IMG/VR virus record: IMGVR_UViG_3300027994_000006
Location: 1-64,000 of that record
Reading direction: 5' to 3' (one strand)
Length of the DNA: 64,000 bases
From: a virus
Lineage: Duplodnaviria; Caudoviricetes
Shown here: one piece after another, positions 1 to 64,000 of the stretch
Numbering within the stretch: position 1 is the stretch's first letter
Layout of the letters: the number at the start of each line of letters is the position of its first letter
Notes under the pieces: generated by a model
What the model saw: only the letters and a program-made list of their open reading frames with translations
What the model was told of the DNA's origin: nothing
Databases searched by the model: none
Position numbers and translations under genes: made by a program

Positions 1-200
1 TGGCGGTTATCTTTACCTTAGTTCATTAACAAGTATTCCGGAGGGATTCAACCCTACAGTTGGCGGTTCTCTTGACCTTAGATCATTAACAAGTATTCCG
101 GAGGGATTCAACCCTACAGTTGGCGGTTCTCTTTACCTTAGATCATTAACAAGTATTCCGGAGGGATTCAACCCTACAGTTGGCGGTTCTCTTTACCTTA
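1..200 (+). repeat. Coding tandem repeat, 60-bp unit, about 3.3 copies visible
   Basis: Lines starting at 1, 61, 121 and 181 are near-identical (tggcggtt...accctacagt); differences are few and lie in the first third of the unit. Confidence 0.95.
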
Positions 201-703
201 GAAGAGGCTTGTCTGCAAAAACCACTAAACCTAAATCTGATTTTGACACTCCTAAAAATAAATTACTTTTTTGGAAAAACGGAAAATTTGTGAGCGCAGA
301 CAGAATTCTGACCGAAGTCATAAACAAGAAGGGGAATATTTACAAAGTAAGAAAAATCCACTCAACAAAAGAATTCTATTTAGTTTCTGATGGCAAAACT
401 CACGCACATGGAGATTCAATAAAATCTGCTCAAGAAGATTTTAGATTTAAACTAATCTCAGAAAAACTTAAAAAAGAACCGATTGATCCTGAAACCGAAT
501 TAACAGTAATGCATTATAGAACTATTACTGGTGCTTGCGATATTGGTTGTAGAGATTTTATGCAGCGAAATTCTATTCCATTCAAAGTAGAAAATAATAA
601 AACTATAGAAGTAAACCCTATTAAAGCAAAAGATCTACTTCCATTATTAGAGAAGAACAACGCTTATGGGATTGAACGGTTTAGAAGTTTAATCACTTTT
701 TAA
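1..703 (+). CDS. Phage protein with N-terminal 20-aa LRR-like tandem repeats (5'-truncated by window edge)
   Basis: The frame is open from position 2 (GGYLYLSSLTSIPEGFNPTV-GGSLDLRSLTSIPEGFNPTV-GGSLYLRSLTSIPEGFNPTV-GGSLYL) and runs in frame into the 209..703 ORF, so that ORF's TTG start is internal. Confidence 0.85.
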   Translation, partial: GGYLYLSSLTSIPEGFNPTVGGSLDLRSLTSIPEGFNPTVGGSLYLRSLTSIPEGFNPTVGGSLYLRRGLSAKTTKPKSDFDTPKNKLLFWKNGKFVSADRILTEVINKKGNIYKVRKIHSTKEFYLVSDGKTHAHGDSIKSAQEDFRFKLISEKLKKEPIDPETELTVMHYRTITGACDIGCRDFMQRNSIPFKVENNKTIEVNPIKAKDLLPLLEKNNAYGIERFRSLITF

Positions 704-713
704 TAAACTCAAA

Positions 714-1241
714 ATGAAACGCAACTCAGAAATAAAACTAAAAGTTGTAGAGTGGAATCCCGAGATTAATCTTGTCATTCTACAAACAACGAAAGGCACA
801 TTTTCTATTAATTCAGAAGAGTTTTTAAACTTTATTGATTCAGCTTCATTAGTAAGAGAAAAAACACCTATAAAGTTTAACGACTTGGCAGTAGAAATCC
901 TCAATCACTTGAATGATAAGTCGGGTAGGCGATTCCCAACAGACAACCTAAAAAATCTATCATTTATAGACGCCAGGTTGCGTGAAGGTGAAAATCCAAA
1001 AACACTAATGCAGGTGATAGAATACAAGTGCTGGCAATGGAAAGACGATTTTAAAACAAAAGAATGGCTTCGGCCTGAAACACTTTTTAATGCCACAAAA
1101 TTTCAAAGCTACAAACAACAAGTGTTAGACATCGAACAAAACCCTCAATCATTCAAAGAATATGTTACAAAAACTGAACAATCAAAATCAACATTTAACG
1201 AAATCAACCCATTGGATAGACTCTTTGGCGGAAATAGATGA
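714..1241 (+). CDS. Putative replication initiator with conserved phage C-terminal domain (Phg_2220_C-like)
   Basis: Motif LNHLNDKSGRRF...IDARLREG...VIEYKCWQW...EWLRPETLFNATKFQSY matches my recollection of that domain. Confidence 0.7.
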   Translation: MKRNSEIKLKVVEWNPEINLVILQTTKGTFSINSEEFLNFIDSASLVREKTPIKFNDLAVEILNHLNDKSGRRFPTDNLKNLSFIDARLREGENPKTLMQVIEYKCWQWKDDFKTKEWLRPETLFNATKFQSYKQQVLDIEQNPQSFKEYVTKTEQSKSTFNEINPLDRLFGGNR

Positions 1242-1932
1242 TAAGGATTTCTCAAAACAAGCATTTTTTCTTGCTTATATTGAGAGCCGGCTGTCACTAA
1301 GTCGGAATCTTTCTGCACCCCTCATTCAAACATTATCTGATTCAAAATTACAGATTATGACAACAATTCAGAGAGCGGTTTTGATTACAGCAAAGACTTT
1401 AAAGTATGCCGAGAATATGTCATTAGAATTAGCAACACTTCTAACATTAGGACTTTATGAATCATTTCAATCTTATCCTGTTGAAGATGTCATACTAATG
1501 TTAAAGATGGGTAGAAAGGAGCAGTTAACACCATCTAAAGGGAGATTAGATTCTGAAATATTAGCACAATGGACGAAAGTATTCTTTGAAAAAAAAGAAG
1601 AGGAACGTGAAAAGCTTTGGAACCTGGAAAAAGAAAACTTTAACCAAACTGCAGAAAAATTAGGGAAAAACTTTAGCGAATTGCCAACTGAATCGCAGGA
1701 AAAGCTTAACCAGCTATTCAATAAAATTGGAAAACCTAAAACAGAAGAAAACGAAATAAAACCAGTTATAAACCATCATCATATTTGGCTGACTAAACTG
1801 AAAAGTTCGGTAAAAATACTTTCAGATACAGAGTTAATTCAAGAATTAGGAAAAGCCGAAAACTCTGATGGTGAAACTTTTGAAAAAGCTGTTAAAATTT
1901 ATAAAGAGGAAATCACGAAAAGAAAAATTTAA
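1162..1932 (+). CDS. Hypothetical protein following the replication initiator (possible helicase loader); true start probably further downstream
   Basis: ORF track; position directly after the initiator. Function is inferred from gene order only. Confidence 0.4.
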   Translation: MLQKLNNQNQHLTKSTHWIDSLAEIDDKDFSKQAFFLAYIESRLSLSRNLSAPLIQTLSDSKLQIMTTIQRAVLITAKTLKYAENMSLELATLLTLGLYESFQSYPVEDVILMLKMGRKEQLTPSKGRLDSEILAQWTKVFFEKKEEEREKLWNLEKENFNQTAEKLGKNFSELPTESQEKLNQLFNKIGKPKTEENEIKPVINHHHIWLTKLKSSVKILSDTELIQELGKAENSDGETFEKAVKIYKEEITKRKI

Positions 1933-1936
1933 CCTA

Positions 1937-2509
1937 ATGATAAAACACGTAGAAAGAAATTTAGAGCACGAGAAAGCAGTTTTAATCTCGGAAAAGTATA
2001 AAGAATTCAACAAAAACACGCAATATAAACAATCGGTTTATGACCCGGTTTTAAGAATCAGAAGGTTTGAAGTATTAGAACGAGATCCTAGAGCAATTGA
2101 AATTAAAGCCTTCATAAAACCAGAAACACACAATAGAAAAGATAAACTTGAAAATAAGGCTATTAACAGCAAGGTTTCGCCTACACAACCAAAGTCAACC
2201 AAAGTAATTCTAAAAGAAAATTCACTTCGAGGAAAGATTTATAAAGCATATCAAGCCGGACAATCAAAGCAAGAAATTGCTGAAAGCTTGAAAATTACGA
2301 TAAGAAGAGTTTCTTCTGAAATAGGTAAGCGAAATCTACAATTAGGAGTTCAGCAAGCAGACAGAAAAAACGAAACTAGATTAAAAGTAGAAAAACTTCT
2401 CAAGAAAGAAACAAATCTTGCTACCATCGGAAAACAGTTAGGCATTGCGAGAAATACCGTTTTATATCATTACAATAAGATTCAAAAACTAAAAGTTCCG
2501 AACGGCTAA
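1937..2509 (+). CDS. Protein with two C-terminal HTH motifs (candidate transcriptional regulator)
   Basis: ATG at 1937; HTH-like segments QSKQEIAESLKITIRRVSSEI and NLATIGKQLGIARNTVLYHY. Confidence 0.6.
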   Translation: MIKHVERNLEHEKAVLISEKYKEFNKNTQYKQSVYDPVLRIRRFEVLERDPRAIEIKAFIKPETHNRKDKLENKAINSKVSPTQPKSTKVILKENSLRGKIYKAYQAGQSKQEIAESLKITIRRVSSEIGKRNLQLGVQQADRKNETRLKVEKLLKKETNLATIGKQLGIARNTVLYHYNKIQKLKVPNG

Positions 2510-2575
2510 ATCTAAGTCTCAAAGGGTACTAACAGTATCAGTAATTAATACTAACACAGGGCAAAAACAGAAATA

Positions 2576-3106
2576 ATGAGCAAATACATAGAATTAGCAA
2601 AAAAGATAAAAGCACTTGCGGATCGAGGTGTTGATGGAGAAAAAGACAATGCAGAAAAACTTCTCAAAGAAATTATGCAAAAACATAATATTTCGATTGA
2701 AGATTTAGAAGATGAAAAAATAGAATCTTTTTATTTCAATATTCCAACATACTCACACGATTTAGAATTTAAAATATTCCATCAGTTGACGGGGATTTTT
2801 GGATTAAAAACCTACGGCAAATTCTTGCCGAAAACAATCAAAGAATATGGATTAAAAGGAAATTATATGATCGAGTGCTCAAAAATTGTTTACATCGAAA
2901 TTAAAGCAAAATATGAATTTTACTGCCAACAATTTAAAACAAGGCTGGACGAATTTTTCTATGCTTTTTGTATGAAAAATAATCTTTTAGTTCCGAGCAA
3001 AAAAACAACGGACGACATCAATCCAGAGGAAAGAAAAAAGATGATTAATGCTATGAAGCTATCCAGGGAATTAGAAGCTGACAATTTCGCAAAACAAATC
3101 CAATAA
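2576..3106 (+). CDS. DUF2786-like domain protein
   Basis: N-terminus KKIKALADRGVDGEKDNAEKLLKEIMQKHNI is the typical DUF2786 helical hairpin. Confidence 0.7.
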   Translation: MSKYIELAKKIKALADRGVDGEKDNAEKLLKEIMQKHNISIEDLEDEKIESFYFNIPTYSHDLEFKIFHQLTGIFGLKTYGKFLPKTIKEYGLKGNYMIECSKIVYIEIKAKYEFYCQQFKTRLDEFFYAFCMKNNLLVPSKKTTDDINPEERKKMINAMKLSRELEADNFAKQIQ

Positions 3107-3152
3107 AAATGGATAGAGAAACAATAATCATCACATCCTAATAACTAAAACA

Positions 3153-3518
3153 ATGAACACACAAACAATGAACGGCTACACTGATAATAAAATTAAGGTA
3201 GCCAACGCCAATAAACAGCTAATCATAGCCAAATCTTTAAACAGACCAGTAATAATGTTAAGGCGTGGAGTAACGGGCGATATGCACCATAATAAGACCG
3301 CTACACCTTGCACCCGAAACTTAACAATGATGGAAAGAGCTAAAGAAGATAGAGACGATGCGCTGAAGCTTTTTGAATCTGGAATTACCTTTTCTGAAAT
3401 CTCTAAGAAGTTGAGAAAGAGCCGAAATACCATCAATAATTATTTCAAATATTGGGTTTCTGAAAACGGCGAAGATTGGGGAAAGCAAGTGAAAACCAAA
3501 AGAGACGGGAAAGGTTAG
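3153..3518 (+). CDS. HTH domain protein
   Basis: C-terminal GITFSEISKKLRKSRNTINNYF. Confidence 0.6.
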   Translation: MNTQTMNGYTDNKIKVANANKQLIIAKSLNRPVIMLRRGVTGDMHHNKTATPCTRNLTMMERAKEDRDDALKLFESGITFSEISKKLRKSRNTINNYFKYWVSENGEDWGKQVKTKRDGKG

Positions 3519-3658
3519 TCTATTTTATCTTTTTTTGCAAGATCTCGGATAGCTTGCTCAATAACATTTGCCCTCGTAGTCTGTCTTTTAGCTTTCAGTT
3601 TTTCCAAAAGAAGTTCAACTTCATCGGATATTCTAATAGATGTTAATTTCTTACTCAT
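3515..3658 (-). CDS. Ribbon-helix-helix (CopG/Arc-like) regulator, 47 aa, missing from the ORF track
   Basis: Hand translation MSKKLTSIRISDEVELLLEKLKAKRQTTRANVIEQAIRDLAKKDKID* fits the RHH strand-helix-helix pattern; promoter box TACCTTTG at 3663-3670 (minus). Confidence 0.75.
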   Translation of the reverse strand: MSKKLTSIRISDEVELLLEKLKAKRQTTRANVIEQAIRDLAKKDKID

Positions 3659-3659
3659 A

Positions 3660-3750
3660 GGACAAAGGTAAAATATATCAAAACAATATCAAAATAAACT
3701 TGTGAAATATATCAAAATGATATATCTTTGAAAAATCAAATAACAGAATT
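3660..3750. promoter_or_regulatory. Divergent promoters with repeated ATATC-type operator sites
   Basis: TAnnTTTG boxes at 3663-3670 (minus) and 3723-3730 (plus); three ATATCAAAA copies and the inverted repeat ATATATCA-AAA-TGATATAT between them. Confidence 0.6.
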
Positions 3751-4164
3751 ATGCACAGAGAAATAAAATTTAGAGCTTGGAACGGAGAACAAATGGTTTA
3801 TGAAGGCGGGAAATCATTCGCAGGCTATATGCACTCTTATCAAATCCTATCAAATTATGAAACTGTAATGCAGTTTATTGGATGGCAGGATAAAAATGCA
3901 AAAGAAATCTATGAAGGTGATATTTTGAGAATTAAAACAAAAGTTACGGTTTGGTTGGACGATGATGATTTTCTATCTGAAAGCATAGAAGTAGATCAAG
4001 AAATTACTGCACAAGTAGTCTATAATGTAGAAATCGCAGGATTTGAGCTTTTAACAATCGAATCAGATGAACATTTAAAATCTTGGGGATTCTATGAAGG
4101 TGAAGATGTGAAGGATTTTGAAATTATCGGAAATATTTTCTCTAACCCCGAATTACTCTCTTAA
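3751..4164 (+). CDS. YopX family protein
   Basis: MHREIKFRAWNG...MQFIGWQDKNAKEIYEGDIL...FEIIGNIFSNPELL. Confidence 0.9.
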   Translation: MHREIKFRAWNGEQMVYEGGKSFAGYMHSYQILSNYETVMQFIGWQDKNAKEIYEGDILRIKTKVTVWLDDDDFLSESIEVDQEITAQVVYNVEIAGFELLTIESDEHLKSWGFYEGEDVKDFEIIGNIFSNPELLS

Positions 4165-4181
4165 CCATTAAACAACCTATT

Positions 4182-4394
4182 ATGAACAAAAAACAATTTG
4201 AAGAAAACAAAGAACCGCTTGCGCTGATTGTTTCTTTTGACCCAGAAACCGGAAAATCAATTTTTGATACTTATAACTGGAGTGAAAGAGATTATTGGAT
4301 GTCTGTATTTGAAAAAGATTTCCCAAAGTTGATACACTTTTCAACATTGAATAAATCAGCTATAAACGAGAGAAAAGAAACACAATCTAAATAA
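4182..4394 (+). CDS. Hypothetical phage protein
   Basis: ORF track; co-oriented in the early gene array. Confidence 0.55.
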   Translation: MNKKQFEENKEPLALIVSFDPETGKSIFDTYNWSERDYWMSVFEKDFPKLIHFSTLNKSAINERKETQSK

Positions 4395-4405
4395 CCAATT
4401 ATAAC

Positions 4406-4645
4406 ATGGCGAACAATATCGAAGTAACAACAAATGACGGCCGTTATGTTGAATTAACTAAAGAAGAATCAGCGTTTTTAAGAGCTTTGAGGAGGCTTGA
4501 GAAAATGGATTCAGGTAGAATTTTACTTTTTGGCAACGGTACAGGCTCTGCAAGATTAGATGACGGGATTGAATTTGATGGATTTAGTAATTCTGAATTT
4601 GAAACAATCCAAATAAGATGTGATGGTGGAGATGGCGGGGATTAA
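4406..4645 (+). CDS. Hypothetical phage protein
   Basis: ORF track; co-oriented in the early gene array. Confidence 0.55.
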   Translation: MANNIEVTTNDGRYVELTKEESAFLRALRRLEKMDSGRILLFGNGTGSARLDDGIEFDGFSNSEFETIQIRCDGGDGGD

Positions 4646-4711
4646 CAACAATCCCTTTATACATCAACTCCGGAGATAAAACAAATAGGTCTTTAACCAC
4701 AAATCACCATT

Positions 4712-4879
4712 ATGAAATTCACTACCCGATTACAATTAATTAAGATTTTGATCTTCTTTTTCGTCCTTATAATCTCATTATTATTTACTAATGCAATATA
4801 TAATGCAGTAAGGATGATTAATATCGGGTTGGAAGCTCATAAAATGAATAATAATAACAAATTAGAATTATGGAAATAA
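4712..4879 (+). CDS. Small single-TM protein, 55 aa, missing from the ORF track
   Basis: MKFTTRLQLIKILIFFFVLIISLLFTNAIYNAVRMINIGLEAHKMNNNNKLELWK* fills the gap and overlaps the next start. Confidence 0.55.
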   Translation: MKFTTRLQLIKILIFFFVLIISLLFTNAIYNAVRMINIGLEAHKMNNNNKLELWK

Positions 4880-5148
4880 AAAATATTCATCAACACGCAG
4901 GGTGGTTTGCTTCTTATATGAACGCCTCCGATGGAGGTAGCGATGCTCAAGGTCAAGCATTAGTGGAATGTCAAATAAAAAAAATAAAACAGCTTACCGA
5001 ATTGCTTGAAACTATTAGTGGCGAAATTCAATTATTTGACGAACCGAAAGAATATAGTGCGGAAACCATTTTAGAGTCTATTAGAAGCCTAATCGAACAA
5101 GTGAAAGAAGTTGAACACGTAAGTGGTTCTTACAAATGGGTCGGGTAA
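4870..5148 (+). CDS. Hypothetical phage protein
   Basis: ORF track. Confidence 0.55.
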   Translation: MEIKNIHQHAGWFASYMNASDGGSDAQGQALVECQIKKIKQLTELLETISGEIQLFDEPKEYSAETILESIRSLIEQVKEVEHVSGSYKWVG

Positions 5149-5173
5149 ATATTAACAATAAACAATAGATATT

Positions 5174-5515
5174 ATGGAATACCAAATTAACAAATCCAAC
5201 ATTGAAAAAATAGATTGGGTAAACAAAATTTTAAGAATTTATTTTACGCCAGGACAAGTCGTGGCATATCAAGATGTTCCAGAAGGAATAGCAGTTGGAA
5301 TGGCAAATGCTCCATCAGCTGGAAGTTTTCACAGATTGTATATCAGTGGGCAATTCTCATCTAAACTTGAAAAACAATCTGAAATTAAAGAGCAAAATAT
5401 TGCGCTACTTCATCATAAAGATACTACTGTTGGTTTATGGGCAACGGATCGCCCTGATCTAATACCTGATGAAATAAAAAATGTTTTCTTTCAAATAGAA
5501 TACAACGAAATTTAA
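5174..5515 (+). CDS. KTSC domain protein with C-terminal extension
   Basis: SNIEKIDW..KILRIYF..G..VAYQDVP...MANAPSAGSFHRLYI is the KTSC pattern. Confidence 0.8.
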   Translation: MEYQINKSNIEKIDWVNKILRIYFTPGQVVAYQDVPEGIAVGMANAPSAGSFHRLYISGQFSSKLEKQSEIKEQNIALLHHKDTTVGLWATDRPDLIPDEIKNVFFQIEYNEI

Positions 5516-5541
5516 AACTAAGAGCGGATTAAACCCCGCTT

Positions 5542-5742
5542 TTGGCGGTAAAAGAATATAAAATTATGAATGAATTTATCTGGAATCTGAAATGCTTATA
5601 CAACGCTTGGAAGTATAGAAAAGAGCACGAGACAATGGAAAATCAATATCAATGGTATCGATATTTAGTAATCTGTGATTTGAAGGCATTTTTTAAGAGA
5701 TTCAAATTCTGGAAATCAAACGATCAAGAATTGCCTTTCTAA
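5542..5742 (+). CDS. Hypothetical phage protein
   Basis: ORF track. Confidence 0.5.
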   Translation: MAVKEYKIMNEFIWNLKCLYNAWKYRKEHETMENQYQWYRYLVICDLKAFFKRFKFWKSNDQELPF

Positions 5743-5774
5743 TCCCTAATATTAAACCAAATAAAAAATTAATT

Positions 5775-6143
5775 ATGAATACAGAATTAAATACAGTTAT
5801 GCTTGGCGATTGGCGAGTAGATAAAAGCGGATATTTAACTAAAGGTGGAGGATTATGTATAATGAATGGAAATGAATGTGTTGCTGTCGTAGGAGATGGA
5901 AACACCCATCAGCCAATCAATGCACACGCCCAGCTTATCGCTGATGCCGGAAACACCATCCAATCCTGCGGACTTCTCCCCTCTCAATTATTAAAGCAGA
6001 ACAATGAGATGAGAGAGAAATTACAATTCTTTCTTGATAGCAAAGGTGAGATTTTAAGAGCGTTGGATTTCGCAAATGAATTAGCAGATGATTATGCATT
6101 CCTTTTTGAAGGACTTGAAACGTTAATTAATAGTAATAAATAA
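5775..6143 (+). CDS. Hypothetical phage protein
   Basis: ORF track. Confidence 0.55.
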   Translation: MNTELNTVMLGDWRVDKSGYLTKGGGLCIMNGNECVAVVGDGNTHQPINAHAQLIADAGNTIQSCGLLPSQLLKQNNEMREKLQFFLDSKGEILRALDFANELADDYAFLFEGLETLINSNK

Positions 6144-6145
6144 TT

Positions 6146-6388
6146 ATGAGCCAATTAATATCAGTAAGAACAAATATTTTTTACACAAAAGTAAAAGGTG
6201 AATATCTTCGAAATCAAGAATTGATTTTCTTGTTGGACAAGCCTAAATACTCGTTTACAAATGAAAATGAAGTATTAAGAGAAAGAGGCATTGAAGAAGT
6301 CAGAATGATGATTTCACAATCAGCATTTGAGCAAATGTTAGAAATACTCACATCTCTGAAAGATGTAAAAGAAGAAGATTTAAAGTAA
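6146..6388 (+). CDS. Hypothetical phage protein
   Basis: ORF track. Confidence 0.55.
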   Translation: MSQLISVRTNIFYTKVKGEYLRNQELIFLLDKPKYSFTNENEVLRERGIEEVRMMISQSAFEQMLEILTSLKDVKEEDLK

Positions 6389-6418
6389 TCGAATCAACTA
6401 ACCCTTAATAAACAATTT

Positions 6419-6586
6419 ATGAAACAAATAATAGCCCTAATATTAACTATAATCGGAGGCGCTTCATTAGGATTAGATTATGAAATAGGATCTTTAAAAT
6501 GGATTATTTCAGTCATTATCTCTCAATTAATTATTTTCCCTGCCTATTCCTATTGGGTAGCTTATTTAAAGAAACCTAACCCATAA
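6419..6586 (+). CDS. Small two-TM membrane protein, 55 aa, missing from the ORF track
   Basis: MKQIIALILTIIGGASLGLDYEIGSLKWIISVIISQLIIFPAYSYWVAYLKKPNP*. Confidence 0.55.
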   Translation: MKQIIALILTIIGGASLGLDYEIGSLKWIISVIISQLIIFPAYSYWVAYLKKPNP

Positions 6587-6597
6587 TATATAATACG

Positions 6598-6858
6598 ATG
6601 AATATAATAGAAGAATATAATGGTCACGAAAAATCATTGATTTCAGAAGATATTAATGGAGAATTTTATTTTACTCTAAATGGGTTTGATAAAAGTAGAC
6701 CTTCGAGATTAAAATCTAAGCCTTTCCAATTAACCATTAATTCGCAAGGTGGTTCTGATGAATCCTACATAAATATAAATTTAGAAGAAATGATAGGTAT
6801 GAGAGATTTATTAAATGAAGCAATTGAATCTTTAGCACCACTTAAAGTTAACCCTTAA
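6598..6858 (+). CDS. Hypothetical phage protein
   Basis: ORF track. Confidence 0.55.
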   Translation: MNIIEEYNGHEKSLISEDINGEFYFTLNGFDKSRPSRLKSKPFQLTINSQGGSDESYININLEEMIGMRDLLNEAIESLAPLKVNP

Positions 6859-6869
6859 TACTTATACTA

Positions 6870-7232
6870 ATGACTAAGCAAGAAAAGATAATTGAAGCAT
6901 ACGGCGAGTATTATAAAAAATGTAACCCTAATGAAAACGGTTGGATTGATTATGATATTTGGTTTAAACATATAGGTCATAAAATTGATTATGATTATAG
7001 TAATAACCAAATGTCAACACGTCCAAAATCTCTATCAGGAATCGAAAATAACAATGGTTGGAATTCTTTTAATTATGAAGAACTACCCAAAAATATGGAT
7101 TGTCACGTAATAAATCCACAAGGTGATATTGTTGTATTGTCAACAAATGTAATCAATTCCATTTCTAAAAATAGTCTTGCGAACATCTCTCACTACAAAA
7201 TAATCGAAAAACCTAAACCCCCAGTCTATTAA
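6870..7232 (+). CDS. Hypothetical phage protein
   Basis: ORF track; tightly packed. Confidence 0.6.
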   Translation: MTKQEKIIEAYGEYYKKCNPNENGWIDYDIWFKHIGHKIDYDYSNNQMSTRPKSLSGIENNNGWNSFNYEELPKNMDCHVINPQGDIVVLSTNVINSISKNSLANISHYKIIEKPKPPVY

Positions 7233-7234
7233 CT

Positions 7235-7705
7235 ATGAAAAGCACAATATTAAACCTCAATAAAAGAGTTCTTGTAGTGGAGATTCCGAAAGATGTTAAA
7301 ATTGAACAAACATCTGAAACTAATCTAAAATTGAATGATACAGAAATAATCGGATTAGAAGGTCTTCCATTTGAAGAAGAATTTGATGTGAACTTTATTT
7401 GCAAAGGTTCTGAATTATCGGAAGAGATAGCGAAAGGATTAGTTGATAGTAGAAATATTAATTACGAAGATATTTATTTTGACTATAAAGAAGATTGTTG
7501 GTTTGATGAATCAATGACCGCTCTTGACTCTTTCATATCAGCGATTGAAGCTAATCAGATGTTTTGGGGAAAGAATCCGAAATCGCATCCAACTGAAATT
7601 GAACCTACAAATAGAAATCACTTTGATAAACTGTCAGATGATTTTTTAGAAGCCGAATCCAAAACCTTCCATCCCGAACAAGTAATACTTTTTGAAATAC
7701 TTTAA
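7235..7705 (+). CDS. Hypothetical phage protein
   Basis: ORF track; tightly packed. Confidence 0.6.
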   Translation: MKSTILNLNKRVLVVEIPKDVKIEQTSETNLKLNDTEIIGLEGLPFEEEFDVNFICKGSELSEEIAKGLVDSRNINYEDIYFDYKEDCWFDESMTALDSFISAIEANQMFWGKNPKSHPTEIEPTNRNHFDKLSDDFLEAESKTFHPEQVILFEIL

Positions 7706-7707
7706 TT

Positions 7708-8007
7708 ATGAGACGATTTGAAACATTACAAGAAACACAGCAAAGGTTTATTCAAACTAAGACTAAATTGAAAAAGCTTTTAGATATGTGTTTAGAAAAA
7801 GAACTGCAATTTAACGTTAATCCGGAAGCTGAAAATCTTAGCATTTATCATATAGACAGGCAAGGTGAATTTACATTTAACTACGACTGTTATTATTTTG
7901 GAAATCTAAGCGATTTAAGAAATGGCAATACTATTCCTCTGGATGATGTAATTAAAAAAGTAAAAGCTTATAAATTAAATAAATCTCAATATCCTTCCCT
8001 TCACTAA
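7708..8007 (+). CDS. Hypothetical phage protein
   Basis: ORF track; tightly packed. Confidence 0.6.
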   Translation: MRRFETLQETQQRFIQTKTKLKKLLDMCLEKELQFNVNPEAENLSIYHIDRQGEFTFNYDCYYFGNLSDLRNGNTIPLDDVIKKVKAYKLNKSQYPSLH

Positions 8008-8026
8008 TTAAGAAACAAATAACAGT

Positions 8027-8362
8027 ATGGAAAATACAATTGACAATAAAAAGAAATTTTTCGCTCTGTATTGGGGGCAAGATGTCGCCTTAGTAACAAA
8101 GGGATCTTATACCCATCCTAAAGACACAAAACACGTTGTTTGCGGGCAGGTCATCAATAGCTTAACATCTTACGTGAAACACAATTATTCATTAGAATTA
8201 CTGCCTGTTGCATTAATACAAGAAGATGAAGTTGTGGAATGTTTCCGCAAAGGCCTTCAGAGTATAGACTATATGCGTTCAAAAGGATATGCTCTACCTT
8301 ATATGGATTTATCAGTTGATGATTTGATTTCATACAGATGGATAAAACTTAAAACTGATTAG
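8027..8362 (+). CDS. Hypothetical phage protein
   Basis: ORF track. Confidence 0.6.
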   Translation: MENTIDNKKKFFALYWGQDVALVTKGSYTHPKDTKHVVCGQVINSLTSYVKHNYSLELLPVALIQEDEVVECFRKGLQSIDYMRSKGYALPYMDLSVDDLISYRWIKLKTD

Positions 8363-8364
8363 CT

Positions 8365-8613
8365 ATGAACATAATCTTAAGCTTCACGGACCAATCCAAA
8401 TCATTCACTTATGGTGTTGAGTATGGAAGATTGTTGGAGCGCTTCGAAAAGGGCGTTGAAGTAATTGAAAATAATAATTTCCCGGTGAGTATAGAAAATA
8501 AAGAAATGCTTAGAAATACTTGTAAAGCTTTTGACTACACACCAGTATTTGGAGATAATTATTATAACGAATGGATAGAATTTCGAGCGATAAAAAACAG
8601 TAATAAAAATTAG
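8365..8613 (+). CDS. Hypothetical phage protein
   Basis: ORF track. Confidence 0.6.
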   Translation: MNIILSFTDQSKSFTYGVEYGRLLERFEKGVEVIENNNFPVSIENKEMLRNTCKAFDYTPVFGDNYYNEWIEFRAIKNSNKN

Positions 8614-8615
8614 CT

Positions 8616-8957
8616 ATGAGCAACACTAAATTTATAAAGGTCTTCATCACTGAACGATTGCCTAAAAAAGGTGGTAGTATTAATTCCAACCTCGGAGTAA
8701 TATTCTATAATGACAGATCTAAAAAGTTTGAAGATAATGATTTGCCAAATATTGTTTATCCTTATTATTTCTTAGAGGAAGTTCCCGACCGTGAATCAGA
8801 ATTGATTGAGATGTTGGAGAAGTGCAAAGAATCACTTGATTGGGTATATGAAAACTGCATTGCACCAGACGCTGAAATGGATGACGAAATTCATCATATC
8901 CTTTTCAGAAAACAAGAATTAGAATACTTAATCCAATCAGTAAAACAACCAAAATGA
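8616..8957 (+). CDS. Hypothetical phage protein
   Basis: ORF track. Confidence 0.6.
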   Translation: MSNTKFIKVFITERLPKKGGSINSNLGVIFYNDRSKKFEDNDLPNIVYPYYFLEEVPDRESELIEMLEKCKESLDWVYENCIAPDAEMDDEIHHILFRKQELEYLIQSVKQPK

Positions 8958-9187
8958 AAGTAAACAGAAGATATTTAGGATTGCGAATCCTTACAGCGCC
9001 ATTAAAACTAGTATTCACTCTAATATGGTTTATGCTTTATTCCTTAATCCACGTTTACCAATGGGTGATATTTGGAAGTGATGAAGTTGTTTTCGGAAAT
9101 GACTTTAACCGAAATACAATCAAAGAATTAATTCAAGAAATTGAAAAATCAACAAAAATGAACTGTTCGGAAATCCCGAAAAGTTGA
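8954..9187 (+). CDS. Small membrane protein
   Basis: Hydrophobic segment LKLVFTLIWFMLYSLIHVYQWVIF; ATGA overlap with the previous gene. Confidence 0.6.
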   Translation: MKVNRRYLGLRILTAPLKLVFTLIWFMLYSLIHVYQWVIFGSDEVVFGNDFNRNTIKELIQEIEKSTKMNCSEIPKS

Positions 9188-9210
9188 ACTAATAATTAAA
9201 GAGTAAAGAA

Positions 9211-9522
9211 ATGAAAAAATACACAAAAAAGTTTATTGAATATAAGAATGCTACAACTGTTAAGTTAGAAAATAAAAGAGTTTCTGTAATATCTAAGCCT
9301 GATTATGGTTTTCAATTGCAGTTTATTTCGTCTTCTGAGATAGGCGATATAAACGAGCCACGATCAAGGCATAAAATACTTAAAAATAAATTTATAGAAA
9401 CATCATTAGATCTGAGTGATGAAGCATTAATTTCTTTGAAACTATGTATTGATAGGGAACTTAGTAAAAGAGACTTAAATTTCTTTGAGAAGCATTCAGA
9501 TATAATTACTAAATGTAAATAA
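9211..9522 (+). CDS. Hypothetical phage protein
   Basis: ORF track. Confidence 0.55.
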   Translation: MKKYTKKFIEYKNATTVKLENKRVSVISKPDYGFQLQFISSSEIGDINEPRSRHKILKNKFIETSLDLSDEALISLKLCIDRELSKRDLNFFEKHSDIITKCK

Positions 9523-9584
9523 AAACCGAATCTTAATTACGGAAACCCGTAAACAAAACCAAAACCTAATAACTATTTTTGATT

Positions 9585-9719
9585 ATGAGTTTAAAAGATT
9601 ATAGACCACGAGACTTCGACGAATATTTATTTTTAGGAATATTATTAGCAACACTTGTATTCATAATATATGTATTATTCTGGAGCAGATATGATCTTTT
9701 AATCATATTTCCTAACTAA
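9585..9719 (+). CDS. Small single-TM protein, 44 aa, missing from the ORF track
   Basis: MSLKDYRPRDFDEYLFLGILLATLVFIIYVLFWSRYDLLIIFPN*. Confidence 0.4.
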   Translation: MSLKDYRPRDFDEYLFLGILLATLVFIIYVLFWSRYDLLIIFPN

Positions 9720-9989
9720 AAGTTCTGCCATTAACTTGATTTGATTTTGGTAATATTCAACCATCAAATCAAGTTCTTCCTGGCTTGTAGCATCAAGGCG
9801 CATAGATGTCGATTTTAAGAATTCCAAAGCATTGTCCGCACGTTTTATCATAGCTTCGTTGGAAACGTTCTTGCTTTCATTAACAACTAGACCTTTCTTT
9901 TTTATAAAAGATGCTAATTCTTGTAATATACCATTTTCGATATTTTCCTTTTGTTGTTTAGTAAGCATCATAATATTAGAATCTGACAC
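9699..9989 (-). CDS. Hypothetical protein, last gene of the CI-led operon
   Basis: ORF track; overlaps the upstream gene. Confidence 0.55.
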   Translation of the reverse strand: MSDSNIMMLTKQQKENIENGILQELASFIKKKGLVVNESKNVSNEAMIKRADNALEFLKSTSMRLDATSQEELDLMVEYYQNQIKLMAELLVRKYD

Positions 9990-10350
9990 CTTGGTCTTTT
10001 AATAAGTAGATTTCTTTATGTAAAATATCTGTCGTCAGTTTTTCATCGTGAACTAAATCATAAGCATATTTTAAATAATCAAATATTTCACTGTCGGCTT
10101 CTGCTGCCAGATAAACGTAAAGCTCAGACCTATATTCATTCTCAAAGTATTCCTCATCAAATGTCATCGGATGATCTGCAGCTATTTCCCATTTAGTTCT
10201 GAAATAACCATCAAATTCAATATTTTTTTGGACAGCAGCATATTGCAAAAGTCCAATTGCATTCTCAAAAAATAAAGTCGGAATGTCACCGTTGTCTTTC
10301 CAGGCTTGTTGAATTAAATTTAGTGTATCTTCTTTTGTCATATCATTCAA
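9976..10350 (-). CDS. Hypothetical acidic protein in the CI-led operon
   Basis: ORF track; overlaps the SRAP stop codon. Confidence 0.6.
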   Translation of the reverse strand: MNDMTKEDTLNLIQQAWKDNGDIPTLFFENAIGLLQYAAVQKNIEFDGYFRTKWEIAADHPMTFDEEYFENEYRSELYVYLAAEADSEIFDYLKYAYDLVHDEKLTTDILHKEIYLLKDQGVRF

Positions 10351-10973
10351 AATAAACTGTTCGGAACTTTCTCAGGCTCCAAATTGACATATTCTATATT
10401 AGGAGAATAGTTAGGAAACTGAAATTCTTCAATAGGTTTTTGATTAAGAAAATCTATGCCAACTTTTTCATCTAAAGTAATAATCATTCGATTATGAATT
10501 TCAGCTTGTACCGGATTAGGCAAAGTGGTGACCAATCCAAATCCTATATTACCATCGGAATAAATATCATAATAAGCAGCAATGTAAAATTGCACTTTAT
10601 CCTTCCAAAACATTTCATGCTTTGCTTTTATCGGTGTTTTCTTTCCTGGGAGAAATATAGTTTTATGTTCATAATAAGATGATGCCGGAATCAAACATCT
10701 GTTATTTTGAATCTTCTTGTAAAAGGAATGGGTCTTTTCTGACTGTAGGTTTTTACCACGTGTTGGTGCATCTGCTTTTTCCTGGACGCCCCAAAAAGTA
10801 TTTGTGAGAATTATACCATTATGATTTACAATTGTTGGGATAGTTGGTTTAGATGCGATAGTAAAAGCATTTACATTTCCAAGCGTATAATCAGTCGTAT
10901 CATATTCTTCTGCATCAAAATCTCGCATCGCTTTTCGCAGATCTACGCCTTTAGAATTGAAGTTGTAGCACAT
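10347..10973 (-). CDS. SOS response-associated peptidase (SRAP/HMCES/YedK family, abasic-site protection)
   Basis: ATG at 10973 gives M-C-Y-N (catalytic Cys2); RCLIPASSYYE and IHNRM motifs. Confidence 0.85.
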   Translation of the reverse strand: MCYNFNSKGVDLRKAMRDFDAEEYDTTDYTLGNVNAFTIASKPTIPTIVNHNGIILTNTFWGVQEKADAPTRGKNLQSEKTHSFYKKIQNNRCLIPASSYYEHKTIFLPGKKTPIKAKHEMFWKDKVQFYIAAYYDIYSDGNIGFGLVTTLPNPVQAEIHNRMIITLDEKVGIDFLNQKPIEEFQFPNYSPNIEYVNLEPEKVPNSLF

Positions 10974-11011
10974 AGTCAAATATTTAGAAAATCTAAATTA
11001 CAAAAATTGTT

Positions 11012-11350
11012 CTAATCCGGATATTCTTCAAATTTATTTTCCTCTCTTTCCTTATTTTCCCTAATAGTATTTTGAGCCCAATTGTATTCACCCTTCTGAT
11101 GTCGGCTGCTTTTATTTGGTGGTCTTGCAGGAATTAAAACTTGTTTTAGCCAAAATTTACCAAGCTTTAAACTAAAATAATCTATCGATTGCAATCTTAC
11201 TTCAAAGACAACCATCTGACTAACTGATAAATTTTCAACATCAAACTTCATACTATCTGTGTAAAAAACATCAATTTCTTGCTTCTTATCTGAAGTTATA
11301 AGTCTTATTTGATCTACGTGTTTGGATTTTATTTCGCCAGCAATTTCCAT
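11012..11350 (-). CDS. Hypothetical protein, possibly OB-fold
   Basis: MEIAGEIK... start and alternating beta-strand pattern resemble DUF3127-type SSB-like proteins; weak. Confidence 0.4.
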   Translation of the reverse strand: MEIAGEIKSKHVDQIRLITSDKKQEIDVFYTDSMKFDVENLSVSQMVVFEVRLQSIDYFSLKLGKFWLKQVLIPARPPNKSSRHQKGEYNWAQNTIRENKEREENKFEEYPD

Positions 11351-11439
11351 CCTCCAAAGTTGTTAAATTTTCAAACAATGGAAAAATAATTCTTGTTACA
11401 AATTTGAACAAAATAAAAGTGAGATGTAAAATTATCGTT

Positions 11440-11913
11440 TTATTTATTCAAATACCATTCATAAGGAATAAATGGAATTGAGTTCCGAAAAAGTAAGATG
11501 TAATCTGGTTCAATTTCATCAATATGGCCGTTCTTGATTCTTGATATCCGTGTTGTATTTATGCCTGTTTTACGGGACAACTCCCCAATAGTCAGTTCAT
11601 ATACATCTAATAGTGCTTCAATCTTTTGCTGTGCAGTATTTGTTTTCTTCTTATATTTTTTAAAACGTTGCTCAAAATATTCCTTCCCATTTTGCCACAT
11701 TTCGCCTTTGCCATTATACAGCCATTCTATATTGACAGGGTAACGTGCTATTATTTTATTTAAAGTTTCTAAACTTGGAAAATGCTTTCCACTAATATAT
11801 TCCGGGACTACCTGCGTCCTTAATAATCCACAACGCTTTGCAAATAAATTATTTGTAATACCCAGATGATTAATTAACTTTTCCAGTTGCTTTCCAAATT
11901 TATTATTCTCCAT
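11440..11913 (-). CDS. XRE-family regulator with two HTH domains
   Basis: GITNNLFAKRCGL...EYISGKHFPSLETL and LTIGELSRKTGINTTRISRIKNG. Confidence 0.8.
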   Translation of the reverse strand: MENNKFGKQLEKLINHLGITNNLFAKRCGLLRTQVVPEYISGKHFPSLETLNKIIARYPVNIEWLYNGKGEMWQNGKEYFEQRFKKYKKKTNTAQQKIEALLDVYELTIGELSRKTGINTTRISRIKNGHIDEIEPDYILLFRNSIPFIPYEWYLNK

Positions 11914-11923
11914 TTATTATTAT

Positions 11924-12499
11924 TTATTTGGTTATTATATTATTCTCCTTCATTAGATTTTTAAAATCCAAAATCGCATCATCTATATTATTCAATTTCT
12001 CCATTAAAAGGATTTGAACAGCTATCGGTAGTGATTTTTTATATGCAGCACCGGACTCATTGACACCATCTTGTGTATGCGACGGATTCAGCATTATTCC
12101 TTTACCGTGCATTATATACTGTTTATTTATTCTTGGAAATACCTGTGATATTAATTCGATTTTATCCTTATCAATATTTTGTAAATTATCAAAATAACCT
12201 TCCACAATATTTGTCTCCCTATAGATAGTCTCTAAGTCTAATCCAAGTGCATTGAAAGCCTGGAACAATCTGTCTGCAGAAGTTTCTATCAAAAGAGTTC
12301 CTTCCATTCCGTTACTAAGAATATAATTAGCATTAATGTTTGGAAATTTATCTTTCAATTTCGACACCTCTATTTTAGGCCTTTTCTTCCAATTTGAAAC
12401 AGCTTGAGAGTTAATTCCCAATTCTTTTGCCAGCTCGCTATAGTTTTTTAAGCCAAAAGCTAAATTTATCTCGTTGATTATCTGCTCATTAGTCTTCAT
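11924..12499 (-). CDS. CI-like phage repressor
   Basis: N-terminal LKNYSELAKELGINSQAVSNWKKR HTH; divergent from the Cro-position gene; ATG at 12499. Confidence 0.75.
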   Translation of the reverse strand: MKTNEQIINEINLAFGLKNYSELAKELGINSQAVSNWKKRPKIEVSKLKDKFPNINANYILSNGMEGTLLIETSADRLFQAFNALGLDLETIYRETNIVEGYFDNLQNIDKDKIELISQVFPRINKQYIMHGKGIMLNPSHTQDGVNESGAAYKKSLPIAVQILLMEKLNNIDDAILDFKNLMKENNIITK

Positions 12500-12503
12500 A
12501 AGT

Positions 12504-12548
12504 AACAAATTGTGTATTAATATTTCAAAATATGAAACAAATTGTGTA
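12504..12548. promoter_or_regulatory. Candidate repressor operators: 13-bp direct repeat AACAAATTGTGTA x2
   Basis: Exact copies at 12504-12516 and 12536-12548 in the CI/Cro intergenic region; a TACTTTTG box on minus at 12627-12634 could drive CI. Confidence 0.55.
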
Positions 12549-12726
12549 ATATTGCAATAGAGTTTAAATCAAATCAATTAAGACGTTTTTAAATAAAAAC
12601 AAATACTATTGTGTTCAATTCTGAAGCAAAAGTAAACAAAAATGTTTATAAATAATGCAATGCAATGTTAATTAATTTTAAACGATTGTAAATAAATGCA
12701 TTTGAATATATGAAAATCGGATAATT

Positions 12727-13038
12727 ATGGATGAAAAAAATATAGAAAATAATTCTCATTTACTTCAAAAATCAACAGAAAAACACACATTTTTATGGAT
12801 TGAACTAATTAAAAAACACATATTTCCATCATTACTTAATGAGATTAAGAAATTAATTCCAAAAATAAGCGGTGATGAGTTAATGACAATTGAACAGGTT
12901 TGTAAATTTTTTCAGAAAAGCAAATCTACCATTTGGAAATGGACAAAGGATGAAGTTATTATAGGATATAAAATGAAGGGGACAGTCTATTATAAGAGAA
13001 GTGAAATTTACAATACAATAGATAAAAACAAAATTTAA
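12727..13038 (+). CDS. Excisionase-like (MerR/HTH_17) DNA-binding protein in the Cro position
   Basis: LMTIEQVCKFFQKSKSTIWKWTKDEVI.GYK.KGTVYYKRSEI. Confidence 0.75.
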   Translation: MDEKNIENNSHLLQKSTEKHTFLWIELIKKHIFPSLLNEIKKLIPKISGDELMTIEQVCKFFQKSKSTIWKWTKDEVIIGYKMKGTVYYKRSEIYNTIDKNKI

Positions 13039-13053
13039 CCCTAAGTTATTATT

Positions 13054-13422
13054 ATGAACACATTACAGAAAAAAGATTACCGTTGGGAAACAGACCAAAA
13101 GATTGATTACAGAGATTATATAGACAACCTTCCATTTGAAGCCTTCATATTGAAAGTAGTTGCGAAAAGTCCCACAGAAGGCTCCGGCGAAGGATTTATA
13201 AATAAAGGAGGAACACTATCTTTTAGAGTAGGGTGCAGCCTGGATTTAGTTTACACCGAGGAAGGCGACAAGCACGGATTTTCATACTCGAAGTCAACAA
13301 CAGATCTTTTAGAGATTTTGGATTCTAAAGGAAAAACCATTTCTTATTCAGAATCAGAGGATATTATCATTCGGAACTTACTGAATCATAAAATTGTATT
13401 CAGCATCAAAAAAGACTTTTAA
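13054..13422 (+). CDS. Hypothetical phage protein
   Basis: ORF track. Confidence 0.55.
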   Translation: MNTLQKKDYRWETDQKIDYRDYIDNLPFEAFILKVVAKSPTEGSGEGFINKGGTLSFRVGCSLDLVYTEEGDKHGFSYSKSTTDLLEILDSKGKTISYSESEDIIIRNLLNHKIVFSIKKDF

Positions 13423-13450
13423 AAAATAAACCAATTAAAAAAAAATAGAT

Positions 13451-13606
13451 ATGTACACTTACAACATTACATGGAACGACAAAGTAAATCCTAAACCTTA
13501 TAACCAGAGCTGTCACATTCAGGCAGACGATATGGTTTCATTAGGATTAAAGTTCAACCAACTTCATCCAATGGGAATAGTTCTCGGATTAAAACTTAAT
13601 GATTAA
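13451..13606 (+). CDS. Small hypothetical protein, 51 aa, missing from the ORF track
   Basis: MYTYNITWNDKVNPKPYNQSCHIQADDMVSLGLKFNQLHPMGIVLGLKLND* fills the gap. Confidence 0.5.
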   Translation: MYTYNITWNDKVNPKPYNQSCHIQADDMVSLGLKFNQLHPMGIVLGLKLND

Positions 13607-13623
13607 TTAATAACACAAAATAA

Positions 13624-14583
13624 ATGAGTACAACCGATATTCAAACCACAGCTAATACCAGCGTTGAAAAACCAGCAAAAAATATTCAGTCGCTTTTACA
13701 GAGCGATATGGTAAAAGGCCGGCTTAACGAGATTTTAGGAAAAAAAGCGTCCACTTTCGCCACTTCCGTAATTCAAATTGCCAATAGTAATGATTTATTA
13801 AGAAAAGCTGAACCACAATCAGTATTAAACGCAGCATTATTAGCAACTACTTTAGACCTGCCGCTTAATAATTCATTAGGTTTCGCCTATATAGTACCGT
13901 TCAACAACAAGCAGGCGAATGGGAGTTATCAAGTAGAAGCGCAATTTCAATTAGGCTACAAGGGATTTCAGCAATTAGCAATTAGAAGCAATCAATACCT
14001 GGAATTGGAAGCCAAAGCAGTTTATGAAGGACAAGTAGTACAAGACGAATCTTTCTTAGGGTTTCATTTTGACTGGAAGGCGAAAACATCAGAGAAAGTA
14101 GTTGGTTATGCGTCTTATTTCAAACTAAACAGCGGATTTGAAAGCACTTATTATATGTCAATGGAAGATGTTGAGAAACACGCTAAAAAATATTCTCAGA
14201 CTTACAAGAAAGGATTTGGAAACTGGAAAGACGACTTCGATAAAATGGCAAAAAAAACTGTAATTAAGTTACTTCTTAATTCCGGAAAAGCGCCATTGTC
14301 TATCGAGATGCAAAAAGCAGTACAGGCTGACCAAAGTGTAGTGAAAAATTATGATGGCGAAGATACTATTGATGTAGATTATATCGACAATACAGAAGTT
14401 ACCACAACACAGGTTCCAGATGACGAAAAAGAACTACAAAGATTACGTGACCATTTAGATACAATTCTATCAGAAGAAGAACTGAATGATTTGGAAAGCA
14501 GTTTTCCAATGTTACTTCCAGAACAGAAAGTATTGATTGATGAGAAAAGAAAGGCTATCAAGGCGAAACTTAAAACGAAATAA
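13624..14583 (+). CDS. recT: RecT-family single-strand annealing recombinase
   Basis: LLRKAEPQSVLNAALLATTLDLPLNNSLGFAYIVPF...AQFQLGYKG...WKDDFDKMAKKTVIK. Confidence 0.92.
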   Translation: MSTTDIQTTANTSVEKPAKNIQSLLQSDMVKGRLNEILGKKASTFATSVIQIANSNDLLRKAEPQSVLNAALLATTLDLPLNNSLGFAYIVPFNNKQANGSYQVEAQFQLGYKGFQQLAIRSNQYLELEAKAVYEGQVVQDESFLGFHFDWKAKTSEKVVGYASYFKLNSGFESTYYMSMEDVEKHAKKYSQTYKKGFGNWKDDFDKMAKKTVIKLLLNSGKAPLSIEMQKAVQADQSVVKNYDGEDTIDVDYIDNTEVTTTQVPDDEKELQRLRDHLDTILSEEELNDLESSFPMLLPEQKVLIDEKRKAIKAKLKTK

Positions 14584-14585
14584 TT

Positions 14586-14864
14586 ATGGATGGAATTTTA
14601 AATCAACAGGATAGTCACATGTTAGCAAATAGCATAGACCATTTTCAATCAGTCCAACATCAGGTTAAATTAGATTTACTGATTGGAGAAGAGCAAATGA
14701 TTTATGTTAAAACATTCAATCTTATGCCTTATAAAGATGGTGACCAATGGTGTGTATTGCTTGGAGAAAATTTACAAGAAGGAATTGCAGGATTTGGAGA
14801 AACACCATTAAAAGCCATTTTAGATTTCAATACTAATTTCTCTACAAATAAAACCATACAATAA
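14586..14864 (+). CDS. Hypothetical phage protein
   Basis: ORF track; DGDQWCVLLGENLQEGIAGFGETP looks like a conserved phage motif. Confidence 0.6.
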   Translation: MDGILNQQDSHMLANSIDHFQSVQHQVKLDLLIGEEQMIYVKTFNLMPYKDGDQWCVLLGENLQEGIAGFGETPLKAILDFNTNFSTNKTIQ

Positions 14865-14865
14865 T

Positions 14866-15180
14866 ATGGAAGAAACAATAATAAACGTTCAGAATTATTT
14901 CATTGAAAAAATTGTTGCTGAAGATTTTAAATCCGTTTCAGAAGAAAAGGACACAGGCTGGACAAAACATAACATAATAGTTGATGAAAAATATACATTT
15001 AATTTAAGTTACTTGTCTGATAAAGAATTAGTTTGTTTTCACGGAGGCTTTATTTTAATTGACCAAAATGATGTTAGATTAGTTTCTGCACTTAAAAAAT
15101 TATCCGCTGACTTTATAATTTCAAATAAAGATTTAAAGATTGAAAAACTTAAATCCGAATTAGAAAAATTACAATCATAA
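14866..15180 (+). CDS. Hypothetical phage protein
   Basis: ORF track. Confidence 0.55.
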   Translation: MEETIINVQNYFIEKIVAEDFKSVSEEKDTGWTKHNIIVDEKYTFNLSYLSDKELVCFHGGFILIDQNDVRLVSALKKLSADFIISNKDLKIEKLKSELEKLQS

Positions 15181-16205
15181 TGACTAAAAACCCAGAAGAT
15201 TTCCGTTTTAGAACACACTATTTGGGAGATTTTGCCACAGAACCTAAGATTAACAACGCCAAGAAGTATGCAGATGCGGTCGAAAGACTGGCCGAGCTGA
15301 AGGAAAAGGATGACGCAGGAAAAAGATTAGGTTCTGTACAGGCAAAAGATCTCACAGAATTACCAGCACAGATAGAAATACTAAAAGATTTGAAAGATAT
15401 TCCAACGCTTTCACAAACAGCACAGAAACGTATCAACAAGTGCAAACGTGAATGGAAATACAACATTACTGAGAACCTGGATAATAAGTATGTTAGTAAA
15501 GGATTGATGTGTGAGGAAGATGCAATCTCTCTCAATTCCAAACTGGAAGGCGTGATGATGGTTAAAAATAAACTGAAAGAACAAAACGCCTACATAGCAG
15601 GGGAGTGGGATATTGATTGGAACAGCAAAACCTTAGGAAAAGTAATAGACGATACGAAAGTCTCATACAACGCTCAAAGTTTTGATGATACAACATCAGT
15701 GAAAAAACCTTATTACTGGCAGGGAACAGGTTATATGTGGCTTACGGATGCGGATTATGCAAGGATAGTTCACGTATTAGTCAACACGCCACCAGAATTA
15801 GTAATTGCCGAGCATAACAATATGCTTTACAAGTTAAAACCCAAAGGTCAAGAATTACAAGAGTTTGCGTTTTCAGATGAAGGGACTAAAATCAGAACGC
15901 AATACTTCAGAAATCACACCTATACAGACAGCGGATGGATAGAAAATGCAGTTGGTGATGGCTTTGAATTTTTAAAGAAAGGCTATTGGGAGTATTTGGT
16001 AGACACACAACTTTTAGATGGTAATTTTCCATTTGTGCCAATACCGGATAACCAAAGACGAAAAGTTTTCCAGTTCAAAAGAAATGAGGACGACATCGCC
16101 TACATAGAAAAGAAACTCATCATAGCAAGAGAAGCATTTTTTCGCTCGTTAGATGACGATTCTGAAATGATTTACGACTTAACAAAAGAGGATTTTGAAA
16201 ATTAA
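15180..16205 (+). CDS. PD-(D/E)xK exonuclease (lambda-Exo/YqaJ-like), likely RecT partner
   Basis: KGLMCEEDAI...AGEWDI...IDDTKVS...YYWQGTGYMWLT match lambda-exonuclease motifs. Confidence 0.75.
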   Translation: MTKNPEDFRFRTHYLGDFATEPKINNAKKYADAVERLAELKEKDDAGKRLGSVQAKDLTELPAQIEILKDLKDIPTLSQTAQKRINKCKREWKYNITENLDNKYVSKGLMCEEDAISLNSKLEGVMMVKNKLKEQNAYIAGEWDIDWNSKTLGKVIDDTKVSYNAQSFDDTTSVKKPYYWQGTGYMWLTDADYARIVHVLVNTPPELVIAEHNNMLYKLKPKGQELQEFAFSDEGTKIRTQYFRNHTYTDSGWIENAVGDGFEFLKKGYWEYLVDTQLLDGNFPFVPIPDNQRRKVFQFKRNEDDIAYIEKKLIIAREAFFRSLDDDSEMIYDLTKEDFEN

Positions 16206-16223
16206 TTATAAAAACAAATTACT

Positions 16224-16664
16224 ATGACACACTTATTTTATTTCACAGCATTAATATTTCTAATATATGAAATCCATTTCCTTCTAACATTAAAAAGTCA
16301 ATATAAAAAAGGCATTGAATTTAATAAATTATCCAAAGAAAATGATGATAAAAAATGGGATGATATGTCGGATGAATATAAAACTAGGATTAAGAATCGG
16401 TTGTTTTTAATACCTTTTTTAATTTGGACATTCATTGGTTTATTTACATCACAATGGATAGGTTTTCTGCTTTTTATAGTATTTCAATATGTTATTATTT
16501 ACCCATTGAATAAGTTGGTCGGGTTTTCACCAATTAGACTTTTAACGACTGGAATAAACACAATTGTGGGAATCCTATTTCCATTATTTATAATCATTAA
16601 CCATTATCATTTGCACCTTGATACTTATCAGATTTTTATGGATTTATTAAGTAAAATTTTATAA
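16224..16664 (+). CDS. Multi-pass membrane protein
   Basis: Three to four hydrophobic segments. Confidence 0.65.
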   Translation: MTHLFYFTALIFLIYEIHFLLTLKSQYKKGIEFNKLSKENDDKKWDDMSDEYKTRIKNRLFLIPFLIWTFIGLFTSQWIGFLLFIVFQYVIIYPLNKLVGFSPIRLLTTGINTIVGILFPLFIIINHYHLHLDTYQIFMDLLSKIL

Positions 16665-16668
16665 TCAC

Positions 16669-16956
16669 TTGGAAATCGGCAGTCGAGTTCTATGCGTAGA
16701 TGACTCAATCAAACAAGGTCTTAATATTGAAGAGTTTCACAAAGACTATGAGCAATGGATTAAGAAAGGCAACTAGTACACCATTCGTCAGATAAACGAT
16801 AACAACGGAATTGTGACAAGTGTTCTCTTGGAAGAGATCAAGAATCCAATCCGATACTTCCATTCAATAAATAACTTCCAGGAATCATCTTTTAAAATTG
16901 ACGGGTTCAGAGAATTAGAAAGTGAGGTTGTTAAAGCGACAACTGAGGAATTATAA
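16669..16956 (+). pseudogene. 96-codon phage ORF interrupted by one in-frame TAG (16774-16776)
   Basis: LEIGSRVLCVDDS...WIKKGN*YTIRQINDNNGIVTSVLLEEIKNP...TTEEL*; it fills the gap between two genes almost exactly. Confidence 0.65.
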
Positions 16957-16970
16957 TTAATAAATTAACA

Positions 16971-17237
16971 ATGAAAACAATTTATAAATACGCAATAAAA
17001 CCGGAAGAATTAACACAGCTTAATTTACCAATGGGTGCAGAAATATTGACAGTTCAATCTCAAAAAAACAACGTTTGTTTATGGGCCTTAATTGATACGG
17101 ATATGGATGAACCAGAAGCCAGAACCATAGAAATAATTGCCACGGGAAACCAAATAATTGATTCTGGAAGAAAATACATATCTACATTTCAATTATACGA
17201 TGGTGACTTAGTTTTTCACGCTTTTGAAAGATTGTAA
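16971..17237 (+). CDS. Conserved phage hypothetical protein (MKTIYKY... family)
   Basis: MKTIYKY...LPMGAEILTVQSQ...CLWALID...YISTFQL...LVFHAFE. Confidence 0.7.
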   Translation: MKTIYKYAIKPEELTQLNLPMGAEILTVQSQKNNVCLWALIDTDMDEPEARTIEIIATGNQIIDSGRKYISTFQLYDGDLVFHAFERL

Positions 17238-17259
17238 TTAATAAAAATCTCCTACACAA

Positions 17260-17517
17260 ATGCAAGCAATACAATTCATACAAATAAACCCGCAGGATTT
17301 CAAAGAAGAAATTATCAATGGTTTTTTAAAAGCGATTGGTAAACCAAAAGATGAAGAGATTCTACTTACTCAACAAGAAGTTGCTGATTTTTATAAAGTA
17401 TCAAAAGCAACTATCATAAAATGGCAGAAGTCTGGAAAGATAAACGCTTATTCCATAGACAACGAAAGACGCTATAAAAAAAGTGAATTATTGTCGGCTT
17501 TAATTTTAATGAAATAG
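17260..17517 (+). CDS. Excisionase-like HTH protein (candidate Xis)
   Basis: LLTQQEVADFYKVSKATIIKWQKSGKI.AY...RRYKKSEL; immediately upstream of attP and the integrase. Confidence 0.8.
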   Translation: MQAIQFIQINPQDFKEEIINGFLKAIGKPKDEEILLTQQEVADFYKVSKATIIKWQKSGKINAYSIDNERRYKKSELLSALILMK

Positions 17518-17542
17518 GTCTAAAATAACAATACTAAAAACA

Positions 17543-17770
17543 TTGCAGACTAAATGTAGGCTAATATTAAAAATAAAAAACTCTAAAATACTATGGATAA
17601 GCAGATTAGAGTTTTAATAAGTGACCTCGACAGGACTACATTCAATTAAATCATTTATAATCAAATAGAATAAAAACGTTTTAATTAATTGATTCTATGA
17701 TACTTTAAATACGTTTTAATTAAACCTTATTCAATATCATTAAATCAATTGTCGGCTAAATGTCGGCTTT
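17543..17770. other. attP site: core GTGACCTCGACAGGA (17621-17635) with integrase arm repeats
   Basis: The reverse complement TCCTGTCGAGGTCAC is a tRNA T-stem plus acceptor 3' end (recalled as Flavobacteriales tRNA-Arg(ACG); needs checking). Tandem TGYVGRCT repeats lie on both sides (17543-17564, 17749-17770), and ACGTTTTAATTAA occurs twice (17676, 17711). Confidence 0.75.
17577..17614. terminator. Inverted repeat AAAACTCTAA...TTAGAGTTTT beside the att core
   Basis: 10-bp perfect IR, positioned to follow the reconstituted tRNA 3' end after integration. Confidence 0.45.
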
Positions 17771-17796
17771 TATATATCTTTGTTGAAAATTAAAAG

Positions 17797-18987
17797 ATGG
17801 CCTCTATTAAATTTCTTCTACAAAGCTCTTCGAATCCAGCGAATATCTATGTGAGGCTAATTGACGGAAGAAAAGTTGATATAAAAACAAAAACAAACTT
17901 TATTATAAATCCAGACGAGTGGAGCGCTATCAAACAACGTCCAAAAAACTTAAAGAACGAAGCATCTAAAAACTTAGATTCCAACCTGCAGAATCTCAGA
18001 ACAAATCTACTCAATTATTACAATAAAAATAATGCCGGGGAGATAAATTTAGCTTGGTTGAAAAACTTCATAAATCCAGAAGATAATAAAATTCCCAAAG
18101 ATTTAGTCTCCTATTTTGAGTTTTATCTAACCGAGAGGGGGAATGAAATTAGCCATAGAACATCATTAAAGATAAAAGTTGTCCAGAATAAATTAAAGGA
18201 GATCGAAAAACAGAAGCGTAAAACTTTTCTGCTTAAAGATATAAACTTAAATTTTAAGAAAGAATTCGAGAAGTACAATAAAGATAATGGGTATTCTCCA
18301 AATACTATTCTCAGTAATCTGAAGGAAATAAAATCCATTTGTTATCACGCTAGGAAAAAAGGACTACAAATTAATTCTGAAGTTGAAGATTTTAAAACAT
18401 CTCAGAAGAAAGCAGAAAGTATATATCTAACATTTAACGAATTGGATAAACTAGAAAAACTCGATCTAAAGGTTGATGACTGGAAAGACGCTCGTGATTG
18501 GCTCTTGATTAGCTGCTACACAGCTCAAAGAGTATCCGATTTTATGCGTTTCCAAAAAGAAATGATACGTGTTGAAGGGAATGTAAAGTTGATCGAATTC
18601 GAACAAAAGAAAACAGGGAAAATGATGACACTTCCATTGCATAAAAAGGTAATCGAGGTTTTGAATAAAAGGAATGGAGAATTTCCACCAAAAATAGCTG
18701 AGCAAAAATATAATGAATTAATCAGGTCGGTTTGTAGAAAGGCGAAAATTGAAGATGTAATCTATAGTGGAAAGATGATAGAGAAAAGAAAAGTGATGGG
18801 TAACTATCCAAAATATGAACTGGTTTCTTCTCATATTGGCAGGAGATCTTTTGCGAGCAACTTTTATGGTAAAATACCAACTTCTTTACTAATAAATGCA
18901 ACTGGACATAGCACGGAGCAAATGTTCCTGGTTTATATAGGCAAAAGCAATTCTGATAAGGCTATACAGTTGAGTGAATACTTCTAA
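17797..18987 (+). CDS. int: Tyrosine integrase (Bacteroidota type with arm-binding and SAM-like domains)
   Basis: CYTAQRVSD (R), SSHIGRRSFA (HxxR), TGHST and Y motifs; promoter box TATCTTTG at 17775-17782. Confidence 0.95.
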   Translation: MASIKFLLQSSSNPANIYVRLIDGRKVDIKTKTNFIINPDEWSAIKQRPKNLKNEASKNLDSNLQNLRTNLLNYYNKNNAGEINLAWLKNFINPEDNKIPKDLVSYFEFYLTERGNEISHRTSLKIKVVQNKLKEIEKQKRKTFLLKDINLNFKKEFEKYNKDNGYSPNTILSNLKEIKSICYHARKKGLQINSEVEDFKTSQKKAESIYLTFNELDKLEKLDLKVDDWKDARDWLLISCYTAQRVSDFMRFQKEMIRVEGNVKLIEFEQKKTGKMMTLPLHKKVIEVLNKRNGEFPPKIAEQKYNELIRSVCRKAKIEDVIYSGKMIEKRKVMGNYPKYELVSSHIGRRSFASNFYGKIPTSLLINATGHSTEQMFLVYIGKSNSDKAIQLSEYF

Positions 18988-18988
18988 T

Positions 18989-19019
18989 TTGTCCGAAATA
19001 TAGTAAATTTTTCGGACAA
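18989..19019. terminator. Hairpin between the convergent integrase and lysis-side genes
   Basis: TTGTCCGAAA-N11-TTTCGGACAA perfect 10-bp IR. Confidence 0.55.
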
Positions 19020-19092
19020 GAATTAAAAAAAATAACCCACTCTCGCAAGCAGGTTAAATATCATTTGTGTTTTTGTATTTGTGTTTTTGCCC

Positions 19093-20262
19093 TTAAAAGA
19101 AATATTCGTTGATTGTTTTTCTGTTTTTATAATAGTTGAATAAAACAAAACCTCGCTGTCCTTTCTGAAAATTAGTCTGCACCCAATTTGAACTTGGAGA
19201 CAGAGCCGGATAATTATAATATTTGAATAAGTCTGAACTTGAATTATCAAACAAGTATTGATGGCTATCGCCTTTCTCAAAGATAATTTGGTAGCCTTTA
19301 TTTAGGAGATCAGTGGCGCTTAGGTAACCTACTATTTTATTTATCTGAGCCGGATCTAATTTTGGTTTGAATCCAAACTTCATATGTGTAATATCTTTTC
19401 CGTGAGTAGTCACAAAGCAGTAGTTTCCGTTTATTGTATAGTCAAGGAATTTGGTTTGATTGATTACTAAAACCTGACTGTATGCTTTTTCAACGTAAAC
19501 CTTTAATGCAGAATTTAAACAATAAGAAAAGTCTCCAGAATGATTATCATTATTAATATTGTGAATTTGAATGGTATCAAAGTAGGGTAGTAACGATTCT
19601 AATAAAGTAATTTTGAATTTCAAACCCAAATCAAAAGCATCCTGATTGGAAAGATTCTGAACCAAATGATGTCCTCCACGAGTTGTCTGACCATTGAATC
19701 CATCGAGGTAATCACCAAGTTCAACAATAATCAAGTGTTTTGATTTCTGGTTATTAATTGTGAATCGTATAATTTCTGTAAGCGTTTTCCAAATATCATC
19801 CGTATTCCAGGATAGATTATAAAGGCTATTTCCTTTATCTGAAGCATCCATTCCAATATGCACATCACTTAAAACAAGTCTGTCAAATTCGGCATCGTAT
19901 TCTTTTGTAGACTTTGTCTTATCAACTTTAATTGGTTTTACATTCTTGAAAGCATTTTCAAAGTCGAAGTTTTTAATATCAAAATTAGAAGGAGAGAAGT
20001 TTGGATTCTTAAAATGAAACGAGCCTGTATCTGTCTTTATCCACCCGTATGGAACATCTTTAACACTCAATCCCATATCATCAGCATTTTCCTTTATACC
20101 ATCTTTTACAAGTGTTCTCGGGTTTGTGGTGCGAAATAAATCAAGCTTACTTAATTTATCTTTAGATACTGAATATTTTGGATTACAGTTTCCTATTTTA
20201 GATTTTATTTCAATTCCAAGATATTCTGCTTCTTCCGGCGTTAGCCTTACTCGTATACTCAT
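19093..20262 (-). CDS. Calcineurin-like metallophosphoesterase with N-terminal extension
   Basis: SDVHIG, LGDYLDG, NDNH, THG and GDSH motifs. Confidence 0.85.
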   Translation of the reverse strand: MSIRVRLTPEEAEYLGIEIKSKIGNCNPKYSVSKDKLSKLDLFRTTNPRTLVKDGIKENADDMGLSVKDVPYGWIKTDTGSFHFKNPNFSPSNFDIKNFDFENAFKNVKPIKVDKTKSTKEYDAEFDRLVLSDVHIGMDASDKGNSLYNLSWNTDDIWKTLTEIIRFTINNQKSKHLIIVELGDYLDGFNGQTTRGGHHLVQNLSNQDAFDLGLKFKITLLESLLPYFDTIQIHNINNDNHSGDFSYCLNSALKVYVEKAYSQVLVINQTKFLDYTINGNYCFVTTHGKDITHMKFGFKPKLDPAQINKIVGYLSATDLLNKGYQIIFEKGDSHQYLFDNSSSDLFKYYNYPALSPSSNWVQTNFQKGQRGFVLFNYYKNRKTINEYFF

Positions 20263-20291
20263 TTATTGTTTTGTGTGGGCGATTTGTAGTA

Positions 20292-20331
20292 CGAAAGTAC
20301 GTCCAAGTGGATATTTACTTGTGTTTGCTTA
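20292..20331 (-). promoter_or_regulatory. Late-promoter motif, variant copy
   Basis: TAAGCAAAC-N23-TACTTTCG, 30 nt upstream of the phosphoesterase ATG; one mismatch in each box. Confidence 0.55.
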
Positions 20332-20862
20332 ATATTTTTGATTAAATACAGCTTTACTACGGTTCATCCAGCCTGCTAAGAATTTTTTCAAACTTACTAA
20401 ACTCACATAGAAAGAATCTCTTTTTTGTTTTAAACAAGCTTCAGTAACGTTATTCATTTTTGAAATTGTAACTGCACCAATAATCCCATCTGCCGTTACA
20501 CCAGCGCAAGATTGCATAATTTTAATTGCCCTTGAAATTCCCACATTATAGGCCATATCAAAATAATAAAGCTTAGTGTCATACGGCATTTTCTCTGCTC
20601 GGATAGCTAGATAGAATTTAACAAAAGCAATATATGACGCTTCGTCTCTGGTTGTGTCTTTAAAGTCATTAAAGTCTGTGAATAAGTGACTCCAATTATT
20701 CCAGGTAATACCCCATAATGTCCAACCACCTGAGTCTCCGGAAACTTTATGTAGTTTATTTCCTCCTTCCCATTGCATTACAATTGGAAAGATGTTTTCT
20801 TTGAAAAAATCAAACTCTGATTGGTAGTTTTTAGCTATCGCTTTATATTCGGCTAGGTTCAT
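20329..20862 (-). CDS. Endolysin, glycoside hydrolase family 108 with peptidoglycan-binding C-terminus
   Basis: WEGG...DSGGWTLWGIT, FDMAYNVG and ADGIIGAVT. Confidence 0.88.
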   Translation of the reverse strand: MNLAEYKAIAKNYQSEFDFFKENIFPIVMQWEGGNKLHKVSGDSGGWTLWGITWNNWSHLFTDFNDFKDTTRDEASYIAFVKFYLAIRAEKMPYDTKLYYFDMAYNVGISRAIKIMQSCAGVTADGIIGAVTISKMNNVTEACLKQKRDSFYVSLVSLKKFLAGWMNRSKAVFNQKY

Positions 20863-20892
20863 ATTGCTTAATTATAACCGCAATATAATCCG

Positions 20893-21474
20893 CTATATAA
20901 GGTTTTTAAGTTTTGCTAAAACACCAACATACCATTGGCTTTGTTTTGTTCTCTTCCAAAGTTGCTGAATAAGTATTATGAAGGCGATTCCTCCCAAGAA
21001 AATCAAAACATACAGCCACCAATAGTCACGCTTGCTTTCAACCTTCAAAGTCTTATTTTTTCTTAGTTCTTCATTCTCTGTTTTAAGATTGAGATTTTCT
21101 TTTGTTTTTTGAGCGAGTTGTAATTCTGTGGTTTTATCGGTTTTGGTTTTCTGCTGTTCGTTGCCGATCTTTGTCTCAGAGTTTGGAAGAACCGGAATCG
21201 CAGATTTGTTTCCGTTCTTGTCAGTTATAGTAATTGTAGATTCGGAACATTTGTCCGATGCGAATAGTGGAACAATAGAGATATTCATTTTAGAAATATC
21301 ATCTACAGTATATTCTGTTGTCTTCGATTTTAAGTCAACATCAGAAGTTGCGGAGTAATTAATTTCTTGTTTCTCTGTAGTCTTGATTTCTTCTTTAACT
21401 AAATCTTTCTTTCTGGAGGTTGCACAAGAAAGAAGAATGGTGGTTGCGATTATCGTATGGATTATTTTTCTCAT
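20893..21474 (-). CDS. Putative unimolecular spanin (N-terminal lipoprotein signal plus C-terminal TM helix)
   Basis: Lipobox LLSC at the N-terminus; TM segment YWWLYVLIFLGGIAFIILIQ near the C-terminus; adjacent to the endolysin. Confidence 0.65.
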   Translation of the reverse strand: MRKIIHTIIATTILLSCATSRKKDLVKEEIKTTEKQEINYSATSDVDLKSKTTEYTVDDISKMNISIVPLFASDKCSESTITITDKNGNKSAIPVLPNSETKIGNEQQKTKTDKTTELQLAQKTKENLNLKTENEELRKNKTLKVESKRDYWWLYVLIFLGGIAFIILIQQLWKRTKQSQWYVGVLAKLKNLI

Positions 21475-21475
21475 A

Positions 21476-21886
21476 TCAATCTATATATTTTTTCACACCA
21501 TTTTCATATCGGAACATCCTTATCCTTACAGAATCTTTATTTAAAAGCCTTCCTACCCATTTACGCTTCACCTCTTCCCAATAAATAATTTCATTATCTT
21601 GCTTTGTTGCCGAGGACTTTTCTGATGCTTTTGCTAACTTGTAATTCTTAGAAACTTTTATTTTCTTTTCGGCCTTTAGGAAGGCAATTCTTTCCCGGAT
21701 CTTTTTGAGAAAAGTCATCTGTTTTTGGACTTCTTTCTCCTTAAGATACCTTACGCTATCAATAGTCTTCTGTTCTTTTAATATAATTTCTGCAGTATTT
21801 TTTGCTACGAAAGATAATGTGTCCGGGTTTTGGCAAAATACCATCAAAGGCAGGCTAAGTGCTAAAATTTTTAATAATGCTTTCAT
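21476..21886 (-). CDS. Secreted/periplasmic protein of the lysis cassette
   Basis: Signal-peptide-like MKALLKILALSLPLMVFC. Confidence 0.55.
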   Translation of the reverse strand: MKALLKILALSLPLMVFCQNPDTLSFVAKNTAEIILKEQKTIDSVRYLKEKEVQKQMTFLKKIRERIAFLKAEKKIKVSKNYKLAKASEKSSATKQDNEIIYWEEVKRKWVGRLLNKDSVRIRMFRYENGVKKYID

Positions 21887-21887
21887 C

Positions 21888-22286
21888 TTATAATGTGTTT
21901 AGTGTTTTCTCAAGTTCCTTTGTTTTCTTTCTTTGATTTTCAAGCGATTCTAGTTCCAAATGCTTTTTATCTGTAACATATTTTTCAAGATTTTGATAGA
22001 AAAGAATATATTTCTGAGTTACTGCGATACAATCATAATTATCTAACTTGTCTTGAATTACAGCAACATCTTTTTCTAACTTGATATTCTTAGTTTTTAC
22101 GTCCGTAATATCTTTTACATACTTAATTTCTGCACTCACATAACCCACATCCCTTTGCCAAAATGCAATTGCAAATCCACCAGCAAGCAAAAGACCAAAT
22201 AAAACAACTGCACCTAATGGTTTTGATAGTAGTGTAATAGCTTTTCTCCAAGCCCCGAAAAATAGATCTGTGTATTGTTTTATCAT
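21888..22286 (-). CDS. Single-TM coiled-coil protein (holin- or i-spanin-like candidate)
   Basis: TM segment LGAVVLFGLLLAGGFAIAFW followed by coiled coil; head of the lysis cassette. Confidence 0.5.
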   Translation of the reverse strand: MIKQYTDLFFGAWRKAITLLSKPLGAVVLFGLLLAGGFAIAFWQRDVGYVSAEIKYVKDITDVKTKNIKLEKDVAVIQDKLDNYDCIAVTQKYILFYQNLEKYVTDKKHLELESLENQRKKTKELEKTLNTL

Positions 22287-22361
22287 TTTTTAGTATGATT
22301 TTTAATGTTTCTAAAATAAATGTAGCTGTCTGCTATATCCTGATGATACAATTATTATGTT

Positions 22362-24161
22362 TTAACTATTTAATAAACTTTGAATAACCGGTTTAATTAT
22401 GGTTCCTAATATTGCGTGTCCTGCAGGATACGGATGGACACCATCAGATGCGTAATATGTTAAATTATCTGCCGTTGCTACATCACCCATAATGCTAACC
22501 GAAGGATTTCCAAAATCTGCTAAAGCATCATAAAAAGAGGGATTTGTTCTTATAAGATTATTAAGATAATTTCTATATATTTCCCAATTACTTCCAGGGC
22601 CACCATTATCAGATGCACTACCTGATGGTAAACAAGTAACAGCGATTACTTTTGCTCCTGCATTTCTTACTGCTGTATAATAATTTTTTAATCTAACAAA
22701 ATAGGCATCGCATGCTGCATTAGATTGGAGTAAAACATTATCATTTCTCCCTATTAAAAGAGACACAATAGCTTTACCTCCTCCTTTTCTTACTTCTGCA
22801 ATCCTATCAAGCATATAGGGTAGATCCGCTTCCACAAAATTAAGTGAATGTCCTGATGTTGCTAAATTAAGATGACCTAAAGATTCATTGTTATCAAAGA
22901 TTTCATCAGACATTCTATATGCATAAGATTTACCTTGAGGTGCTGAATAAGCTGCTGTAATGGAATCTCCTTCTGCTAAATACCAATTTCTTTTCTTTAT
23001 ATCTCCTGTATATGTAAATAGTTTTTTTCTTGCATTTTTTACAGCATGATACCACTCTTCGGGTGTTAACTTTTTATCCCAAATGGTACACATTGCAAGA
23101 TCACCTACAAAATTACTTGTAGATGGTAATCTTGTTAACAAGGAAAGAGTCTGTATTTTCTTTGAAACATAACCTGTGTTAAATGAAGTTATAACTTCAT
23201 TTACATAAGTTAAAGCCTGAGTGCTGTCATAAGAAATTCCTAATATTATAAATCCTTGATTAGTTAATTTACCTGTTCCATAGGCTAGCGATCTTGAAAA
23301 TGAAGGTTCACCATCTACAATAGATAATGATACATCTAGCAAACTAGTCCCCAGAATACCATCGTCTATTGTTGACAAAATAGACTGTGTTGTTGCTGAA
23401 TTAATTCTTAAGGCAAACAATGCTGTCATAGCAGTCCATTCTTTAGGGACAGGGAATTGTGGTGACTGTAGTGCTAATGGAGTATTAGTTATAAATTCTC
23501 CATTTTTTGTAATAGGATTTCTAATCCCATAAGGCTTCATTGCATGCCCGTCATTACCATCATCTATATAATTTGGGATTGTTTCTGATGCAGGATAAAG
23601 TTGCAATTCATCAATGTAAAATAATTGAACTCCCATACCAATCTGAGAACCTATAACAAAAAATGTATTTGCACTAGCATTAGTAACTGTACCATTTACA
23701 CTGATAGTTTGCCAAGTATCTCCAATATCAAAATTTGTTGTGGCTGTTGTTGTGCTAAACCCATATCTTAATTTCTGAGTAACTCCTGATACTGCTGACT
23801 TAATCTTAAATCTAAACGTATAATTGCCTACAGGTAACATTCTATTAAAAAATGGTTTATAAAAAGAACTTGAAGTTTCGCCTCCTACTGTGTTAGGAAC
23901 GGTTACTTTGGCAGCACTAATCAAATAATTTGGACCATCTACATTATGCTGTAATATGCTACCGCCACCAGTAAAGGTTCCTTCCATTGGTAATAAACCA
24001 CTTGAATTATATATTATATTCTTACTTGGTCCGTGACTAGAATTTTTATTTTTCCAAGTTGCATTAGTTGTTCCTACATCTTTAGAACTAAAGTTGTAAA
24101 TTGCTGTTAGATCTTCAGGATTTGGTAGTCCATATAAATTGAATATTATTGGTTGGCTCAT
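22362..24161 (-). CDS. Tail-associated SGNH/GDSL esterase with carbohydrate-binding and LamG-like domains
   Basis: GDSIT (block I), ATSGHS, IGRND and DGVHP motifs; beta-rich N-terminal domains. Confidence 0.8.
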   Translation of the reverse strand: MSQPIIFNLYGLPNPEDLTAIYNFSSKDVGTTNATWKNKNSSHGPSKNIIYNSSGLLPMEGTFTGGGSILQHNVDGPNYLISAAKVTVPNTVGGETSSSFYKPFFNRMLPVGNYTFRFKIKSAVSGVTQKLRYGFSTTTATTNFDIGDTWQTISVNGTVTNASANTFFVIGSQIGMGVQLFYIDELQLYPASETIPNYIDDGNDGHAMKPYGIRNPITKNGEFITNTPLALQSPQFPVPKEWTAMTALFALRINSATTQSILSTIDDGILGTSLLDVSLSIVDGEPSFSRSLAYGTGKLTNQGFIILGISYDSTQALTYVNEVITSFNTGYVSKKIQTLSLLTRLPSTSNFVGDLAMCTIWDKKLTPEEWYHAVKNARKKLFTYTGDIKKRNWYLAEGDSITAAYSAPQGKSYAYRMSDEIFDNNESLGHLNLATSGHSLNFVEADLPYMLDRIAEVRKGGGKAIVSLLIGRNDNVLLQSNAACDAYFVRLKNYYTAVRNAGAKVIAVTCLPSGSASDNGGPGSNWEIYRNYLNNLIRTNPSFYDALADFGNPSVSIMGDVATADNLTYYASDGVHPYPAGHAILGTIIKPVIQSLLNS

Positions 24162-25388
24162 TTATCTATTGTATACAGTTAAATAATAAATAGTTCCATC
24201 AGACGAAGTGAGCGTTGCTTGGCTTCCCTCACCACCATTTAATACTTTAGTTAAATCTAAATCCTTTATTATAACACCTGATCCTGCTGTAAATGTTATA
24301 GTTCCAGTACCTGTTTTCATTAGTGTTAATGCAATTGGTGCAGATCCCGATAAACATTCAAAATTTATATTATTTGAACCATTTGCTATCTCTGTTGTTC
24401 TCCCATTCATACCAAGCGAATTAGAATCAACTGTATTACTATTAATACTTACAGCTGTGGTAATTTTAATCAATGGAGTCATTGAATCTTTTACTAATTT
24501 AGCTGTTGGATATTCATCATTTGTAGGTGTAGTGCTCCAAGAAGATTTTTTATTAGATAGATTTTCTTTATTGGCTAATAATGTTGTTAATGACGAATTA
24601 GTAATATAATTTTGACTTGTAACCCAACCTTGATACTGTGTAATTGTATGATATAACGAAAGGTCTACAATTCCTGCAAGTTTATCCCAGCCAGGCGAAC
24701 CTGTATTATTGTAATTTTCAATCCAAACATAATTATCGCCCGTATCAAGTAAATTCCAAACATCACCAAATTTTCTATCAGTCGTTGGGAGTGATGCGAA
24801 ATTAGCGACATTACCTTTTGCTGTATATGTGGCGGATAGTTTGCTGTCTATTTCATTTTTATTATAATAGTTTGTTGAAACAAATATCTGAGAAGCATAA
24901 TTTTTATTGTTTACCCAAGTCTGTATCGAAGTTTCTAATATTGGCAAGTCTGTTTTTAATGAATAAAATTCAGCATCACTAAATTCTGATAATTTTATAT
25001 AATCAGAGGAACTAATTGTTCCTCTATTTCCCGATGAAGCAGGATAAATAGAAATATTATCATCAATTATATATAAAGGATTTGTAACTCCAATAATTGT
25101 CCCCCCACCGCCGGAACCCCCACCTTTTTTAAAAAGTAATGGCGTGAGGACTTCTGATAAATCTTCGTAGTTTGTGTAAACCGTACCATCTACTGTGATG
25201 TCTTCTATTTTTTCAGAAAAAAGTAAATCTCCTGTATTAGCTTGTGTAGCTTTTACATAGAAATCAACATTATCTTTATATATCTTTTTTAATTCAAAGA
25301 TTTTCGCTTTCACCTCAAATTCTGAGTAGTAATCCTTCTTGAACTTGAAGGAGTCTGCGGTGTTTGTTTGTATTGTTATTTTTGCCAT
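24162..25388 (-). CDS. Tail fibre/appendage protein
   Basis: GDVWNLLDTGDNYVW...WDKLAG motif, Gly-rich linker, C-terminal beta domain; lies in the RBP block. Confidence 0.6.
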   Translation of the reverse strand: MAKITIQTNTADSFKFKKDYYSEFEVKAKIFELKKIYKDNVDFYVKATQANTGDLLFSEKIEDITVDGTVYTNYEDLSEVLTPLLFKKGGGSGGGGTIIGVTNPLYIIDDNISIYPASSGNRGTISSSDYIKLSEFSDAEFYSLKTDLPILETSIQTWVNNKNYASQIFVSTNYYNKNEIDSKLSATYTAKGNVANFASLPTTDRKFGDVWNLLDTGDNYVWIENYNNTGSPGWDKLAGIVDLSLYHTITQYQGWVTSQNYITNSSLTTLLANKENLSNKKSSWSTTPTNDEYPTAKLVKDSMTPLIKITTAVSINSNTVDSNSLGMNGRTTEIANGSNNINFECLSGSAPIALTLMKTGTGTITFTAGSGVIIKDLDLTKVLNGGEGSQATLTSSDGTIYYLTVYNR

Positions 25389-25407
25389 TACTTATTTGTG
25401 TTTTTAT

Positions 25408-27321
25408 TTAGATAACTTTCATTATTGTACCTATTGCAGTCATATATAAATTTCCAGGTATTAATCCTCCTGCAATTGCAGAAGAACTATCTGGATAATA
25501 AGGTAGATTTGAATATATAGAGCTATTAATGGAGGCTAGATTTGCAGTTACACTAATGCCGCTTAATGAAGGTTGTTTAATATTTAGGAAGTAACTATTT
25601 TCCACCCCAACTTCTCTGATAGGCGAACTGCCATTTTCATTGTATAAATCAGATATAATAGTTTCTGTTTTTACAAAATTTGAATTACTTATGTTAATGA
25701 CTTTAGCATTATTAGTATTTAGACTTAGAATTTTATTAAATCTTGCGTGATAAATATTTCCTTTATTAATGATAAGATTTGATCCTTGATAAGAACTATT
25801 ATCGACGTATCTTATAAACGAATCATTACCTCCAAAGCCAGATGTTTCTTCATCTGATTTTATTTCTTGAATATTTACAAAAGAATTGATAATTTCTAAC
25901 CTGTGAATTCCAGATTTTGGGTTTTTATTTGTGGTATTATCTAAGGAAAGATAATATGAGTTATGTTCAAGACTTAAAACATCAAAAGATATTGCAGAAT
26001 TTTCTATTTTTAAAAATGTCTGACTTGATCCCTTTACTTTAAAATAACCCGAAATATTAAATGAACCCACTCCTGAGTTATTTATACCATGCATATAAAC
26101 TGTAGAAGAAGTATTTGATATAGCTGTTGTTTGTTGGTAGACAGGTGAACCAAATAAGATTACTGGTGATCCTGCATTTATTAATGGGTTATAAACACCA
26201 CTGTCATTTATTTGATAGGAACCATCAATAGTGAAATTAGTGAAATTGTGCTCCGTGGAAAAATCACTGTTTTGAAAAACTTCAAAATCTGCAATACTTT
26301 TAACTGTTTCACTATAAATAGTGATGTTATTAAAGGTTAAATATACTTCACCTATAAAACTTGTTGATATTGCTTTTTGTTTAAGAAATGCTGTTGATAC
26401 GGGACTTACTGATGCTGAAATAGCCGTACCTTGATAATTAATTGTATAATTGGATTCTGAAGTAATATTTGCAGTATTTACAGAAATCGTATTTTCAAGT
26501 AAGGGTACAGCATCTAGATCAGCTTGGGTTACTGTCACATTTGATTGTAGTTTTATTTTTGCGTTTTTATATTGAGGGTTAATAACGCTTCCATTTCCTA
26601 TTACAGCTTTTAAAGCATTCGTAAATTTGGAATAAGGTTTAGATATAGAACCATTCCCTGTATATGGATAGTTCTCATTCACATCAAACTGTTTGAGATT
26701 TTCATCAGCACCCTGAATAATTTCTCCACGTAAAACAGCTTTTCCATCCTCTATTTTTCTTTGGAAATTAATAGTGTCCGATACAATAGGTAGTAACTTT
26801 ATTTTTTTATCAGTAGAGTCTAATCCGTCATAGATAGGAACACCTACGTCAGAAGAACTTTTACCATCAACTACAGGATAATCCACTGTAGGGATGATTG
26901 GATCTTTCATTTTTCGTTTAACGCCTTCTTCATCAACAACTATTAATTCATAATAATACTCAGGCGTGTCACCTGGAACTGTCGTTGCTAAGATGTAGAT
27001 TGAATCAGGTGTTACAGCCTGATCTTCGTTAGTTATAACTTTTATTCCTTCCCCTTTAGGAAAATGAATCTTTACAAAGTTATCGTCACAATTACAAGGT
27101 TCATCGTCGCCATTCTCCGGATCTACACCGCCATCAAATTGCCCCATTGTTTTCCAGCAACCTAATAGCGTATCACATATAAGTTCTCCGCCAAAGACAA
27201 TATCCTTGATAAAATCTTCCACCAAAACAACCGTCATACATTCGCCACGAATTAGCATTATATAATCCGTTATCTCGGCATTTTTGACGGCATTCTTTAT
27301 CAGTTCTTTTGTACTTGACAT
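25408..27321 (-). CDS. Tail spike/fibre protein
   Basis: YTGNGSISKPY followed by an Asn/Ser-rich beta-helix-like body; C-terminal SAIAGGLIPGNLYMT motif; has its own late promoter. Confidence 0.6.
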   Translation of the reverse strand: MSSTKELIKNAVKNAEITDYIMLIRGECMTVVLVEDFIKDIVFGGELICDTLLGCWKTMGQFDGGVDPENGDDEPCNCDDNFVKIHFPKGEGIKVITNEDQAVTPDSIYILATTVPGDTPEYYYELIVVDEEGVKRKMKDPIIPTVDYPVVDGKSSSDVGVPIYDGLDSTDKKIKLLPIVSDTINFQRKIEDGKAVLRGEIIQGADENLKQFDVNENYPYTGNGSISKPYSKFTNALKAVIGNGSVINPQYKNAKIKLQSNVTVTQADLDAVPLLENTISVNTANITSESNYTINYQGTAISASVSPVSTAFLKQKAISTSFIGEVYLTFNNITIYSETVKSIADFEVFQNSDFSTEHNFTNFTIDGSYQINDSGVYNPLINAGSPVILFGSPVYQQTTAISNTSSTVYMHGINNSGVGSFNISGYFKVKGSSQTFLKIENSAISFDVLSLEHNSYYLSLDNTTNKNPKSGIHRLEIINSFVNIQEIKSDEETSGFGGNDSFIRYVDNSSYQGSNLIINKGNIYHARFNKILSLNTNNAKVINISNSNFVKTETIISDLYNENGSSPIREVGVENSYFLNIKQPSLSGISVTANLASINSSIYSNLPYYPDSSSAIAGGLIPGNLYMTAIGTIMKVI

Positions 27322-27338
27322 TTCATCTCTGTTTTAGA

Positions 27339-27378
27339 CAAATGTAAAGTCGAGTAGTGCGATTGCCTTTTTTGCTTA
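27339..27378 (-). promoter_or_regulatory. Late-promoter motif
   Basis: TAAGCAAAA-N23-TACATTTG upstream of the RBP operon. Confidence 0.75.
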
Positions 27379-27392
27379 TTTAGGCGACAAAT

Positions 27393-27414
27393 AAAAAACC
27401 ACTCGTTTGAGTGG
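27393..27414 (-). terminator. Intrinsic terminator after the giant gene
   Basis: CCACTC-AAAC-GAGTGG hairpin followed by TTTTTT on the minus strand. Confidence 0.75.
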
Positions 27415-27421
27415 CTTGGTT

Positions 27422-30400
27422 TTAATTATTTGGTTGTTGTATTTTGTAATTCTGCATCAGCGACATCCAGACATTGTCTGAAAGTACCTTATTCATCATC
27501 AATGATTGCATTGCTTTCGGATCTTTTATGAATTCCTTTCCGTACATCCTTATGATAGCTTCAGCTTGAGCATTAGCACTTTGATGTGTTTCATATTTTA
27601 TATAAAAAATCTTCGGATCACTTTTACCATTAGTCTGAATATCTACATATTTATCAATAACTTTTTTTGCAAGCTCAGCTTTTTTAATTGGTGATATGTT
27701 TTTATTATTAATCAGTTTACCTATTTCTAATCCAACAGAAGTTTGTTGAGATAAAATAGGATCTTTGAATTTTAAAATAATTTTATCAGCTTCAAAATCA
27801 ATTAATTCCTCTTGGGAAGCTATTTTATTAACTGCTTTTCGGTCATCATTAGTTAGCTGACTACTTAATCTTCCAAAGTCAGAAGTTTCTGCAGTTAATC
27901 TTTTTTCAAAACCTCCGGAAATAGTTTGTACAAATCCCTTCTTTTCATTGAATCCAGAGTCATAACCAACCATTTTATCAATACTTCCATATGTCATTGC
28001 TATAAATGGATTGGTATCTGGCGAAGTAATCATAGCCTCAATTGCAGCTTTGGTTCTGATTGGCGACATTCCAGTTTCTTGTCCCCAAGCTTTATAGAAA
28101 TCTTCAACTTTTTTATTTTTATAACCTTCGTTTTGTAGAGTGCTTTTATTTATTGAACCATCAAGTTGTTCATCTCTAAAGAAATCATAACCACTTGCAT
28201 AGGTTGCTAATGCCTTTATGATTGGATTTTTAGTCGCAATCTTTGTCGGATCTGAAATTCCAAACGGGTCAACATTCGCTGAAAATGCTTCTCGAAATTC
28301 ATCAAACGCATATCCAATGCCTTTTGTTTTTCTGCCAACCTTTGCACGGATAATATCATCAAAAATATTGCTCGCCAAAGTAAAGAATGGTGTCAATGGT
28401 TGGGTTACTGCAATCTTGTAAGTTGTATATTCTCTATCTTCATTTTTCTTTCCATTTATAAATTGGATATAACCTCGTTTTTGGAAAGGACTCAACCCAT
28501 CTTTTATATCAAGGTAAATTTCATCGGCACTTCTTTCGTCGTCATCATCTTTAAAAGCTGAAATCAAAGCCATAGAAATAGCATAACCTAAAGAAGCTGT
28601 TGCTGTTGCGCCTTGTAAGAATCTCGCCGTTGTCGCATAAGGTCTTTCCCTCACACTATCTACGGCCACACGTGTTCCCTGTGTCGCTGCATTAATATAG
28701 GGAATAACTGATTCTAAAGCCTTCACCGATCTACCGCCTTGATTAAAATCCATTACCTTTCTTGCGCTTACAACGGCTTGCGTGTAAACATTATCTTGCG
28801 TTTCTTGATCAAGGTCTGATATGCTTTTAGCACTAAAAGCTTTCAACTGATTCTGAATGGAACGATCAAAAACTGCTACACGGAACATTGTCTCACTATA
28901 TTGTGAAAGCGATTTCAACGTAGCGATATCAAACCATTTTCCGGCAGTATTTTTTGTCTTGTTGTTAATGCCATCACCTTTATTTACAAGTCTTAATCCC
29001 CAATCTGCCAATCTTGCTAATATTGGAGATTCACCCTGTGCATTTAGGAAATCCATTCCACCGCCATATTCAAGATACTTGGAAAGAAGATTATCTTTCT
29101 CAGTATTATTATACTTGAAAATCTCTCCAATAGCTTTTGTAGAATCTTTCGCTAACTGAATTAATGATAATGGTGCGATGTTACTATATTCCTCAGAGAA
29201 CAACATTACAGAAGCGAAATCTCGTGGCGTGTTTACCAAGGCAAATCCTGGATTTCTCCCCGTTGCCATCATTTTTGTAACGGCCGAACCTGAAACTACT
29301 GATATTGCTTCCTTCACATCACTATCAGCAAACTTTTTCATCGTATCGTGCCATTGATCATAGAAATCATCCCGCATAAAAAATTCTTTTCTAATCCCAT
29401 TTTCAAAATAATAAGCTCGCTTCCAACCTTTCGATGGTAATTCTTCATTCAGAAACTTTGGTTTCCCGGAAGGTGTTAATCCTACCATAGGATTTTCCTT
29501 TACCATTGTCTGCAACTCGGCAAAATATTTTAAGAATCTCTTGTCCTCAGAAGTTAATTCACTTGCTACTTTGGATTTCAAAGTTTCATATTTTGTTTTG
29601 GCTTGTGGGAAATCTTTGTTGATGAAAGTAGAATTTACATTATTCATAAAGAATGATTTGGTTCTGCCTCCAACTGCGGTTGCCAAAAGCAATTGTGCAT
29701 CATCCATCAAAATTCCCATAGATCCTTCTTCCAAAGATCGTATTTGGTCTTTCGATAAACCTGTAGAATCTCCAAATTTTTCTCCGGATAGCGGTCGTAC
29801 AGAAATCAACTTTCCATCATTATCATATTCCATATCAAAAAGATGCTCCATAAACTGTCTTGGCTGATAATCGACATCGGCCATACTATCATATTGTTCT
29901 TGGTTGATGATGCCGTTCTTTTTCATATCCGACAACAATCCTTTGAACTCTGCAAAATAGTCATCTGCCTTTTTATTCAACTTATCAAATGTAGGTTTAC
30001 CGATTTCCAGTTCCATTTGCTTTAAAGCATTTTGTGCTGTGTATTGGTTGGAATTATCCGGATGATTGACGGGTTCTAATCCTCTTGATTCACGATTTTG
30101 GTCAACAGAAACAATTCTTCTTTGCTGTACAATTGCATTGAAGTTATCTCTGTCTTTATTGGTCATATCCGCAAAGATTTTATCGTAGATTTTTTCCCAT
30201 CTCGCCTTTGCGCTGGCAGATGCACCACCGTAAGAAATCATTCTGTTATAAGTCGCTTTTGCATTGATGTTTTTAAGGATCGTTTTTGGAAGATATTGTC
30301 TGTCCGAAACCTCTCTTATAAATCCTCGTTTGATATTTTGGATAACTTCTTTTAGTTTAGGAAATTTGTACAAAGCGTCTTTAACTTGCTGTTGTCTCTC

Positions 30401-33400
30401 TTTTACTTTTTTATAAGCGTTGTCATCTGGTTTAGTTTTACTCACTTCACGGTCATAGACTTTTCTCGCTAAATCTTTTGCACGAGGCGATTCGTATTTT
30501 TTAGGATTGATGTCATAGATTTCCTGCAAAGTTTTTCCATCAGCAAATCCATCTTTTACTTCCTGCGTGATTTTCTCAGTATATTTCACATCATTTTCCA
30601 ATTGCTTTTGATATTCGTAAGCATTGGTTTTATTGTAAAGTTCTATGAAATTATCCAAAGCTTTTTGAGTATTATTAGCATTTAGGATATTGGCCGTCGC
30701 TTTGATAAGTCGATTAGCTTCTGATGGTGTGAGGCTTCTTTTTATCTTATCCGATGTTATCAAATTCACAATATCATTATAAGCCTGCTTCTGTATATTT
30801 CTTATTTTCGCAATTCTTTCCCGGCTTTCGGCTTTGGATCCAAATTTTATTTTTTGAATTTCTTCAACGTACTTAGCTTTTATCTCAGCAATTTTTTCTT
30901 TAGCAACTTGCTTTAAATCTTTGATAGCTTCTTTGCTGGATTCTTTTTCTTTCGCTAATTTTACCTTATCTATTTCCTTTGCCAATTCCGTTCTGGATTG
31001 TTCGTTTTGAATAAGAGTTGCTACAATATTATTCTCGGAGAAAAGATTTTGAGTATTAATTTCCTGTTTCTTAGCTGCGGATAAATTTTTGTACCAGTTG
31101 CTTTCTTTCAGTTTATTTACGCCAGATTCTAATCCATTTGTCTGGATTTCTTCAATAACCTCATTTATAGTTTTTGCGGGAATTAGATTGTTTGAATTTA
31201 CAATATTGTAATTGATGCTAGTATTTCCGTCAGCATTCACTTCCGCAGCAATCGCCTTGCCTCCCAACAAATCACCAACTACACTCTCTGTAAATACTTT
31301 TAAAGTAGTTTCTGGATTCGCTTTGATGTTAAAATAGTTTCCAATTCGTGAGAAAACATTCTTAATCCAGTCGGACAACTCTTTCATTTTCCCTCTTGGA
31401 TTGTTGTTTCTCCATTCCCCGTAGTTTCCTATGTGGGTGTTAAGTGCTTCACTCCATATTTGTTCATATGATAGAGTAGAGTAGTTGCCGTCGGATTTCA
31501 GTTGGGTGTAGAGTTCTTTTCCTGTTTTTGTATTTTGGAATAAGGCGACACCTTTCTTCCACGCATTCGGCATTACTTGCTCCCAAAGGTGCGAGAACTC
31601 GTGAATAGCAGTATTGGCGTTTAGCTTTTCTGGATTGATGTAGATTGTGCCATCAGGAAGTTTTGCACCGTAGATTTCTCCATTGACGGTACGCATAAAT
31701 TGTACATCTTGTTCTGAAGATGCTTCATTTACCTTTTGTTGTCTGTCACCTTCAATCTTTTTATCATACTGATAAACTGCTAAACCTCTTTTATTTAGTT
31801 CACTTAAAAATTTATCGCTAATACCTTTTGGAACAACTGCCGCTTTAAACTCTCTTAATGCAACTGCTCTTTGTGGTTTTGCTTCAAAATATTCTGTTGG
31901 TGCGTTTTTGAGTTTTAAAATGTACTCTTTTATTGTATTTAATTGTTCTTCAGAAAGATTTTCGAATGTTTCATTAAGAGCATTTTTTTTGCCTCCTGCA
32001 AATTCTCCAATTGATGCTGCTGCCTCATCAAAATAACTAAAAGAATTTTTGTCGTATCTATAATTGTCTTTAATATTTACAAGTAAATCTGATAGTTCAT
32101 CTTGTGTTTCGTCTTTAAGGTTTTCAATTTCTTTTTTTGAAACAATTTTATTTCTATCTTTTTTAATATCTTCCAAGTTTTTAAACTGCTTAGATGCACT
32201 AGCTCTAATATTACCTGCTCCGTAAGTAAAATTCTCTCCGTTTTTTATTTTTCCTTTTAGAATTTTTACGACATTTTCTAGATTATGAGGAATGTATTTT
32301 CGGTAGCCAGATGGAGTATAGCCATTAAATATTTTATCTTCAATATTATATTTAGCTGTTTTCTCTTCTACCCAATCTTGCAGTGCCTGTTCTGCTCCAT
32401 CCGTATTATAAAAATATTCGCTAGCCCCATTCCCATATTTAGAATCTGGAAATTTAATATTATTATCTACCATGTAAGCTGTCATAATTTGACTGCTTCG
32501 CATTTCATTTAGTGCATCTTCTACATCTAAATAAGTGAATTTTGATTTTTCATCTTGGTTAGCTAAATCAAGTATTTCTTTTTCAAATTTTGTTTGATCT
32601 GAAATTGATTTAAAACTTTTTTCAGAACGTGGATATCTTGGTGAATATACATCTGTATCAAAAACTTTATTAGTTGGCTGTTTAGGATCTGCTAGATATG
32701 TATCTCCAATTAGGGTTATTTCACCAAAAGAAGTGAGTGGATTATTTGCACTTGTAATAGCTAAACTTGGTACAGGTAGCCCTCCTATATTAAGAGCATT
32801 TGCTAATCCTCTTTCAGATATGTTATGTATAACAATTAACGGTTTCGGATTTTGTATTTGAAACTGAGAATCAAAATTAACATTTAGTCCCAAAGCTTTC
32901 GCCTTAGTAGAAAACGCATTCCAATCCGTAGTAATATTCAGATTTTTAAATGCTTTGGCGAATGGTTTTTTAAGTTGTTCTATTAAGGCATCAAATGCCT
33001 GTTTGGTTATTTGGGCATATCGCTCGTTTGTTTGTTGCCTTTGGACTGTTCCGTTTGTGCCTGTTTTATTTCCAGCATTCGGATTGCTTTCTCTTTGTCC
33101 GTTAGATGGTTCGGTTGCAGTTTCGTCCCCATTTTCTTCATCTGATCTATTATATTCATATTCTGATATTTGTTGTTCTAAAGGTAAGGAATTAAACGAA
33201 CTGTCATATTCAATAACTAATTTATTTCTTTCTACATTATCAAGTCTTTCATATTCCGCTAAAGCTTTTTGTTTTTGAGATTCCGTAGATTCTATTGTTT
33301 TGGCGACGGATGGATTTAGTTTATCCAAAAGATATTTCGAAGGCCTTTCACCAGTCAGTTTAATAAATTTCGCTTCTGCTTTGGTGTACGTCGGATTATT

Positions 33401-36400
33401 TGGTCGTTCAGCTTTTGTTGGGTCGCCAGGAAACTCCATTATAAAATCAACAATATCCTGCGGAGTAATCGCCTCTGATGAATAATCCTGATTGAACATT
33501 TCTGAAGCTTCCTGAGCAATGACATCAATACCTTTTCCTCCTTTCTGTGGTGGAAAGTAAGTTCGGGCAATTGGATCTGTAATATTATTCACATCACCAA
33601 ATCTGATAAAACTATCACGGTTTACATTCTTGCCAATGACTTGTGCAATAACCCATTTTTTTGAGCCTACAACATCACCTTTATCAAACTTCGGTGTAGT
33701 CATCAGAACCTGAGCAATCTCTTTTGGATTTTCAGATTTTTCCAAAACTTCTGCAGTATAATCTGCTTCGGTCATTCCATCTTGAATTTCTACTTTTGAT
33801 TCTGGATATTCTTTTTGATTGATGACTTCGGCAACATATTCTGCTTTTGTCTTATAGCTTTTAGGATTTACTTCTTTTCCGTTTTTATCTAAGAGTTGGA
33901 AAGTTGTATTTCCTGATTGATCTTTATTTTCTTGGATGTTATATTTTCCATTTGATGATGGAATTTTTACCGCATCAGTGTTATTTGTTACCGCATCATT
34001 TCCTTTACTTGTGTCGGTGTTAACGGCTGTAGATATTCCTTCTGTATTAGTTTTCCCTTGCTGTTGAGTTTCTGATAACCTTTCAGTCCCAAGTTGAGCG
34101 TTTCCATCATTAATAGGATTATTTCTCGTTGTTTCGGTGTTGCCATTTTGTAATAATTTTAGTTTCTCTAAATTATTTTTAGTTAATTCTTCCTCACTAA
34201 TTTCAGTTTCCGGAGTAGGGTTTGGCGCATCATTTACTGCATCATTTACGGTATTTGTAGGATTTAAGATTCGATTAAAATAATTATCTGTGAAATTTTT
34301 ACCGTCTGCCTTTTGATCGGGTGCAGGCGATAATTTAATGCCTTGTTTTGTTAAGTGATCGTACATTGCAGAAGCAAGTCCTTTTCTTCTGTACTCCGGC
34401 TGAACGCTGGTAGATTCCGAAGAAATAGTACCGTCTTTTTTCTGAGTGAAATTAGACATCCCAATTACCTTATCCCCATCCTGAACAGTAACCATTATAC
34501 CGTTGGCTGGGTCTTTTCCATACTGATTAATAGTATAGTTTTTACCTTCTTTATCTGTGTAGGTTGAGTTTTCTAAATTTTGGGAATTCGGTTGCGTTTC
34601 TGCAACATTAGTTTCGGCTTGAACTGCTTCTGATTCCTGTGGGGATTGTGGATTTTCTTCATTTGTAGATGTGGTTTCGGTTGTAATTAAATCTTCTCCG
34701 ATTTTTGCGTTAAGATCATATTTTTTATTCTTTGTATTTTCTAAACCTGATTTTAAAATATCATCGACGCTTTTGTTCACTTCATCAAGTTGAGCTTGTA
34801 TGACACCGTTTACGGCAGAATCACCATTTTCTTTTATTTTTTCTTTTAGTGCTTCTGCCTGCTGTAATTTTATTACAACATCTGCCGTCTGCGAAACGCT
34901 TAAAGAAACACCATCTGGAATTTGACTGGTGTATTTTTCAACTTCTTTAATTTGATTAAGCATTGTTCCGGCCTTTTCAAATGTGTAACCTATCAATGAT
35001 TGGTCTGATAAGTCATAAAGCATTTTTTTAGCTTCCGGAATCTGCGAGGCAACGATTGCTTTTTCCAGATTATTCATTCCGGATGTTCTTATTTTCCCTC
35101 TGCCTAGAGCGTTGAAGGCATTAAGTATAAATGTATAGCCACTCGTCTGCTCTCCGATTGCGAAATAATCATCAATAGAACTCGCTGTAAATTTATCCTT
35201 ACCATCATTATCTTTTTCGTTGATAGAATTGAATCCTTCATTTACAACATCCTGTACTACTTGTTCAGAGAATTCCTGTGTATTTTCGCCAATAGCAGTT
35301 TTTGCATATTTTTTTAGAAAGTCAGTAACGATCAATCTTCCTTCCTCTATTTTATTCTGAGAAAGAAGTTTAAAAAGACTCTTATTTGTTGAGCTGTATT
35401 CTTTAAAGAAAATATTATCGGGACTTACTCTTGTCATTAAACCAGTAGCAGCACTTTGGAAAACAGTATATGCAAATGCTTGTGTAGGCGACAAACCAGC
35501 TTCTTGCGCTGTCTGCATATTTTGTCTTGCAGTAATGTAAGACCACGCTAAGGCAGATGATTTATTGTAAGATTGCGCCGCTTCAGCACCATTATACAAT
35601 GCTTTGGTAAGAATATTTTCTTTACCTAATGTTTGCGCCGATTTATTACCCCATCCCAAAAGTTTTGATGAAGTGCCTGCTTTTACAACATTTGCTATTC
35701 CGTCTGCCGCCATCATAGTAGCAGTCATATTAACTATGGTTCCGGAAATGGAAGCAATATTTCTATCCTGATAAGTTTCTGTTTTTTTTAATCCGGATAT
35801 TCCATCATAAGTTAGTTTCTCATTGAGTTTTAAATCTCCACTTTTATCCTTATCATAAACAAAACCAAATCTCTCTTCGTATTCTTTTCCTGTTTTCTCA
35901 TCTTTGTAAACATTCACCGTGTCGCTCCATCCTGACTGCAAGACATTGAAAGGATTTTGTACTTCAGCGTTTATAGTTTCGTTGAGTTGTGTTGTTGTTT
36001 TTGATATAGGCGATGCCAAGGCAAAAGGTGCAAGTACAACATCGGCCGCTACTTTAAAAATTCCTGTACCAATAGCTTTTGAAGTATAAGAAATCGTATC
36101 TGTGAATTCAGAATTTTCGTAACCTGCATATTCTCTTGCGGCATCCATCTTTTTTTTCTCAGTAACATCAAAATCTTGGTTAATAGAAATCTCATCTTGA
36201 TTTACTTTTTTAAAAAGCGCAATCTCTTCATTTATTTTTGCAATGGAAGTATTATTTCTAAGTTCACGCAATCTTTGTAATTCTGCTACATCTTTCTTTT
36301 TTACAGCATCATTGATAAGAATTTTATTACTCTCATCCCTATTTTTTAAAACAACACTATAATCTGAAAGATTCTGTTTTTTCCAATTAAAAAAGTCATC

Positions 36401-37678
36401 CAAAATTCTTCTTCTGCCATTTGCTTTTCCGGATTCCAATTCAAAGTTATAATCACCTACTTCACCAAATTTATTATAGCCTCGATCATTAAGATAATCA
36501 GAAAAATCTTGCGAGTAATTTGTTAAAACTTTATTCCATCCTTGAACTTCAGATTGTGTTAATGCTGCATCTTCTTTCGCTTTTCCTTCAAACTGATCAT
36601 TTACAAATTTCCCACGTTGTAGGATGCTGTTAATATATTGTTTAGCCGTATTGGATTTTGATTGATTATCATCAGCAATAGTCTGGTTTGCTAAGGCGAC
36701 GGCTTGATCTTCGGGATTGCCTTGCTTGATGTAATCTTGTAATAAATTTTGATACTTGGCTTCCTGGAACTCATCACGGGTCAATACACCGTTTTGTTGG
36801 ATGTATTCTTCGCCGAGGACAGATTCTTGCTGTTCCTTCAATCTATTTTCTGCTTCCGCACCTTGTAAGATGGGAGCTATAGACTTGTTGGTTGCATCAC
36901 GTTGATCATAAGCATCTGGTTTTTTATAACCTAATAATTCCTGAATAGGATTTTGACCTACTTCATTAACTTGAAATTGAGGTCTTCCATTCTTTTCATC
37001 AGGGAGTATTTTTCCCCAACCATTAGATTGCCAATTTTGATATTGAGATAATTCCTGTTCTTTTGTAATTAAACCGCCAATAGAATTTTCGCCTTCAAAT
37101 GCGCCGGAAGTAATTACTTCTAATTTTATATCTTTTAGCTTTTTATAATCTATGGTATCAAGAACTTCATTAGGCTGTAATTGCAGAAAATCATCATTTG
37201 TGGTTTGTGGTTTTTCCTCTTCATCTACACCTAATAATTTCTTTGGACTAATAGTTTGAGTGGTTTTGGGTACAATGGCATTAACCTGATTTGTATTAGA
37301 TAAATCAGGTTGAATATTGGTAATAGGTAATTGTGTATTAGAACTTTCTAAACCAGAAGATACCGTTTCTGTCGAAGGCGATTCCAACAAAGTATTGCTT
37401 GCCGTAGAATCCAATCCCAAAGAATTGTCTGCTTGTGCTTGAAGTATCGATTTTTCCTGCGCTTGATTCAAATCCAACTCGTTGCTTATCGGAAGCGAGG
37501 TCATCATCGACGAAGGTGTAGTATTCTCCACTATGAGGTTCTCGGGTAAGGTCTTTTTTTTTTCAGAATCAGTCTCAGTAGGGAGCATTGATTCAAATTC
37601 TTTAAATGATTTGTAATCCTCAAAAGAAGCTTCTCCGCCGTCGCTTAAGTATTTCTGATATTCTAATTCTTCGTTCAT
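27422..37678 (-). CDS. Giant (3418 aa) polyvalent internal-virion/ejection protein
   Basis: GNAT motif SVQPEYRRKGLASAMY (about 34270-34560); zincin HEFSH (31589-31603); LPD38-like C-terminal region; last gene of the ejection-protein operon. Confidence 0.75.
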   Translation of the reverse strand: MNEELEYQKYLSDGGEASFEDYKSFKEFESMLPTETDSEKKKTLPENLIVENTTPSSMMTSLPISNELDLNQAQEKSILQAQADNSLGLDSTASNTLLESPSTETVSSGLESSNTQLPITNIQPDLSNTNQVNAIVPKTTQTISPKKLLGVDEEEKPQTTNDDFLQLQPNEVLDTIDYKKLKDIKLEVITSGAFEGENSIGGLITKEQELSQYQNWQSNGWGKILPDEKNGRPQFQVNEVGQNPIQELLGYKKPDAYDQRDATNKSIAPILQGAEAENRLKEQQESVLGEEYIQQNGVLTRDEFQEAKYQNLLQDYIKQGNPEDQAVALANQTIADDNQSKSNTAKQYINSILQRGKFVNDQFEGKAKEDAALTQSEVQGWNKVLTNYSQDFSDYLNDRGYNKFGEVGDYNFELESGKANGRRRILDDFFNWKKQNLSDYSVVLKNRDESNKILINDAVKKKDVAELQRLRELRNNTSIAKINEEIALFKKVNQDEISINQDFDVTEKKKMDAAREYAGYENSEFTDTISYTSKAIGTGIFKVAADVVLAPFALASPISKTTTQLNETINAEVQNPFNVLQSGWSDTVNVYKDEKTGKEYEERFGFVYDKDKSGDLKLNEKLTYDGISGLKKTETYQDRNIASISGTIVNMTATMMAADGIANVVKAGTSSKLLGWGNKSAQTLGKENILTKALYNGAEAAQSYNKSSALAWSYITARQNMQTAQEAGLSPTQAFAYTVFQSAATGLMTRVSPDNIFFKEYSSTNKSLFKLLSQNKIEEGRLIVTDFLKKYAKTAIGENTQEFSEQVVQDVVNEGFNSINEKDNDGKDKFTASSIDDYFAIGEQTSGYTFILNAFNALGRGKIRTSGMNNLEKAIVASQIPEAKKMLYDLSDQSLIGYTFEKAGTMLNQIKEVEKYTSQIPDGVSLSVSQTADVVIKLQQAEALKEKIKENGDSAVNGVIQAQLDEVNKSVDDILKSGLENTKNKKYDLNAKIGEDLITTETTSTNEENPQSPQESEAVQAETNVAETQPNSQNLENSTYTDKEGKNYTINQYGKDPANGIMVTVQDGDKVIGMSNFTQKKDGTISSESTSVQPEYRRKGLASAMYDHLTKQGIKLSPAPDQKADGKNFTDNYFNRILNPTNTVNDAVNDAPNPTPETEISEEELTKNNLEKLKLLQNGNTETTRNNPINDGNAQLGTERLSETQQQGKTNTEGISTAVNTDTSKGNDAVTNNTDAVKIPSSNGKYNIQENKDQSGNTTFQLLDKNGKEVNPKSYKTKAEYVAEVINQKEYPESKVEIQDGMTEADYTAEVLEKSENPKEIAQVLMTTPKFDKGDVVGSKKWVIAQVIGKNVNRDSFIRFGDVNNITDPIARTYFPPQKGGKGIDVIAQEASEMFNQDYSSEAITPQDIVDFIMEFPGDPTKAERPNNPTYTKAEAKFIKLTGERPSKYLLDKLNPSVAKTIESTESQKQKALAEYERLDNVERNKLVIEYDSSFNSLPLEQQISEYEYNRSDEENGDETATEPSNGQRESNPNAGNKTGTNGTVQRQQTNERYAQITKQAFDALIEQLKKPFAKAFKNLNITTDWNAFSTKAKALGLNVNFDSQFQIQNPKPLIVIHNISERGLANALNIGGLPVPSLAITSANNPLTSFGEITLIGDTYLADPKQPTNKVFDTDVYSPRYPRSEKSFKSISDQTKFEKEILDLANQDEKSKFTYLDVEDALNEMRSSQIMTAYMVDNNIKFPDSKYGNGASEYFYNTDGAEQALQDWVEEKTAKYNIEDKIFNGYTPSGYRKYIPHNLENVVKILKGKIKNGENFTYGAGNIRASASKQFKNLEDIKKDRNKIVSKKEIENLKDETQDELSDLLVNIKDNYRYDKNSFSYFDEAAASIGEFAGGKKNALNETFENLSEEQLNTIKEYILKLKNAPTEYFEAKPQRAVALREFKAAVVPKGISDKFLSELNKRGLAVYQYDKKIEGDRQQKVNEASSEQDVQFMRTVNGEIYGAKLPDGTIYINPEKLNANTAIHEFSHLWEQVMPNAWKKGVALFQNTKTGKELYTQLKSDGNYSTLSYEQIWSEALNTHIGNYGEWRNNNPRGKMKELSDWIKNVFSRIGNYFNIKANPETTLKVFTESVVGDLLGGKAIAAEVNADGNTSINYNIVNSNNLIPAKTINEVIEEIQTNGLESGVNKLKESNWYKNLSAAKKQEINTQNLFSENNIVATLIQNEQSRTELAKEIDKVKLAKEKESSKEAIKDLKQVAKEKIAEIKAKYVEEIQKIKFGSKAESRERIAKIRNIQKQAYNDIVNLITSDKIKRSLTPSEANRLIKATANILNANNTQKALDNFIELYNKTNAYEYQKQLENDVKYTEKITQEVKDGFADGKTLQEIYDINPKKYESPRAKDLARKVYDREVSKTKPDDNAYKKVKERQQQVKDALYKFPKLKEVIQNIKRGFIREVSDRQYLPKTILKNINAKATYNRMISYGGASASAKARWEKIYDKIFADMTNKDRDNFNAIVQQRRIVSVDQNRESRGLEPVNHPDNSNQYTAQNALKQMELEIGKPTFDKLNKKADDYFAEFKGLLSDMKKNGIINQEQYDSMADVDYQPRQFMEHLFDMEYDNDGKLISVRPLSGEKFGDSTGLSKDQIRSLEEGSMGILMDDAQLLLATAVGGRTKSFFMNNVNSTFINKDFPQAKTKYETLKSKVASELTSEDKRFLKYFAELQTMVKENPMVGLTPSGKPKFLNEELPSKGWKRAYYFENGIRKEFFMRDDFYDQWHDTMKKFADSDVKEAISVVSGSAVTKMMATGRNPGFALVNTPRDFASVMLFSEEYSNIAPLSLIQLAKDSTKAIGEIFKYNNTEKDNLLSKYLEYGGGMDFLNAQGESPILARLADWGLRLVNKGDGINNKTKNTAGKWFDIATLKSLSQYSETMFRVAVFDRSIQNQLKAFSAKSISDLDQETQDNVYTQAVVSARKVMDFNQGGRSVKALESVIPYINAATQGTRVAVDSVRERPYATTARFLQGATATASLGYAISMALISAFKDDDDERSADEIYLDIKDGLSPFQKRGYIQFINGKKNEDREYTTYKIAVTQPLTPFFTLASNIFDDIIRAKVGRKTKGIGYAFDEFREAFSANVDPFGISDPTKIATKNPIIKALATYASGYDFFRDEQLDGSINKSTLQNEGYKNKKVEDFYKAWGQETGMSPIRTKAAIEAMITSPDTNPFIAMTYGSIDKMVGYDSGFNEKKGFVQTISGGFEKRLTAETSDFGRLSSQLTNDDRKAVNKIASQEELIDFEADKIILKFKDPILSQQTSVGLEIGKLINNKNISPIKKAELAKKVIDKYVDIQTNGKSDPKIFYIKYETHQSANAQAEAIIRMYGKEFIKDPKAMQSLMMNKVLSDNVWMSLMQNYKIQQPNN

Positions 37679-37695
37679 ATTTCGTGTAGTTCTTT

Positions 37696-39204
37696 TTATT
37701 GATTTTCTCCTTGATTATCTAAAAGGCCTTGATATAATGTGTTTTCAAAATCTTTCTTCATATTTTCCTCAGTGGCTTTCGCTTTAATATTTACTGATGT
37801 TAATTCATACTCTTTTGATTTTTCGTTCTTCTTTGGTACTATTTTCTGACGAGTTCCGTATTTGATAACCGGAAGGGTAGAAGCCTTAAAGTTTAATTCA
37901 CTGAAAAACTTAACAGGATCTTTAATTTTAGCAGATGTCATTGCGGTTAATGGATTACTGATTGGCTCGTAAACAATATTGCCGTCCTTCGCAAAACCGC
38001 CGATATAATACCTGTTTGTAACCTTGCCATCTCTTCCTTCAACTGGATGTGCTGAAATAAAATTCGTTGTCCCTGCGAGATTTACCGAAGCTGTTTTCCC
38101 GGTATAATAGCCTTGGTAACTTCCGTCTGGGTTATATGTTCTGATAATGGATGTTTCTGCAGTTGGCACGGCTAACTGCTGTTCTTTTTCCAGCATCTTT
38201 TGAATCTGAACTTTGGTTTTTTTATTGTTTAGATTTTGACCTTCAAGTTGTGCTGCAGTGTATTTATCAATAGTGGATTTTTCTTCTTTTACAAAACCAT
38301 CCATTCTGTCAACATAGGCTTGCTTCACTTTATCCCAATCCTCCTTACTTTTAATAGGTTTATTATTGAGGACATCATAAGAGAACTGTTTTAAGTATTG
38401 GTCATCATTATTTAAATTGTATTCTCCAAACCTCGTATCGAAACTTTTCTTAGCTGCTTCCGGATTAAATTTTAATGTTTTGGTTGTTCTATTTCCACCA
38501 ATGCCATTCTCAGTTTCAATACTCATAGTTACTGCCTCGGTCTTCATCTGGTCGATAAGCCCGTCTTTTTTATTAACCAATTCTTCGGTATAAGGATTTA
38601 AAACAGCCTGAGTAGCTTCGTTAAAGTTTTTTTCAATAGTTTCATTAGAATCTGGATCAAGAAATTTTACAGTTGGTCTTCCATTTACATCGAAACCATA
38701 AGTGACAGCATTAGCTTTTACAGCTCGCATAATCTTCAGGCCGTCGTCACCTCTCCAAATTTTACTTGTATCTGTATTAAGCTTATCAGTAAATAATTTG
38801 ACTTGAACCGGATCACCAAGGAATGTTTTTAATTCCATGTATCCCTTTTGTTTCTCTAATGCCTTTTGAGAATATTGTTGTTTTAAAGTATTGGAAACAC
38901 TTGGATCTTGAGTTATTCGTTTTGCTTCAGCAACTGCATCAAACGTTTCGTTAAACGCTTTATTATCAAAATCTTGGAACATAGAAACTGTTTGAATAGG
39001 TTCAATCTTAATATCTTTGATTGCATCGTAATAAGTTTTACCTTGATCTTGAGCTAATTTAAGTTTAGCAGCATCTCTTGCTTTTCCTTCTTTAATAAGT
39101 CTATCAATGCCTAAACTGATAAAATCAACAGTATTATCCTGATCTTCTTTTCGATAATTCAGTTCTTTATATGCTGCGAAATTTCCTTGTGGTGTTCCTG
39201 CCAT
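37696..39204 (-). CDS. Putative internal virion (ejection) protein
   Basis: Helical composition; sits between the Ala/Gly/Gln-rich protein and the giant protein, as in podovirus DNA-transfer operons. Confidence 0.55.
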   Translation of the reverse strand: MAGTPQGNFAAYKELNYRKEDQDNTVDFISLGIDRLIKEGKARDAAKLKLAQDQGKTYYDAIKDIKIEPIQTVSMFQDFDNKAFNETFDAVAEAKRITQDPSVSNTLKQQYSQKALEKQKGYMELKTFLGDPVQVKLFTDKLNTDTSKIWRGDDGLKIMRAVKANAVTYGFDVNGRPTVKFLDPDSNETIEKNFNEATQAVLNPYTEELVNKKDGLIDQMKTEAVTMSIETENGIGGNRTTKTLKFNPEAAKKSFDTRFGEYNLNNDDQYLKQFSYDVLNNKPIKSKEDWDKVKQAYVDRMDGFVKEEKSTIDKYTAAQLEGQNLNNKKTKVQIQKMLEKEQQLAVPTAETSIIRTYNPDGSYQGYYTGKTASVNLAGTTNFISAHPVEGRDGKVTNRYYIGGFAKDGNIVYEPISNPLTAMTSAKIKDPVKFFSELNFKASTLPVIKYGTRQKIVPKKNEKSKEYELTSVNIKAKATEENMKKDFENTLYQGLLDNQGENQ

Positions 39205-39206
39205 TA

Positions 39207-39899
39207 TTAGAATAATTTTTTATAGCCAAGCTGAGGCATAGTAAAACTGTTGAAATTATTATTGAAATTCAGTTTTGGAATACGAGTTACTTGCGCACCT
39301 GGTAAAACTTGACCCGGAGCAATCTGAGCATCTTGATACGCATTCCCTTGTCCGAAGAATCCATTGCCATCAGCCATCGATTGTAATCCTAATGAAGCAA
39401 CATTCGTTAATCCATTAGTGATTCCTCCAACCAAAGCATTTTTTGATTGTGCTGCTTGTGCATTAGCTAAATCGAGCTGAGTTCCTAAACCTGCCAAATC
39501 TGCATTATCTCTCTGCTCTTGCATATTCATAATACCTAATTGTCCTTGAGCTTGTATTTGATCAATCCTTGCCTGCTGTTCATCAAGACCTGCAGCAATC
39601 TGTGCTTCCTGAGAATTTTGTTGAGCAACGAGATTCGGAAGTAACCCTGCAATAGCACGACTTCCACCCATAGCTGCGAGGTTTCCATAAGTGGCCATTG
39701 TTCTAGCAATATCCTCACGTTGTCTGTCTGCTCCTAAAGTTGAAACTTGTAATCCATTTGCTGGGTTTACGAGATCCTGACGTTTAAATCCATTGATATT
39801 TTTTTGAGTCGCCTCTCTTGCTTTCTTTGCGTTTGATGCCGCTATTGCACCCGTTGTTGCGGTAACTGCTAATCCTATTAATGGTACTGCTACTGGCAT
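39207..39899 (-). CDS. Putative internal virion (ejection) protein, Ala/Gly/Gln-rich
   Basis: Hydrophobic Gly/Ala-rich N-terminus and amphipathic helices. Confidence 0.6.
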   Translation of the reverse strand: MPVAVPLIGLAVTATTGAIAASNAKKAREATQKNINGFKRQDLVNPANGLQVSTLGADRQREDIARTMATYGNLAAMGGSRAIAGLLPNLVAQQNSQEAQIAAGLDEQQARIDQIQAQGQLGIMNMQEQRDNADLAGLGTQLDLANAQAAQSKNALVGGITNGLTNVASLGLQSMADGNGFFGQGNAYQDAQIAPGQVLPGAQVTRIPKLNFNNNFNSFTMPQLGYKKLF

Positions 39900-39903
39900 A
39901 TTC

Positions 39904-40299
39904 TTATTTGTAATTTATTAGTTCACTGCACTGGTTGCTGGTTTCACGAAAACCTAATTCCTTAAAATCATTTACCAAACCTTTGTTTTCCGTCCACGTT
40001 GAGATGTATTTGAATCCCAATTCCAGTCTTGCGTATTCATCAAGGCTTTTACAAAATCTCTTTCGTGTATCTTTTGGTAATTTTTTAGCAAGGGGATTTC
40101 TGGTAATGAATCCCAACATTGCCATTTCGGAAGGACTTGTCCATACAAAACCCACAAAGACAGGGTTTGACTCTTCATCTAAAAGAACCAATCCTTTGTC
40201 TGGGTACATACCAATAGGTAATGCTTGGAGTCGCCAACCTGCTAACCATTCATTCGCCATATCTGCATCTCCGTTTTGTAAAACTCGTGTGATAAACAT
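39904..40299 (-). CDS. GNAT-fold-like tail assembly protein
   Basis: GFVW...MLGFITRNP...LGFKYISTWTENKGLVNDFKELGF; same position as GNAT-like genes in podovirus tail operons. Confidence 0.55.
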   Translation of the reverse strand: MFITRVLQNGDADMANEWLAGWRLQALPIGMYPDKGLVLLDEESNPVFVGFVWTSPSEMAMLGFITRNPLAKKLPKDTRKRFCKSLDEYARLELGFKYISTWTENKGLVNDFKELGFRETSNQCSELINYK

Positions 40300-40316
40300 T
40301 TAGTGCTTGTTTACCT

Positions 40317-40356
40317 CAAAAGTAATATAGGGTAGTGCGTTTGCCGTTTTTGCTTA
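40317..40356 (-). promoter_or_regulatory. Late-promoter motif
   Basis: TAAGCAAAA-N23-TACTTTTG upstream of the ejection-protein operon. Confidence 0.75.
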
Positions 40357-40423
40357 AATATTTAGGGTACTGTAAAACTGATTAAAATTATTTGTATCTT
40401 GGTTTTACAAAAAATTAATCATT

Positions 40424-40552
40424 ATGGCACCAAATAGAGACGCAGGTTCAGGAAAGTATGTATCAAAGGAATACGCTAAGAATAATCCTAAGACTACAGT
40501 TAAAGAAACTGATAAAAAGAAAACTACTTCGAAACCTCCAAAGAAGAAATAA
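40424..40552 (+). CDS. Small basic protein, 42 aa, antisense to the tail operon, missing from the ORF track
   Basis: MAPNRDAGSGKYVSKEYAKDNPKTTVKETDKKKTTSKPPKKK*; the RD.GSGK.V..EYA..NP.TTV.E motif recalls a widespread small-protein family. Confidence 0.65.
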   Translation: MAPNRDAGSGKYVSKEYAKNNPKTTVKETDKKKTTSKPPKKK

Positions 40553-40814
40553 GGTCAATTCTTTTTCTCAAACATCCTTTTGGTATTCTATGAAGGCCGG
40601 AGTATTGATCTGCTGACAGATTAAGTTCATTGAGCTGATTTGCAAGTACTATAAACATATCGGTTTCTTTTATTACAAATCCGGTTTGTTTTACTGTAAA
40701 GCATTCATCGTCAAGGATTCCAGTCATTTCATCTTCAGTATGCCATTTTTCAGGAACTGAATAAGCATCTTCCCATTCGATATAAACTAGTGGGTATTTT
40801 TCGTTGTTTTCCAT
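40524..40814 (-). CDS. Conserved phage hypothetical protein
   Basis: LVYIEWEDAY...TGFVIKET...IPKGC pattern. Confidence 0.65.
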   Translation of the reverse strand: MENNEKYPLVYIEWEDAYSVPEKWHTEDEMTGILDDECFTVKQTGFVIKETDMFIVLANQLNELNLSADQYSGLHRIPKGCLRKRIDLISSLEVSK

Positions 40815-40823
40815 ATATTTTTA

Positions 40824-43800
40824 TTAGGATGGTGTACCCGGTATGAATATCGTCGAAACCGATGTAATATAGTACGGTTCACTTCCTGATTTAGTTAAAG
40901 TGACTTCCATATTTTCACCACGAATTGGAACTCCGTTTGGTCTAAAATCGCCTACTTGCCCTTTCTGTACGCCAACAAAATCACCTACACTTAACCCTGT
41001 TATTGAGGCGACTGTTATAGTTTTACCAAAAATATTAGCGATAGGAATTGTTACACTTCCGGATTCATTAATGATACTATCATTTGAGGTGACTTGATTA
41101 GAAATAGGGCTGTTAAAAACTAATTGATTACCATTGATTGCTTGTATTCTACCAATCCCGACAACGCCTAATTTAGTGGAAGAATCTCTGAAAATTTCGG
41201 TGTAATAGTAGCTTTCTCGTTTATCATAAACATTCTCGGAAAATTTGGTAGCAGTAAGATTTGTTTTAACTTCGGTGTTCCAGGCTGTATTGCTTTGAAT
41301 ATACATCGAATTGTAAATTTTATCCGTCACCATTTCAGGATTAACGACAAATTTTACTTTTGCGGAAAAATTACCTTGGCCAGCGAAATTATTATATTGC
41401 TCTGTAACTTCATCTTCGTACAAAACGCCTTGATATGTTGTAAATATTTTACCAAGCATTCCAAGTTTTGAATCAAATCCGTGGTTGTAATAATGAGAAA
41501 ATCCTTTTTGTTCAAAATTAAAAACGACTGCTTCATTATGATCCAAACCTAAAATATAATCTCCAAATCTATAATCATAGGTTGCAGGGAAGTTTTGATG
41601 AGACATAGTAATATCTACGCCTTCTTGTAAGAATGCTGTTTCTGTACTATTAAGTTCCGTTATCTCCTTGTCCGCAGTGGCTAATATTCTCGTTCGTTTA
41701 GCATCAACCCAATGGATCAAATTGTTTGCATAAACTACACTCTCTGGATGCTGACAGCCGTACTTGTATGGAAGTTCGTAATATCCACCAAGAACTTCAT
41801 CTGATAGTGCAACGTTCTCATTTCCTTGCATATCGGCAATTATAGATTTACCATAATATTGATTGATGACTTTGTCAAGACAGAATACTTTTATATTTCC
41901 ATCTGTTGAAATAATTTTTGTGATTTCTCCGTGTTCTGGTGGAAGCGATTTCCAATTAATAGTTATTGGATTGAATAGTGGTAATTCATTTATTTTTAAT
42001 TCTTGATTGTATAATCCGGAATACGTAATGTCATTTTTTCTCCATAGTTCATTGTAGCCAATTGGAGTTGATAAGTTTGGCCTGAATCTTTGTGATAATG
42101 CACGACCGTTGAAGTCATCTTTAATTTTAAAAGATTCCATGCCATTTCCCCAAGCTATTCCATTGAAGAATCCTGTATCATGGTAACCATCAATTCCAGC
42201 ACCTGTGTGCTGATTATTTACTATATCAAAAGTATTATTAGCTTCATAATAAAAAGTATCGATGACATCTTTATTTAATGTTCTGATAAATTGGGCAGCA
42301 TTACCTCTTATAACAAAAATTGAAGCTATAATTTCATACCTGCATTGTTCCGTTCCGTCTAAACCATACTCTGCCTTTAGTTTTGACAGTAGGAAATTGT
42401 TTCCAATAAATGAAATTGAAGTAGTTGTGTTAGAGTAATCGTAAAAAAGAACATCTATTTTATCAGCGATAGCATCATATATATTATTATAATCTTGATC
42501 TATAATTATTGTTTGTTCAAATGTGTAATTTATATCTAAAGTATTAACTAATGCATTTTTAATCTTTGATGTAATATTTATAGTTATTCTATCATTAACA
42601 TATAAATTCCCAAATATTTTTTGCCCTGGAATGGAATCATTTATCTCTACTTCCGTTGTTAAAACATTTACATCTACTGAATCAATATCAGCTAATGCAA
42701 CTTTCAGTTTTACACCACTTTCTCCAGAATTTTGTTTTATATCTAAATTTTTTGCGCCTTCAACAATGGCATATGTTCCATCAACACCTAAAGGAATATC
42801 AATATTTTTAATGAATTGCACGTCATTGACCGTCATTTCTTCATATTGAGTTATTGAAGATGCTGTCAAAAAAAACTTATCATCTTTCTTTAGCTTGTTT
42901 AAATTGTCATTATCGAGAAGGATATATAATTTATCATTAAATTTACGAACCAATCCTGAAAATATATTTTCGTAATTTAATTTTTGTGACATTACTACCC
43001 ACTTAAATTTAACAGCCCATTCCGGAGGTTTTTGGGTAGAATTTATTTTAGCTTTAATACTATTCATAAATGTCCTCTTCTCAAAGGGAACATAGATTTC
43101 ATTCTTAGTGTCATCGTTGTTGCCTAATACAGTAGTACATTCGTTGTATTCGTCATAATATACAATACCTAACTTGTAATTGAATAGTGATACTGTAGTT
43201 CTTTTTGTGCCTTCAAAATCATTAATCTCAATGGAGTCTAATCTATATTCCATGTCGATATTGACATTATTCCCATCCTTATCCTTCAGATCATAATTTT
43301 CTTTGTAATTAGCAAAGAAAAGGCGACTTCCAATATAGTCTTGTGCTTTCGGGTATTTTGGAATATTACTATAAAGTAAATCTAGTACATTAGGGGGCAT
43401 GAGTGTGTAATTGCTTGAAAAGTTATACTTTACTTCAATTATAGAGTTATCTTGGATGTTCAGTTTATCCTTATCAGCGGTATAAATAATATATCCATTA
43501 TTAGTATCGTGTTCTCTGGCAATCACTTCAACACCAACAACTCTTTCGTCACCGGAGTTTATCGATAGTTTTACACCGCTTAGTTTATTTACCATTGATG
43601 TGTTCTCCCTTTTATCATTGGTGTTCATAGATTGGCCTTTCTCAATAAAAGCAGGATCTGAATAAAATGACAATACGGAATAGCTTGAATCTGCATATTT
43701 GTATCGATAGGCGAAACTTACAAATCTATTCCTAAGATCTTCTTTACTATTATTTACATATTCATCCAAGATTACAGGAGCCTTCTCAGGTGGTTTTTTA

Positions 43801-44303
43801 TTGATAATAACATCAGATAGAGTAAAGCTTGTTAAATAGCTCTTTGTTAAGTCAACACTTCTTGGTCTTTCCCAAAACTCACTTGAAAAAACCAGAAAAT
43901 TGCCAATTTGATTAACGCTATTGAGATAGTATCTTTTAGTTTTAGGTAAATTATTTTGCCATATGAATAAATCAAATCTCAAATGAATATAATCCTGGAT
44001 AATCACCCTTGAAAGTCTCGTAACAACATCTGTCTCAATAATTTTTGAAAACCCATCAGCACGTGCAAGAAAATTATACAACTTATTATTATCGCCTTGG
44101 AACATCCTTACAGAAACCATTGTCCCATTTTCAGAATAATCAGCAATCTGTTCACTCCCCTTGATAAATCTAAGCGTACCGTTTTCTCCGTAACCAGTCG
44201 GGCGCATATTAAGGAGATAGCTGTATGATTTATTATCAAGAAAAGAATAGTTGGTGTCACTATCCATTCTTGGGATTGCAAATATATTGGTTACTTTCTC
44301 CAT
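40824..44303 (-). CDS. Tail stabilization/nozzle protein
   Basis: 1159 aa, beta-propeller-like composition, FAYRYKY.D..YS.LS motif; follows the adaptor gene. Confidence 0.65.
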   Translation of the reverse strand: MEKVTNIFAIPRMDSDTNYSFLDNKSYSYLLNMRPTGYGENGTLRFIKGSEQIADYSENGTMVSVRMFQGDNNKLYNFLARADGFSKIIETDVVTRLSRVIIQDYIHLRFDLFIWQNNLPKTKRYYLNSVNQIGNFLVFSSEFWERPRSVDLTKSYLTSFTLSDVIINKKPPEKAPVILDEYVNNSKEDLRNRFVSFAYRYKYADSSYSVLSFYSDPAFIEKGQSMNTNDKRENTSMVNKLSGVKLSINSGDERVVGVEVIAREHDTNNGYIIYTADKDKLNIQDNSIIEVKYNFSSNYTLMPPNVLDLLYSNIPKYPKAQDYIGSRLFFANYKENYDLKDKDGNNVNIDMEYRLDSIEINDFEGTKRTTVSLFNYKLGIVYYDEYNECTTVLGNNDDTKNEIYVPFEKRTFMNSIKAKINSTQKPPEWAVKFKWVVMSQKLNYENIFSGLVRKFNDKLYILLDNDNLNKLKKDDKFFLTASSITQYEEMTVNDVQFIKNIDIPLGVDGTYAIVEGAKNLDIKQNSGESGVKLKVALADIDSVDVNVLTTEVEINDSIPGQKIFGNLYVNDRITINITSKIKNALVNTLDINYTFEQTIIIDQDYNNIYDAIADKIDVLFYDYSNTTTSISFIGNNFLLSKLKAEYGLDGTEQCRYEIIASIFVIRGNAAQFIRTLNKDVIDTFYYEANNTFDIVNNQHTGAGIDGYHDTGFFNGIAWGNGMESFKIKDDFNGRALSQRFRPNLSTPIGYNELWRKNDITYSGLYNQELKINELPLFNPITINWKSLPPEHGEITKIISTDGNIKVFCLDKVINQYYGKSIIADMQGNENVALSDEVLGGYYELPYKYGCQHPESVVYANNLIHWVDAKRTRILATADKEITELNSTETAFLQEGVDITMSHQNFPATYDYRFGDYILGLDHNEAVVFNFEQKGFSHYYNHGFDSKLGMLGKIFTTYQGVLYEDEVTEQYNNFAGQGNFSAKVKFVVNPEMVTDKIYNSMYIQSNTAWNTEVKTNLTATKFSENVYDKRESYYYTEIFRDSSTKLGVVGIGRIQAINGNQLVFNSPISNQVTSNDSIINESGSVTIPIANIFGKTITVASITGLSVGDFVGVQKGQVGDFRPNGVPIRGENMEVTLTKSGSEPYYITSVSTIFIPGTPS

Positions 44304-44308
44304 TCTGA

Positions 44309-45094
44309 TTAATGCATAAACAATGTCTTATACAGATCATTGGTAGTTAGGGGATTTCTATTCGATGCTTCTAATTTTTTTAGATTCTTATATTTTTGAT
44401 AGAAATATTGTGAGGTTTGTAATGTCTTTGCGTCGCCTTCTAATAATTTGAATTTTATAAAATATTCCAGTGCCATTGCATAATTCTCCGGAACTTGAAT
44501 CAGACATTCTTCTACGCCAACTGTTTGGTTTGAAACAAATTCAATCACAACCGCAACATCTTCCAAATCGGAACTAAATTCGATAAAATCCTGATTATCT
44601 TTTACCCAAGAGTTTCGGTGCTTCATTATATCGTGAACCATTTGTTCAACTTCTGGCACACAGCATTTTCCAGTTCCCTTACATTCCGTACAACTTGTAT
44701 CTTGACAACCGCCGCCGTCTTCATTACACGAAATACAATCTTGTGTTAAAGGTTGATTATCGCAGTCTGTTAACAATGTTCCGTCGCAATCAACTAAATA
44801 ACTTAGTAATTCGGATGGAATTTTGTTGTTTCTGTCAATCTCAATAGTTCGGCCGTCGCAGTTTAAAATGTATGCTCGGATAAATCTTTCAAATCCTTCT
44901 GGCTTATAAAGGCGACAACTACTCGGAACTACGACTTCCATCCCTTTAATATGCATTCCGAAAGTCAGATTGAGATTTTGCATCCCAATTTTAGCGTATC
45001 TGTTAGCCATATATCTTGGTTTCCCGAAGAACAGACTTCCTACTGTTTGAGATTCTAAACTGATAATATCCACAACTGATTGGAGGTTGGTCAT
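44309..45094 (-). CDS. Head-tail adaptor/tail ring protein
   Basis: Position before the nozzle gene; VPENYAMALEYFIKFK helical end; Cys-rich insertion. Confidence 0.5.
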   Translation of the reverse strand: MTNLQSVVDIISLESQTVGSLFFGKPRYMANRYAKIGMQNLNLTFGMHIKGMEVVVPSSCRLYKPEGFERFIRAYILNCDGRTIEIDRNNKIPSELLSYLVDCDGTLLTDCDNQPLTQDCISCNEDGGGCQDTSCTECKGTGKCCVPEVEQMVHDIMKHRNSWVKDNQDFIEFSSDLEDVAVVIEFVSNQTVGVEECLIQVPENYAMALEYFIKFKLLEGDAKTLQTSQYFYQKYKNLKKLEASNRNPLTTNDLYKTLFMH

Positions 45095-45107
45095 ACTTTC
45101 TAAATAT

Positions 45108-45147
45108 TAAGCAAAAAGGCCATGGCGCAGTTGCGAGGTTACATTTG
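45108..45147 (+). promoter_or_regulatory. Late-promoter motif (terminase/portal operon)
   Basis: TAAGCAAAA-N23-TACATTTG. Confidence 0.75.
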
Positions 45148-45151
45148 TTTT

Positions 45152-45191
45152 CAAAGATATATATGAACGCACACAAAAACCTTTTTGCTAA
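45152..45191 (-). promoter_or_regulatory. Late-promoter motif (tail operon), facing the plus-strand copy
   Basis: TTAGCAAAA-N23-TATCTTTG. Confidence 0.7.
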
Positions 45192-45573
45192 AAGCAACCT
45201 CACAAAGTCAGTAAGGTTTATAACAGCTTTAAAAATTACCGCTAAGAAATTCTGTAATGGAAACTATAATGCTTCCGCAATCTTATTTGCTATTATGGGA
45301 GATTTTGAAAGCGCAAACAAGAGTATGTCGGGTTACCAACGAAATGCAGTGGCAGATATAGCCTTCTCAGAAAGTAAATGCGAATTACTTCGGCAATTTT
45401 TCACAGAGATCTATAATAATGATGAAACGCTTTTAGATTTTCTAAACGACAAAATAACAGTACGAAGTCTAAGTATTAACAAACCGAGAAAACGCACCAA
45501 AGAAGAGGTAATGGATTTCTCTAAAGAAATTATCAACGATGACCTTCTTGCAAATTTAGATTTCAATTTCTAA
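45163..45573 (+). CDS. Hypothetical protein, first gene of the packaging operon
   Basis: ATG at 45163 lies downstream of the promoter; the track's TTG start at 45145 falls inside the -7 box. Confidence 0.55.
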   Translation: MNAHKNLFAKSNLTKSVRFITALKITAKKFCNGNYNASAILFAIMGDFESANKSMSGYQRNAVADIAFSESKCELLRQFFTEIYNNDETLLDFLNDKITVRSLSINKPRKRTKEEVMDFSKEIINDDLLANLDFNF

Positions 45574-45577
45574 TAGG

Positions 45578-46150
45578 ATGGCAAAGCAAAGGAAAACTTT
45601 TGTGGAAAAAGGTAGGGAAGAGATGCACGACTTCGTAGTAAAGGCGATTGATGATCTTCTTGCTGTACTTGATTCTAAAATTGAATTTCCTACTGATAAG
45701 GATGGGTATGTATTAGAGCATAAAATGTTTCAAGTCGTCCAATCCAGAGAGCAGGTTTATAAATCGGCTTGCGAACTAATAGACGAAATAAATCTGGATG
45801 ATAAAAAAGACCAAGCTTATAAAAATAAAATCATTAAAGGTCTTGAAACAACTTGGCACGAATTGACAAAAGTTGCTACGAGAAACATTGGAGAATATAA
45901 AGCCAATTCATTAGAAGAAATAATAATGGATAGGGATTTAACAGATGAAGAAAAAAGACAGAAAGCCAGAGAAAGCGTTACTGACGACAGACTAACATCA
46001 GTTTCAAAAGCCAAGGCCTTATCAATAAGAGTTTCTTACCAAATCCTTGACAGAATATCACTTTTAGAAGATCCGGATGGTGCAAACGATGAGATCCTTA
46101 AAAACTCATTAGCACCAAATATAGCAGAGAAGTATGTTGAAAACAATTGA
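45578..46150 (+). CDS. Putative terminase small subunit
   Basis: Helical 190-aa protein overlapping the large terminase start; inferred from position. Confidence 0.5.
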   Translation: MAKQRKTFVEKGREEMHDFVVKAIDDLLAVLDSKIEFPTDKDGYVLEHKMFQVVQSREQVYKSACELIDEINLDDKKDQAYKNKIIKGLETTWHELTKVATRNIGEYKANSLEEIIMDRDLTDEEKRQKARESVTDDRLTSVSKAKALSIRVSYQILDRISLLEDPDGANDEILKNSLAPNIAEKYVENN

Positions 46151-48401
46151 TAGATCATACAGAAGAAATATTCATAGGGTATTGGAAAACCAAATACCTC
46201 AAGCCGTCATTGATAAAAAAAACAAAGACAAATCTTGGGAGTACAGGCTATATCCGGAATATGAAACTGTTGTCATTTCAAAAGATGGCACGATTGGTCA
46301 AATAATAGAAATCAATGGACTAAACATTGCGCTTCCGGCTCAACCAGATATTGTTCGATGGGAAGATATACCGCAGGAAGACCAAAAATGGCGACGCTAC
46401 GATGTTCCGAAAGAACTAATGCACTTCGATAAGTATTTCAAAGACGAGCCAAATCCAGAATCAAAATTAACCGAAGTCTATAAAAAACACAGAAAGTTTA
46501 TAGACGATGATATGAGAAGAAAGAAGTATGGCGACTTCTTTATGAATGATGGTGAAGTAATATACATTCCTGGAAACTACTATTTCTTTTTACAACATTA
46601 CAAACTTACCGATATGCGGAGGTACGGAGATTTCCGTATGCCACAGAGAGATTATTTTATCTTTTTGGAAGCTGTATTCGCTGATGAAAGATGTATCGGA
46701 ATTTTGCTTTTAAAATCAAGACGTTCTTCTTTCTCAACATCTTCAGGTTCAGTCGTTTTAAATAAAGCAATTACTTGGAAGAGCGGCTTTTTTCCAATTG
46801 TGTCCAAGAAAGATACAGATGCTCAGACGTTGTTTGACCGTCACGTAGTAAAACCATTCCTAAACCTACCTAAACACCTTCAGCCACAAAGAACCGGAGA
46901 GGTTGTTCCAAAGAAAATATTAGAGTTCTCATCTCCTAAAAAGAAACTGACAACTAATAATAAATCAGATAGCAGCAGCGATGGACTTGATTCTATCATA
47001 ACCTTTTATGCAACAACAGTTGATGCTTATGATGGTACGCAGGTTACACTCTCAATCAACGATGAAATAGGTAAATTCAAGAGTGTGGATATTAATGCCT
47101 ATTGGGAACAGCACCACAGACTTTGTCACGAGGTAGGAAGCGAGATTGTTGGAAAGGCGATTTGTGGAAGCACAGCGAGTTCTCCAAATAAAGGAGGAAA
47201 GAACTACGAGAAATTCTACGAAGAATCAAAACTGACAAGCCGTGGAGAATCCGGATTTACAAAAACAGGATTATATGGGATTTTCATTCCTGCAGATTAT
47301 ACAACAATGGGATTCTTTGATGAGTTCGGATATGTAATCTATGACAATCCGGAATTCCCTATTCTGAATGAACTTGGAAAATTAGTTTACATCGGTGTAA
47401 AACAATATCTCGACAATAAAGAAGCTGAATGCGGAGATGACATTCAGAAACTAAATGAGAGAAAAAGAAATAATCCTCGTGTAGACACAGATGCATTCTT
47501 AGATGAGGAAGCAAGTAATATGTACGCAACACCTGGAATGGTAAGCACAATTAATTATCTGAAAGCAAATAACAATAATCCGGAAGTTCAAGGTTCCACT
47601 TTCCGATTTGATCTTTACTATAAGGATAAGGAAAATAATATTGTGGAAATGAAACGCCACTCAAAAGGAAAATTTCTTGCAGTTTCACAACTTCCGGTTC
47701 CCTTAGAATTTAGAAACCAATTTGTGATAAAGGACGGGAAACGTGCGCCAGTCAATACACATCTTGGAGCATTTGGTTGTGACCCGTACGCAGCAGACAG
47801 AACAAAATACAACAACGGTTCTAAGCAAGGATTTGTAGGCAAAACCACAAATGATTTCAATTTACCAGAACATCAAAAAAGAAAGGTTTTTTTATTCTAT
47901 AACTACAGGCCTAACACAAGAGATGAAGCAGAAGAAGATGTAATTATGGCTTGTCTATACTTATCAATGCAGGTATTTCCGGAGATAAACAAGAAAAGTC
48001 TTGTTGAGAAGATGTACACACGTGGATTGAGAAAATATGTGATGGATAATCCATTAAAAAAGAAAAAAGATCTAACGCCAGATGAATTAAAATTTGGTGG
48101 AATGATAAGTTCAAATGCTGGAAATAGTATTCCGGAACAAGAATCTGCACTTGAAACATCTATCCAATCTGATGTTCACGAATCTATTGAGCATCCGGAG
48201 GAACTGAAATATCCGTTTTTAGAACTCAACGAACATATCGCCTCTTACACCAGAGAGAATAGACAATCAAAAGATGTCGTGGTAGCAGCGCAATTGGTAA
48301 ATATTGCCACAGGAAGAGAAATAAAACATAAAGAACCAATCACAATACAAACAGCCAATCCGGTTGATCTTGTAAAATTATTTGAATACGACCAAAACTA
48401 A
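46134..48401 (+). CDS. terL: Terminase large subunit
   Basis: Walker A-like LLKSRRSSFST, Walker B INDEIGK, nuclease GCDPY and terminal D motif. Confidence 0.85.
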   Translation: MLKTIDRSYRRNIHRVLENQIPQAVIDKKNKDKSWEYRLYPEYETVVISKDGTIGQIIEINGLNIALPAQPDIVRWEDIPQEDQKWRRYDVPKELMHFDKYFKDEPNPESKLTEVYKKHRKFIDDDMRRKKYGDFFMNDGEVIYIPGNYYFFLQHYKLTDMRRYGDFRMPQRDYFIFLEAVFADERCIGILLLKSRRSSFSTSSGSVVLNKAITWKSGFFPIVSKKDTDAQTLFDRHVVKPFLNLPKHLQPQRTGEVVPKKILEFSSPKKKLTTNNKSDSSSDGLDSIITFYATTVDAYDGTQVTLSINDEIGKFKSVDINAYWEQHHRLCHEVGSEIVGKAICGSTASSPNKGGKNYEKFYEESKLTSRGESGFTKTGLYGIFIPADYTTMGFFDEFGYVIYDNPEFPILNELGKLVYIGVKQYLDNKEAECGDDIQKLNERKRNNPRVDTDAFLDEEASNMYATPGMVSTINYLKANNNNPEVQGSTFRFDLYYKDKENNIVEMKRHSKGKFLAVSQLPVPLEFRNQFVIKDGKRAPVNTHLGAFGCDPYAADRTKYNNGSKQGFVGKTTNDFNLPEHQKRKVFLFYNYRPNTRDEAEEDVIMACLYLSMQVFPEINKKSLVEKMYTRGLRKYVMDNPLKKKKDLTPDELKFGGMISSNAGNSIPEQESALETSIQSDVHESIEHPEELKYPFLELNEHIASYTRENRQSKDVVVAAQLVNIATGREIKHKEPITIQTANPVDLVKLFEYDQN

Positions 48402-48408
48402 AACATAA

Positions 48409-50799
48409 ATGATAACACAATACGGCATATACAAATTCCCAAATGAAATGGTATCAAACGAAAAGAAGAAATCCTTTGAGTTTGGTAGAGATTTCGGCTC
48501 AGCTATTTGGAGTGAGTGGGAAGGAAAATTCTATTCAAGAAATCTTAAACACAACCTTTGGCGTAAGTATGCAATTGGTGAACAGGATATTACCAGAATA
48601 GAGAAAAACATTCAGAGGAAATATATCAAAAAAGAATTTCTGCACTACGATAAAGAAGACCGTATTAAAGATTTAGCTTGGTTGCTACGTGAGTTTAAAA
48701 ACTCGGTGGATATGAAAGAATTCATTCCTGTTGTGAAGGCTACAGATCCGTTTGCAATGGAAATCAAGGACAATCGTAAGAATGAGAAAATGAAGTTGTT
48801 CTATGCAAAAGATTTTTTAGAACAAGCAGCTCAACTTAATGGCGGACAATCGCCTATACCATTAGATACAATTCCGCAATCCAAAGAACAAGTTGACTTG
48901 GAAGAGGAAACAGCAAAACCTTTGAGAGTAGAACGTGGAGAATTGAAAGCATTGGATTTTTTCTGCCTGACGAATCGCTTTGATTTAATTCAGGACGAAG
49001 TTTTTGATGATGCTTTGGAAGTCAACAAATTAATTTCAAAAGTTACCACCGACCCGATTGAAGGAATCAAGATGAAAAGAATCCATCCTGATAATTATGT
49101 AGGCGACGAGAAGAATGCAGACAAATATTTTACTAAAGCTACCTATCACGGAGATGTTGACCATATCACAGTTGGAACTTTTAGAAACATAGCTTCAGAA
49201 TCAGGATTAAAATTTACAGAAGATCAAATCAGAAAAATAGCCGGATGTTCAACTCTGGAAGAACTGAATGACAACATCATTATCAAAGTTATTTTTTACG
49301 AATTCAAAACATATTTCTTAGACGTTACAAAAAAGAAAGTCAACAGAAATACAAAGGCCATTTCTTTAATTGATAGAAGTAATGATATTGGCACTGAAAA
49401 AGAATATAATCCAAAACAATCATCCGATAAATCTGAAAAAATAGAAGAGAATTACGATGTATGGTTTGAAGGAATTATGGTTCTTGATGCAGACAGAACA
49501 ATTATTCGCCATAGATTAATTAAAAATCAGCCAGCATACAAGGGAAAAACACTTTCTTCCTATGTAGTTTGCAAACCAAGAAAGGTTGGAATCGTAGAAG
49601 AATTAATTGCAAGGATTGATTCTATGACCGAACTCCGATTGAGATTGCTACATTTCAGAAATACACTTCGTGGAAATACACTCAATATCTATCAGGATGA
49701 GATTACCGATGTTCATTTGAATGGTAAGGATAAACCGCCTTTGTCTCCGGAAGAAGTATTATCATTTCTATTGACATTAGGATTCAACTTCATCAAGACA
49801 AGGGATAGTGAAGGCGAAGAAATTCCTGGTGGAAAAACAAATTTCTCAGAGACACCAGAAAATATTCCTCGTACATTAATGCAGTTGGGAAATGAATATC
49901 TGCAGGAGGAACAAAAACTTTACAGAGCTTTTGGCGCATATCAATATAACCAAGTAAAGTCAGATCCGAAAACAAATGGAATCAACGAACCTTACAAGCT
50001 AACGGATAATACAGCAATGCGTGATTACACAAATTGTTTATTCGAATGGTCAAGACAAAACCTTCAGGTCATTAGTGCAAGACTGAATGATGCGATTGAG
50101 TTCCCTTATGTAAAACAAATGCTTGAGGATAATTTAGGCGACGAGGACGTAAATGTTATGTCTCAATATATGAAGGACAGAAAGCAACATTACTTTGGTT
50201 TATATCTGGATTATATTCCGTCTCAGCAAGAAAGATTGGATTTTGCATTGGGTGTGAAACAGCACGTTCAACAAGGACAATTGACGGTGGCTGACGAATG
50301 GGATCTGATGATGATTCGAAATCCAAATCAGGCAAGAGCAACATTAGCATTACGATTAGAGGCCAATAGAAAACGAAACGAGCAGTACGAATTAGATAAA
50401 GCACAACAATCGCAAAATGCTAATATCGAAGCATCAAATGTAGCTTACCAAAACAAAGCGAAACTGAGCGAACAGGAACATCAGCAGAAATTGCAGTTGG
50501 AGCAGTATAAATTCAACAACGAATCTTTTTTATTACAAAAAGATGGTGAGATTAAAATCAACACTACCAATATTACAGCCAATGCAAAAGTGACAGGCGA
50601 CCAATTCCGTCAGCAGTTTGAAGCTGATCTCACAAGATTCAAGAAGGAACAGGACGCTAAAAATAGACAGGATGCGATTAATCTGTCGTACGATAAACAA
50701 GAAAAACTTTACAAATTAAAGCAAGGTGAGATTGATTCTATCGATCAAGAATCGCCTACACAACCAATAGACCTATCAACTTTACAAAACACAATATAA
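48409..50799 (+). CDS. Portal protein
   Basis: 796 aa directly after terL; FP...VS.EKK.S.EFG N-terminus and long Gln-rich helical C-terminal barrel typical of podovirus portals. Confidence 0.75.
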   Translation: MITQYGIYKFPNEMVSNEKKKSFEFGRDFGSAIWSEWEGKFYSRNLKHNLWRKYAIGEQDITRIEKNIQRKYIKKEFLHYDKEDRIKDLAWLLREFKNSVDMKEFIPVVKATDPFAMEIKDNRKNEKMKLFYAKDFLEQAAQLNGGQSPIPLDTIPQSKEQVDLEEETAKPLRVERGELKALDFFCLTNRFDLIQDEVFDDALEVNKLISKVTTDPIEGIKMKRIHPDNYVGDEKNADKYFTKATYHGDVDHITVGTFRNIASESGLKFTEDQIRKIAGCSTLEELNDNIIIKVIFYEFKTYFLDVTKKKVNRNTKAISLIDRSNDIGTEKEYNPKQSSDKSEKIEENYDVWFEGIMVLDADRTIIRHRLIKNQPAYKGKTLSSYVVCKPRKVGIVEELIARIDSMTELRLRLLHFRNTLRGNTLNIYQDEITDVHLNGKDKPPLSPEEVLSFLLTLGFNFIKTRDSEGEEIPGGKTNFSETPENIPRTLMQLGNEYLQEEQKLYRAFGAYQYNQVKSDPKTNGINEPYKLTDNTAMRDYTNCLFEWSRQNLQVISARLNDAIEFPYVKQMLEDNLGDEDVNVMSQYMKDRKQHYFGLYLDYIPSQQERLDFALGVKQHVQQGQLTVADEWDLMMIRNPNQARATLALRLEANRKRNEQYELDKAQQSQNANIEASNVAYQNKAKLSEQEHQQKLQLEQYKFNNESFLLQKDGEIKINTTNITANAKVTGDQFRQQFEADLTRFKKEQDAKNRQDAINLSYDKQEKLYKLKQGEIDSIDQESPTQPIDLSTLQNTI

Positions 50800-50921
50800 T
50801 GAGCAATTTTTTAAACATTAAGGCATTGGCCAATAGAACACAAAAAGGGATTCAGAACCAACTGAAACCCATCATCGTAAAGAAAACAAAATCCGGATGC
50901 AAAACCTGCGGAAATAAGTAG
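50799..50921 (+). CDS. Small basic CxxC protein, 40 aa, missing from the ORF track
   Basis: MSNFLNIKALANRTQKGIQNQLKPIIVKKTKSGCKTCGNK*; TAATG overlap with the portal stop. Confidence 0.55.
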   Translation: MSNFLNIKALANRTQKGIQNQLKPIIVKKTKSGCKTCGNK

Positions 50922-51033
50922 TAACTTTAATAAAAACAAAGCAATATTAAAGTAAACAAAATCGTAATTGGCGACACCGTTATCGGAGATATTTTCGCAA
51001 TATAATACAAACAACTTCAACGGAAATTATTTA

Positions 51034-51058
51034 AAGGACAGCTTATTTAGTTGTCCTT
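51034..51058. terminator. Bidirectional terminator between convergent operons
   Basis: AAGGACAGCT-TATTT-AGTTGTCCTT with flanking A/T tracts. Confidence 0.7.
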
Positions 51059-51081
51059 ATTTTATATTTTAGCTATTACTT

Positions 51082-51396
51082 TTAAGTCCAATGTGGCAAT
51101 GAGATTAATTTGATTTCCGGAACTGAGATTTCTGGATATAGTTCAGTGAATTTATCAATGATTTCCTGCTTGTTATAATTCAAACTGATCTCGCTTGATT
51201 CTTCGCTGCCTAATTCCTTAATGAAACCAAAGTATGTATATTCCCCGTTCATACCATCAGTTAAAAACCTCAATTCATCTTCTTTTCTTGAGTAACTATC
51301 ATATTTGTCATAATAATCACTTTCCCAAAAATCAGTTGTGAATTCACTATCTAATTTAAATCCGTAGATTAAATAATTCGTTACTTGTGTTGACAT
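51082..51396 (-). CDS. Hypothetical phage protein
   Basis: ORF track. Confidence 0.6.
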   Translation of the reverse strand: MSTQVTNYLIYGFKLDSEFTTDFWESDYYDKYDSYSRKEDELRFLTDGMNGEYTYFGFIKELGSEESSEISLNYNKQEIIDKFTELYPEISVPEIKLISLPHWT

Positions 51397-51408
51397 GATA
51401 TTTTGATT

Positions 51409-51537
51409 TTAATTTTTACTTATTACTTTGGTCTTCGCCTCTTCCAAGGACTTTAATTTGATCTCAAAGGCATTATCTCCGTAGACTAAGTTGTCGGTTG
51501 TGGTCCAGTTGGCTTTTATTTGGTCTATTGCGCTCAT
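51409..51537 (-). CDS. Small hypothetical protein, 42 aa, missing from the ORF track
   Basis: MSAIDQIKANWTTTDNLVYGDNAFEIKLKSLEEAKTKVISKN*; abuts the upstream stop. Confidence 0.45.
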   Translation of the reverse strand: MSAIDQIKANWTTTDNLVYGDNAFEIKLKSLEEAKTKVISKN

Positions 51538-51765
51538 TTATTCAGCAATTTTTAAATCTATTTTCTCCAATTCTTTTTCAGAATAGAATTTTCGCTTCTT
51601 GTAATTATTGAATTTTGCAACGATTCTATCTCTTTGGGTTCTGCTTAAATTAGATTCCTTTCGCTGGATTCTGATATAGTCTCCGATAATATTTCCCGAT
51701 TCTACTTTGTCACGATGCTCCAGAAGTTCTTTAGGCATCATTGATTTTATTAAGTGTTCTATCAT
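51538..51765 (-). CDS. Hypothetical phage protein
   Basis: ORF track. Confidence 0.55.
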   Translation of the reverse strand: MIEHLIKSMMPKELLEHRDKVESGNIIGDYIRIQRKESNLSRTQRDRIVAKFNNYKKRKFYSEKELEKIDLKIAE

Positions 51766-51848
51766 CGTCTTTTATTTTTAGGTTTAATAAATTTAGGTTT
51801 GTTATTCTTTCTTCCGTTGGGTAGAGTGATGTATTTCTTCATAGGGAA

Positions 51849-52772
51849 TTATGAAAAGCAGAGGCAAGGAAATAAATCCAAAGTCTCTTGTTTAAGATAA
51901 ATTTTAGCTGACTTCCAAAATATATTTGATGGGATATGCTCGTTCGCTGGAATGCCTGCTCTCTTCATTTTGTGAAATTTAATCTCCAAATCTTTAAGGA
52001 ATTCTTTACCGAAGCTATATCCAATTCTCTGTTCTGAAAGTTTAGCTCTTTCAAACACTTCGTAATCGTGGACATAGACACAATACCAATGTTGCTTTCC
52101 TGCTTTCAAACACCCTGTACAATTGGCGTGCTTCCATACTGTATAAGTATTTGGTGGTTCAATTCCTATTTCTTTTGTAGAAACGATGGTTCGTTCAAAA
52201 CAATCCCGATTTTCATAATTTTCAACTTTTGCAATTGCTTTTGGGTTTTTGTTTCCTGCTTTTTGAAGATAATTCAAAAGACTTTCAAATCTACCATCAC
52301 CCCACAACGCAATTGGATAATCCGAAGCAACACCGCTATCGTTGAGAATTGTCTTTCTTCTATCAACACGCTCCAATTCTTCTGCATCAAAGCCGTAATA
52401 GACACATATAAATTCCTTTTCGAGCGTTTCTAAGTATTCGTAGAAAGGTTCTGTTTTTAATCGGCTTGTGCAAAGTATCTGGCGTCCGTAAGGATTAACG
52501 AAAGTTCCTGCTTCTTCACAAACTTCAAACTGATTTGGAATCAACTTTTCATCTTTAATACCTTTAATATTTGCATAAGTAATACTTAACCCTAAATACT
52601 CAGCAACTTCAATTTTGAATCTTTTAATATCCACGTTTTCATATCGGGGATTAATATTATGATTCAACAATACTACATTTTCATTACCATATCTTCTAAC
52701 TGTTTCAATAGCGACAATTGCTGACGAGTGACCGCCAGAATAACAGATGATATGTTTAATTTGAGATTTCAT
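51849..52772 (-). CDS. PAPS-reductase-like PP-loop (adenine nucleotide alpha hydrolase) protein with Cys cluster
   Basis: ICYSGGHSSA PP-loop; CTSRLKTEP, HANCTGCLKAG and C-terminal CLC. Confidence 0.75.
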   Translation of the reverse strand: MKSQIKHIICYSGGHSSAIVAIETVRRYGNENVVLLNHNINPRYENVDIKRFKIEVAEYLGLSITYANIKGIKDEKLIPNQFEVCEEAGTFVNPYGRQILCTSRLKTEPFYEYLETLEKEFICVYYGFDAEELERVDRRKTILNDSGVASDYPIALWGDGRFESLLNYLQKAGNKNPKAIAKVENYENRDCFERTIVSTKEIGIEPPNTYTVWKHANCTGCLKAGKQHWYCVYVHDYEVFERAKLSEQRIGYSFGKEFLKDLEIKFHKMKRAGIPANEHIPSNIFWKSAKIYLKQETLDLFPCLCFS

Positions 52773-52792
52773 AGTATTTATTTTTTAAGCAA

Positions 52793-53425
52793 TTAAATTG
52801 TTTGAGGAATATTCCGGGATGATTTTCTCGGTTTCATTTCCCAATTGTAGTCCAAGTTATAATTGTGAGAATTGCCTTCTAAATCGTATTTGTCTTTGCT
52901 GAAAGATAATTTTGCAAACGTCCGCATTCCTTCAAAAGCATAGTCCTCATTTACTTTGTGAATATTGAATTGATTCAGCCTTAGAATAGATTTATTCGGA
53001 AACATCACTTCATTTTCAAGCAATGCCTGCTCTTCCATTTCCTTCAAAGAAAGACTATCATCCAAAGTCAAATCAAAATCCGTTGAATTAAAAATAGTTG
53101 GATTATTGTCGCTCCAGATATAATTAATATCATCTGTTAAAAATCCATCTGAATGATAACCTGGTCTATTGAATTGCTGTTGCTTATTCTGATACTGTCT
53201 TTTAACTGTAAGATAAATATAGGATTCTATAAACTCCGGAACGCCAAAGTTGTTTTTAAAATCGCTCATACAATGAACAATAAAAGGGTAGAAGACTCCT
53301 AATCTTGTCTCAACATCAAAGATTTTTTGACCCTTTAATTTGATTGGAAGATATTGGTAGAACATCATTTCCTTACAATCTATTTCTAATCTTCTAACAA
53401 CTTTTGGTAATTCTCCGTAGTTCAT
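52793..53425 (-). CDS. Putative 2OG-Fe(II) dioxygenase
   Basis: RPGYHSDG (HxD), distal NIH and RTF fit the HxD...H...R pattern. Confidence 0.55.
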   Translation of the reverse strand: MNYGELPKVVRRLEIDCKEMMFYQYLPIKLKGQKIFDVETRLGVFYPFIVHCMSDFKNNFGVPEFIESYIYLTVKRQYQNKQQQFNRPGYHSDGFLTDDINYIWSDNNPTIFNSTDFDLTLDDSLSLKEMEEQALLENEVMFPNKSILRLNQFNIHKVNEDYAFEGMRTFAKLSFSKDKYDLEGNSHNYNLDYNWEMKPRKSSRNIPQTI

Positions 53426-53435
53426 AAATTAAATT

Positions 53436-53831
53436 TTAAAATGGCAACGATCCATCATCTTCATCCTCAGCAAAAACATTCTTACTATTAAATGCCTCAT
53501 CCGCACTTGCAGTCGGTACGCTCTTTCCAGATGTTTCAGCTCCATCGCCAACCTTCTCAATTCTCCAGGCCACAATGCTGTTGAAATATTTTACTTCTTT
53601 GGTCGGGCTTTCCCAACGTCTCCCGTTAATATTAAAGTGAACCGTCACTTCGTCGCCTACCTTATAATGATCTAAAAGGTCTATCTTATCCTTTACAAAT
53701 TCAATGTTTGGATATTGTGGATATTGTCCACTTGTCTCAAGTATTAAAGATCGCTTCTCAAATCCGCTGTTGAAAGTTTCTAACGCAAGTATCTCGTGTA
53801 CTTTTCCGGTTATTTTGTTGCTGTCGCTCAT
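53436..53831 (-). CDS. DUF3127 family (SSB-like OB-fold) protein
   Basis: ITGKV...FEKRSLILET..QYPQ..IEF.KDKI...GDEVTVHFNINGRRW; acidic C-terminal tail DDGSLPF. Confidence 0.85.
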   Translation of the reverse strand: MSDSNKITGKVHEILALETFNSGFEKRSLILETSGQYPQYPNIEFVKDKIDLLDHYKVGDEVTVHFNINGRRWESPTKEVKYFNSIVAWRIEKVGDGAETSGKSVPTASADEAFNSKNVFAEDEDDGSLPF

Positions 53832-53866
53832 TTTATTTTTGTTTTATGTAGGCGATTCCTACGTTG

Positions 53867-54601
53867 TTATTTTTTATCTATGATTACTATTTTTCCTCCT
53901 ACCATAGTCCCACTTTGTTTAAAGCTTCCCTTCTCAATATCCAGAACTTTAGCATCTACTTTTTGTAAGAAAATTTTAAAATCGACTTGCTTTTTCTGAT
54001 TGCCATTTACCCAAGATTCAGAAGTGATACAAACCAATCTTCCGCCTTCTCTCAAAACATCGTACATAAATAATAAATGATCAATGTCTTGATTTTTTGT
54101 AAATGGAGGATTAGCAATGATTTTATCATACATTTTATCCTGATGCTGAAGAAAATCTTCTCCCAGAAATTTGAATTTAAGATCAGATCTTTTTAAAATT
54201 ATAGCATTTACATCCATTAACTCATAACAATCTGGAATAGATTTACAAGCTTTGTTTATAGCCTTAATAATAGCACCCTGTCCTGCACTCGGTTCCAATA
54301 TATCGTCTGAACTTTTTAAATCTGCATACATTACCAATTCATCAGCTAGATCATCTGGAGTTCCAAAAAACTGAAACTCTTTTTTAAGATTTCTTTTCTC
54401 CCCGTTAGCAATTTGGCGGAGTAAGTCTTTCGGATCAGTTTGAAATACAAATCCTTGTACCTTTCCACCTTTCCATTTTCCTCCAATTAGCTCAAGTTTA
54501 TTTTTAACTTCCGTATATTCATTTCTACCTAATTGAACATCAGGTAATTTCACGACAGTGTTTTCAACTGTACAACTTTTTAATACATCTTCTGTTGTCA
54601 T
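53867..54601 (-). CDS. SAM-dependent N6-adenine DNA methyltransferase
   Basis: ILEPSAGQGAI (motif I) and IIANPPF (motif IV). Confidence 0.85.
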   Translation of the reverse strand: MTTEDVLKSCTVENTVVKLPDVQLGRNEYTEVKNKLELIGGKWKGGKVQGFVFQTDPKDLLRQIANGEKRNLKKEFQFFGTPDDLADELVMYADLKSSDDILEPSAGQGAIIKAINKACKSIPDCYELMDVNAIILKRSDLKFKFLGEDFLQHQDKMYDKIIANPPFTKNQDIDHLLFMYDVLREGGRLVCITSESWVNGNQKKQVDFKIFLQKVDAKVLDIEKGSFKQSGTMVGGKIVIIDKK

Positions 54602-54648
54602 ATATTTATTTTTAATGTTACTTTATCACTTTTTTAATACCATACTAA

Positions 54649-55434
54649 TCAACGGTAAGCCGCCGTGACCATAGACGGTTTATTTTCATAGATATAATTC
54701 TTATATAAGAAACAATGATTACTTATAGCTTCGGCTTTCTTTAAACCCAAATAATGGGAAAAACTAACTGCGTAAGGATAAATTCTCGCCATTTCATTAA
54801 AAACTTTGATAAGACCTCGTTCTTTTAGGAACTTTTTGTAGGCCGTTATCGTGTTTTTAGATTTTCTTTCTAAAAGTTCACCCATTCTTTTTATAGAAAG
54901 CAACATTTGACTATTGTAATCCATCTTACCGCCCTTCTTTAAATAAAGTTTCAGCCTTTTGAAATCTTGCAATGTGCAATCTCCTTTTGGTTGATTCTTT
55001 TGTTGATTAATGTAATTGTAGCGTTTAATGCGTTCAATAGTTTTTTCCTGTTGTACTATGTTGGAAAGAACCGGGATCGTGTTTAAAAAATATTTTATGT
55101 CAGAATACTCTGATATGTTTCTGGGAACGAAAACAAAATTGGACTCGTCAGGGCGCATTTTAGCGTTTGTGATAAGTCGCATTTCATTAGCATAGAATTC
55201 TATTAGTTTATTTTCTTTAAGGATTCTAACGTGTTTTTGTAAGGCTGTGAGGCTGATATTATATTTATCAGCAATCGCCTTTATCATCTTGGTCTTTTCT
55301 CCTGAACGGAAATAATAATTTTTGCCCGTATGAGATTTAAAAAGGAAAACAAACATAGCAAGAGAGGGAAGCCACTTTTCTCTGTGTGCCTTTGCATATA
55401 CCTTCCCGTTAATCCTTACTATGATATTTTCCAA
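54649..55434 (-). CDS. Basic winged-helix protein (two HTH-like segments), function unknown
   Basis: IADKYNISLTALQKHVRILKENKLI and MGELLERKSKNTITAYKKFLKERGLI. Confidence 0.55.
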   Translation of the reverse strand: MENIIVRINGKVYAKAHREKWLPSLAMFVFLFKSHTGKNYYFRSGEKTKMIKAIADKYNISLTALQKHVRILKENKLIEFYANEMRLITNAKMRPDESNFVFVPRNISEYSDIKYFLNTIPVLSNIVQQEKTIERIKRYNYINQQKNQPKGDCTLQDFKRLKLYLKKGGKMDYNSQMLLSIKRMGELLERKSKNTITAYKKFLKERGLIKVFNEMARIYPYAVSFSHYLGLKKAEAISNHCFLYKNYIYENKPSMVTAAYR

Positions 55435-55472
55435 GAAATAGCCTTTACCCTTAATTATCTAATAGATCATTT

Positions 55473-55573
55473 GTGAAGATGAATATTTTGAAGAACCGGG
55501 GCAAAGGCAATATATATTTTTGTGCTTTGCAGATATTAAAAATGAGTTCTTCAAAATATTTCTTCATCTTCAC
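55473..55573 (-). promoter_or_regulatory. Long-hairpin 5' leader (candidate cis-regulatory RNA)
   Basis: GTGAAGATG-AATATTTTGAAGAAC pairs with GTTCTTCAAAATATT-(TCTT)-CATCTTCAC; inner GCAAAG/CTTTGC stem; TATCTTTG box on minus at 55578-55585. Confidence 0.55.
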
Positions 55574-55688
55574 GATTCAAAGATAAACATAATTGTTTAA
55601 TATCCGTGCATATTTCGAAAAATTGTTTTAACTTTGTTGAAAAGTATTTCAAGAGAGATACTATTTAGATAAATCAAACAAAAAAGAT

Positions 55689-55970
55689 ATGACACGACCA
55701 AGAATTCCTACAGCATTACAAGACGATGTAAAAATTTTCTGCAAAAAGAAAAAAGAAGAACGGTACACGCTGCAATACATTGGAAACATTATTGGAAAAG
55801 ACCATTCTACTGTAATAAGCCATATTAGAAAGTATGATGACTACTACGAAAAGTACAAAGATTTCCGTGAAAAAGCTGATGCATTCTCAGAAGATAAATT
55901 TCTGGAAGATTTTCAGGAATATAAAGTTTCCTTGGCCAACAAAATCTTAAATCAAATCCATTATCTATGA
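55689..55970 (+). CDS. DnaA C-terminal-like HTH protein
   Basis: YTLQYIGNIIGKDHSTVISHIRK resembles the DnaA domain IV signature; promoter box TAACTTTG at 55629-55636. Confidence 0.7.
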   Translation: MTRPRIPTALQDDVKIFCKKKKEERYTLQYIGNIIGKDHSTVISHIRKYDDYYEKYKDFREKADAFSEDKFLEDFQEYKVSLANKILNQIHYL

Positions 55971-56176
55971 AAAAGATAATCACCTTATTTATCCTTATGG
56001 TAGTATTTGCGCTGTTGCAAATGGTGTTTCTCACATCATTGTATTATTTAGGCGAGAAAGATGTCTTTAATTTTGAGACAATTGTCTATCCGCTTTTAGG
56101 ACTATGTATTTTTCTAACAGCCCTGATTTATGTGTTTGAACCGCTGTTATTTTTTTTTGTCAAATATTTAAAGTAG
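55967..56176 (+). CDS. Two-TM membrane protein
   Basis: Two hydrophobic segments. Confidence 0.6.
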   Translation: MKKIITLFILMVVFALLQMVFLTSLYYLGEKDVFNFETIVYPLLGLCIFLTALIYVFEPLLFFFVKYLK

Positions 56177-56179
56177 GGG

Positions 56180-56497
56180 ATGATAGCAATTCCAGTAGAT
56201 CAGCCGTCGCCTACACAATACAGAACTTTAATGTATAACTATGGTTTGCTTACAGTTTTATACATCTTAGAACACTTTGAAGCAATCGAAGACTACGAGG
56301 AATGCGAAATGATAATCCAGGCGATAAGGTCAGAAGAGAAAAGATTGGAGACAACGCTATTCACAAAAGCATCAAAGTAGGCAATAGAAAAAGTTTTGGA
56401 AACTTACCGGAGCTTTGGATTAACCGGAAAATATGCCGTAGCCAATTCTAATGATTACGCAGAAATGTTTATTAAAAAATTAAGAAATACATTATGA
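56180..56497 (+). pseudogene. 106-codon ORF interrupted by one in-frame TAG (56378-56380)
   Basis: The frame continues after TAG as AIEKVLETYRSFGLTGKYAVANSNDYAEMFIKKLRNTL* and ends in an ATGA overlap with the next start at 56494. Confidence 0.65.
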
Positions 56498-56709
56498 AAA
56501 AAAATAAAGTAAAAATTACAAATCTTGATATAGGAGAAATTAAAGAAACTATTACCTATAAAAAATTATTCTTTCAGTTTAATGATAGTGAACCAGAAGA
56601 ATTTTTGAACGGTCTATTTGAAAAATTTCAAATTACCCTAAAAAAAGATGGAGATGAATTTCAAATTGAATCTAAAGATGGAAATAAATTCAAATTATTT
56701 TTAAAATAA
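56494..56709 (+). CDS. Hypothetical phage protein
   Basis: ORF track. Confidence 0.55.
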   Translation: MKKNKVKITNLDIGEIKETITYKKLFFQFNDSEPEEFLNGLFEKFQITLKKDGDEFQIESKDGNKFKLFLK

Positions 56710-56725
56710 TTATATCTTAAAACCC

Positions 56726-56733
56726 TATATTTG
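56726..56733 (+). promoter_or_regulatory. Bacteroidota -7 promoter box of aspS
   Basis: TATATTTG 25 nt upstream of the aspS ATG. Confidence 0.6.
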
Positions 56734-56758
56734 CAACCGCAATTTCTAAACAACCAAA

Positions 56759-58510
56759 ATGTTCCGTACACACACAAACGGCGAACTAACGCTGAAAAAT
56801 CTGAATGAAAAAGTAACACTTTCCGGCTGGGTACAAACCATCCGTGACAAAGGTTTTATGATTTGGATAGATTTGCGAGACCGTTACGGCATCACCCAAT
56901 TAGTTTTAGACGAAGACAGAACTTCCAAAGAACTTTTGGAAACTGCTAAGAAATTAGGTCGTGAGTTTGTCATCAAAGTTGAAGGAACTGTAATCGAACG
57001 TACTTCCAAAAACCCAAAGATTGCAACCGGAGACGTAGAAATCTTAGTTGAAACGCTAATTATTTTAAATGAATCTCAACTTCCACCATTCACCATCGAA
57101 GACGAAACCGACGGTGGCGAAGAATTGAGAATGAAATACAGATACCTCGACATCAGAAGAAATCCGGTAAAAGACAAATTGATTTTCCGTCACAAAATGG
57201 CGCAAAAGGTACGAAACTATCTTTCCGAAGAAGGTTTCATCGAGGTTGAAACGCCGGTTCTAATCAAATCTACTCCGGAAGGTGCGAGAGATTTCGTAGT
57301 TCCAAGCAGAATGAATCCGGGACAATTTTACGCACTTCCGCAATCTCCTCAAACTTTCAAACAATTGTTAATGGTTGGCGGAATGGACAGATATTTTCAA
57401 ATCGTGAAATGTTTCCGTGATGAGGATTTAAGAGCCGACAGACAACCGGAATTCACGCAAATCGATTGCGAAATGGCGTTCGTAGAGCAGGAAGATATTA
57501 TGAATGTTTTCGAAGGAATGACAAAAGTTCTTTTGAAAGACATCACAGGAAACGAATTCCAGGATTTCCAAAGAATGACTTTCGCCGATGCGATGCAAAA
57601 ATACGGAAACGACAAGCCGGATATCCGTTTCGGAATGGAATTCCACGAGTTAAATGATTTAACGAAAGGAAAAGATTTAAAAATATTCGACGAGGCTGAA
57701 TTGGTTGTCGGAATCAATGTTGAAGGGATCGCAGATTACACCAGAAAACAAATCGACGAATTGGTGGATTGGGTAAAACGCCCACAAATAGGCGCAACTG
57801 GATTGGTTTGGATTAAATTCCAAAATGATGGCGTTGTAACTTCGTCTGTCAATAAATTTTATTCTGAAGAAGATTTGAAAAAAATCACTGAAGAATTCGG
57901 AGCAAAAGCTGGAGATTTAATTTTCGTAATGTCCGGAAACGCAGATAAAGTGAGAACCCAACTTTCCGCTTTGAGAATGGAACTCGGAAACCGTCTTGGA
58001 TTGAGAAAAGGAAACGAATTTGCACCACTTTGGGTTGTAGATTTCCCGTTGCTGGAATTTGATGAAGAATCCGGAAGATACCACGCAATGCACCACCCTT
58101 TCACGTCTCCGAAAACCGAAGATTTCCATTTATTAGAAACGGACCCAGGTAAAGCAAGAGCCAACGCATACGATCTGGTTTTGAACGGAAACGAAATTGG
58201 TGGCGGTTCTATCAGAATTTTTGACAGAGATCTGCAGTCGAAAATGTTTGACCTTTTAGGATTCTCCAAAGAAGATGCAGAAGCACAGTTCGGATTCTTG
58301 ATGAATGCCTTCAAATATGGTGCTCCACCTCACGGAGGATTGGCTTTCGGATTTGACAGATTGGTCGCCATCCTTGATGGAAATGAAGTGATTAGAGATT
58401 ACATCGCTTTCCCGAAAAACAATTCCGGACGAGATGTGATGATTGATGCGCCTGCACCGATTCATCAGGAACAGTTGACGGAACTGGAACTTAAATTGGA
58501 TTTAAAATAA
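56759..58510 (+). CDS. aspS: Aspartate--tRNA ligase, full length, bacterial type
   Basis: OB-fold anticodon-binding domain, [43 protein letters not shown] insertion, [33 protein letters not shown]. Confidence 0.98.
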
Positions 58511-58537
58511 AAAGAGCGACACCTAAGCATCGCCCTA
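58506..58537 (-). terminator. Intrinsic terminator of the capsid operon, abutting the aspS stop
   Basis: Minus strand AGGGCGATGC-TTAG-GTGTCGCTCT (with G-U pairs) followed by TTTTATTTT. Confidence 0.65.
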
Positions 58538-58562
58538 AAAAAGAAAACCACACGACAACCGT

Positions 58563-59255
58563 TTACTGTTGTTTTATTTGTTCCTCCTGCTTTAGTTGTG
58601 TGGATAGTTCCAAAGCAAATTGATCGTCCAAATTAACCCCGAAGTATGCCATCAGTTCTATCAATACCGCCTGCATCATACTCGGGTGTAAATCGATGTC
58701 CTGAAAGTCACTTGCGCTAATATCATAAACTTCCTCTTCAAAGAAAATCTTTGTCGTGAGTTTTGGCACTTTGGCCTTTCTAAAATACACCAATGATACT
58801 TTACTCGCTGAAGGACTTAGTTTCAGTTCGTTGTCATTAAGAGTATAGATAGGTAGGCAACTCGTAGGTCGCAGTTCTGGTAATCTGGATAGTTTATTAT
58901 AAACAAGTAGATCTGTTTTCTCAGCTTCTGCCTTATCCGTAAAAACAGAATTAGCAAATAGAAAATCAGGAATCGCCTGAATAACATCAGCCTTGCCAGC
59001 CGTTAAGGTAACATCAGCTTCTGAAATATAATATTCCATAGCCTGCTTCATATACATCGACTCATCGCCATAGTTTGGGCTGTCCATCCAACGCATCTTT
59101 CGGAGATTCAACTTCCGGAAGTTTGGGAACAGGCTCATTTGCACATTACTTACCACAGGCGCAAGAATACTATTCTTCTCATCAGTAGAAAGTTTTCCCA
59201 TCTGTTTGTGGTTTGTGATGTCATCTATGGCGTTACTTAGAGCGACGATCATCAT
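58563..59255 (-). CDS. Putative head-tail connector/ring protein
   Basis: Downstream of the capsid genes; YFRKAKVPK...QDIDLHP...LMAYFGV pattern; inferred from position. Confidence 0.5.
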   Translation of the reverse strand: MMIVALSNAIDDITNHKQMGKLSTDEKNSILAPVVSNVQMSLFPNFRKLNLRKMRWMDSPNYGDESMYMKQAMEYYISEADVTLTAGKADVIQAIPDFLFANSVFTDKAEAEKTDLLVYNKLSRLPELRPTSCLPIYTLNDNELKLSPSASKVSLVYFRKAKVPKLTTKIFFEEEVYDISASDFQDIDLHPSMMQAVLIELMAYFGVNLDDQFALELSTQLKQEEQIKQQ

Positions 59256-60004
59256 TACTTAGCTGGTGTTGCAGTTGCAGGATCTTCTACTTTTTTATGA
59301 GTAGCTTTTTCCTTCATCATTGTTTGAATTTGTTTTCTGGTTTCACGGCCTTCTGTTTCCTTATAGAAATCTACCATTGCCTGTACTGCAGTTGAATCTC
59401 TTGGGATAGAAACGATCTTTACCTCATTATGTCCCCAACGTACTTCCGTAGCATTATCCTCGATGATTCCCTGCGCAATAGCAAGACCGATTTCGAATTT
59501 TTGATTCTTAGTTTTATCGGTCAAAAGTTCTTTCACTTCATTAGGAAATTTCTGAGTGTGACCCAAAACATCCAATTTGATTCCGGCATTATCACCTTCC
59601 TTCGCTTTAATTACAGCGTCTCTACCGAATAGGTTCCAAGCTAATGACAGTAATTCAGGTTGTGTAAGGTCGGTAACTTCCAACATCACTTTCAAGTCTT
59701 TTGTAGCCTCTTCAGCTTTAGCTTCATTCTCAGCAACCGGATCATAGATTTTGATTTTAGTTCCGAATCCAGGTTTAGACTCAATAAATTTTTGCCATGT
59801 AACATTATCTGTAGAAAGTAATTGTGAACCTACAAAGATTCTTGTTTCAGTTACTTTTCTGGTTCCTTGTTTTTTTAGTTCGAGTTCTGTGTCGCCTTCT
59901 ACCAATCGATAGGTTTTATAGCCGTCATCAGTTTTTACTTCGTGTCTTGGACTCAGATAAGTTCTTTGGTAGCCCTTATCAAATAAATAGGTTTTTAAAG
60001 CCAT
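59255..60004 (-). CDS. Virion-associated protein following the major capsid gene
   Basis: ORF track; position only. Confidence 0.5.
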   Translation of the reverse strand: MALKTYLFDKGYQRTYLSPRHEVKTDDGYKTYRLVEGDTELELKKQGTRKVTETRIFVGSQLLSTDNVTWQKFIESKPGFGTKIKIYDPVAENEAKAEEATKDLKVMLEVTDLTQPELLSLAWNLFGRDAVIKAKEGDNAGIKLDVLGHTQKFPNEVKELLTDKTKNQKFEIGLAIAQGIIEDNATEVRWGHNEVKIVSIPRDSTAVQAMVDFYKETEGRETRKQIQTMMKEKATHKKVEDPATATPAK

Positions 60005-60043
60005 TGTATTAAATTGTTTATGTGGTTTGTTTTGATTAAAGAA

Positions 60044-60074
60044 ATAAAGCGGAGTGTTTTAATCTCCGCTTTAT
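60044..60074 (-). terminator. Terminator after the major capsid gene
   Basis: ATAAAGCGGAG-N9-CTCCGCTTTAT perfect 11-bp IR followed by TTCTTT on minus. Confidence 0.75.
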
Positions 60075-60083
60075 GTTATTGTT

Positions 60084-61451
60084 TTAAGCGTTTACGCCTA
60101 TGATGAATTTATCTGCACCGAAAACAGCAACTGACATTTTGTTTTTGTAAGTCACTTTTACTTTTCCGCAGTTATAATCATTCTCATTAGAATCTCTTTT
60201 GAACTTGTACGGATCATTTGCGTTACCGAACCAGATCAAAGTTACTCTACCTAATGTTCTTGCTTTTCCGTTTAGCGTTACATTTACTTTATCAGCTGGT
60301 GTGATAAGGAAGTTGTAAGCTTTACCAAGTTTCTCAGATCCTCTACCGGATAATCCTTTCCACTCTCTGAACATCAGTTTTACTCCGAAGATGTCAACGC
60401 CTTTATATCCAAGATACATAAGGTCGTTTTGATGATTTTCAAAAGGCTTCCATTCAATTCCTGCGTTGTCTCTCTGGATCAACATAAGTTTTGTATACTG
60501 TGAAGGCGATGCATCAAGATACGCTTCGTAGATGTCCTGATCTTTCAAATACTGAGTTACAGCAATTAGATCCTCAAGAGTTTCCAGTTCACCTTCAAAC
60601 TTCACTGCTTTGTCATCAATGAATTCAAAGATTCCTCTCATATTCTGCGTGATGTCACCACCTACAGTTCTCTTTTCCCAAGCCAAAGAAGTATCAGACT
60701 TCTTAGCCAATCTTTTCATCGCATCATTTAGTTGTACTGATGGTGTAAAAGTGTACTCTCCGTAGTTTTTCTCAGGGAAAGCGTCCCATCCGCCTTCTGC
60801 AACCATAGTTTCCTCGCAGAACTCGTGTCCGTCGCCTAAACTTTTAAAGCCGTTCTCGTAAGTTGGAGAATAACCTTTCCATCCTAGAACAGAAGGACAT
60901 TCGCAATGATCAAGATTATCACCCAAGAAGATGATGTCAAGATTGGTTGTTGCAATCGTCCAGGCAGCACCTGCTTCTCTGTTTACGACAGTGATGGTTT
61001 TACCGTCTGAACTGATTGCTGTTACTTCCCCGATTTCTCTTTTACCTGTATTATCTACAGCTAAGATTCTCTCGCCTAAATTAGTGAAGAACTGCGCATT
61101 TTCCGGACGGCACAAATCAATATCATACGTGTCTGTTGGAATTGCAGAGGTATTGATTGTGAAGTTATTTCCGGTTCTTGAAACAAGATTTTGTCCAACG
61201 ATTTGGATCACATTTGTTTCAGATGGTTTTTCTTTCCAAGAAACCTGATCGGCTGCTACTGTGATTTCATTTCCAGAAGCCATAAGGAATCCGGCGTATG
61301 TATCGTAAGCTACTTCTTTAGCTTCTACTGTACCTAAGTGTTCAGGTGCTACAGCACAAGAAATTTCCATCTCTGTTACTAATGCTCTTCTTCCCTTTGG
61401 AAGCGGTTGTTGAAACCTTGCGTAATCTACTTGTGGTATTACTATTGCCAT
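60084..61451 (-). CDS. Major capsid protein (HK97 fold inferred)
   Basis: 455 aa after an acidic scaffold gene; high-expression codon bias; followed by a strong terminator; TQNMRGIFEFI motif. Confidence 0.75.
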   Translation of the reverse strand: MAIVIPQVDYARFQQPLPKGRRALVTEMEISCAVAPEHLGTVEAKEVAYDTYAGFLMASGNEITVAADQVSWKEKPSETNVIQIVGQNLVSRTGNNFTINTSAIPTDTYDIDLCRPENAQFFTNLGERILAVDNTGKREIGEVTAISSDGKTITVVNREAGAAWTIATTNLDIIFLGDNLDHCECPSVLGWKGYSPTYENGFKSLGDGHEFCEETMVAEGGWDAFPEKNYGEYTFTPSVQLNDAMKRLAKKSDTSLAWEKRTVGGDITQNMRGIFEFIDDKAVKFEGELETLEDLIAVTQYLKDQDIYEAYLDASPSQYTKLMLIQRDNAGIEWKPFENHQNDLMYLGYKGVDIFGVKLMFREWKGLSGRGSEKLGKAYNFLITPADKVNVTLNGKARTLGRVTLIWFGNANDPYKFKRDSNENDYNCGKVKVTYKNKMSVAVFGADKFIIGVNA

Positions 61452-61478
61452 TTTTTCTTTGTGTTTTTTTAGTTAATA

Positions 61479-62573
61479 TTAGTTAAAGGCAGAATTTCTC
61501 CTGTTTTCCAGATCCTTTTTATACGCTTCTGCTGCGCCTGTGGAAGTAGCTTGAACGGTTTGCACAACATCAGGACTTACGTTTCTTCGTAGCTTGTCTC
61601 TTTTCGCTCTGTCATTCAGGACAGCCTGCTCAATGAGGAAGTTGGTCATAGCCTGCGACGTTGGCGCATAGGCTTTTGTGACCGTTTCGATAAAACCCTT
61701 AGCATTTGTAAGCTGGTTTTTTTCGTTGAAGAAACTGTTGATGAGTACGCCCACATCCTCGCTGACGGTTCTTGCGTGCTTTAAATATTCCTCATCAGGA
61801 GTATATTGCACATTCACCGCATCGATACCAAGCTCTTTGTTGCCTTGATACGATAATTCTACAGTCGTTAGTTTCGGTAGTTCCTGATAGACTTGTTCTC
61901 TGTTGAAGGTGACGAGCGTCTGCTGTTGTTCTTGCGCTTGTTGAGCGATTTCCTCGTAAGTAAATCGTTTTTCAACTTGGCTTTCAACGTCAGATGTATT
62001 GGATGTAAATTCTTGAAGGTTTCCATCGTGCCATTTGCTGGCTTTACGAAGTTCACCTGCCATCTTAGCTTTTTGTCTAAGAATCTCCTTTTCATCCAAC
62101 TCGCCAGAAAAATCATCATCGTCATCGCTAACTGCGACCTCCAGTTCGCTCATTGCAAAAGCAATCTCATCTTCATTCATACCTTCTTGTTCAGAATAGT
62201 ACTTATGAAGGAGTTCTTTAGCATCGAGGTCTTTGGCAGGTGTTGTCAGGAACTCAAATTCTTTCCAATCATCTTTTCCGGTCTTCTGTACAAACTCGTT
62301 GTATTTCGCCACTTTTTCAGAAGCGAAAGAATTTGTTTTTTGTTCCGGAACTTCTGTTGGAGTTTCCGTAGCATTTTTATTTGGATTATCTGTTTCTGTT
62401 TCAGGTGTTGCAATTTCTGCAACAGTTGCCGTTGGAGTTTCAGTCGCAGTAGTTTCTGGTTGCGTTTCTGTAGTCTCCGTAATAGGCGTTTCAGTTGGTT
62501 GTTGTGTTTCTTGTGTAGGCGACGCCTGTGAGGGTGCGCCTTCATTCATAAGATTACTTAATGTGTCTCCCAT
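61479..62573 (-). CDS. Capsid scaffolding protein
   Basis: Acidic Thr/Glu/Pro-rich N-terminus and helical body directly upstream of the MCP. Confidence 0.7.
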   Translation of the reverse strand: MGDTLSNLMNEGAPSQASPTQETQQPTETPITETTETQPETTATETPTATVAEIATPETETDNPNKNATETPTEVPEQKTNSFASEKVAKYNEFVQKTGKDDWKEFEFLTTPAKDLDAKELLHKYYSEQEGMNEDEIAFAMSELEVAVSDDDDDFSGELDEKEILRQKAKMAGELRKASKWHDGNLQEFTSNTSDVESQVEKRFTYEEIAQQAQEQQQTLVTFNREQVYQELPKLTTVELSYQGNKELGIDAVNVQYTPDEEYLKHARTVSEDVGVLINSFFNEKNQLTNAKGFIETVTKAYAPTSQAMTNFLIEQAVLNDRAKRDKLRRNVSPDVVQTVQATSTGAAEAYKKDLENRRNSAFN

Positions 62574-62594
62574 AATTTTCCTGTGGTTTTAAAA

Positions 62595-62634
62595 CAAAAT
62601 TATAGGTACACCCACACCATAGCGGTTTTGCTTA
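62595..62634 (-). promoter_or_regulatory. Late-promoter motif (scaffold/capsid operon)
   Basis: TAAGCAAAA-N23-TAATTTTG. Confidence 0.75.
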
Positions 62635-62717
62635 TTTTGTTGATAACTATTTAAAATAAAATGAATGGATTGTAAACAAATATGATTATCTTTGAAGTAT
62701 AACAAAATCACTAAATA

Positions 62718-63089
62718 GTGGTAAGTAAGAAAAGATGTTCTAACGGATGTAACTATCCAAGATTTTCGAAAGCTCTATGCAAAATATGCTGGCAAAAAGA
62801 ATATGGAAAACCCATTAAAAAGATTTCTGCCAACTATCAGAAGATTCTATCGGAGTATTCGCCTATACGGAAGGAGTATTTAGAAGCTCATGCAGAATGT
62901 GAGTTAAAGCTGGAATGCTGTACGAGAGTAGCAACTTGCATACATCACAAGAAGTCAAAACACAGCAAAGAATTATATCTCAATTCAGAGTTCTATATGT
63001 CGAGTTGTGTTCCTTGTAACGGAAGAGTAGAAGAACTTGGAGAAGAGGCGTACCGATTAGGTTTGAAAGTTAGACATAATACAAAATAA
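62718..63089 (+). CDS. HNH-type endonuclease with N-terminal Zn finger
   Basis: CSNGC...CKIC; CELKLECC...CIHHKK...CVPCNGRVE; promoter box TATCTTTG at 62687-62694. Confidence 0.7.
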   Translation: MVSKKRCSNGCNYPRFSKALCKICWQKEYGKPIKKISANYQKILSEYSPIRKEYLEAHAECELKLECCTRVATCIHHKKSKHSKELYLNSEFYMSSCVPCNGRVEELGEEAYRLGLKVRHNTK

Positions 63090-63202
63090 GAGAAGTGGCG
63101 AAATATGAGACGCAGGCCTATATGGCAAAAACAAAGGATGAAGTATAAACATCCCATCTATCCGGATAGATGAATTGCAGGTATCGAATCCTGTCTTCTC
63201 TT
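63089..63202 (+). ncRNA. tRNA-like RNA 1 with non-canonical anticodon region (114 nt)
   Basis: Acceptor AGAGAAG/CTTCTCT; D-arm GCG/CGC; T-arm GCAGG-TATCGAAT-CCTGT; three hairpins between the D and T arms. Confidence 0.7.
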
Positions 63203-63214
63203 TTTAAAATATTT

Positions 63215-63334
63215 GGGAAAGTAGCTCAGAAATAGGTTAGAGCGATTGAACTTAATTGGTTTGGAAAACCAGCATTTAAAAAAGCTATTAAATGTGTCTC
63301 CAGTAGGTCAGCGGTTCTATTCCGTTCTTTTCCA
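63215..63334 (+). ncRNA. tRNA-like RNA 2 with expanded anticodon loop (120 nt)
   Basis: Acceptor GGGAAAG/CTTTTCC; D-arm GCTC/GAGC; variable loop AGGTC; T-arm AGCGG-TTCTATT-CCGTT; about 50 nt with two hairpins in place of the 7-nt anticodon loop. Confidence 0.75.
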
Positions 63335-63339
63335 CATTT

Positions 63340-63450
63340 AACAAACCATCACTCACGAGTGAGTTGCGTAAACATAATTACAAAGGTGTAGATAACAGCA
63401 CTACAAGGGTGTTTCAAATGTCATCCTAAATTGCCTGCTGATGGTTTGTT
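63340..63450 (+). ncRNA. Structured RNA (multi-branch junction)
   Basis: Perfect 12-bp closing stem AACAAACCATCA/TGATGGTTTGTT enclosing ACTCA/TGAGT, TGTAG/CTACA and GGGTG/CATCC hairpins. Confidence 0.55.
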
Positions 63451-63482
63451 TTATTAATAAATAATTTAAAATAATATATATA

Positions 63483-63695
63483 ATGGATTACTTAAAAAAA
63501 GCAAGAGAAGTTTTCATCGAGTTGTTCTTTGAACCTTGGATGACAGCTAAAGACTTTCAACAATTTGAAACCAAAGCAATCGCACATTGCAACTATGGCA
63601 CAAAAAACTTTGCTCGTGACCTGGAAAACCAGTACAAACCGATGAGTGAAATTGACAGTCGCCTTGATGAAGTAAAACAAAAAGTAAGACTATAA
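63483..63695 (+). CDS. Hypothetical phage protein
   Basis: ORF track; TAATG overlap with the next gene. Confidence 0.55.
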   Translation: MDYLKKAREVFIELFFEPWMTAKDFQQFETKAIAHCNYGTKNFARDLENQYKPMSEIDSRLDEVKQKVRL

Positions 63696-63991
63696 TGCAG
63701 ATAGCAAAGGATATTTGGAACGGCTTATTTAATTACATTTCATACAGATTAGGATTAACCTTTCCTGAATGGAACACGGTTTACGACCAGAGATTACGAG
63801 CCTGTGAAAAATGTCCTTTAAAAAAAGGAGCGTACTGCTCAAAAAATCGTTCGGTACAAATTATTGACAACCAAAAATTATTAATCAAAAATCCAACAGG
63901 CGTTGTTACCGGTTGCGGATGCATAATCAAACTGAAAGCCGGAACCACATCGCCTTGCCCGCTTAACAAATGGCAAAACTTTAATTTCTAA
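63695..63991 (+). CDS. Cys-rich Zn-binding protein (DUF6171-like)
   Basis: RLRACEKCP...C...CGCIIKLK...CPLNKW. Confidence 0.65.
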   Translation: MQIAKDIWNGLFNYISYRLGLTFPEWNTVYDQRLRACEKCPLKKGAYCSKNRSVQIIDNQKLLIKNPTGVVTGCGCIIKLKAGTTSPCPLNKWQNFNF

Positions 63992-64000
63992 AATGGAAGA

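Follow-up and report, generated by a model that had tools for sequence, protein, structure and literature searches.

An apparently host-derived aspartyl-tRNA synthetase gene between two transcription units of an approximately 81-kb flavobacterial podophage

Introduction

Phage morons are autonomous, host-derived cassettes located between phage genes (the Hendrix/Juhala concept). [quoted passage not shown] The benefit of a viral aaRS has been hard to isolate in giant viruses and in phages >200 kb, where it is found amid dozens of translation genes. In the set of papers searched, no report was found of aspS, the gene of aspartyl-tRNA synthetase (AspRS), in a mid-sized phage.

Here, we analyze a phage sequence from IMG/VR (record length 80,897 bp), of which bases 1-64000, termed the window below, were used as the stretch under study. 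A preliminary description made from the sequence of the window had proposed that a complete host-type aspS was captured by a small temperate phage and now lies between phage genes. The features discussed are collected in Table 1.

Table 1. Coordinates of aspS and of surrounding phage features in the window.
Feature	Position	Strand	Evidence
Tyrosine integrase-like gene, about 38 kb from aspS	17797..18987	+	phrog_1, E 2.6e-20
Large terminase (TerL)	46134..48401	+	phrog_6681, E 3.5e-90
Portal	48409..50799	+	E 8.5e-34 to phi38:1 portal
Three small co-oriented ORFs (93, 69, 66 aa), head of the rightward unit ending in aspS	55689..56380	+	ORF list
ORF71, orphan AT-rich (20% GC) small ORF ending in the left TTTAAAATAA	56494..56709	+	singleton cluster
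Inserted cassette / slot variable among relatives	56710..58507	+	host similarity limits; comparison of L086, L088, L087
Bacteroidota-type -7 box TATATTTG, 25 nt before ATG	56726..56733	+	read directly
aspS, complete bacterial-type aspartyl-tRNA synthetase, 583 aa	56759..58510	+	Pfam domains, 6wom alignment, host identity
Right copy of TTTAAAATAA, last two aspS codons and stop; 3' joint	58501..58510	+	host C-terminus comparison
Intrinsic terminator of the capsid-gene operon (10-bp stem 58513-58536, T-tract 58503-58512)	58503..58536	-	folding energy; conserved in L086, L087, L088
Virion structural protein, 230 aa, homolog of phi38:1 gp095 / Gundel gp058	58563..59255	-	phrog_14543, E 2.1e-23
Rest of capsid module: 249-aa, 455-aa (probable MCP), 364-aa (probable scaffold)	59255..62573	-	synteny with phi38:1 gp092-094, Gundel gp054-057

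Results

Phage genome around aspS

Both ends of the record lie within one 63-bp tandem repeat, and one relative (L086, see below) measures 81,858 bp. We take the phage genome to be about 81 kb in size and nearly complete in the record, and the term "small" used in the preliminary description does not fit a genome of this length. By its gene content, the window appears to represent most of an 81-kb podophage of the phi38:1 / Gundel / elemo group of flavobacterial phages. TerL and the 230-aa virion protein each match the same 87 phage records, namely Flavobacterium elemo phages, the Cellulophaga phi38:1/Calle group, Tenacibaculum Gundel and Maribacter Panino. In comparison with phi38:1 and Gundel, the window contains homologs of the portal, gp093/gp055, gp095, gp096, gp097, gp098 and gp099, and the homologs of phi38:1 gp092 to gp095 are found at 62573..58563 on the minus strand.

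TerL and portal are 6-10 kb away from aspS on its left side, where the immediate neighbors are four small orphan ORFs; among the three at the head of the rightward unit, only the region of the 69-aa ORF is conserved in L086. The capsid genes follow on the right. The earlier assignment of phage genes to both sides of aspS therefore stands for terminase, portal and the capsid module, but the names scaffold (364 aa) and major capsid protein (455 aa; E 8.8e-17 to Gundel gp055) are only probable, being derived from position and weak homology.

A temperate lifestyle, as had been supposed, is plausible and in our view probable because the phage encodes an integrase and TerL relatives are present inside large chromosomal contigs of Weeksellaceae genomes (e.g., the 402-kb contig 3 of genome G329). 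The phage further encodes RecT-like and exonuclease genes. ARAGORN detected 0 tRNA genes on the 80.9-kb record; the Rfam tRNA model matches at 63215-63334, a tRNA-like element with a 52-nt insert. A second aaRS was not found in the record. Since there is no ARAGORN tRNA gene and no other translation gene among the approximately 40 larger ORFs scanned, aspS does not seem to belong to a wider translation module.

The sequence is not confined to one assembly. Both junctions of aspS are covered by Logan contigs that match the window at 100% identity, one from SRR8536160 (1,099 bp) and one from SRR8536159 (12,639 bp of a 29.9-kb contig), and JGI, ENA and Logan all have entries with exactly these AspRS and ORF71 proteins. 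A chimeric assembly, which the preliminary description had named as a finding that would overturn its proposal, is ruled out by the identical contigs of the two other runs and by a sister phage with the same right junction.

The encoded enzyme and its chromosomal relatives

The ORF of aspS is intact, and its product contains the domains of a bacterial AspRS: an N-terminal OB-fold anticodon-binding domain (PF01336, tRNA_anti-codon; E 3e-13, residues 19-102), the full-length class II (D, K, N) catalytic core (PF00152, tRNA-synt_2; E 5.5e-120, residues 121-554) and the GAD insertion domain typical of bacterial AspRS (PF02938; E 2.3e-15, residues 314-400). The solved AspRS structure 6wom could be aligned with the phage protein end to end (residues 1-581). 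With all three domains in place, the protein is predicted to be a bacterial-type class IIb AspRS, and as 576 of its 583 residues are identical to those of the chromosomal enzyme, leaving seven differences to the nearest host protein, it presumably aspartylates tRNA-Asp. The substitutions P271Q and F307L affect residues otherwise invariant in the 120 nearest cellular AspRS; in the alignment with 6wom, neither position falls within class II motifs 2 and 3, and the changes could reflect a slight relaxation of constraint. Glutamine at position 271 is also present in one distant bacterial AspRS from the JGI metagenomes. A degenerate pattern for the phage-specific stretch FQRMTFADA retrieved no further phage copy from the JGI metagenomes, the matches being one chance occurrence and this distant bacterial AspRS.

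The phage protein is 99% identical to the nearest chromosomal AspRS, with 91.7-92.7% identity at the DNA level. These nearest cellular copies are encoded on an 895-kb chromosomal contig, on which LpxB, Thx and RecQ are the neighbors of aspS, and in three further genomes (G254, G260, G269). Among named species, identity is 97% to Epilithonimonas xixisoli and 96% to E. tenax. The phylogeny against the chromosomal copy called for earlier is supplied by a tree of 132 sequences, in which the phage AspRS is nested in the Epilithonimonas clade with a support of 0.97 and on an ordinary terminal branch. The host of the phage belongs to the Weeksellaceae and is most likely an Epilithonimonas, a bacterium of soil and water. 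Domain order and length are as in the chromosomal AspRS of Epilithonimonas/Chryseobacterium, from which the phage protein differs in being one residue shorter at the C-terminus and in bearing the two substitutions named above. In contrast to the host locus, the phage copy lacks Thx on its upstream side, a 720-aa gene and RecQ on its downstream side, and the terminator found in the host. Almost all of 401 Weeksellaceae genomes carry a single aspS, the few doubles representing split genes or MAG duplicates; in none of these genomes was a doubled aspS found beside a TerL relative, as would be seen in a lysogen with the extra copy. The core of the preliminary description, a full host-type AspRS gene inside a phage genome, is thus upheld by the Pfam domains, the identity to the host enzyme and the phage genes on both sides.

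Cassette edges and capture joints

The right edge of the cassette is firm and the left edge is located somewhere in 56710-56756: similarity to the nearest hosts spans 56756..58508, and more distant hosts align from about 56715. At the 3' end, host genes terminate in TTTAAAAT-CA-TAA (LDLKS), and the phage gene in TTTAAAAT-AA (LDLK), followed by phage sequence. Beyond TTTAAAAT, the two no longer resemble each other: host genes have one more codon (Ser or Ala), then the stop codon and a GC-rich terminator of their own; in the phage, AA and then its own hairpin follow, and the last codon and the terminator of the host are gone. Accordingly, the 120 nearest host proteins mostly have 584 aa and commonly end in LDLKS, LNLKS or LNLKA, versus 583 aa and LDLK in the phage. 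The stop codon of aspS falls within the T-tract of the phage capsid-operon terminator, a tract which is the complement of the last aspS codons plus stop. As host similarity ends at TTTAAAAT and neither the final host codon nor the host terminator is present, a 3' joint within these 8 nt of microhomology, which also form part of the terminator T-tract, is plausible, and with it the microhomology-mediated capture that had been suggested.

The direct repeat TTTAAAATAA at 56700-56709 and 58501-58510, in which the preliminary description had seen the borders of the insertion, was found again by direct reading, as was the agreement of the surrounding 18-mers at 15/18 positions. On the 80.9-kb record, this 10-mer occurs seven times on the plus strand and once on the minus strand; 3/114 ORFs have it at their end, and 2/113 other ORF ends match the end of aspS at no fewer than 15/18 positions. 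A match of a neighboring ORF end by chance has a probability of about 1-2% (p ~0.02), which makes the repeat suggestive and modest evidence, not decisive.

Excision errors do not account for the arrangement. Aberrant prophage excision or specialized transduction was rejected, as the integrase gene is about 38 kb away on a circle of ~81 kb and phage genes are present on both sides of aspS. The earlier view that this is not ordinary imprecise excision is further in line with the host side, where no tRNA gene was found within 6 kb of aspS in three host loci.

The 49 nt preceding the start codon are similar to the region upstream of aspS in some relatives, with about 70% identity to L014, which has the box in common. 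The upstream regions of the nearest hosts, which carry a longer leader, are unlike these 49 nt, and host aspS genes have TATCTTTG upstream. A 31-nt promoter stretch is unique in the window and had no match with up to three mismatches in the 401 Weeksellaceae genomes; the 20-mer around TATATTTG is likewise unique in the window. The promoter box that had been ascribed to aspS is therefore present, but since its consensus TAnnTTTG occurs 43 times on the plus strand of the record, the box alone is weak evidence for a promoter.

Downstream, the hairpin at 58513-58536 has a folding energy of −20.2 kcal/mol on the minus strand (z −3.0; 0/200 shuffles as good) and is weak on the plus strand (z −0.4). 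This agrees with the capsid-operon terminator proposed after aspS, strong in the direction of the capsid genes only. By the same calculation, aspS itself appears to be without a good terminator, and because the hairpin is weak on the plus strand, its transcripts may run antisense into the capsid genes.

Filled and empty sites among related phages

Relatives were obtained by a protein search with the product of the neighboring 230-aa gene and show 36-88% identity. In L087, from another JGI sample (88% aa and 84% nt identity in this flanking gene), the same hairpin is followed by the same 3' end of aspS. The contig ends within aspS, as do two other contigs of the L087 lineage. This sister lineage is represented in JGI 3300005293, ERZ27251535 and SRR350359. 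In L086 (84% aa) and L088 (76% aa), the conserved hairpin is directly preceded by the stop codon of another gene; these genes are small (80 and 131 aa) and unrelated. Neither do two further, more distant relatives (one in a Riemerella anatipestifer assembly) and two prophage relatives have aspS at this slot. The slot is thus variable, and only one sublineage has aspS in it.

The search for an empty site in relatives, proposed as a check, was thus successful in L086 and L088, where the stop codon of a gene sits on the phage terminator. It had also been stated that removal of aspS would join the phage ORF directly to this terminator. The stop-on-hairpin state of L086 and L088 is in agreement with this, but the genes found there differ from ORF71. 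Because ORF71 is an orphan (a singleton cluster lacking any family match) and absent from the empty-site relatives, its ancestral adjacency to the terminator is something we infer only.

Other searches did not add to this set. Scans of IMG/VR with the single proteins TerL and gp095 returned no relatives, and a megablast search among 50,697 phage records with 11 kb of sequence was equally negative. Two IMG/VR entries (L002, L003) encoding an AspRS of 63-67% identity were rejected as cases of phage-borne aspS; these genes lie in host DNA that flanks proviruses, and their neighbors are GH35, pseudouridine synthase, SprB and PhoH.

Selection on aspS

Phage aspS and the nearest host gene differ by 126 synonymous and 12 non-synonymous changes (dS 0.46, dN/dS 0.019), whereas comparisons between hosts gave higher dN/dS values of 0.066-0.074. 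A recent capture from an unsampled host could partly explain the low value against hosts. Within the phage lineage, the comparison of the window with L087 extends over 225 nt, i.e., 74 codons of the very conserved C-terminal region; all 18 substitutions are synonymous and the protein is identical. Over this length, the two phage fragments share 92% identity, compared with 88% for the best host. The dS of the aspS fragment is 0.47, versus 0.8-1.1 for the flanking phage genes. Since the two phage copies share more identity with one another than with those of the hosts and all 18 changes are synonymous, the comparison argues for a single capture before the lineages of the window and L087 split, with purifying selection thereafter. 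Overall, we are confident, short of certainty, that aspS is real, phage-borne, host-derived and retained.

Discussion

From these comparisons, we propose that one phage sublineage gained a complete host aspS by illegitimate recombination. The cassette would have been placed in a variable slot at the far end of the rightward unit of small genes, head-on to the end of the capsid operon. The 3' joint would have formed in the 8 nt TTTAAAAT common to the end of host aspS and the terminator T-tract, removing the last codon and the terminator of the host, so that the present stop codon would be phage sequence. During divergence of the phage lineage, aspS has been kept under purifying selection; its expression would be driven from the upstream −7 box or by read-through.

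We give about even weight to the proposition that additional or reserve AspRS activity is of advantage to the phage, be it in the course of infection or in the lysogen, where aspS would act as a moron. Such a benefit would not lie in a raised demand for aspartate; this explanation was rejected, as the Asp content of the phage proteome (6.05%) equals that of a small host sample. Alternatively, aspS could simply be a neutral passenger, picked up by accident, of no use to the phage and not yet lost. The Asp content, which is not raised, near-identity to the host enzyme, the want of an ARAGORN tRNA gene or any other translation gene seen, the hyper-variable slot, which in relatives looks like a place for transient cargo, and the missing proper terminator would all suit a passenger. 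Packaging limits make useless DNA costly for a phage, however, and 1.8 kb of it would have had to persist: a sister phage, diverged in its flanking genes to a dS of 0.8-1.1, shares the junction, the two aspS fragments differ by synonymous changes only, and the 1.75-kb ORF is fully open with a dN/dS of 0.019 against the host. We therefore regard a neutral passenger as unlikely. The gene is even less readily regarded as absent from the physical phage genome, that is, as an assembly chimera or host contamination. In favor of this are the origin of the record from a metagenome assembly, the host-like character of the gene and the break of three sister-lineage contigs inside aspS, but a chimera needs two false joins at a 10-bp repeat, far below the k-mer lengths of assemblers, which would have had to arise identically in three pipelines and two further runs. 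Moreover, the host's last codon, terminator and neighbors are all lost from the phage gene and a diverged relative has the junction in common, so that we consider this reading practically negligible.

Other explanations assign aspS a more specific task. Resistance to inhibitors is known to arise through a second aaRS gene on a mobile element, as with plasmid-borne ileS2 and mupirocin. Similarly, an extra AspRS might titrate or outlast an inhibitor, toxin or defence directed at the enzyme, in the lysogen or during infection; microcin C, for instance, is a specific AspRS inhibitor (PMC11042736). The candidate promoter of the cassette and the two phage-specific substitutions at otherwise invariant positions would fit such a role. 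Against it, the phage and host enzymes share 99% identity and neither change falls within class II motifs 2 and 3, which gives no indication of altered inhibitor binding, and we consider protection of this kind a slim prospect. Still more doubtful, to a degree that we would call it very improbable, is the use of aspS as 1.75 kb of host-like DNA for recombination with the chromosome, be it integration or exchange at aspS via the phage RecT and exonuclease. The phage does possess RecT-like and exonuclease genes, its aspS is 92% identical to the host copy, the contigs of the sister lineage break inside the gene, and exchange could explain why the dS of the aspS fragment (0.47) is below that of the flanking genes (0.8-1.1). 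However, the phage encodes an integrase, its aspS and that of the sister phage resemble one another more than those of the hosts, and a homology arm needs no intact ORF under purifying selection. Equally improbable in our judgment is retention of AspRS for a non-translational purpose, in which Asp-tRNA would serve DNA hypermodification by the nearby block of modification genes (51849-54601) or the enzyme would act on phage tRNA-like RNAs at 63089-63334. Mom was recently shown to use Gly-tRNA (PMC13219725), and if the idea were true, it would represent an aminoacyl-tRNA-dependent phage reaction of the same sort; the phage tRNA-like element has an A discriminator, versus the G expected for Asp identity.

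Compared with described systems, the locus resembles those of huge (jumbo) phages and giant viruses in that a full-length aaRS derived from the host phylum is present in a viral genome. The 274-kb Microcystis phage MaAM05 has an annotated aspS, the product of which is 48% identical to the phage AspRS described here. However, jumbo phages and giant viruses combine genomes >200 kb with an expanded translation set of several aaRS and tRNAs, whereas the 80.9-kb record (about 81 kb) has one aaRS and no ARAGORN tRNA. Further, the aaRS of jumbo phages are related to those of the host but distinct, in contrast to the 99% host identity and visible capture joints found here. Full-length AspRS matches were obtained in only 16 of the 50,697 phage records, with MaAM05 as the one clear case. 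The other annotated matches are 254-kb Acinetobacter "phage" contigs which also carry lysU, and the remainder are unannotated short contigs or metagenomic "Bacteriophage sp." records. None of the 16 is an annotated complete genome of an isolated phage <200 kb. Together with the published survey (PMC7162821), this corroborates the earlier remark that an aaRS is unusual in phages of this size.

Within its own group, the phage shares TerL, portal and the gp092-gp099 structural proteins with Cellulophaga phage phi38:1 (Pervagoviridae) and Tenacibaculum phage Gundel_1 (Pachyviridae) at 21-38% aa identity. These phages have genomes of 72-79 kb, no aspS is annotated in the regions inspected, and neither is among the full-length AspRS matches of tblastn. 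In both, gp095 and gp096 are adjacent, whereas here 13.5 kb comprising TerL, portal, early genes and aspS separate them.

The locus can also be compared with phage morons. As in these, a single extra gene is located between two phage transcription units and varies at the same site among close relatives (present in the window and in L087, absent from L086 and L088), with a promoter-like box in front and a GC content (0.41) above the phage mean (0.34). Unlike a typical moron, aspS has no terminator of its own, that of the host being absent, its GC content is similar to that of the adjoining capsid genes, and the cargo is an essential housekeeping enzyme instead of a typical conversion or defence gene. 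What distinguishes the locus is that a mid-sized phage of a culturable genus possesses exactly one aaRS, nearly identical to that of the host, with sister phages both with and without it. It may thus serve as a natural experiment on the worth of a single viral aaRS in terms of burst size, lysogen fitness and tolerance to AspRS inhibitors, and it illustrates with good resolution how a phage may capture an essential host gene through microhomology. In summary, aspS of this phage is a phage-borne aaRS or moron, unusually legible in its origin, and not a new kind of system.

Substitutions in the phage AspRS and nearby elements

In the AspRS encoded by the phage, the substitutions at residues 271 and 307 affect positions where proline and phenylalanine, respectively, are invariant among the 120 nearest cellular counterparts. 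Glutamine in place of P271 is also found in a distant bacterial AspRS (L097).

Downstream of aspS, a second hairpin is kept in relatives and may be the sole terminator available to aspS transcripts. A tRNA-like element was recognized by the Rfam tRNA model, with a 52-nt insertion at the place of the anticodon loop, and was not called by ARAGORN. It does not look like a substrate of AspRS, since its discriminator base is A.

Features located in the window
Feature	Position	Strand	Description
gp095/gp096 interval	45145-58560		separates the two homologs; TerL, portal, DNA-modification/SSB block, small ORFs, aspS
P271Q	57569-57571		AspRS residue 271, within conserved FPRMT stretch
F307L	57677-57679		AspRS residue 307
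Second hairpin	58555-58580	+	weak, AT-rich, with T-tract; overlaps the 230-aa virion gene at its stop codon
tRNA-like element	63215-63334	+	Rfam tRNA model, 36.7 bits (gathering score 29)

Assembly of the phage and sister contigs

The 80,897-bp record (G000:C1) begins and ends within the same 63-bp tandem repeat, coding for 21-aa repeats (window 1-200 and record 80,690-80,897). A circular or permuted phage genome is probable, with the assembly broken inside a repeat-protein gene. The completeness of 75% assigned by CheckV looks like an underestimate, because a relative measures 81,858 bp.

All three sister-lineage contigs (L087, ERZ27251535 and SRR350359) end approximately 150-230 bp into aspS, at its 3′ end. 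This suggests either an assembly-graph conflict with host aspS in the samples or phage variation at this place.

The Weeksellaceae genome G015 carries two complete aspS copies on separate contigs (C35:52889-54637 and C5:670-2418), each 88% identical to the query; either a duplication within the MAG or a genuine second gene may explain this. In the IMG/VR provirus contig L002 (12914-16333), genes for a microvirus-type replication protein and an F capsid protein, with an integrase-like gene nearby, adjoin host genes (pseudouridine synthase, aspS and GH35); this locus looks like an integrated Microviridae element within a Bacteroidota genome.

Module order compared with isolated phages

In the isolated phages phi38:1 (Cellulophaga) and Gundel (Tenacibaculum), the gp095 and gp096 homologs lie side by side, whereas 13.5 kb separates them in the phage studied here. 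This amounts to a large-scale rearrangement of modules with respect to both isolated phages.

Follow-up and report, generated by a model that had tools for sequence, protein, structure and literature searches.

Phages are usually taken to carry tRNA genes for codon supply, or else to escape anticodon nucleases. Other phage RNAs that lie beside tRNA genes have tRNA-like ends and no known function, such as the species 1 and 2 RNAs of T4 and RNA1 of T5, and we know of no alanine identity in any of them. In mycobacteriophage DS6A, a TLD-only (tag-less) tmRNA has been described (Hudson et al. 2014, PMC4131195; tmRNA database 2025, PMC11915505), and a molecule similar to it was reported to inhibit tmRNA, perhaps via titration of SmpB (PMC4131195, PMC11915505). 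The DS6A RNA is the closest published counterpart of the RNA described here, a tRNA mimic that keeps its acceptor and elbow and carries two hairpins where the anticodon loop belongs.

The window, by which we mean the whole 64,000-nt stretch of DNA that was analysed, covers the first 64 kb of a phage contig from IMG/VR that is 80.9 kb long and has a G+C content of 34%. The phage has genes for an integrase and the large terminase, a capsid module and an AspRS gene of bacterial type, and the relatives of its capsid and AspRS proteins point to Flavobacteriia as hosts. The mimic sits in a 394-nt gene-free gap (63090-63482) between co-oriented genes. All of the features that the original prediction had listed for it, namely the acceptor stem, T8-A9, the D stem, G26, the ATTG/CAGT stem, the AGGTC variable loop, the T arm and the lack of an encoded CCA, were recovered at the positions collected in Table 1. 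The acceptor stem (GGGAAAG/CTTTTCC) has 7 bp, including a single G.U pair, G3.U70, and CCA is not encoded in the gene because the bases after A73 are CAT. The Rfam tRNA model (RF00005) matched 63215-63334 end to end over model positions 1-71, with 36.7 bits against a cut-off of 29 and an E-value of 4e-6 for a 601-nt stretch or 1.4e-7 for the whole 81-kb genome; 52 nt of insert stood for 9 model positions in this alignment. It is the sole match to the tRNA model in the phage genome. The match was found on searching a short stretch, the whole-window Rfam search at gathering thresholds having missed it through its speed filters. As had been anticipated, ARAGORN at default settings made no call, whether for the window or for the whole genome and whether or not introns were allowed; once its thresholds were lowered (80-90%), it gave an implausible tRNA-Phe(aaa) whose D arm is distorted.

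Table 1. Positions of the mimic, its parts and neighbouring features in the window
Feature	Position	Strand	Basis or detail
tRNA mimic	63215-63334	+	cloverleaf read in sequence
Acceptor 5' strand GGGAAAG (G1, G2, G3)	63215..63221	+	pairs with 63327-63333
U8-A9, D stem GCTC/GAGC, 12-nt D loop with G18G19, G26	63222..63244	+	Rfam tRNA alignment
Anticodon-stem remnant (4 bp), 5' strand ATTG	63245..63248	+	partner CAGT at 63301-63304
5' linker, 8 nt, single-stranded, AACTTAAT (RNA: AACUUAAU)	63249..63256	+	constrained fold
Insert hairpin 1, TGGTTT-GGA-AAACCA (RNA: UGGUUU-GGA-AAACCA)	63257..63271	+	constrained fold
Insert hairpin 2, GCATTTAA-AAAAGCTA-TTAAATGT (RNA: GCAUUUAA-AAAAGCUA-UUAAAUGU)	63272..63295	+	constrained fold; abuts hairpin 1 directly
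3' linker GTCTC (5 nt) and stem-remnant 3' strand CAGT	63296..63304	+	fold, relatives
Variable loop AGGTC and T arm AGCGG-TTCTATT-CCGTT	63305..63326	+	Rfam alignment
Acceptor 3' strand CTTTTCC (U70) and discriminator A73	63327..63334	+	read in sequence
RNA e1, second tRNA-like RNA	63089..63202	+	fold z-score -3.3; 12 nt upstream of mimic
RNA e3, structured, closed by 11-bp stem	~63340..63455	+	fold z-score -2.35
Cys-rich ORF, 123 aa	62718-63089	+	CxxC...HH...CxxC motifs; just upstream of RNA cluster
AspRS gene, complete, bacterial-type	56759-58510	+	tRNA_anti-codon, tRNA-synt_2 and GAD domains

Folding the insert with the ATTG/CAGT stem enforced gave the two hairpins of Table 1, in agreement with the proposed two-hairpin domain. 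This 52-nt module takes the place of the last stem pair as well as of the 7-nt anticodon loop, so that in place of the 5-bp anticodon stem, 7-nt loop, U33 and purine 37 of a decoding tRNA, a 4-bp stem closes a 52-nt junction. The 5' linker offers no U33/R37 register, and no register of insert removal restores U33-NNN-R37 on a 5-bp stem, just as had been noted from the letters alone; the early dismissal of a group I intron also holds, since 52 nt is too short for one and Rfam finds no ribozyme. The mimic cannot decode, having no usable anticodon loop, and the description of it as a non-decoding, acceptor- and elbow-keeping tRNA mimic is borne out. The T loop of the window copy has an unusual U57, where close relatives have G57, and the copy in the near relative L005 has A18 in the D loop; the elbow of each would be slightly weakened by these changes.

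The identity of the body is that of an alanine tRNA. G1-C72, G2-C71, G3.U70 and A73, the AlaRS identity set, can all be read directly in the window copy, and the only G.U of its acceptor stem is the alanine identity pair. AlaRS does not use the anticodon for recognition. The T arm of the mimic is nearly identical to that of host tRNA-Ala. To place the remaining sequence, the 5' and 3' halves of four members were compared with 27 distinct tRNAs of Flavobacterium caseinilyticum. For the window copy and those of L004 and L021, tRNA-Ala(TGC) was best and tRNA-Ala(GGC) second; for L023, tRNA-Ala(TGC) was again best, with second place tied between tRNA-Ala(GGC) and tRNA-Gly(GCC). Similarly, a covariance model built from five mimic members (R1) and searched in 151 Flavobacteriaceae genomes matched ordinary 74-nt tRNA genes with 58-64 bits in 143 of them, and in G001, a genome with named tRNAs, its two matches in that range are tRNA-Ala(TGC) genes. 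Among the matches listed, the insert-bearing form occurred in one already-known genome only (98.7 bits, 111 nt). Judged by these sequence comparisons, the body of the mimic is an alanine tRNA. The decoy 'for synthetases' that was among the original suggestions can therefore be narrowed to AlaRS by the tRNA-Ala body and by G3.U70/A73, an alanine identity that had gone unnoticed.

Two near relatives of the window phage were found via capsid homologues: L004, which has a 97% identical capsid and also carries the AspRS gene, and L005. A pattern scan added L023, a Chryseobacterium aquaticum phage contig, and L021, a Flavobacterium prophage. Close relatives were not found by blastn (cultured phages), by peptide-pattern scans for the neighbouring ORF or capsid, or by an exact 24-mer, and the mimic is absent from the more distant capsid relatives L007-L019. 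In the window-type subgroup, which comprises the four sequences from the window, L004, L005 and L023, 97.8% of cells pair. Five pairs have changed on both sides, namely two in the acceptor (4:69, A-U to G-C, and 7:66, G-C to A-U), one in insert hairpin 1 (G-C to A-U) and two in insert hairpin 2 (A-U to C-G, and U-A to C-G with a U.G intermediate in L023), counts that are small because there are only four such sequences; when partners were slid by 1-3 columns as a control, zero pairs changed on both sides. G3.U70 is kept in five of five members while 4:69 and 7:66 alternate between A-U and G-C, and the D and T stems are 100% paired in the relatives. The covariation that had been proposed as a check is thus present in the acceptor and in both insert hairpins, and the decaying tRNA that its absence was to have indicated is not what we observe.

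Other parts of these copies do not vary. The ATTG/CAGT stem is invariant in the window, L004, L005, L023 and L021, and the 8-nt 5' linker is invariant in the four window-type members although the adjoining hairpin stems vary. The 3' linker reads GTCTC in the window, GTCAC in L004 and L005 and GTTAC in L023, and because of these differences the apparent GUC 'anticodon' is not conserved. In L021 the same scaffold and ATTG/CAGT stem enclose a 46-nt insert that is unrelated in sequence and forms one long hairpin. The mimic is a conserved gene under selection, on the basis of the compensatory changes in its relatives, and the alignments provide good but not overwhelming evidence that its tRNA stems and insert hairpins are both maintained.

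To see how far this design extends, three further IMG/VR pattern scans were combined with the model and revealed about 14 more members in other phages, for a family of 18 checked members from phage contigs and one prophage. The scans fixed the T arm, and one of them also the 3' acceptor strand, so the conservation of these parts is to some extent built into the search; no constraint was placed on position 3, on the D arm or on the lower half. G3.U70 and A73 are found in 18 of 18 members, a figure in which the conservation of U70 is partly by construction because the scan patterns fixed the T arm or 3' acceptor strand, so that only G3 was free, and none of the 18 encodes CCA. The acceptor of the further members is GGGGAAG/CUUCUCC or a near variant, followed by a trailer that begins C-A or C-G, and they have in common the D stem GCUC/GAGC, the D-loop GG, GGUC and the AGCGG/CCGUU T arm. 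Across the family the D-loop GG is kept with the single exception of A18 in L005. In a scan that fixed the T arm alone, G3.U70/A73 was present in 16 of 21 distinct over-long genes as compared to 1 of 24 normal-length genes.

The lower halves, by contrast with this fixed upper half, come in at least 12 designs. In L097, L103 and L100 the anticodon arm is a stub of 10-13 nt, L097 being a bare scaffold of 64 nt, and in L104 it is a 4-bp stem with a 6-nt loop, while the arms of other members are unrelated structured modules of 45-70 nt. Six members have an extra 10-47 nt in the D loop, upstream of G18G19. For example, L105 and L106 have a D-loop insert in common and different arms, whereas L105 and L092 have an arm module in common and different D-loop inserts; D-loop and anticodon-arm inserts recombine independently and reshuffle as modules. 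The inserts share no motif across the family. Rfam aligned the members with D-loop inserts to the two ends of tmRNA, with scores (22.6-25.2 bits) that stay well under the cut-off of 47. One of the early proposals, a decoy for anticodon nucleases (PrrC, RloC or PARIS-type), is unlikely because there is no anticodon loop: the recognised part is missing here and varies freely in the family. At L104:14050-14120, ARAGORN reports the alanine scaffold with its 6-nt anticodon loop as 'tRNA-???' with a 2-nt anticodon. A match in Synechococcus phages was discarded as a family member, being an ordinary unannotated 73-nt tRNA.

The surroundings of the mimic vary between phages. In other phages the family lies directly upstream of the small terminase gene, and in one phage group an ORF of about 124 aa (no known family) precedes the mimic and terminase and portal genes follow it. 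Near-identical scaffold sequence recurs in phages with unrelated neighbouring genes, and no partner protein adjoining the mimic was found that is common to all phage groups. In the window, the Cys-rich ORF at the head of the RNA cluster, first read as an HNH nuclease, drew a blank in Pfam at E 0.01, and its match to phrog_7108, a PHROG of unknown function, was weak (E 1.4e-4). A Pfam search of about 110 phage ORFs identified AspRS as the only translation gene; no RNA ligase, RtcB, splicing endonuclease or CCA-adding enzyme was detected, nor any Ro60 (TROVE) or aminoacyl-transferase (Fem-type or L/F). The AspRS is 63-67% identical to proteins on Bacteroidota-like contigs, and we found no link between its gene and the alanine-type mimic. 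An Asp anticodon tied to this enzyme, whose gene lies 5 kb upstream, had been considered from the U-GUC-A-C of the L004/L005 3' linker and was rejected: position 37 is a U in the window, the L023 linker gives GUU, neither motif occurs in L021, and the identity elements belong to alanine.

Two further structured RNAs flank the mimic. The upstream e1 combines a leucine-tRNA-type D arm (GUGGCGAAAU..AGACGC) with an 8-nt T loop (UAUCGAAU), U73 and three extra hairpins, and received no Rfam call. In L004 and L005 its acceptor, D and T parts are conserved and its interior of about 60 nt is swapped for unrelated sequence, within flanks that are 93-97% identical. Leucine-like modules similar to e1 also adjoin the alanine mimic in L021 and L023. 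The downstream e3 is about 97% identical in L004 and L005 and is followed by a U-rich run, a possible terminator-like end of the RNA cluster. Between mimic and e3, L004 (3825-4115) and L005 (211-462) have a segment of about 320 bp with an ORF of 83-96 aa (no known family), which is absent in the window phage (63335-63339); the indel falls exactly at the tRNA-like 3' end (after ..CCAC).

More elaborate arrangements were encountered elsewhere. In L021, a 1.4-kb gene-free RNA chain (2270-3650) contains the alanine mimic, at least two leucine-like modules, a tRNA-like gene with a 6-nt anticodon loop and acceptor mismatches (3224-3295, Rfam 40 bits) and a permuted tmRNA, and has phage structural genes on either side (crAss muzzle C-terminal domain, Big_9). 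Circularly permuted, two-piece tmRNAs (RF04321) are located at L018:454-681 (-), on the contig of a related phage, with 59.7 bits, and at L021:3302-3614 (+), with 45.1 bits; the L018 tag is GNTQSLRAVA* according to ARAGORN, and the L021 frame apparently ends in ..PLRAVA*. The main clades known for permuted tmRNA are Alpha- and Betaproteobacteria and Cyanobacteria (PMC11915505), and phages of Flavobacteriia may be a further source. Three tRNAs of other viral contigs, at L094:7176-7285, L094:7289-7389 and L093:5771-5864, have inserts of 20-36 nt beside an otherwise canonical anticodon loop and are similar in this to the Lak phage tRNAs with 'enigmatic introns'. One in L094, tRNA-Ile(UAU), has its short insert at 37/38, which the ARAGORN intron option reports as tRNA-Ile(tat) with a 36-nt intron.

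Several other explanations of the mimic deserve weighing against these data. The tRNA-Ala body could be a natural scaffold for small-RNA cargo, providing folding, RNase P/Z processing and stability for inserts that are the active part, for example in protein binding or as antisense. Such a role would suit the compensatory changes that keep both insert hairpins, the conserved insert sub-types that are common to different phages and reshuffle as modules, and the behaviour of e1, whose scaffold persists although the interior has been exchanged between phages with 93-97% identity in the adjoining sequence. It is nevertheless rather unlikely, given that L097 is bare and has no cargo, that several members have only stubs of 10-13 nt, that the inserts have no motif in common and no complementary target of at least 11 nt in the phage genome outside the mimic gene, and that a mere scaffold would not need to retain G3.U70/A73. 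That the mimic is instead a TLD-only, tmRNA-like inhibitor, which would bind SmpB (and EF-Tu if charged) and block or redirect host trans-translation in infection, strikes us as quite improbable, even with a published phage TLD-only RNA that is reported to inhibit tmRNA (PMC4131195, PMC11915505). Mimic and tmRNA do have alanine identity in common, for relatives that carry an insert in the D loop there is a match to the tmRNA model at its ends (22.6-25.2 bits), and true permuted tmRNAs exist in related phages and a prophage. The window copy, however, matches tRNA and not tmRNA, and its nearest sequence is tRNA-Ala rather than any tmRNA. SmpB binding is not implied because the mimic has a normal, canonical 4-bp D stem, which is absent from the tmRNA TLD. 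Moreover, in L021 a mimic and the permuted tmRNA that belongs to the prophage itself lie in one cluster, which fits poorly with inhibition of trans-translation. We also have serious doubts about a purely cis-acting role, in which the tRNA shape would be an RNase P/Z signal for processing or stability that splits the mRNA of the upstream ORF from the downstream genes, with no function in trans. The position of the mimic would fit such an element: the genes on both sides of its 394-nt gap run in the same direction, the tRNA-like e1 lies 12 nt upstream, and in other phages the small terminase gene follows directly. RNase P and RNase Z, however, require neither G3.U70/A73 nor a particular tRNA-Ala sequence, and the retention of G3.U70 and the full core, in nearly the same scaffold sequence beside unrelated genes, would be left unexplained.

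Two readings would make the locus an ordinary tRNA gene, intact or broken. An intron-bearing tRNA that is spliced to a decoding form, as with the 'enigmatic' short introns of Lak megaphage tRNAs, has precedents in the inserts at 37/38 beside a canonical loop in other viral contigs (L094 tRNA-Ile(UAU)) and in Lak phages (PMC6784885); moreover, the 5' linker can be read as a 7-nt loop ACTTAAT with anticodon UUA, and the L004 3' linker as U-GUC-A-C. It is extremely unlikely all the same, since U33-NNN-R37 on a 5-bp stem cannot be obtained by any excision, ARAGORN makes no default call even when introns are allowed, the candidate 'anticodons' vary among relatives (GUC, GUU) and L021 has neither motif, members with 10-nt stubs lack any loop, a group I intron would need a longer insert and Rfam sees no ribozyme in this one, and no RNA ligase or splicing endonuclease is found among the approximately 110 phage ORFs (Pfam). 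A decaying tRNA-Ala pseudogene, broken by insertion, would explain the missing ARAGORN call, U57 in the window copy and A18 in L005, yet it is scarcely credible beside the compensatory changes in the insert and acceptor stems, a tRNA core that is intact in 18 members from different phages, and a design that recurs with many inserts. Separately, three tmRNA-related candidates were examined and rejected. A mini-tmRNA with its tag frame in the insert is ruled out, as no insert frame has a stop, and so is one with its tag frame in e3, which has no T arm and is set apart by an intervening ORF in L004 and L005. As for membership in a permuted tmRNA, only a weak match (21.9 bits, E 0.68) was seen, over the 3' end of the copy in L021, and a 5' acceptor strand is part of the mimic itself.

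A non-decoding mimic of tRNA-Ala is what we are left with, because the relatives keep the design with compensatory changes while the lower half varies. We favour, with moderate confidence, an alanine-accepting molecule that acts via its upper half, either as a titrant or as an alanine donor. The mimic would be transcribed in one plus-strand unit with the upstream Cys-rich ORF and its two neighbouring RNAs, RNase P and RNase Z would excise it as they do a tRNA, and the host CCA-adding enzyme would append CCA; many tRNAs called by ARAGORN in the Flavobacterium genome are likewise without an encoded CCA. Host AlaRS, blind to the anticodon, would then presumably load alanine onto it. Because it has no anticodon arm, the mimic should not be accepted as a normal tRNA in the ribosomal A site. 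The upper half could bind and titrate a factor that recognises the acceptor or elbow of (alanyl-)tRNA, for instance SmpB, or a toxin or defence protein of the host with tRNA 3' ends as its target; alternatively, the mimic might donate its alanine to some acceptor other than the ribosome. On this view the lower half would be an appendage that is either tolerated or has a modulating effect. At least one phage retains nothing more than the bare scaffold, and for this reason the acceptor and elbow are the most probable seat of the function. A bolder version, to which we attach only a small chance, is that these RNAs form a distinct phage 'alanyl-carrier' class with a fixed AlaRS-chargeable handle and, on the anticodon arm and in the D loop, interchangeable modules. 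Their charged end would deliver alanine non-ribosomally or disarm a host monitor of tRNA 3' ends, and the modules would set the partner or the condition.

Whichever role applies, neither codon supply nor escape from anticodon nucleases can fit a conserved family in which alanine identity and the tRNA core persist and the anticodon arm is dropped or freely swapped. Our literature search found no description of tRNA-Ala-derived, anticodon-less, modular phage mimics, and the new point is a single scaffold that carries interchangeable lower halves, here in temperate phages of presumed Flavobacteriia hosts. If charged, it would be a phage tool that exploits host AlaRS outside decoding, and might serve in ribosome-rescue inhibition, as a sponge for acceptor-end factors or in alanine donation. 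Standard annotation misses such mimics, as ARAGORN makes no call and Rfam needs a short-stretch search; therefore the 'tRNA-less' gaps of phage genomes may hide many. This natural modular design also parallels the engineered tRNA scaffolds used for recombinant RNA expression.

Set beside known systems, the mimic resembles each in part. Like the DS6A TLD-only tmRNA, it is phage-encoded, has an alanine-type upper half of acceptor and T arm, and contains neither message nor anticodon. Unlike the DS6A RNA, it is derived from tRNA-Ala, with a normal D stem, G26, variable loop and anticodon-stem remnant. Indeed, the tmRNA models RF00023 and RF04321 gave no match to the window RNA at gathering or E-value thresholds, and its canonical D stem and the lack of an insert ORF with a stop both set it apart from tmRNA. 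The YrlA or Y RNA-like mimics (Chen et al. 2014, PMC4201824; RF02553) are likewise non-decoding, occur in phages too, and copy the D arm, T arm and acceptor. The 'acceptor' of YrlA, however, is a closed stem-loop and the ends of the RNA lie in the Ro60-binding stem (PMC4201824), whereas the mimic ends in a normal open acceptor stem with alanine identity; neither an RF02553 match for the window RNA nor a TROVE domain in the phage ORFs (Pfam) was found. The short tRNA introns of Lak megaphages (Devoto et al. 2019, PMC6784885) are also short, conserved inserts in the anticodon region, in phages of Bacteroidota, but the Lak genes were read as typed tRNAs that have an anticodon once the insert is removed (PMC6784885), whereas no anticodon loop can be restored in the mimic and its family includes arm-less stubs. 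Closest in sequence is the canonical tRNA-Ala (RF00005), which is the best match of both halves and with which the mimic has G1-C72, G2-C71, G3.U70, A73, the T arm and the elbow nucleotides in common; in place of its 7-nt anticodon loop and NGC anticodon, the mimic carries 52 nt that form two hairpins.
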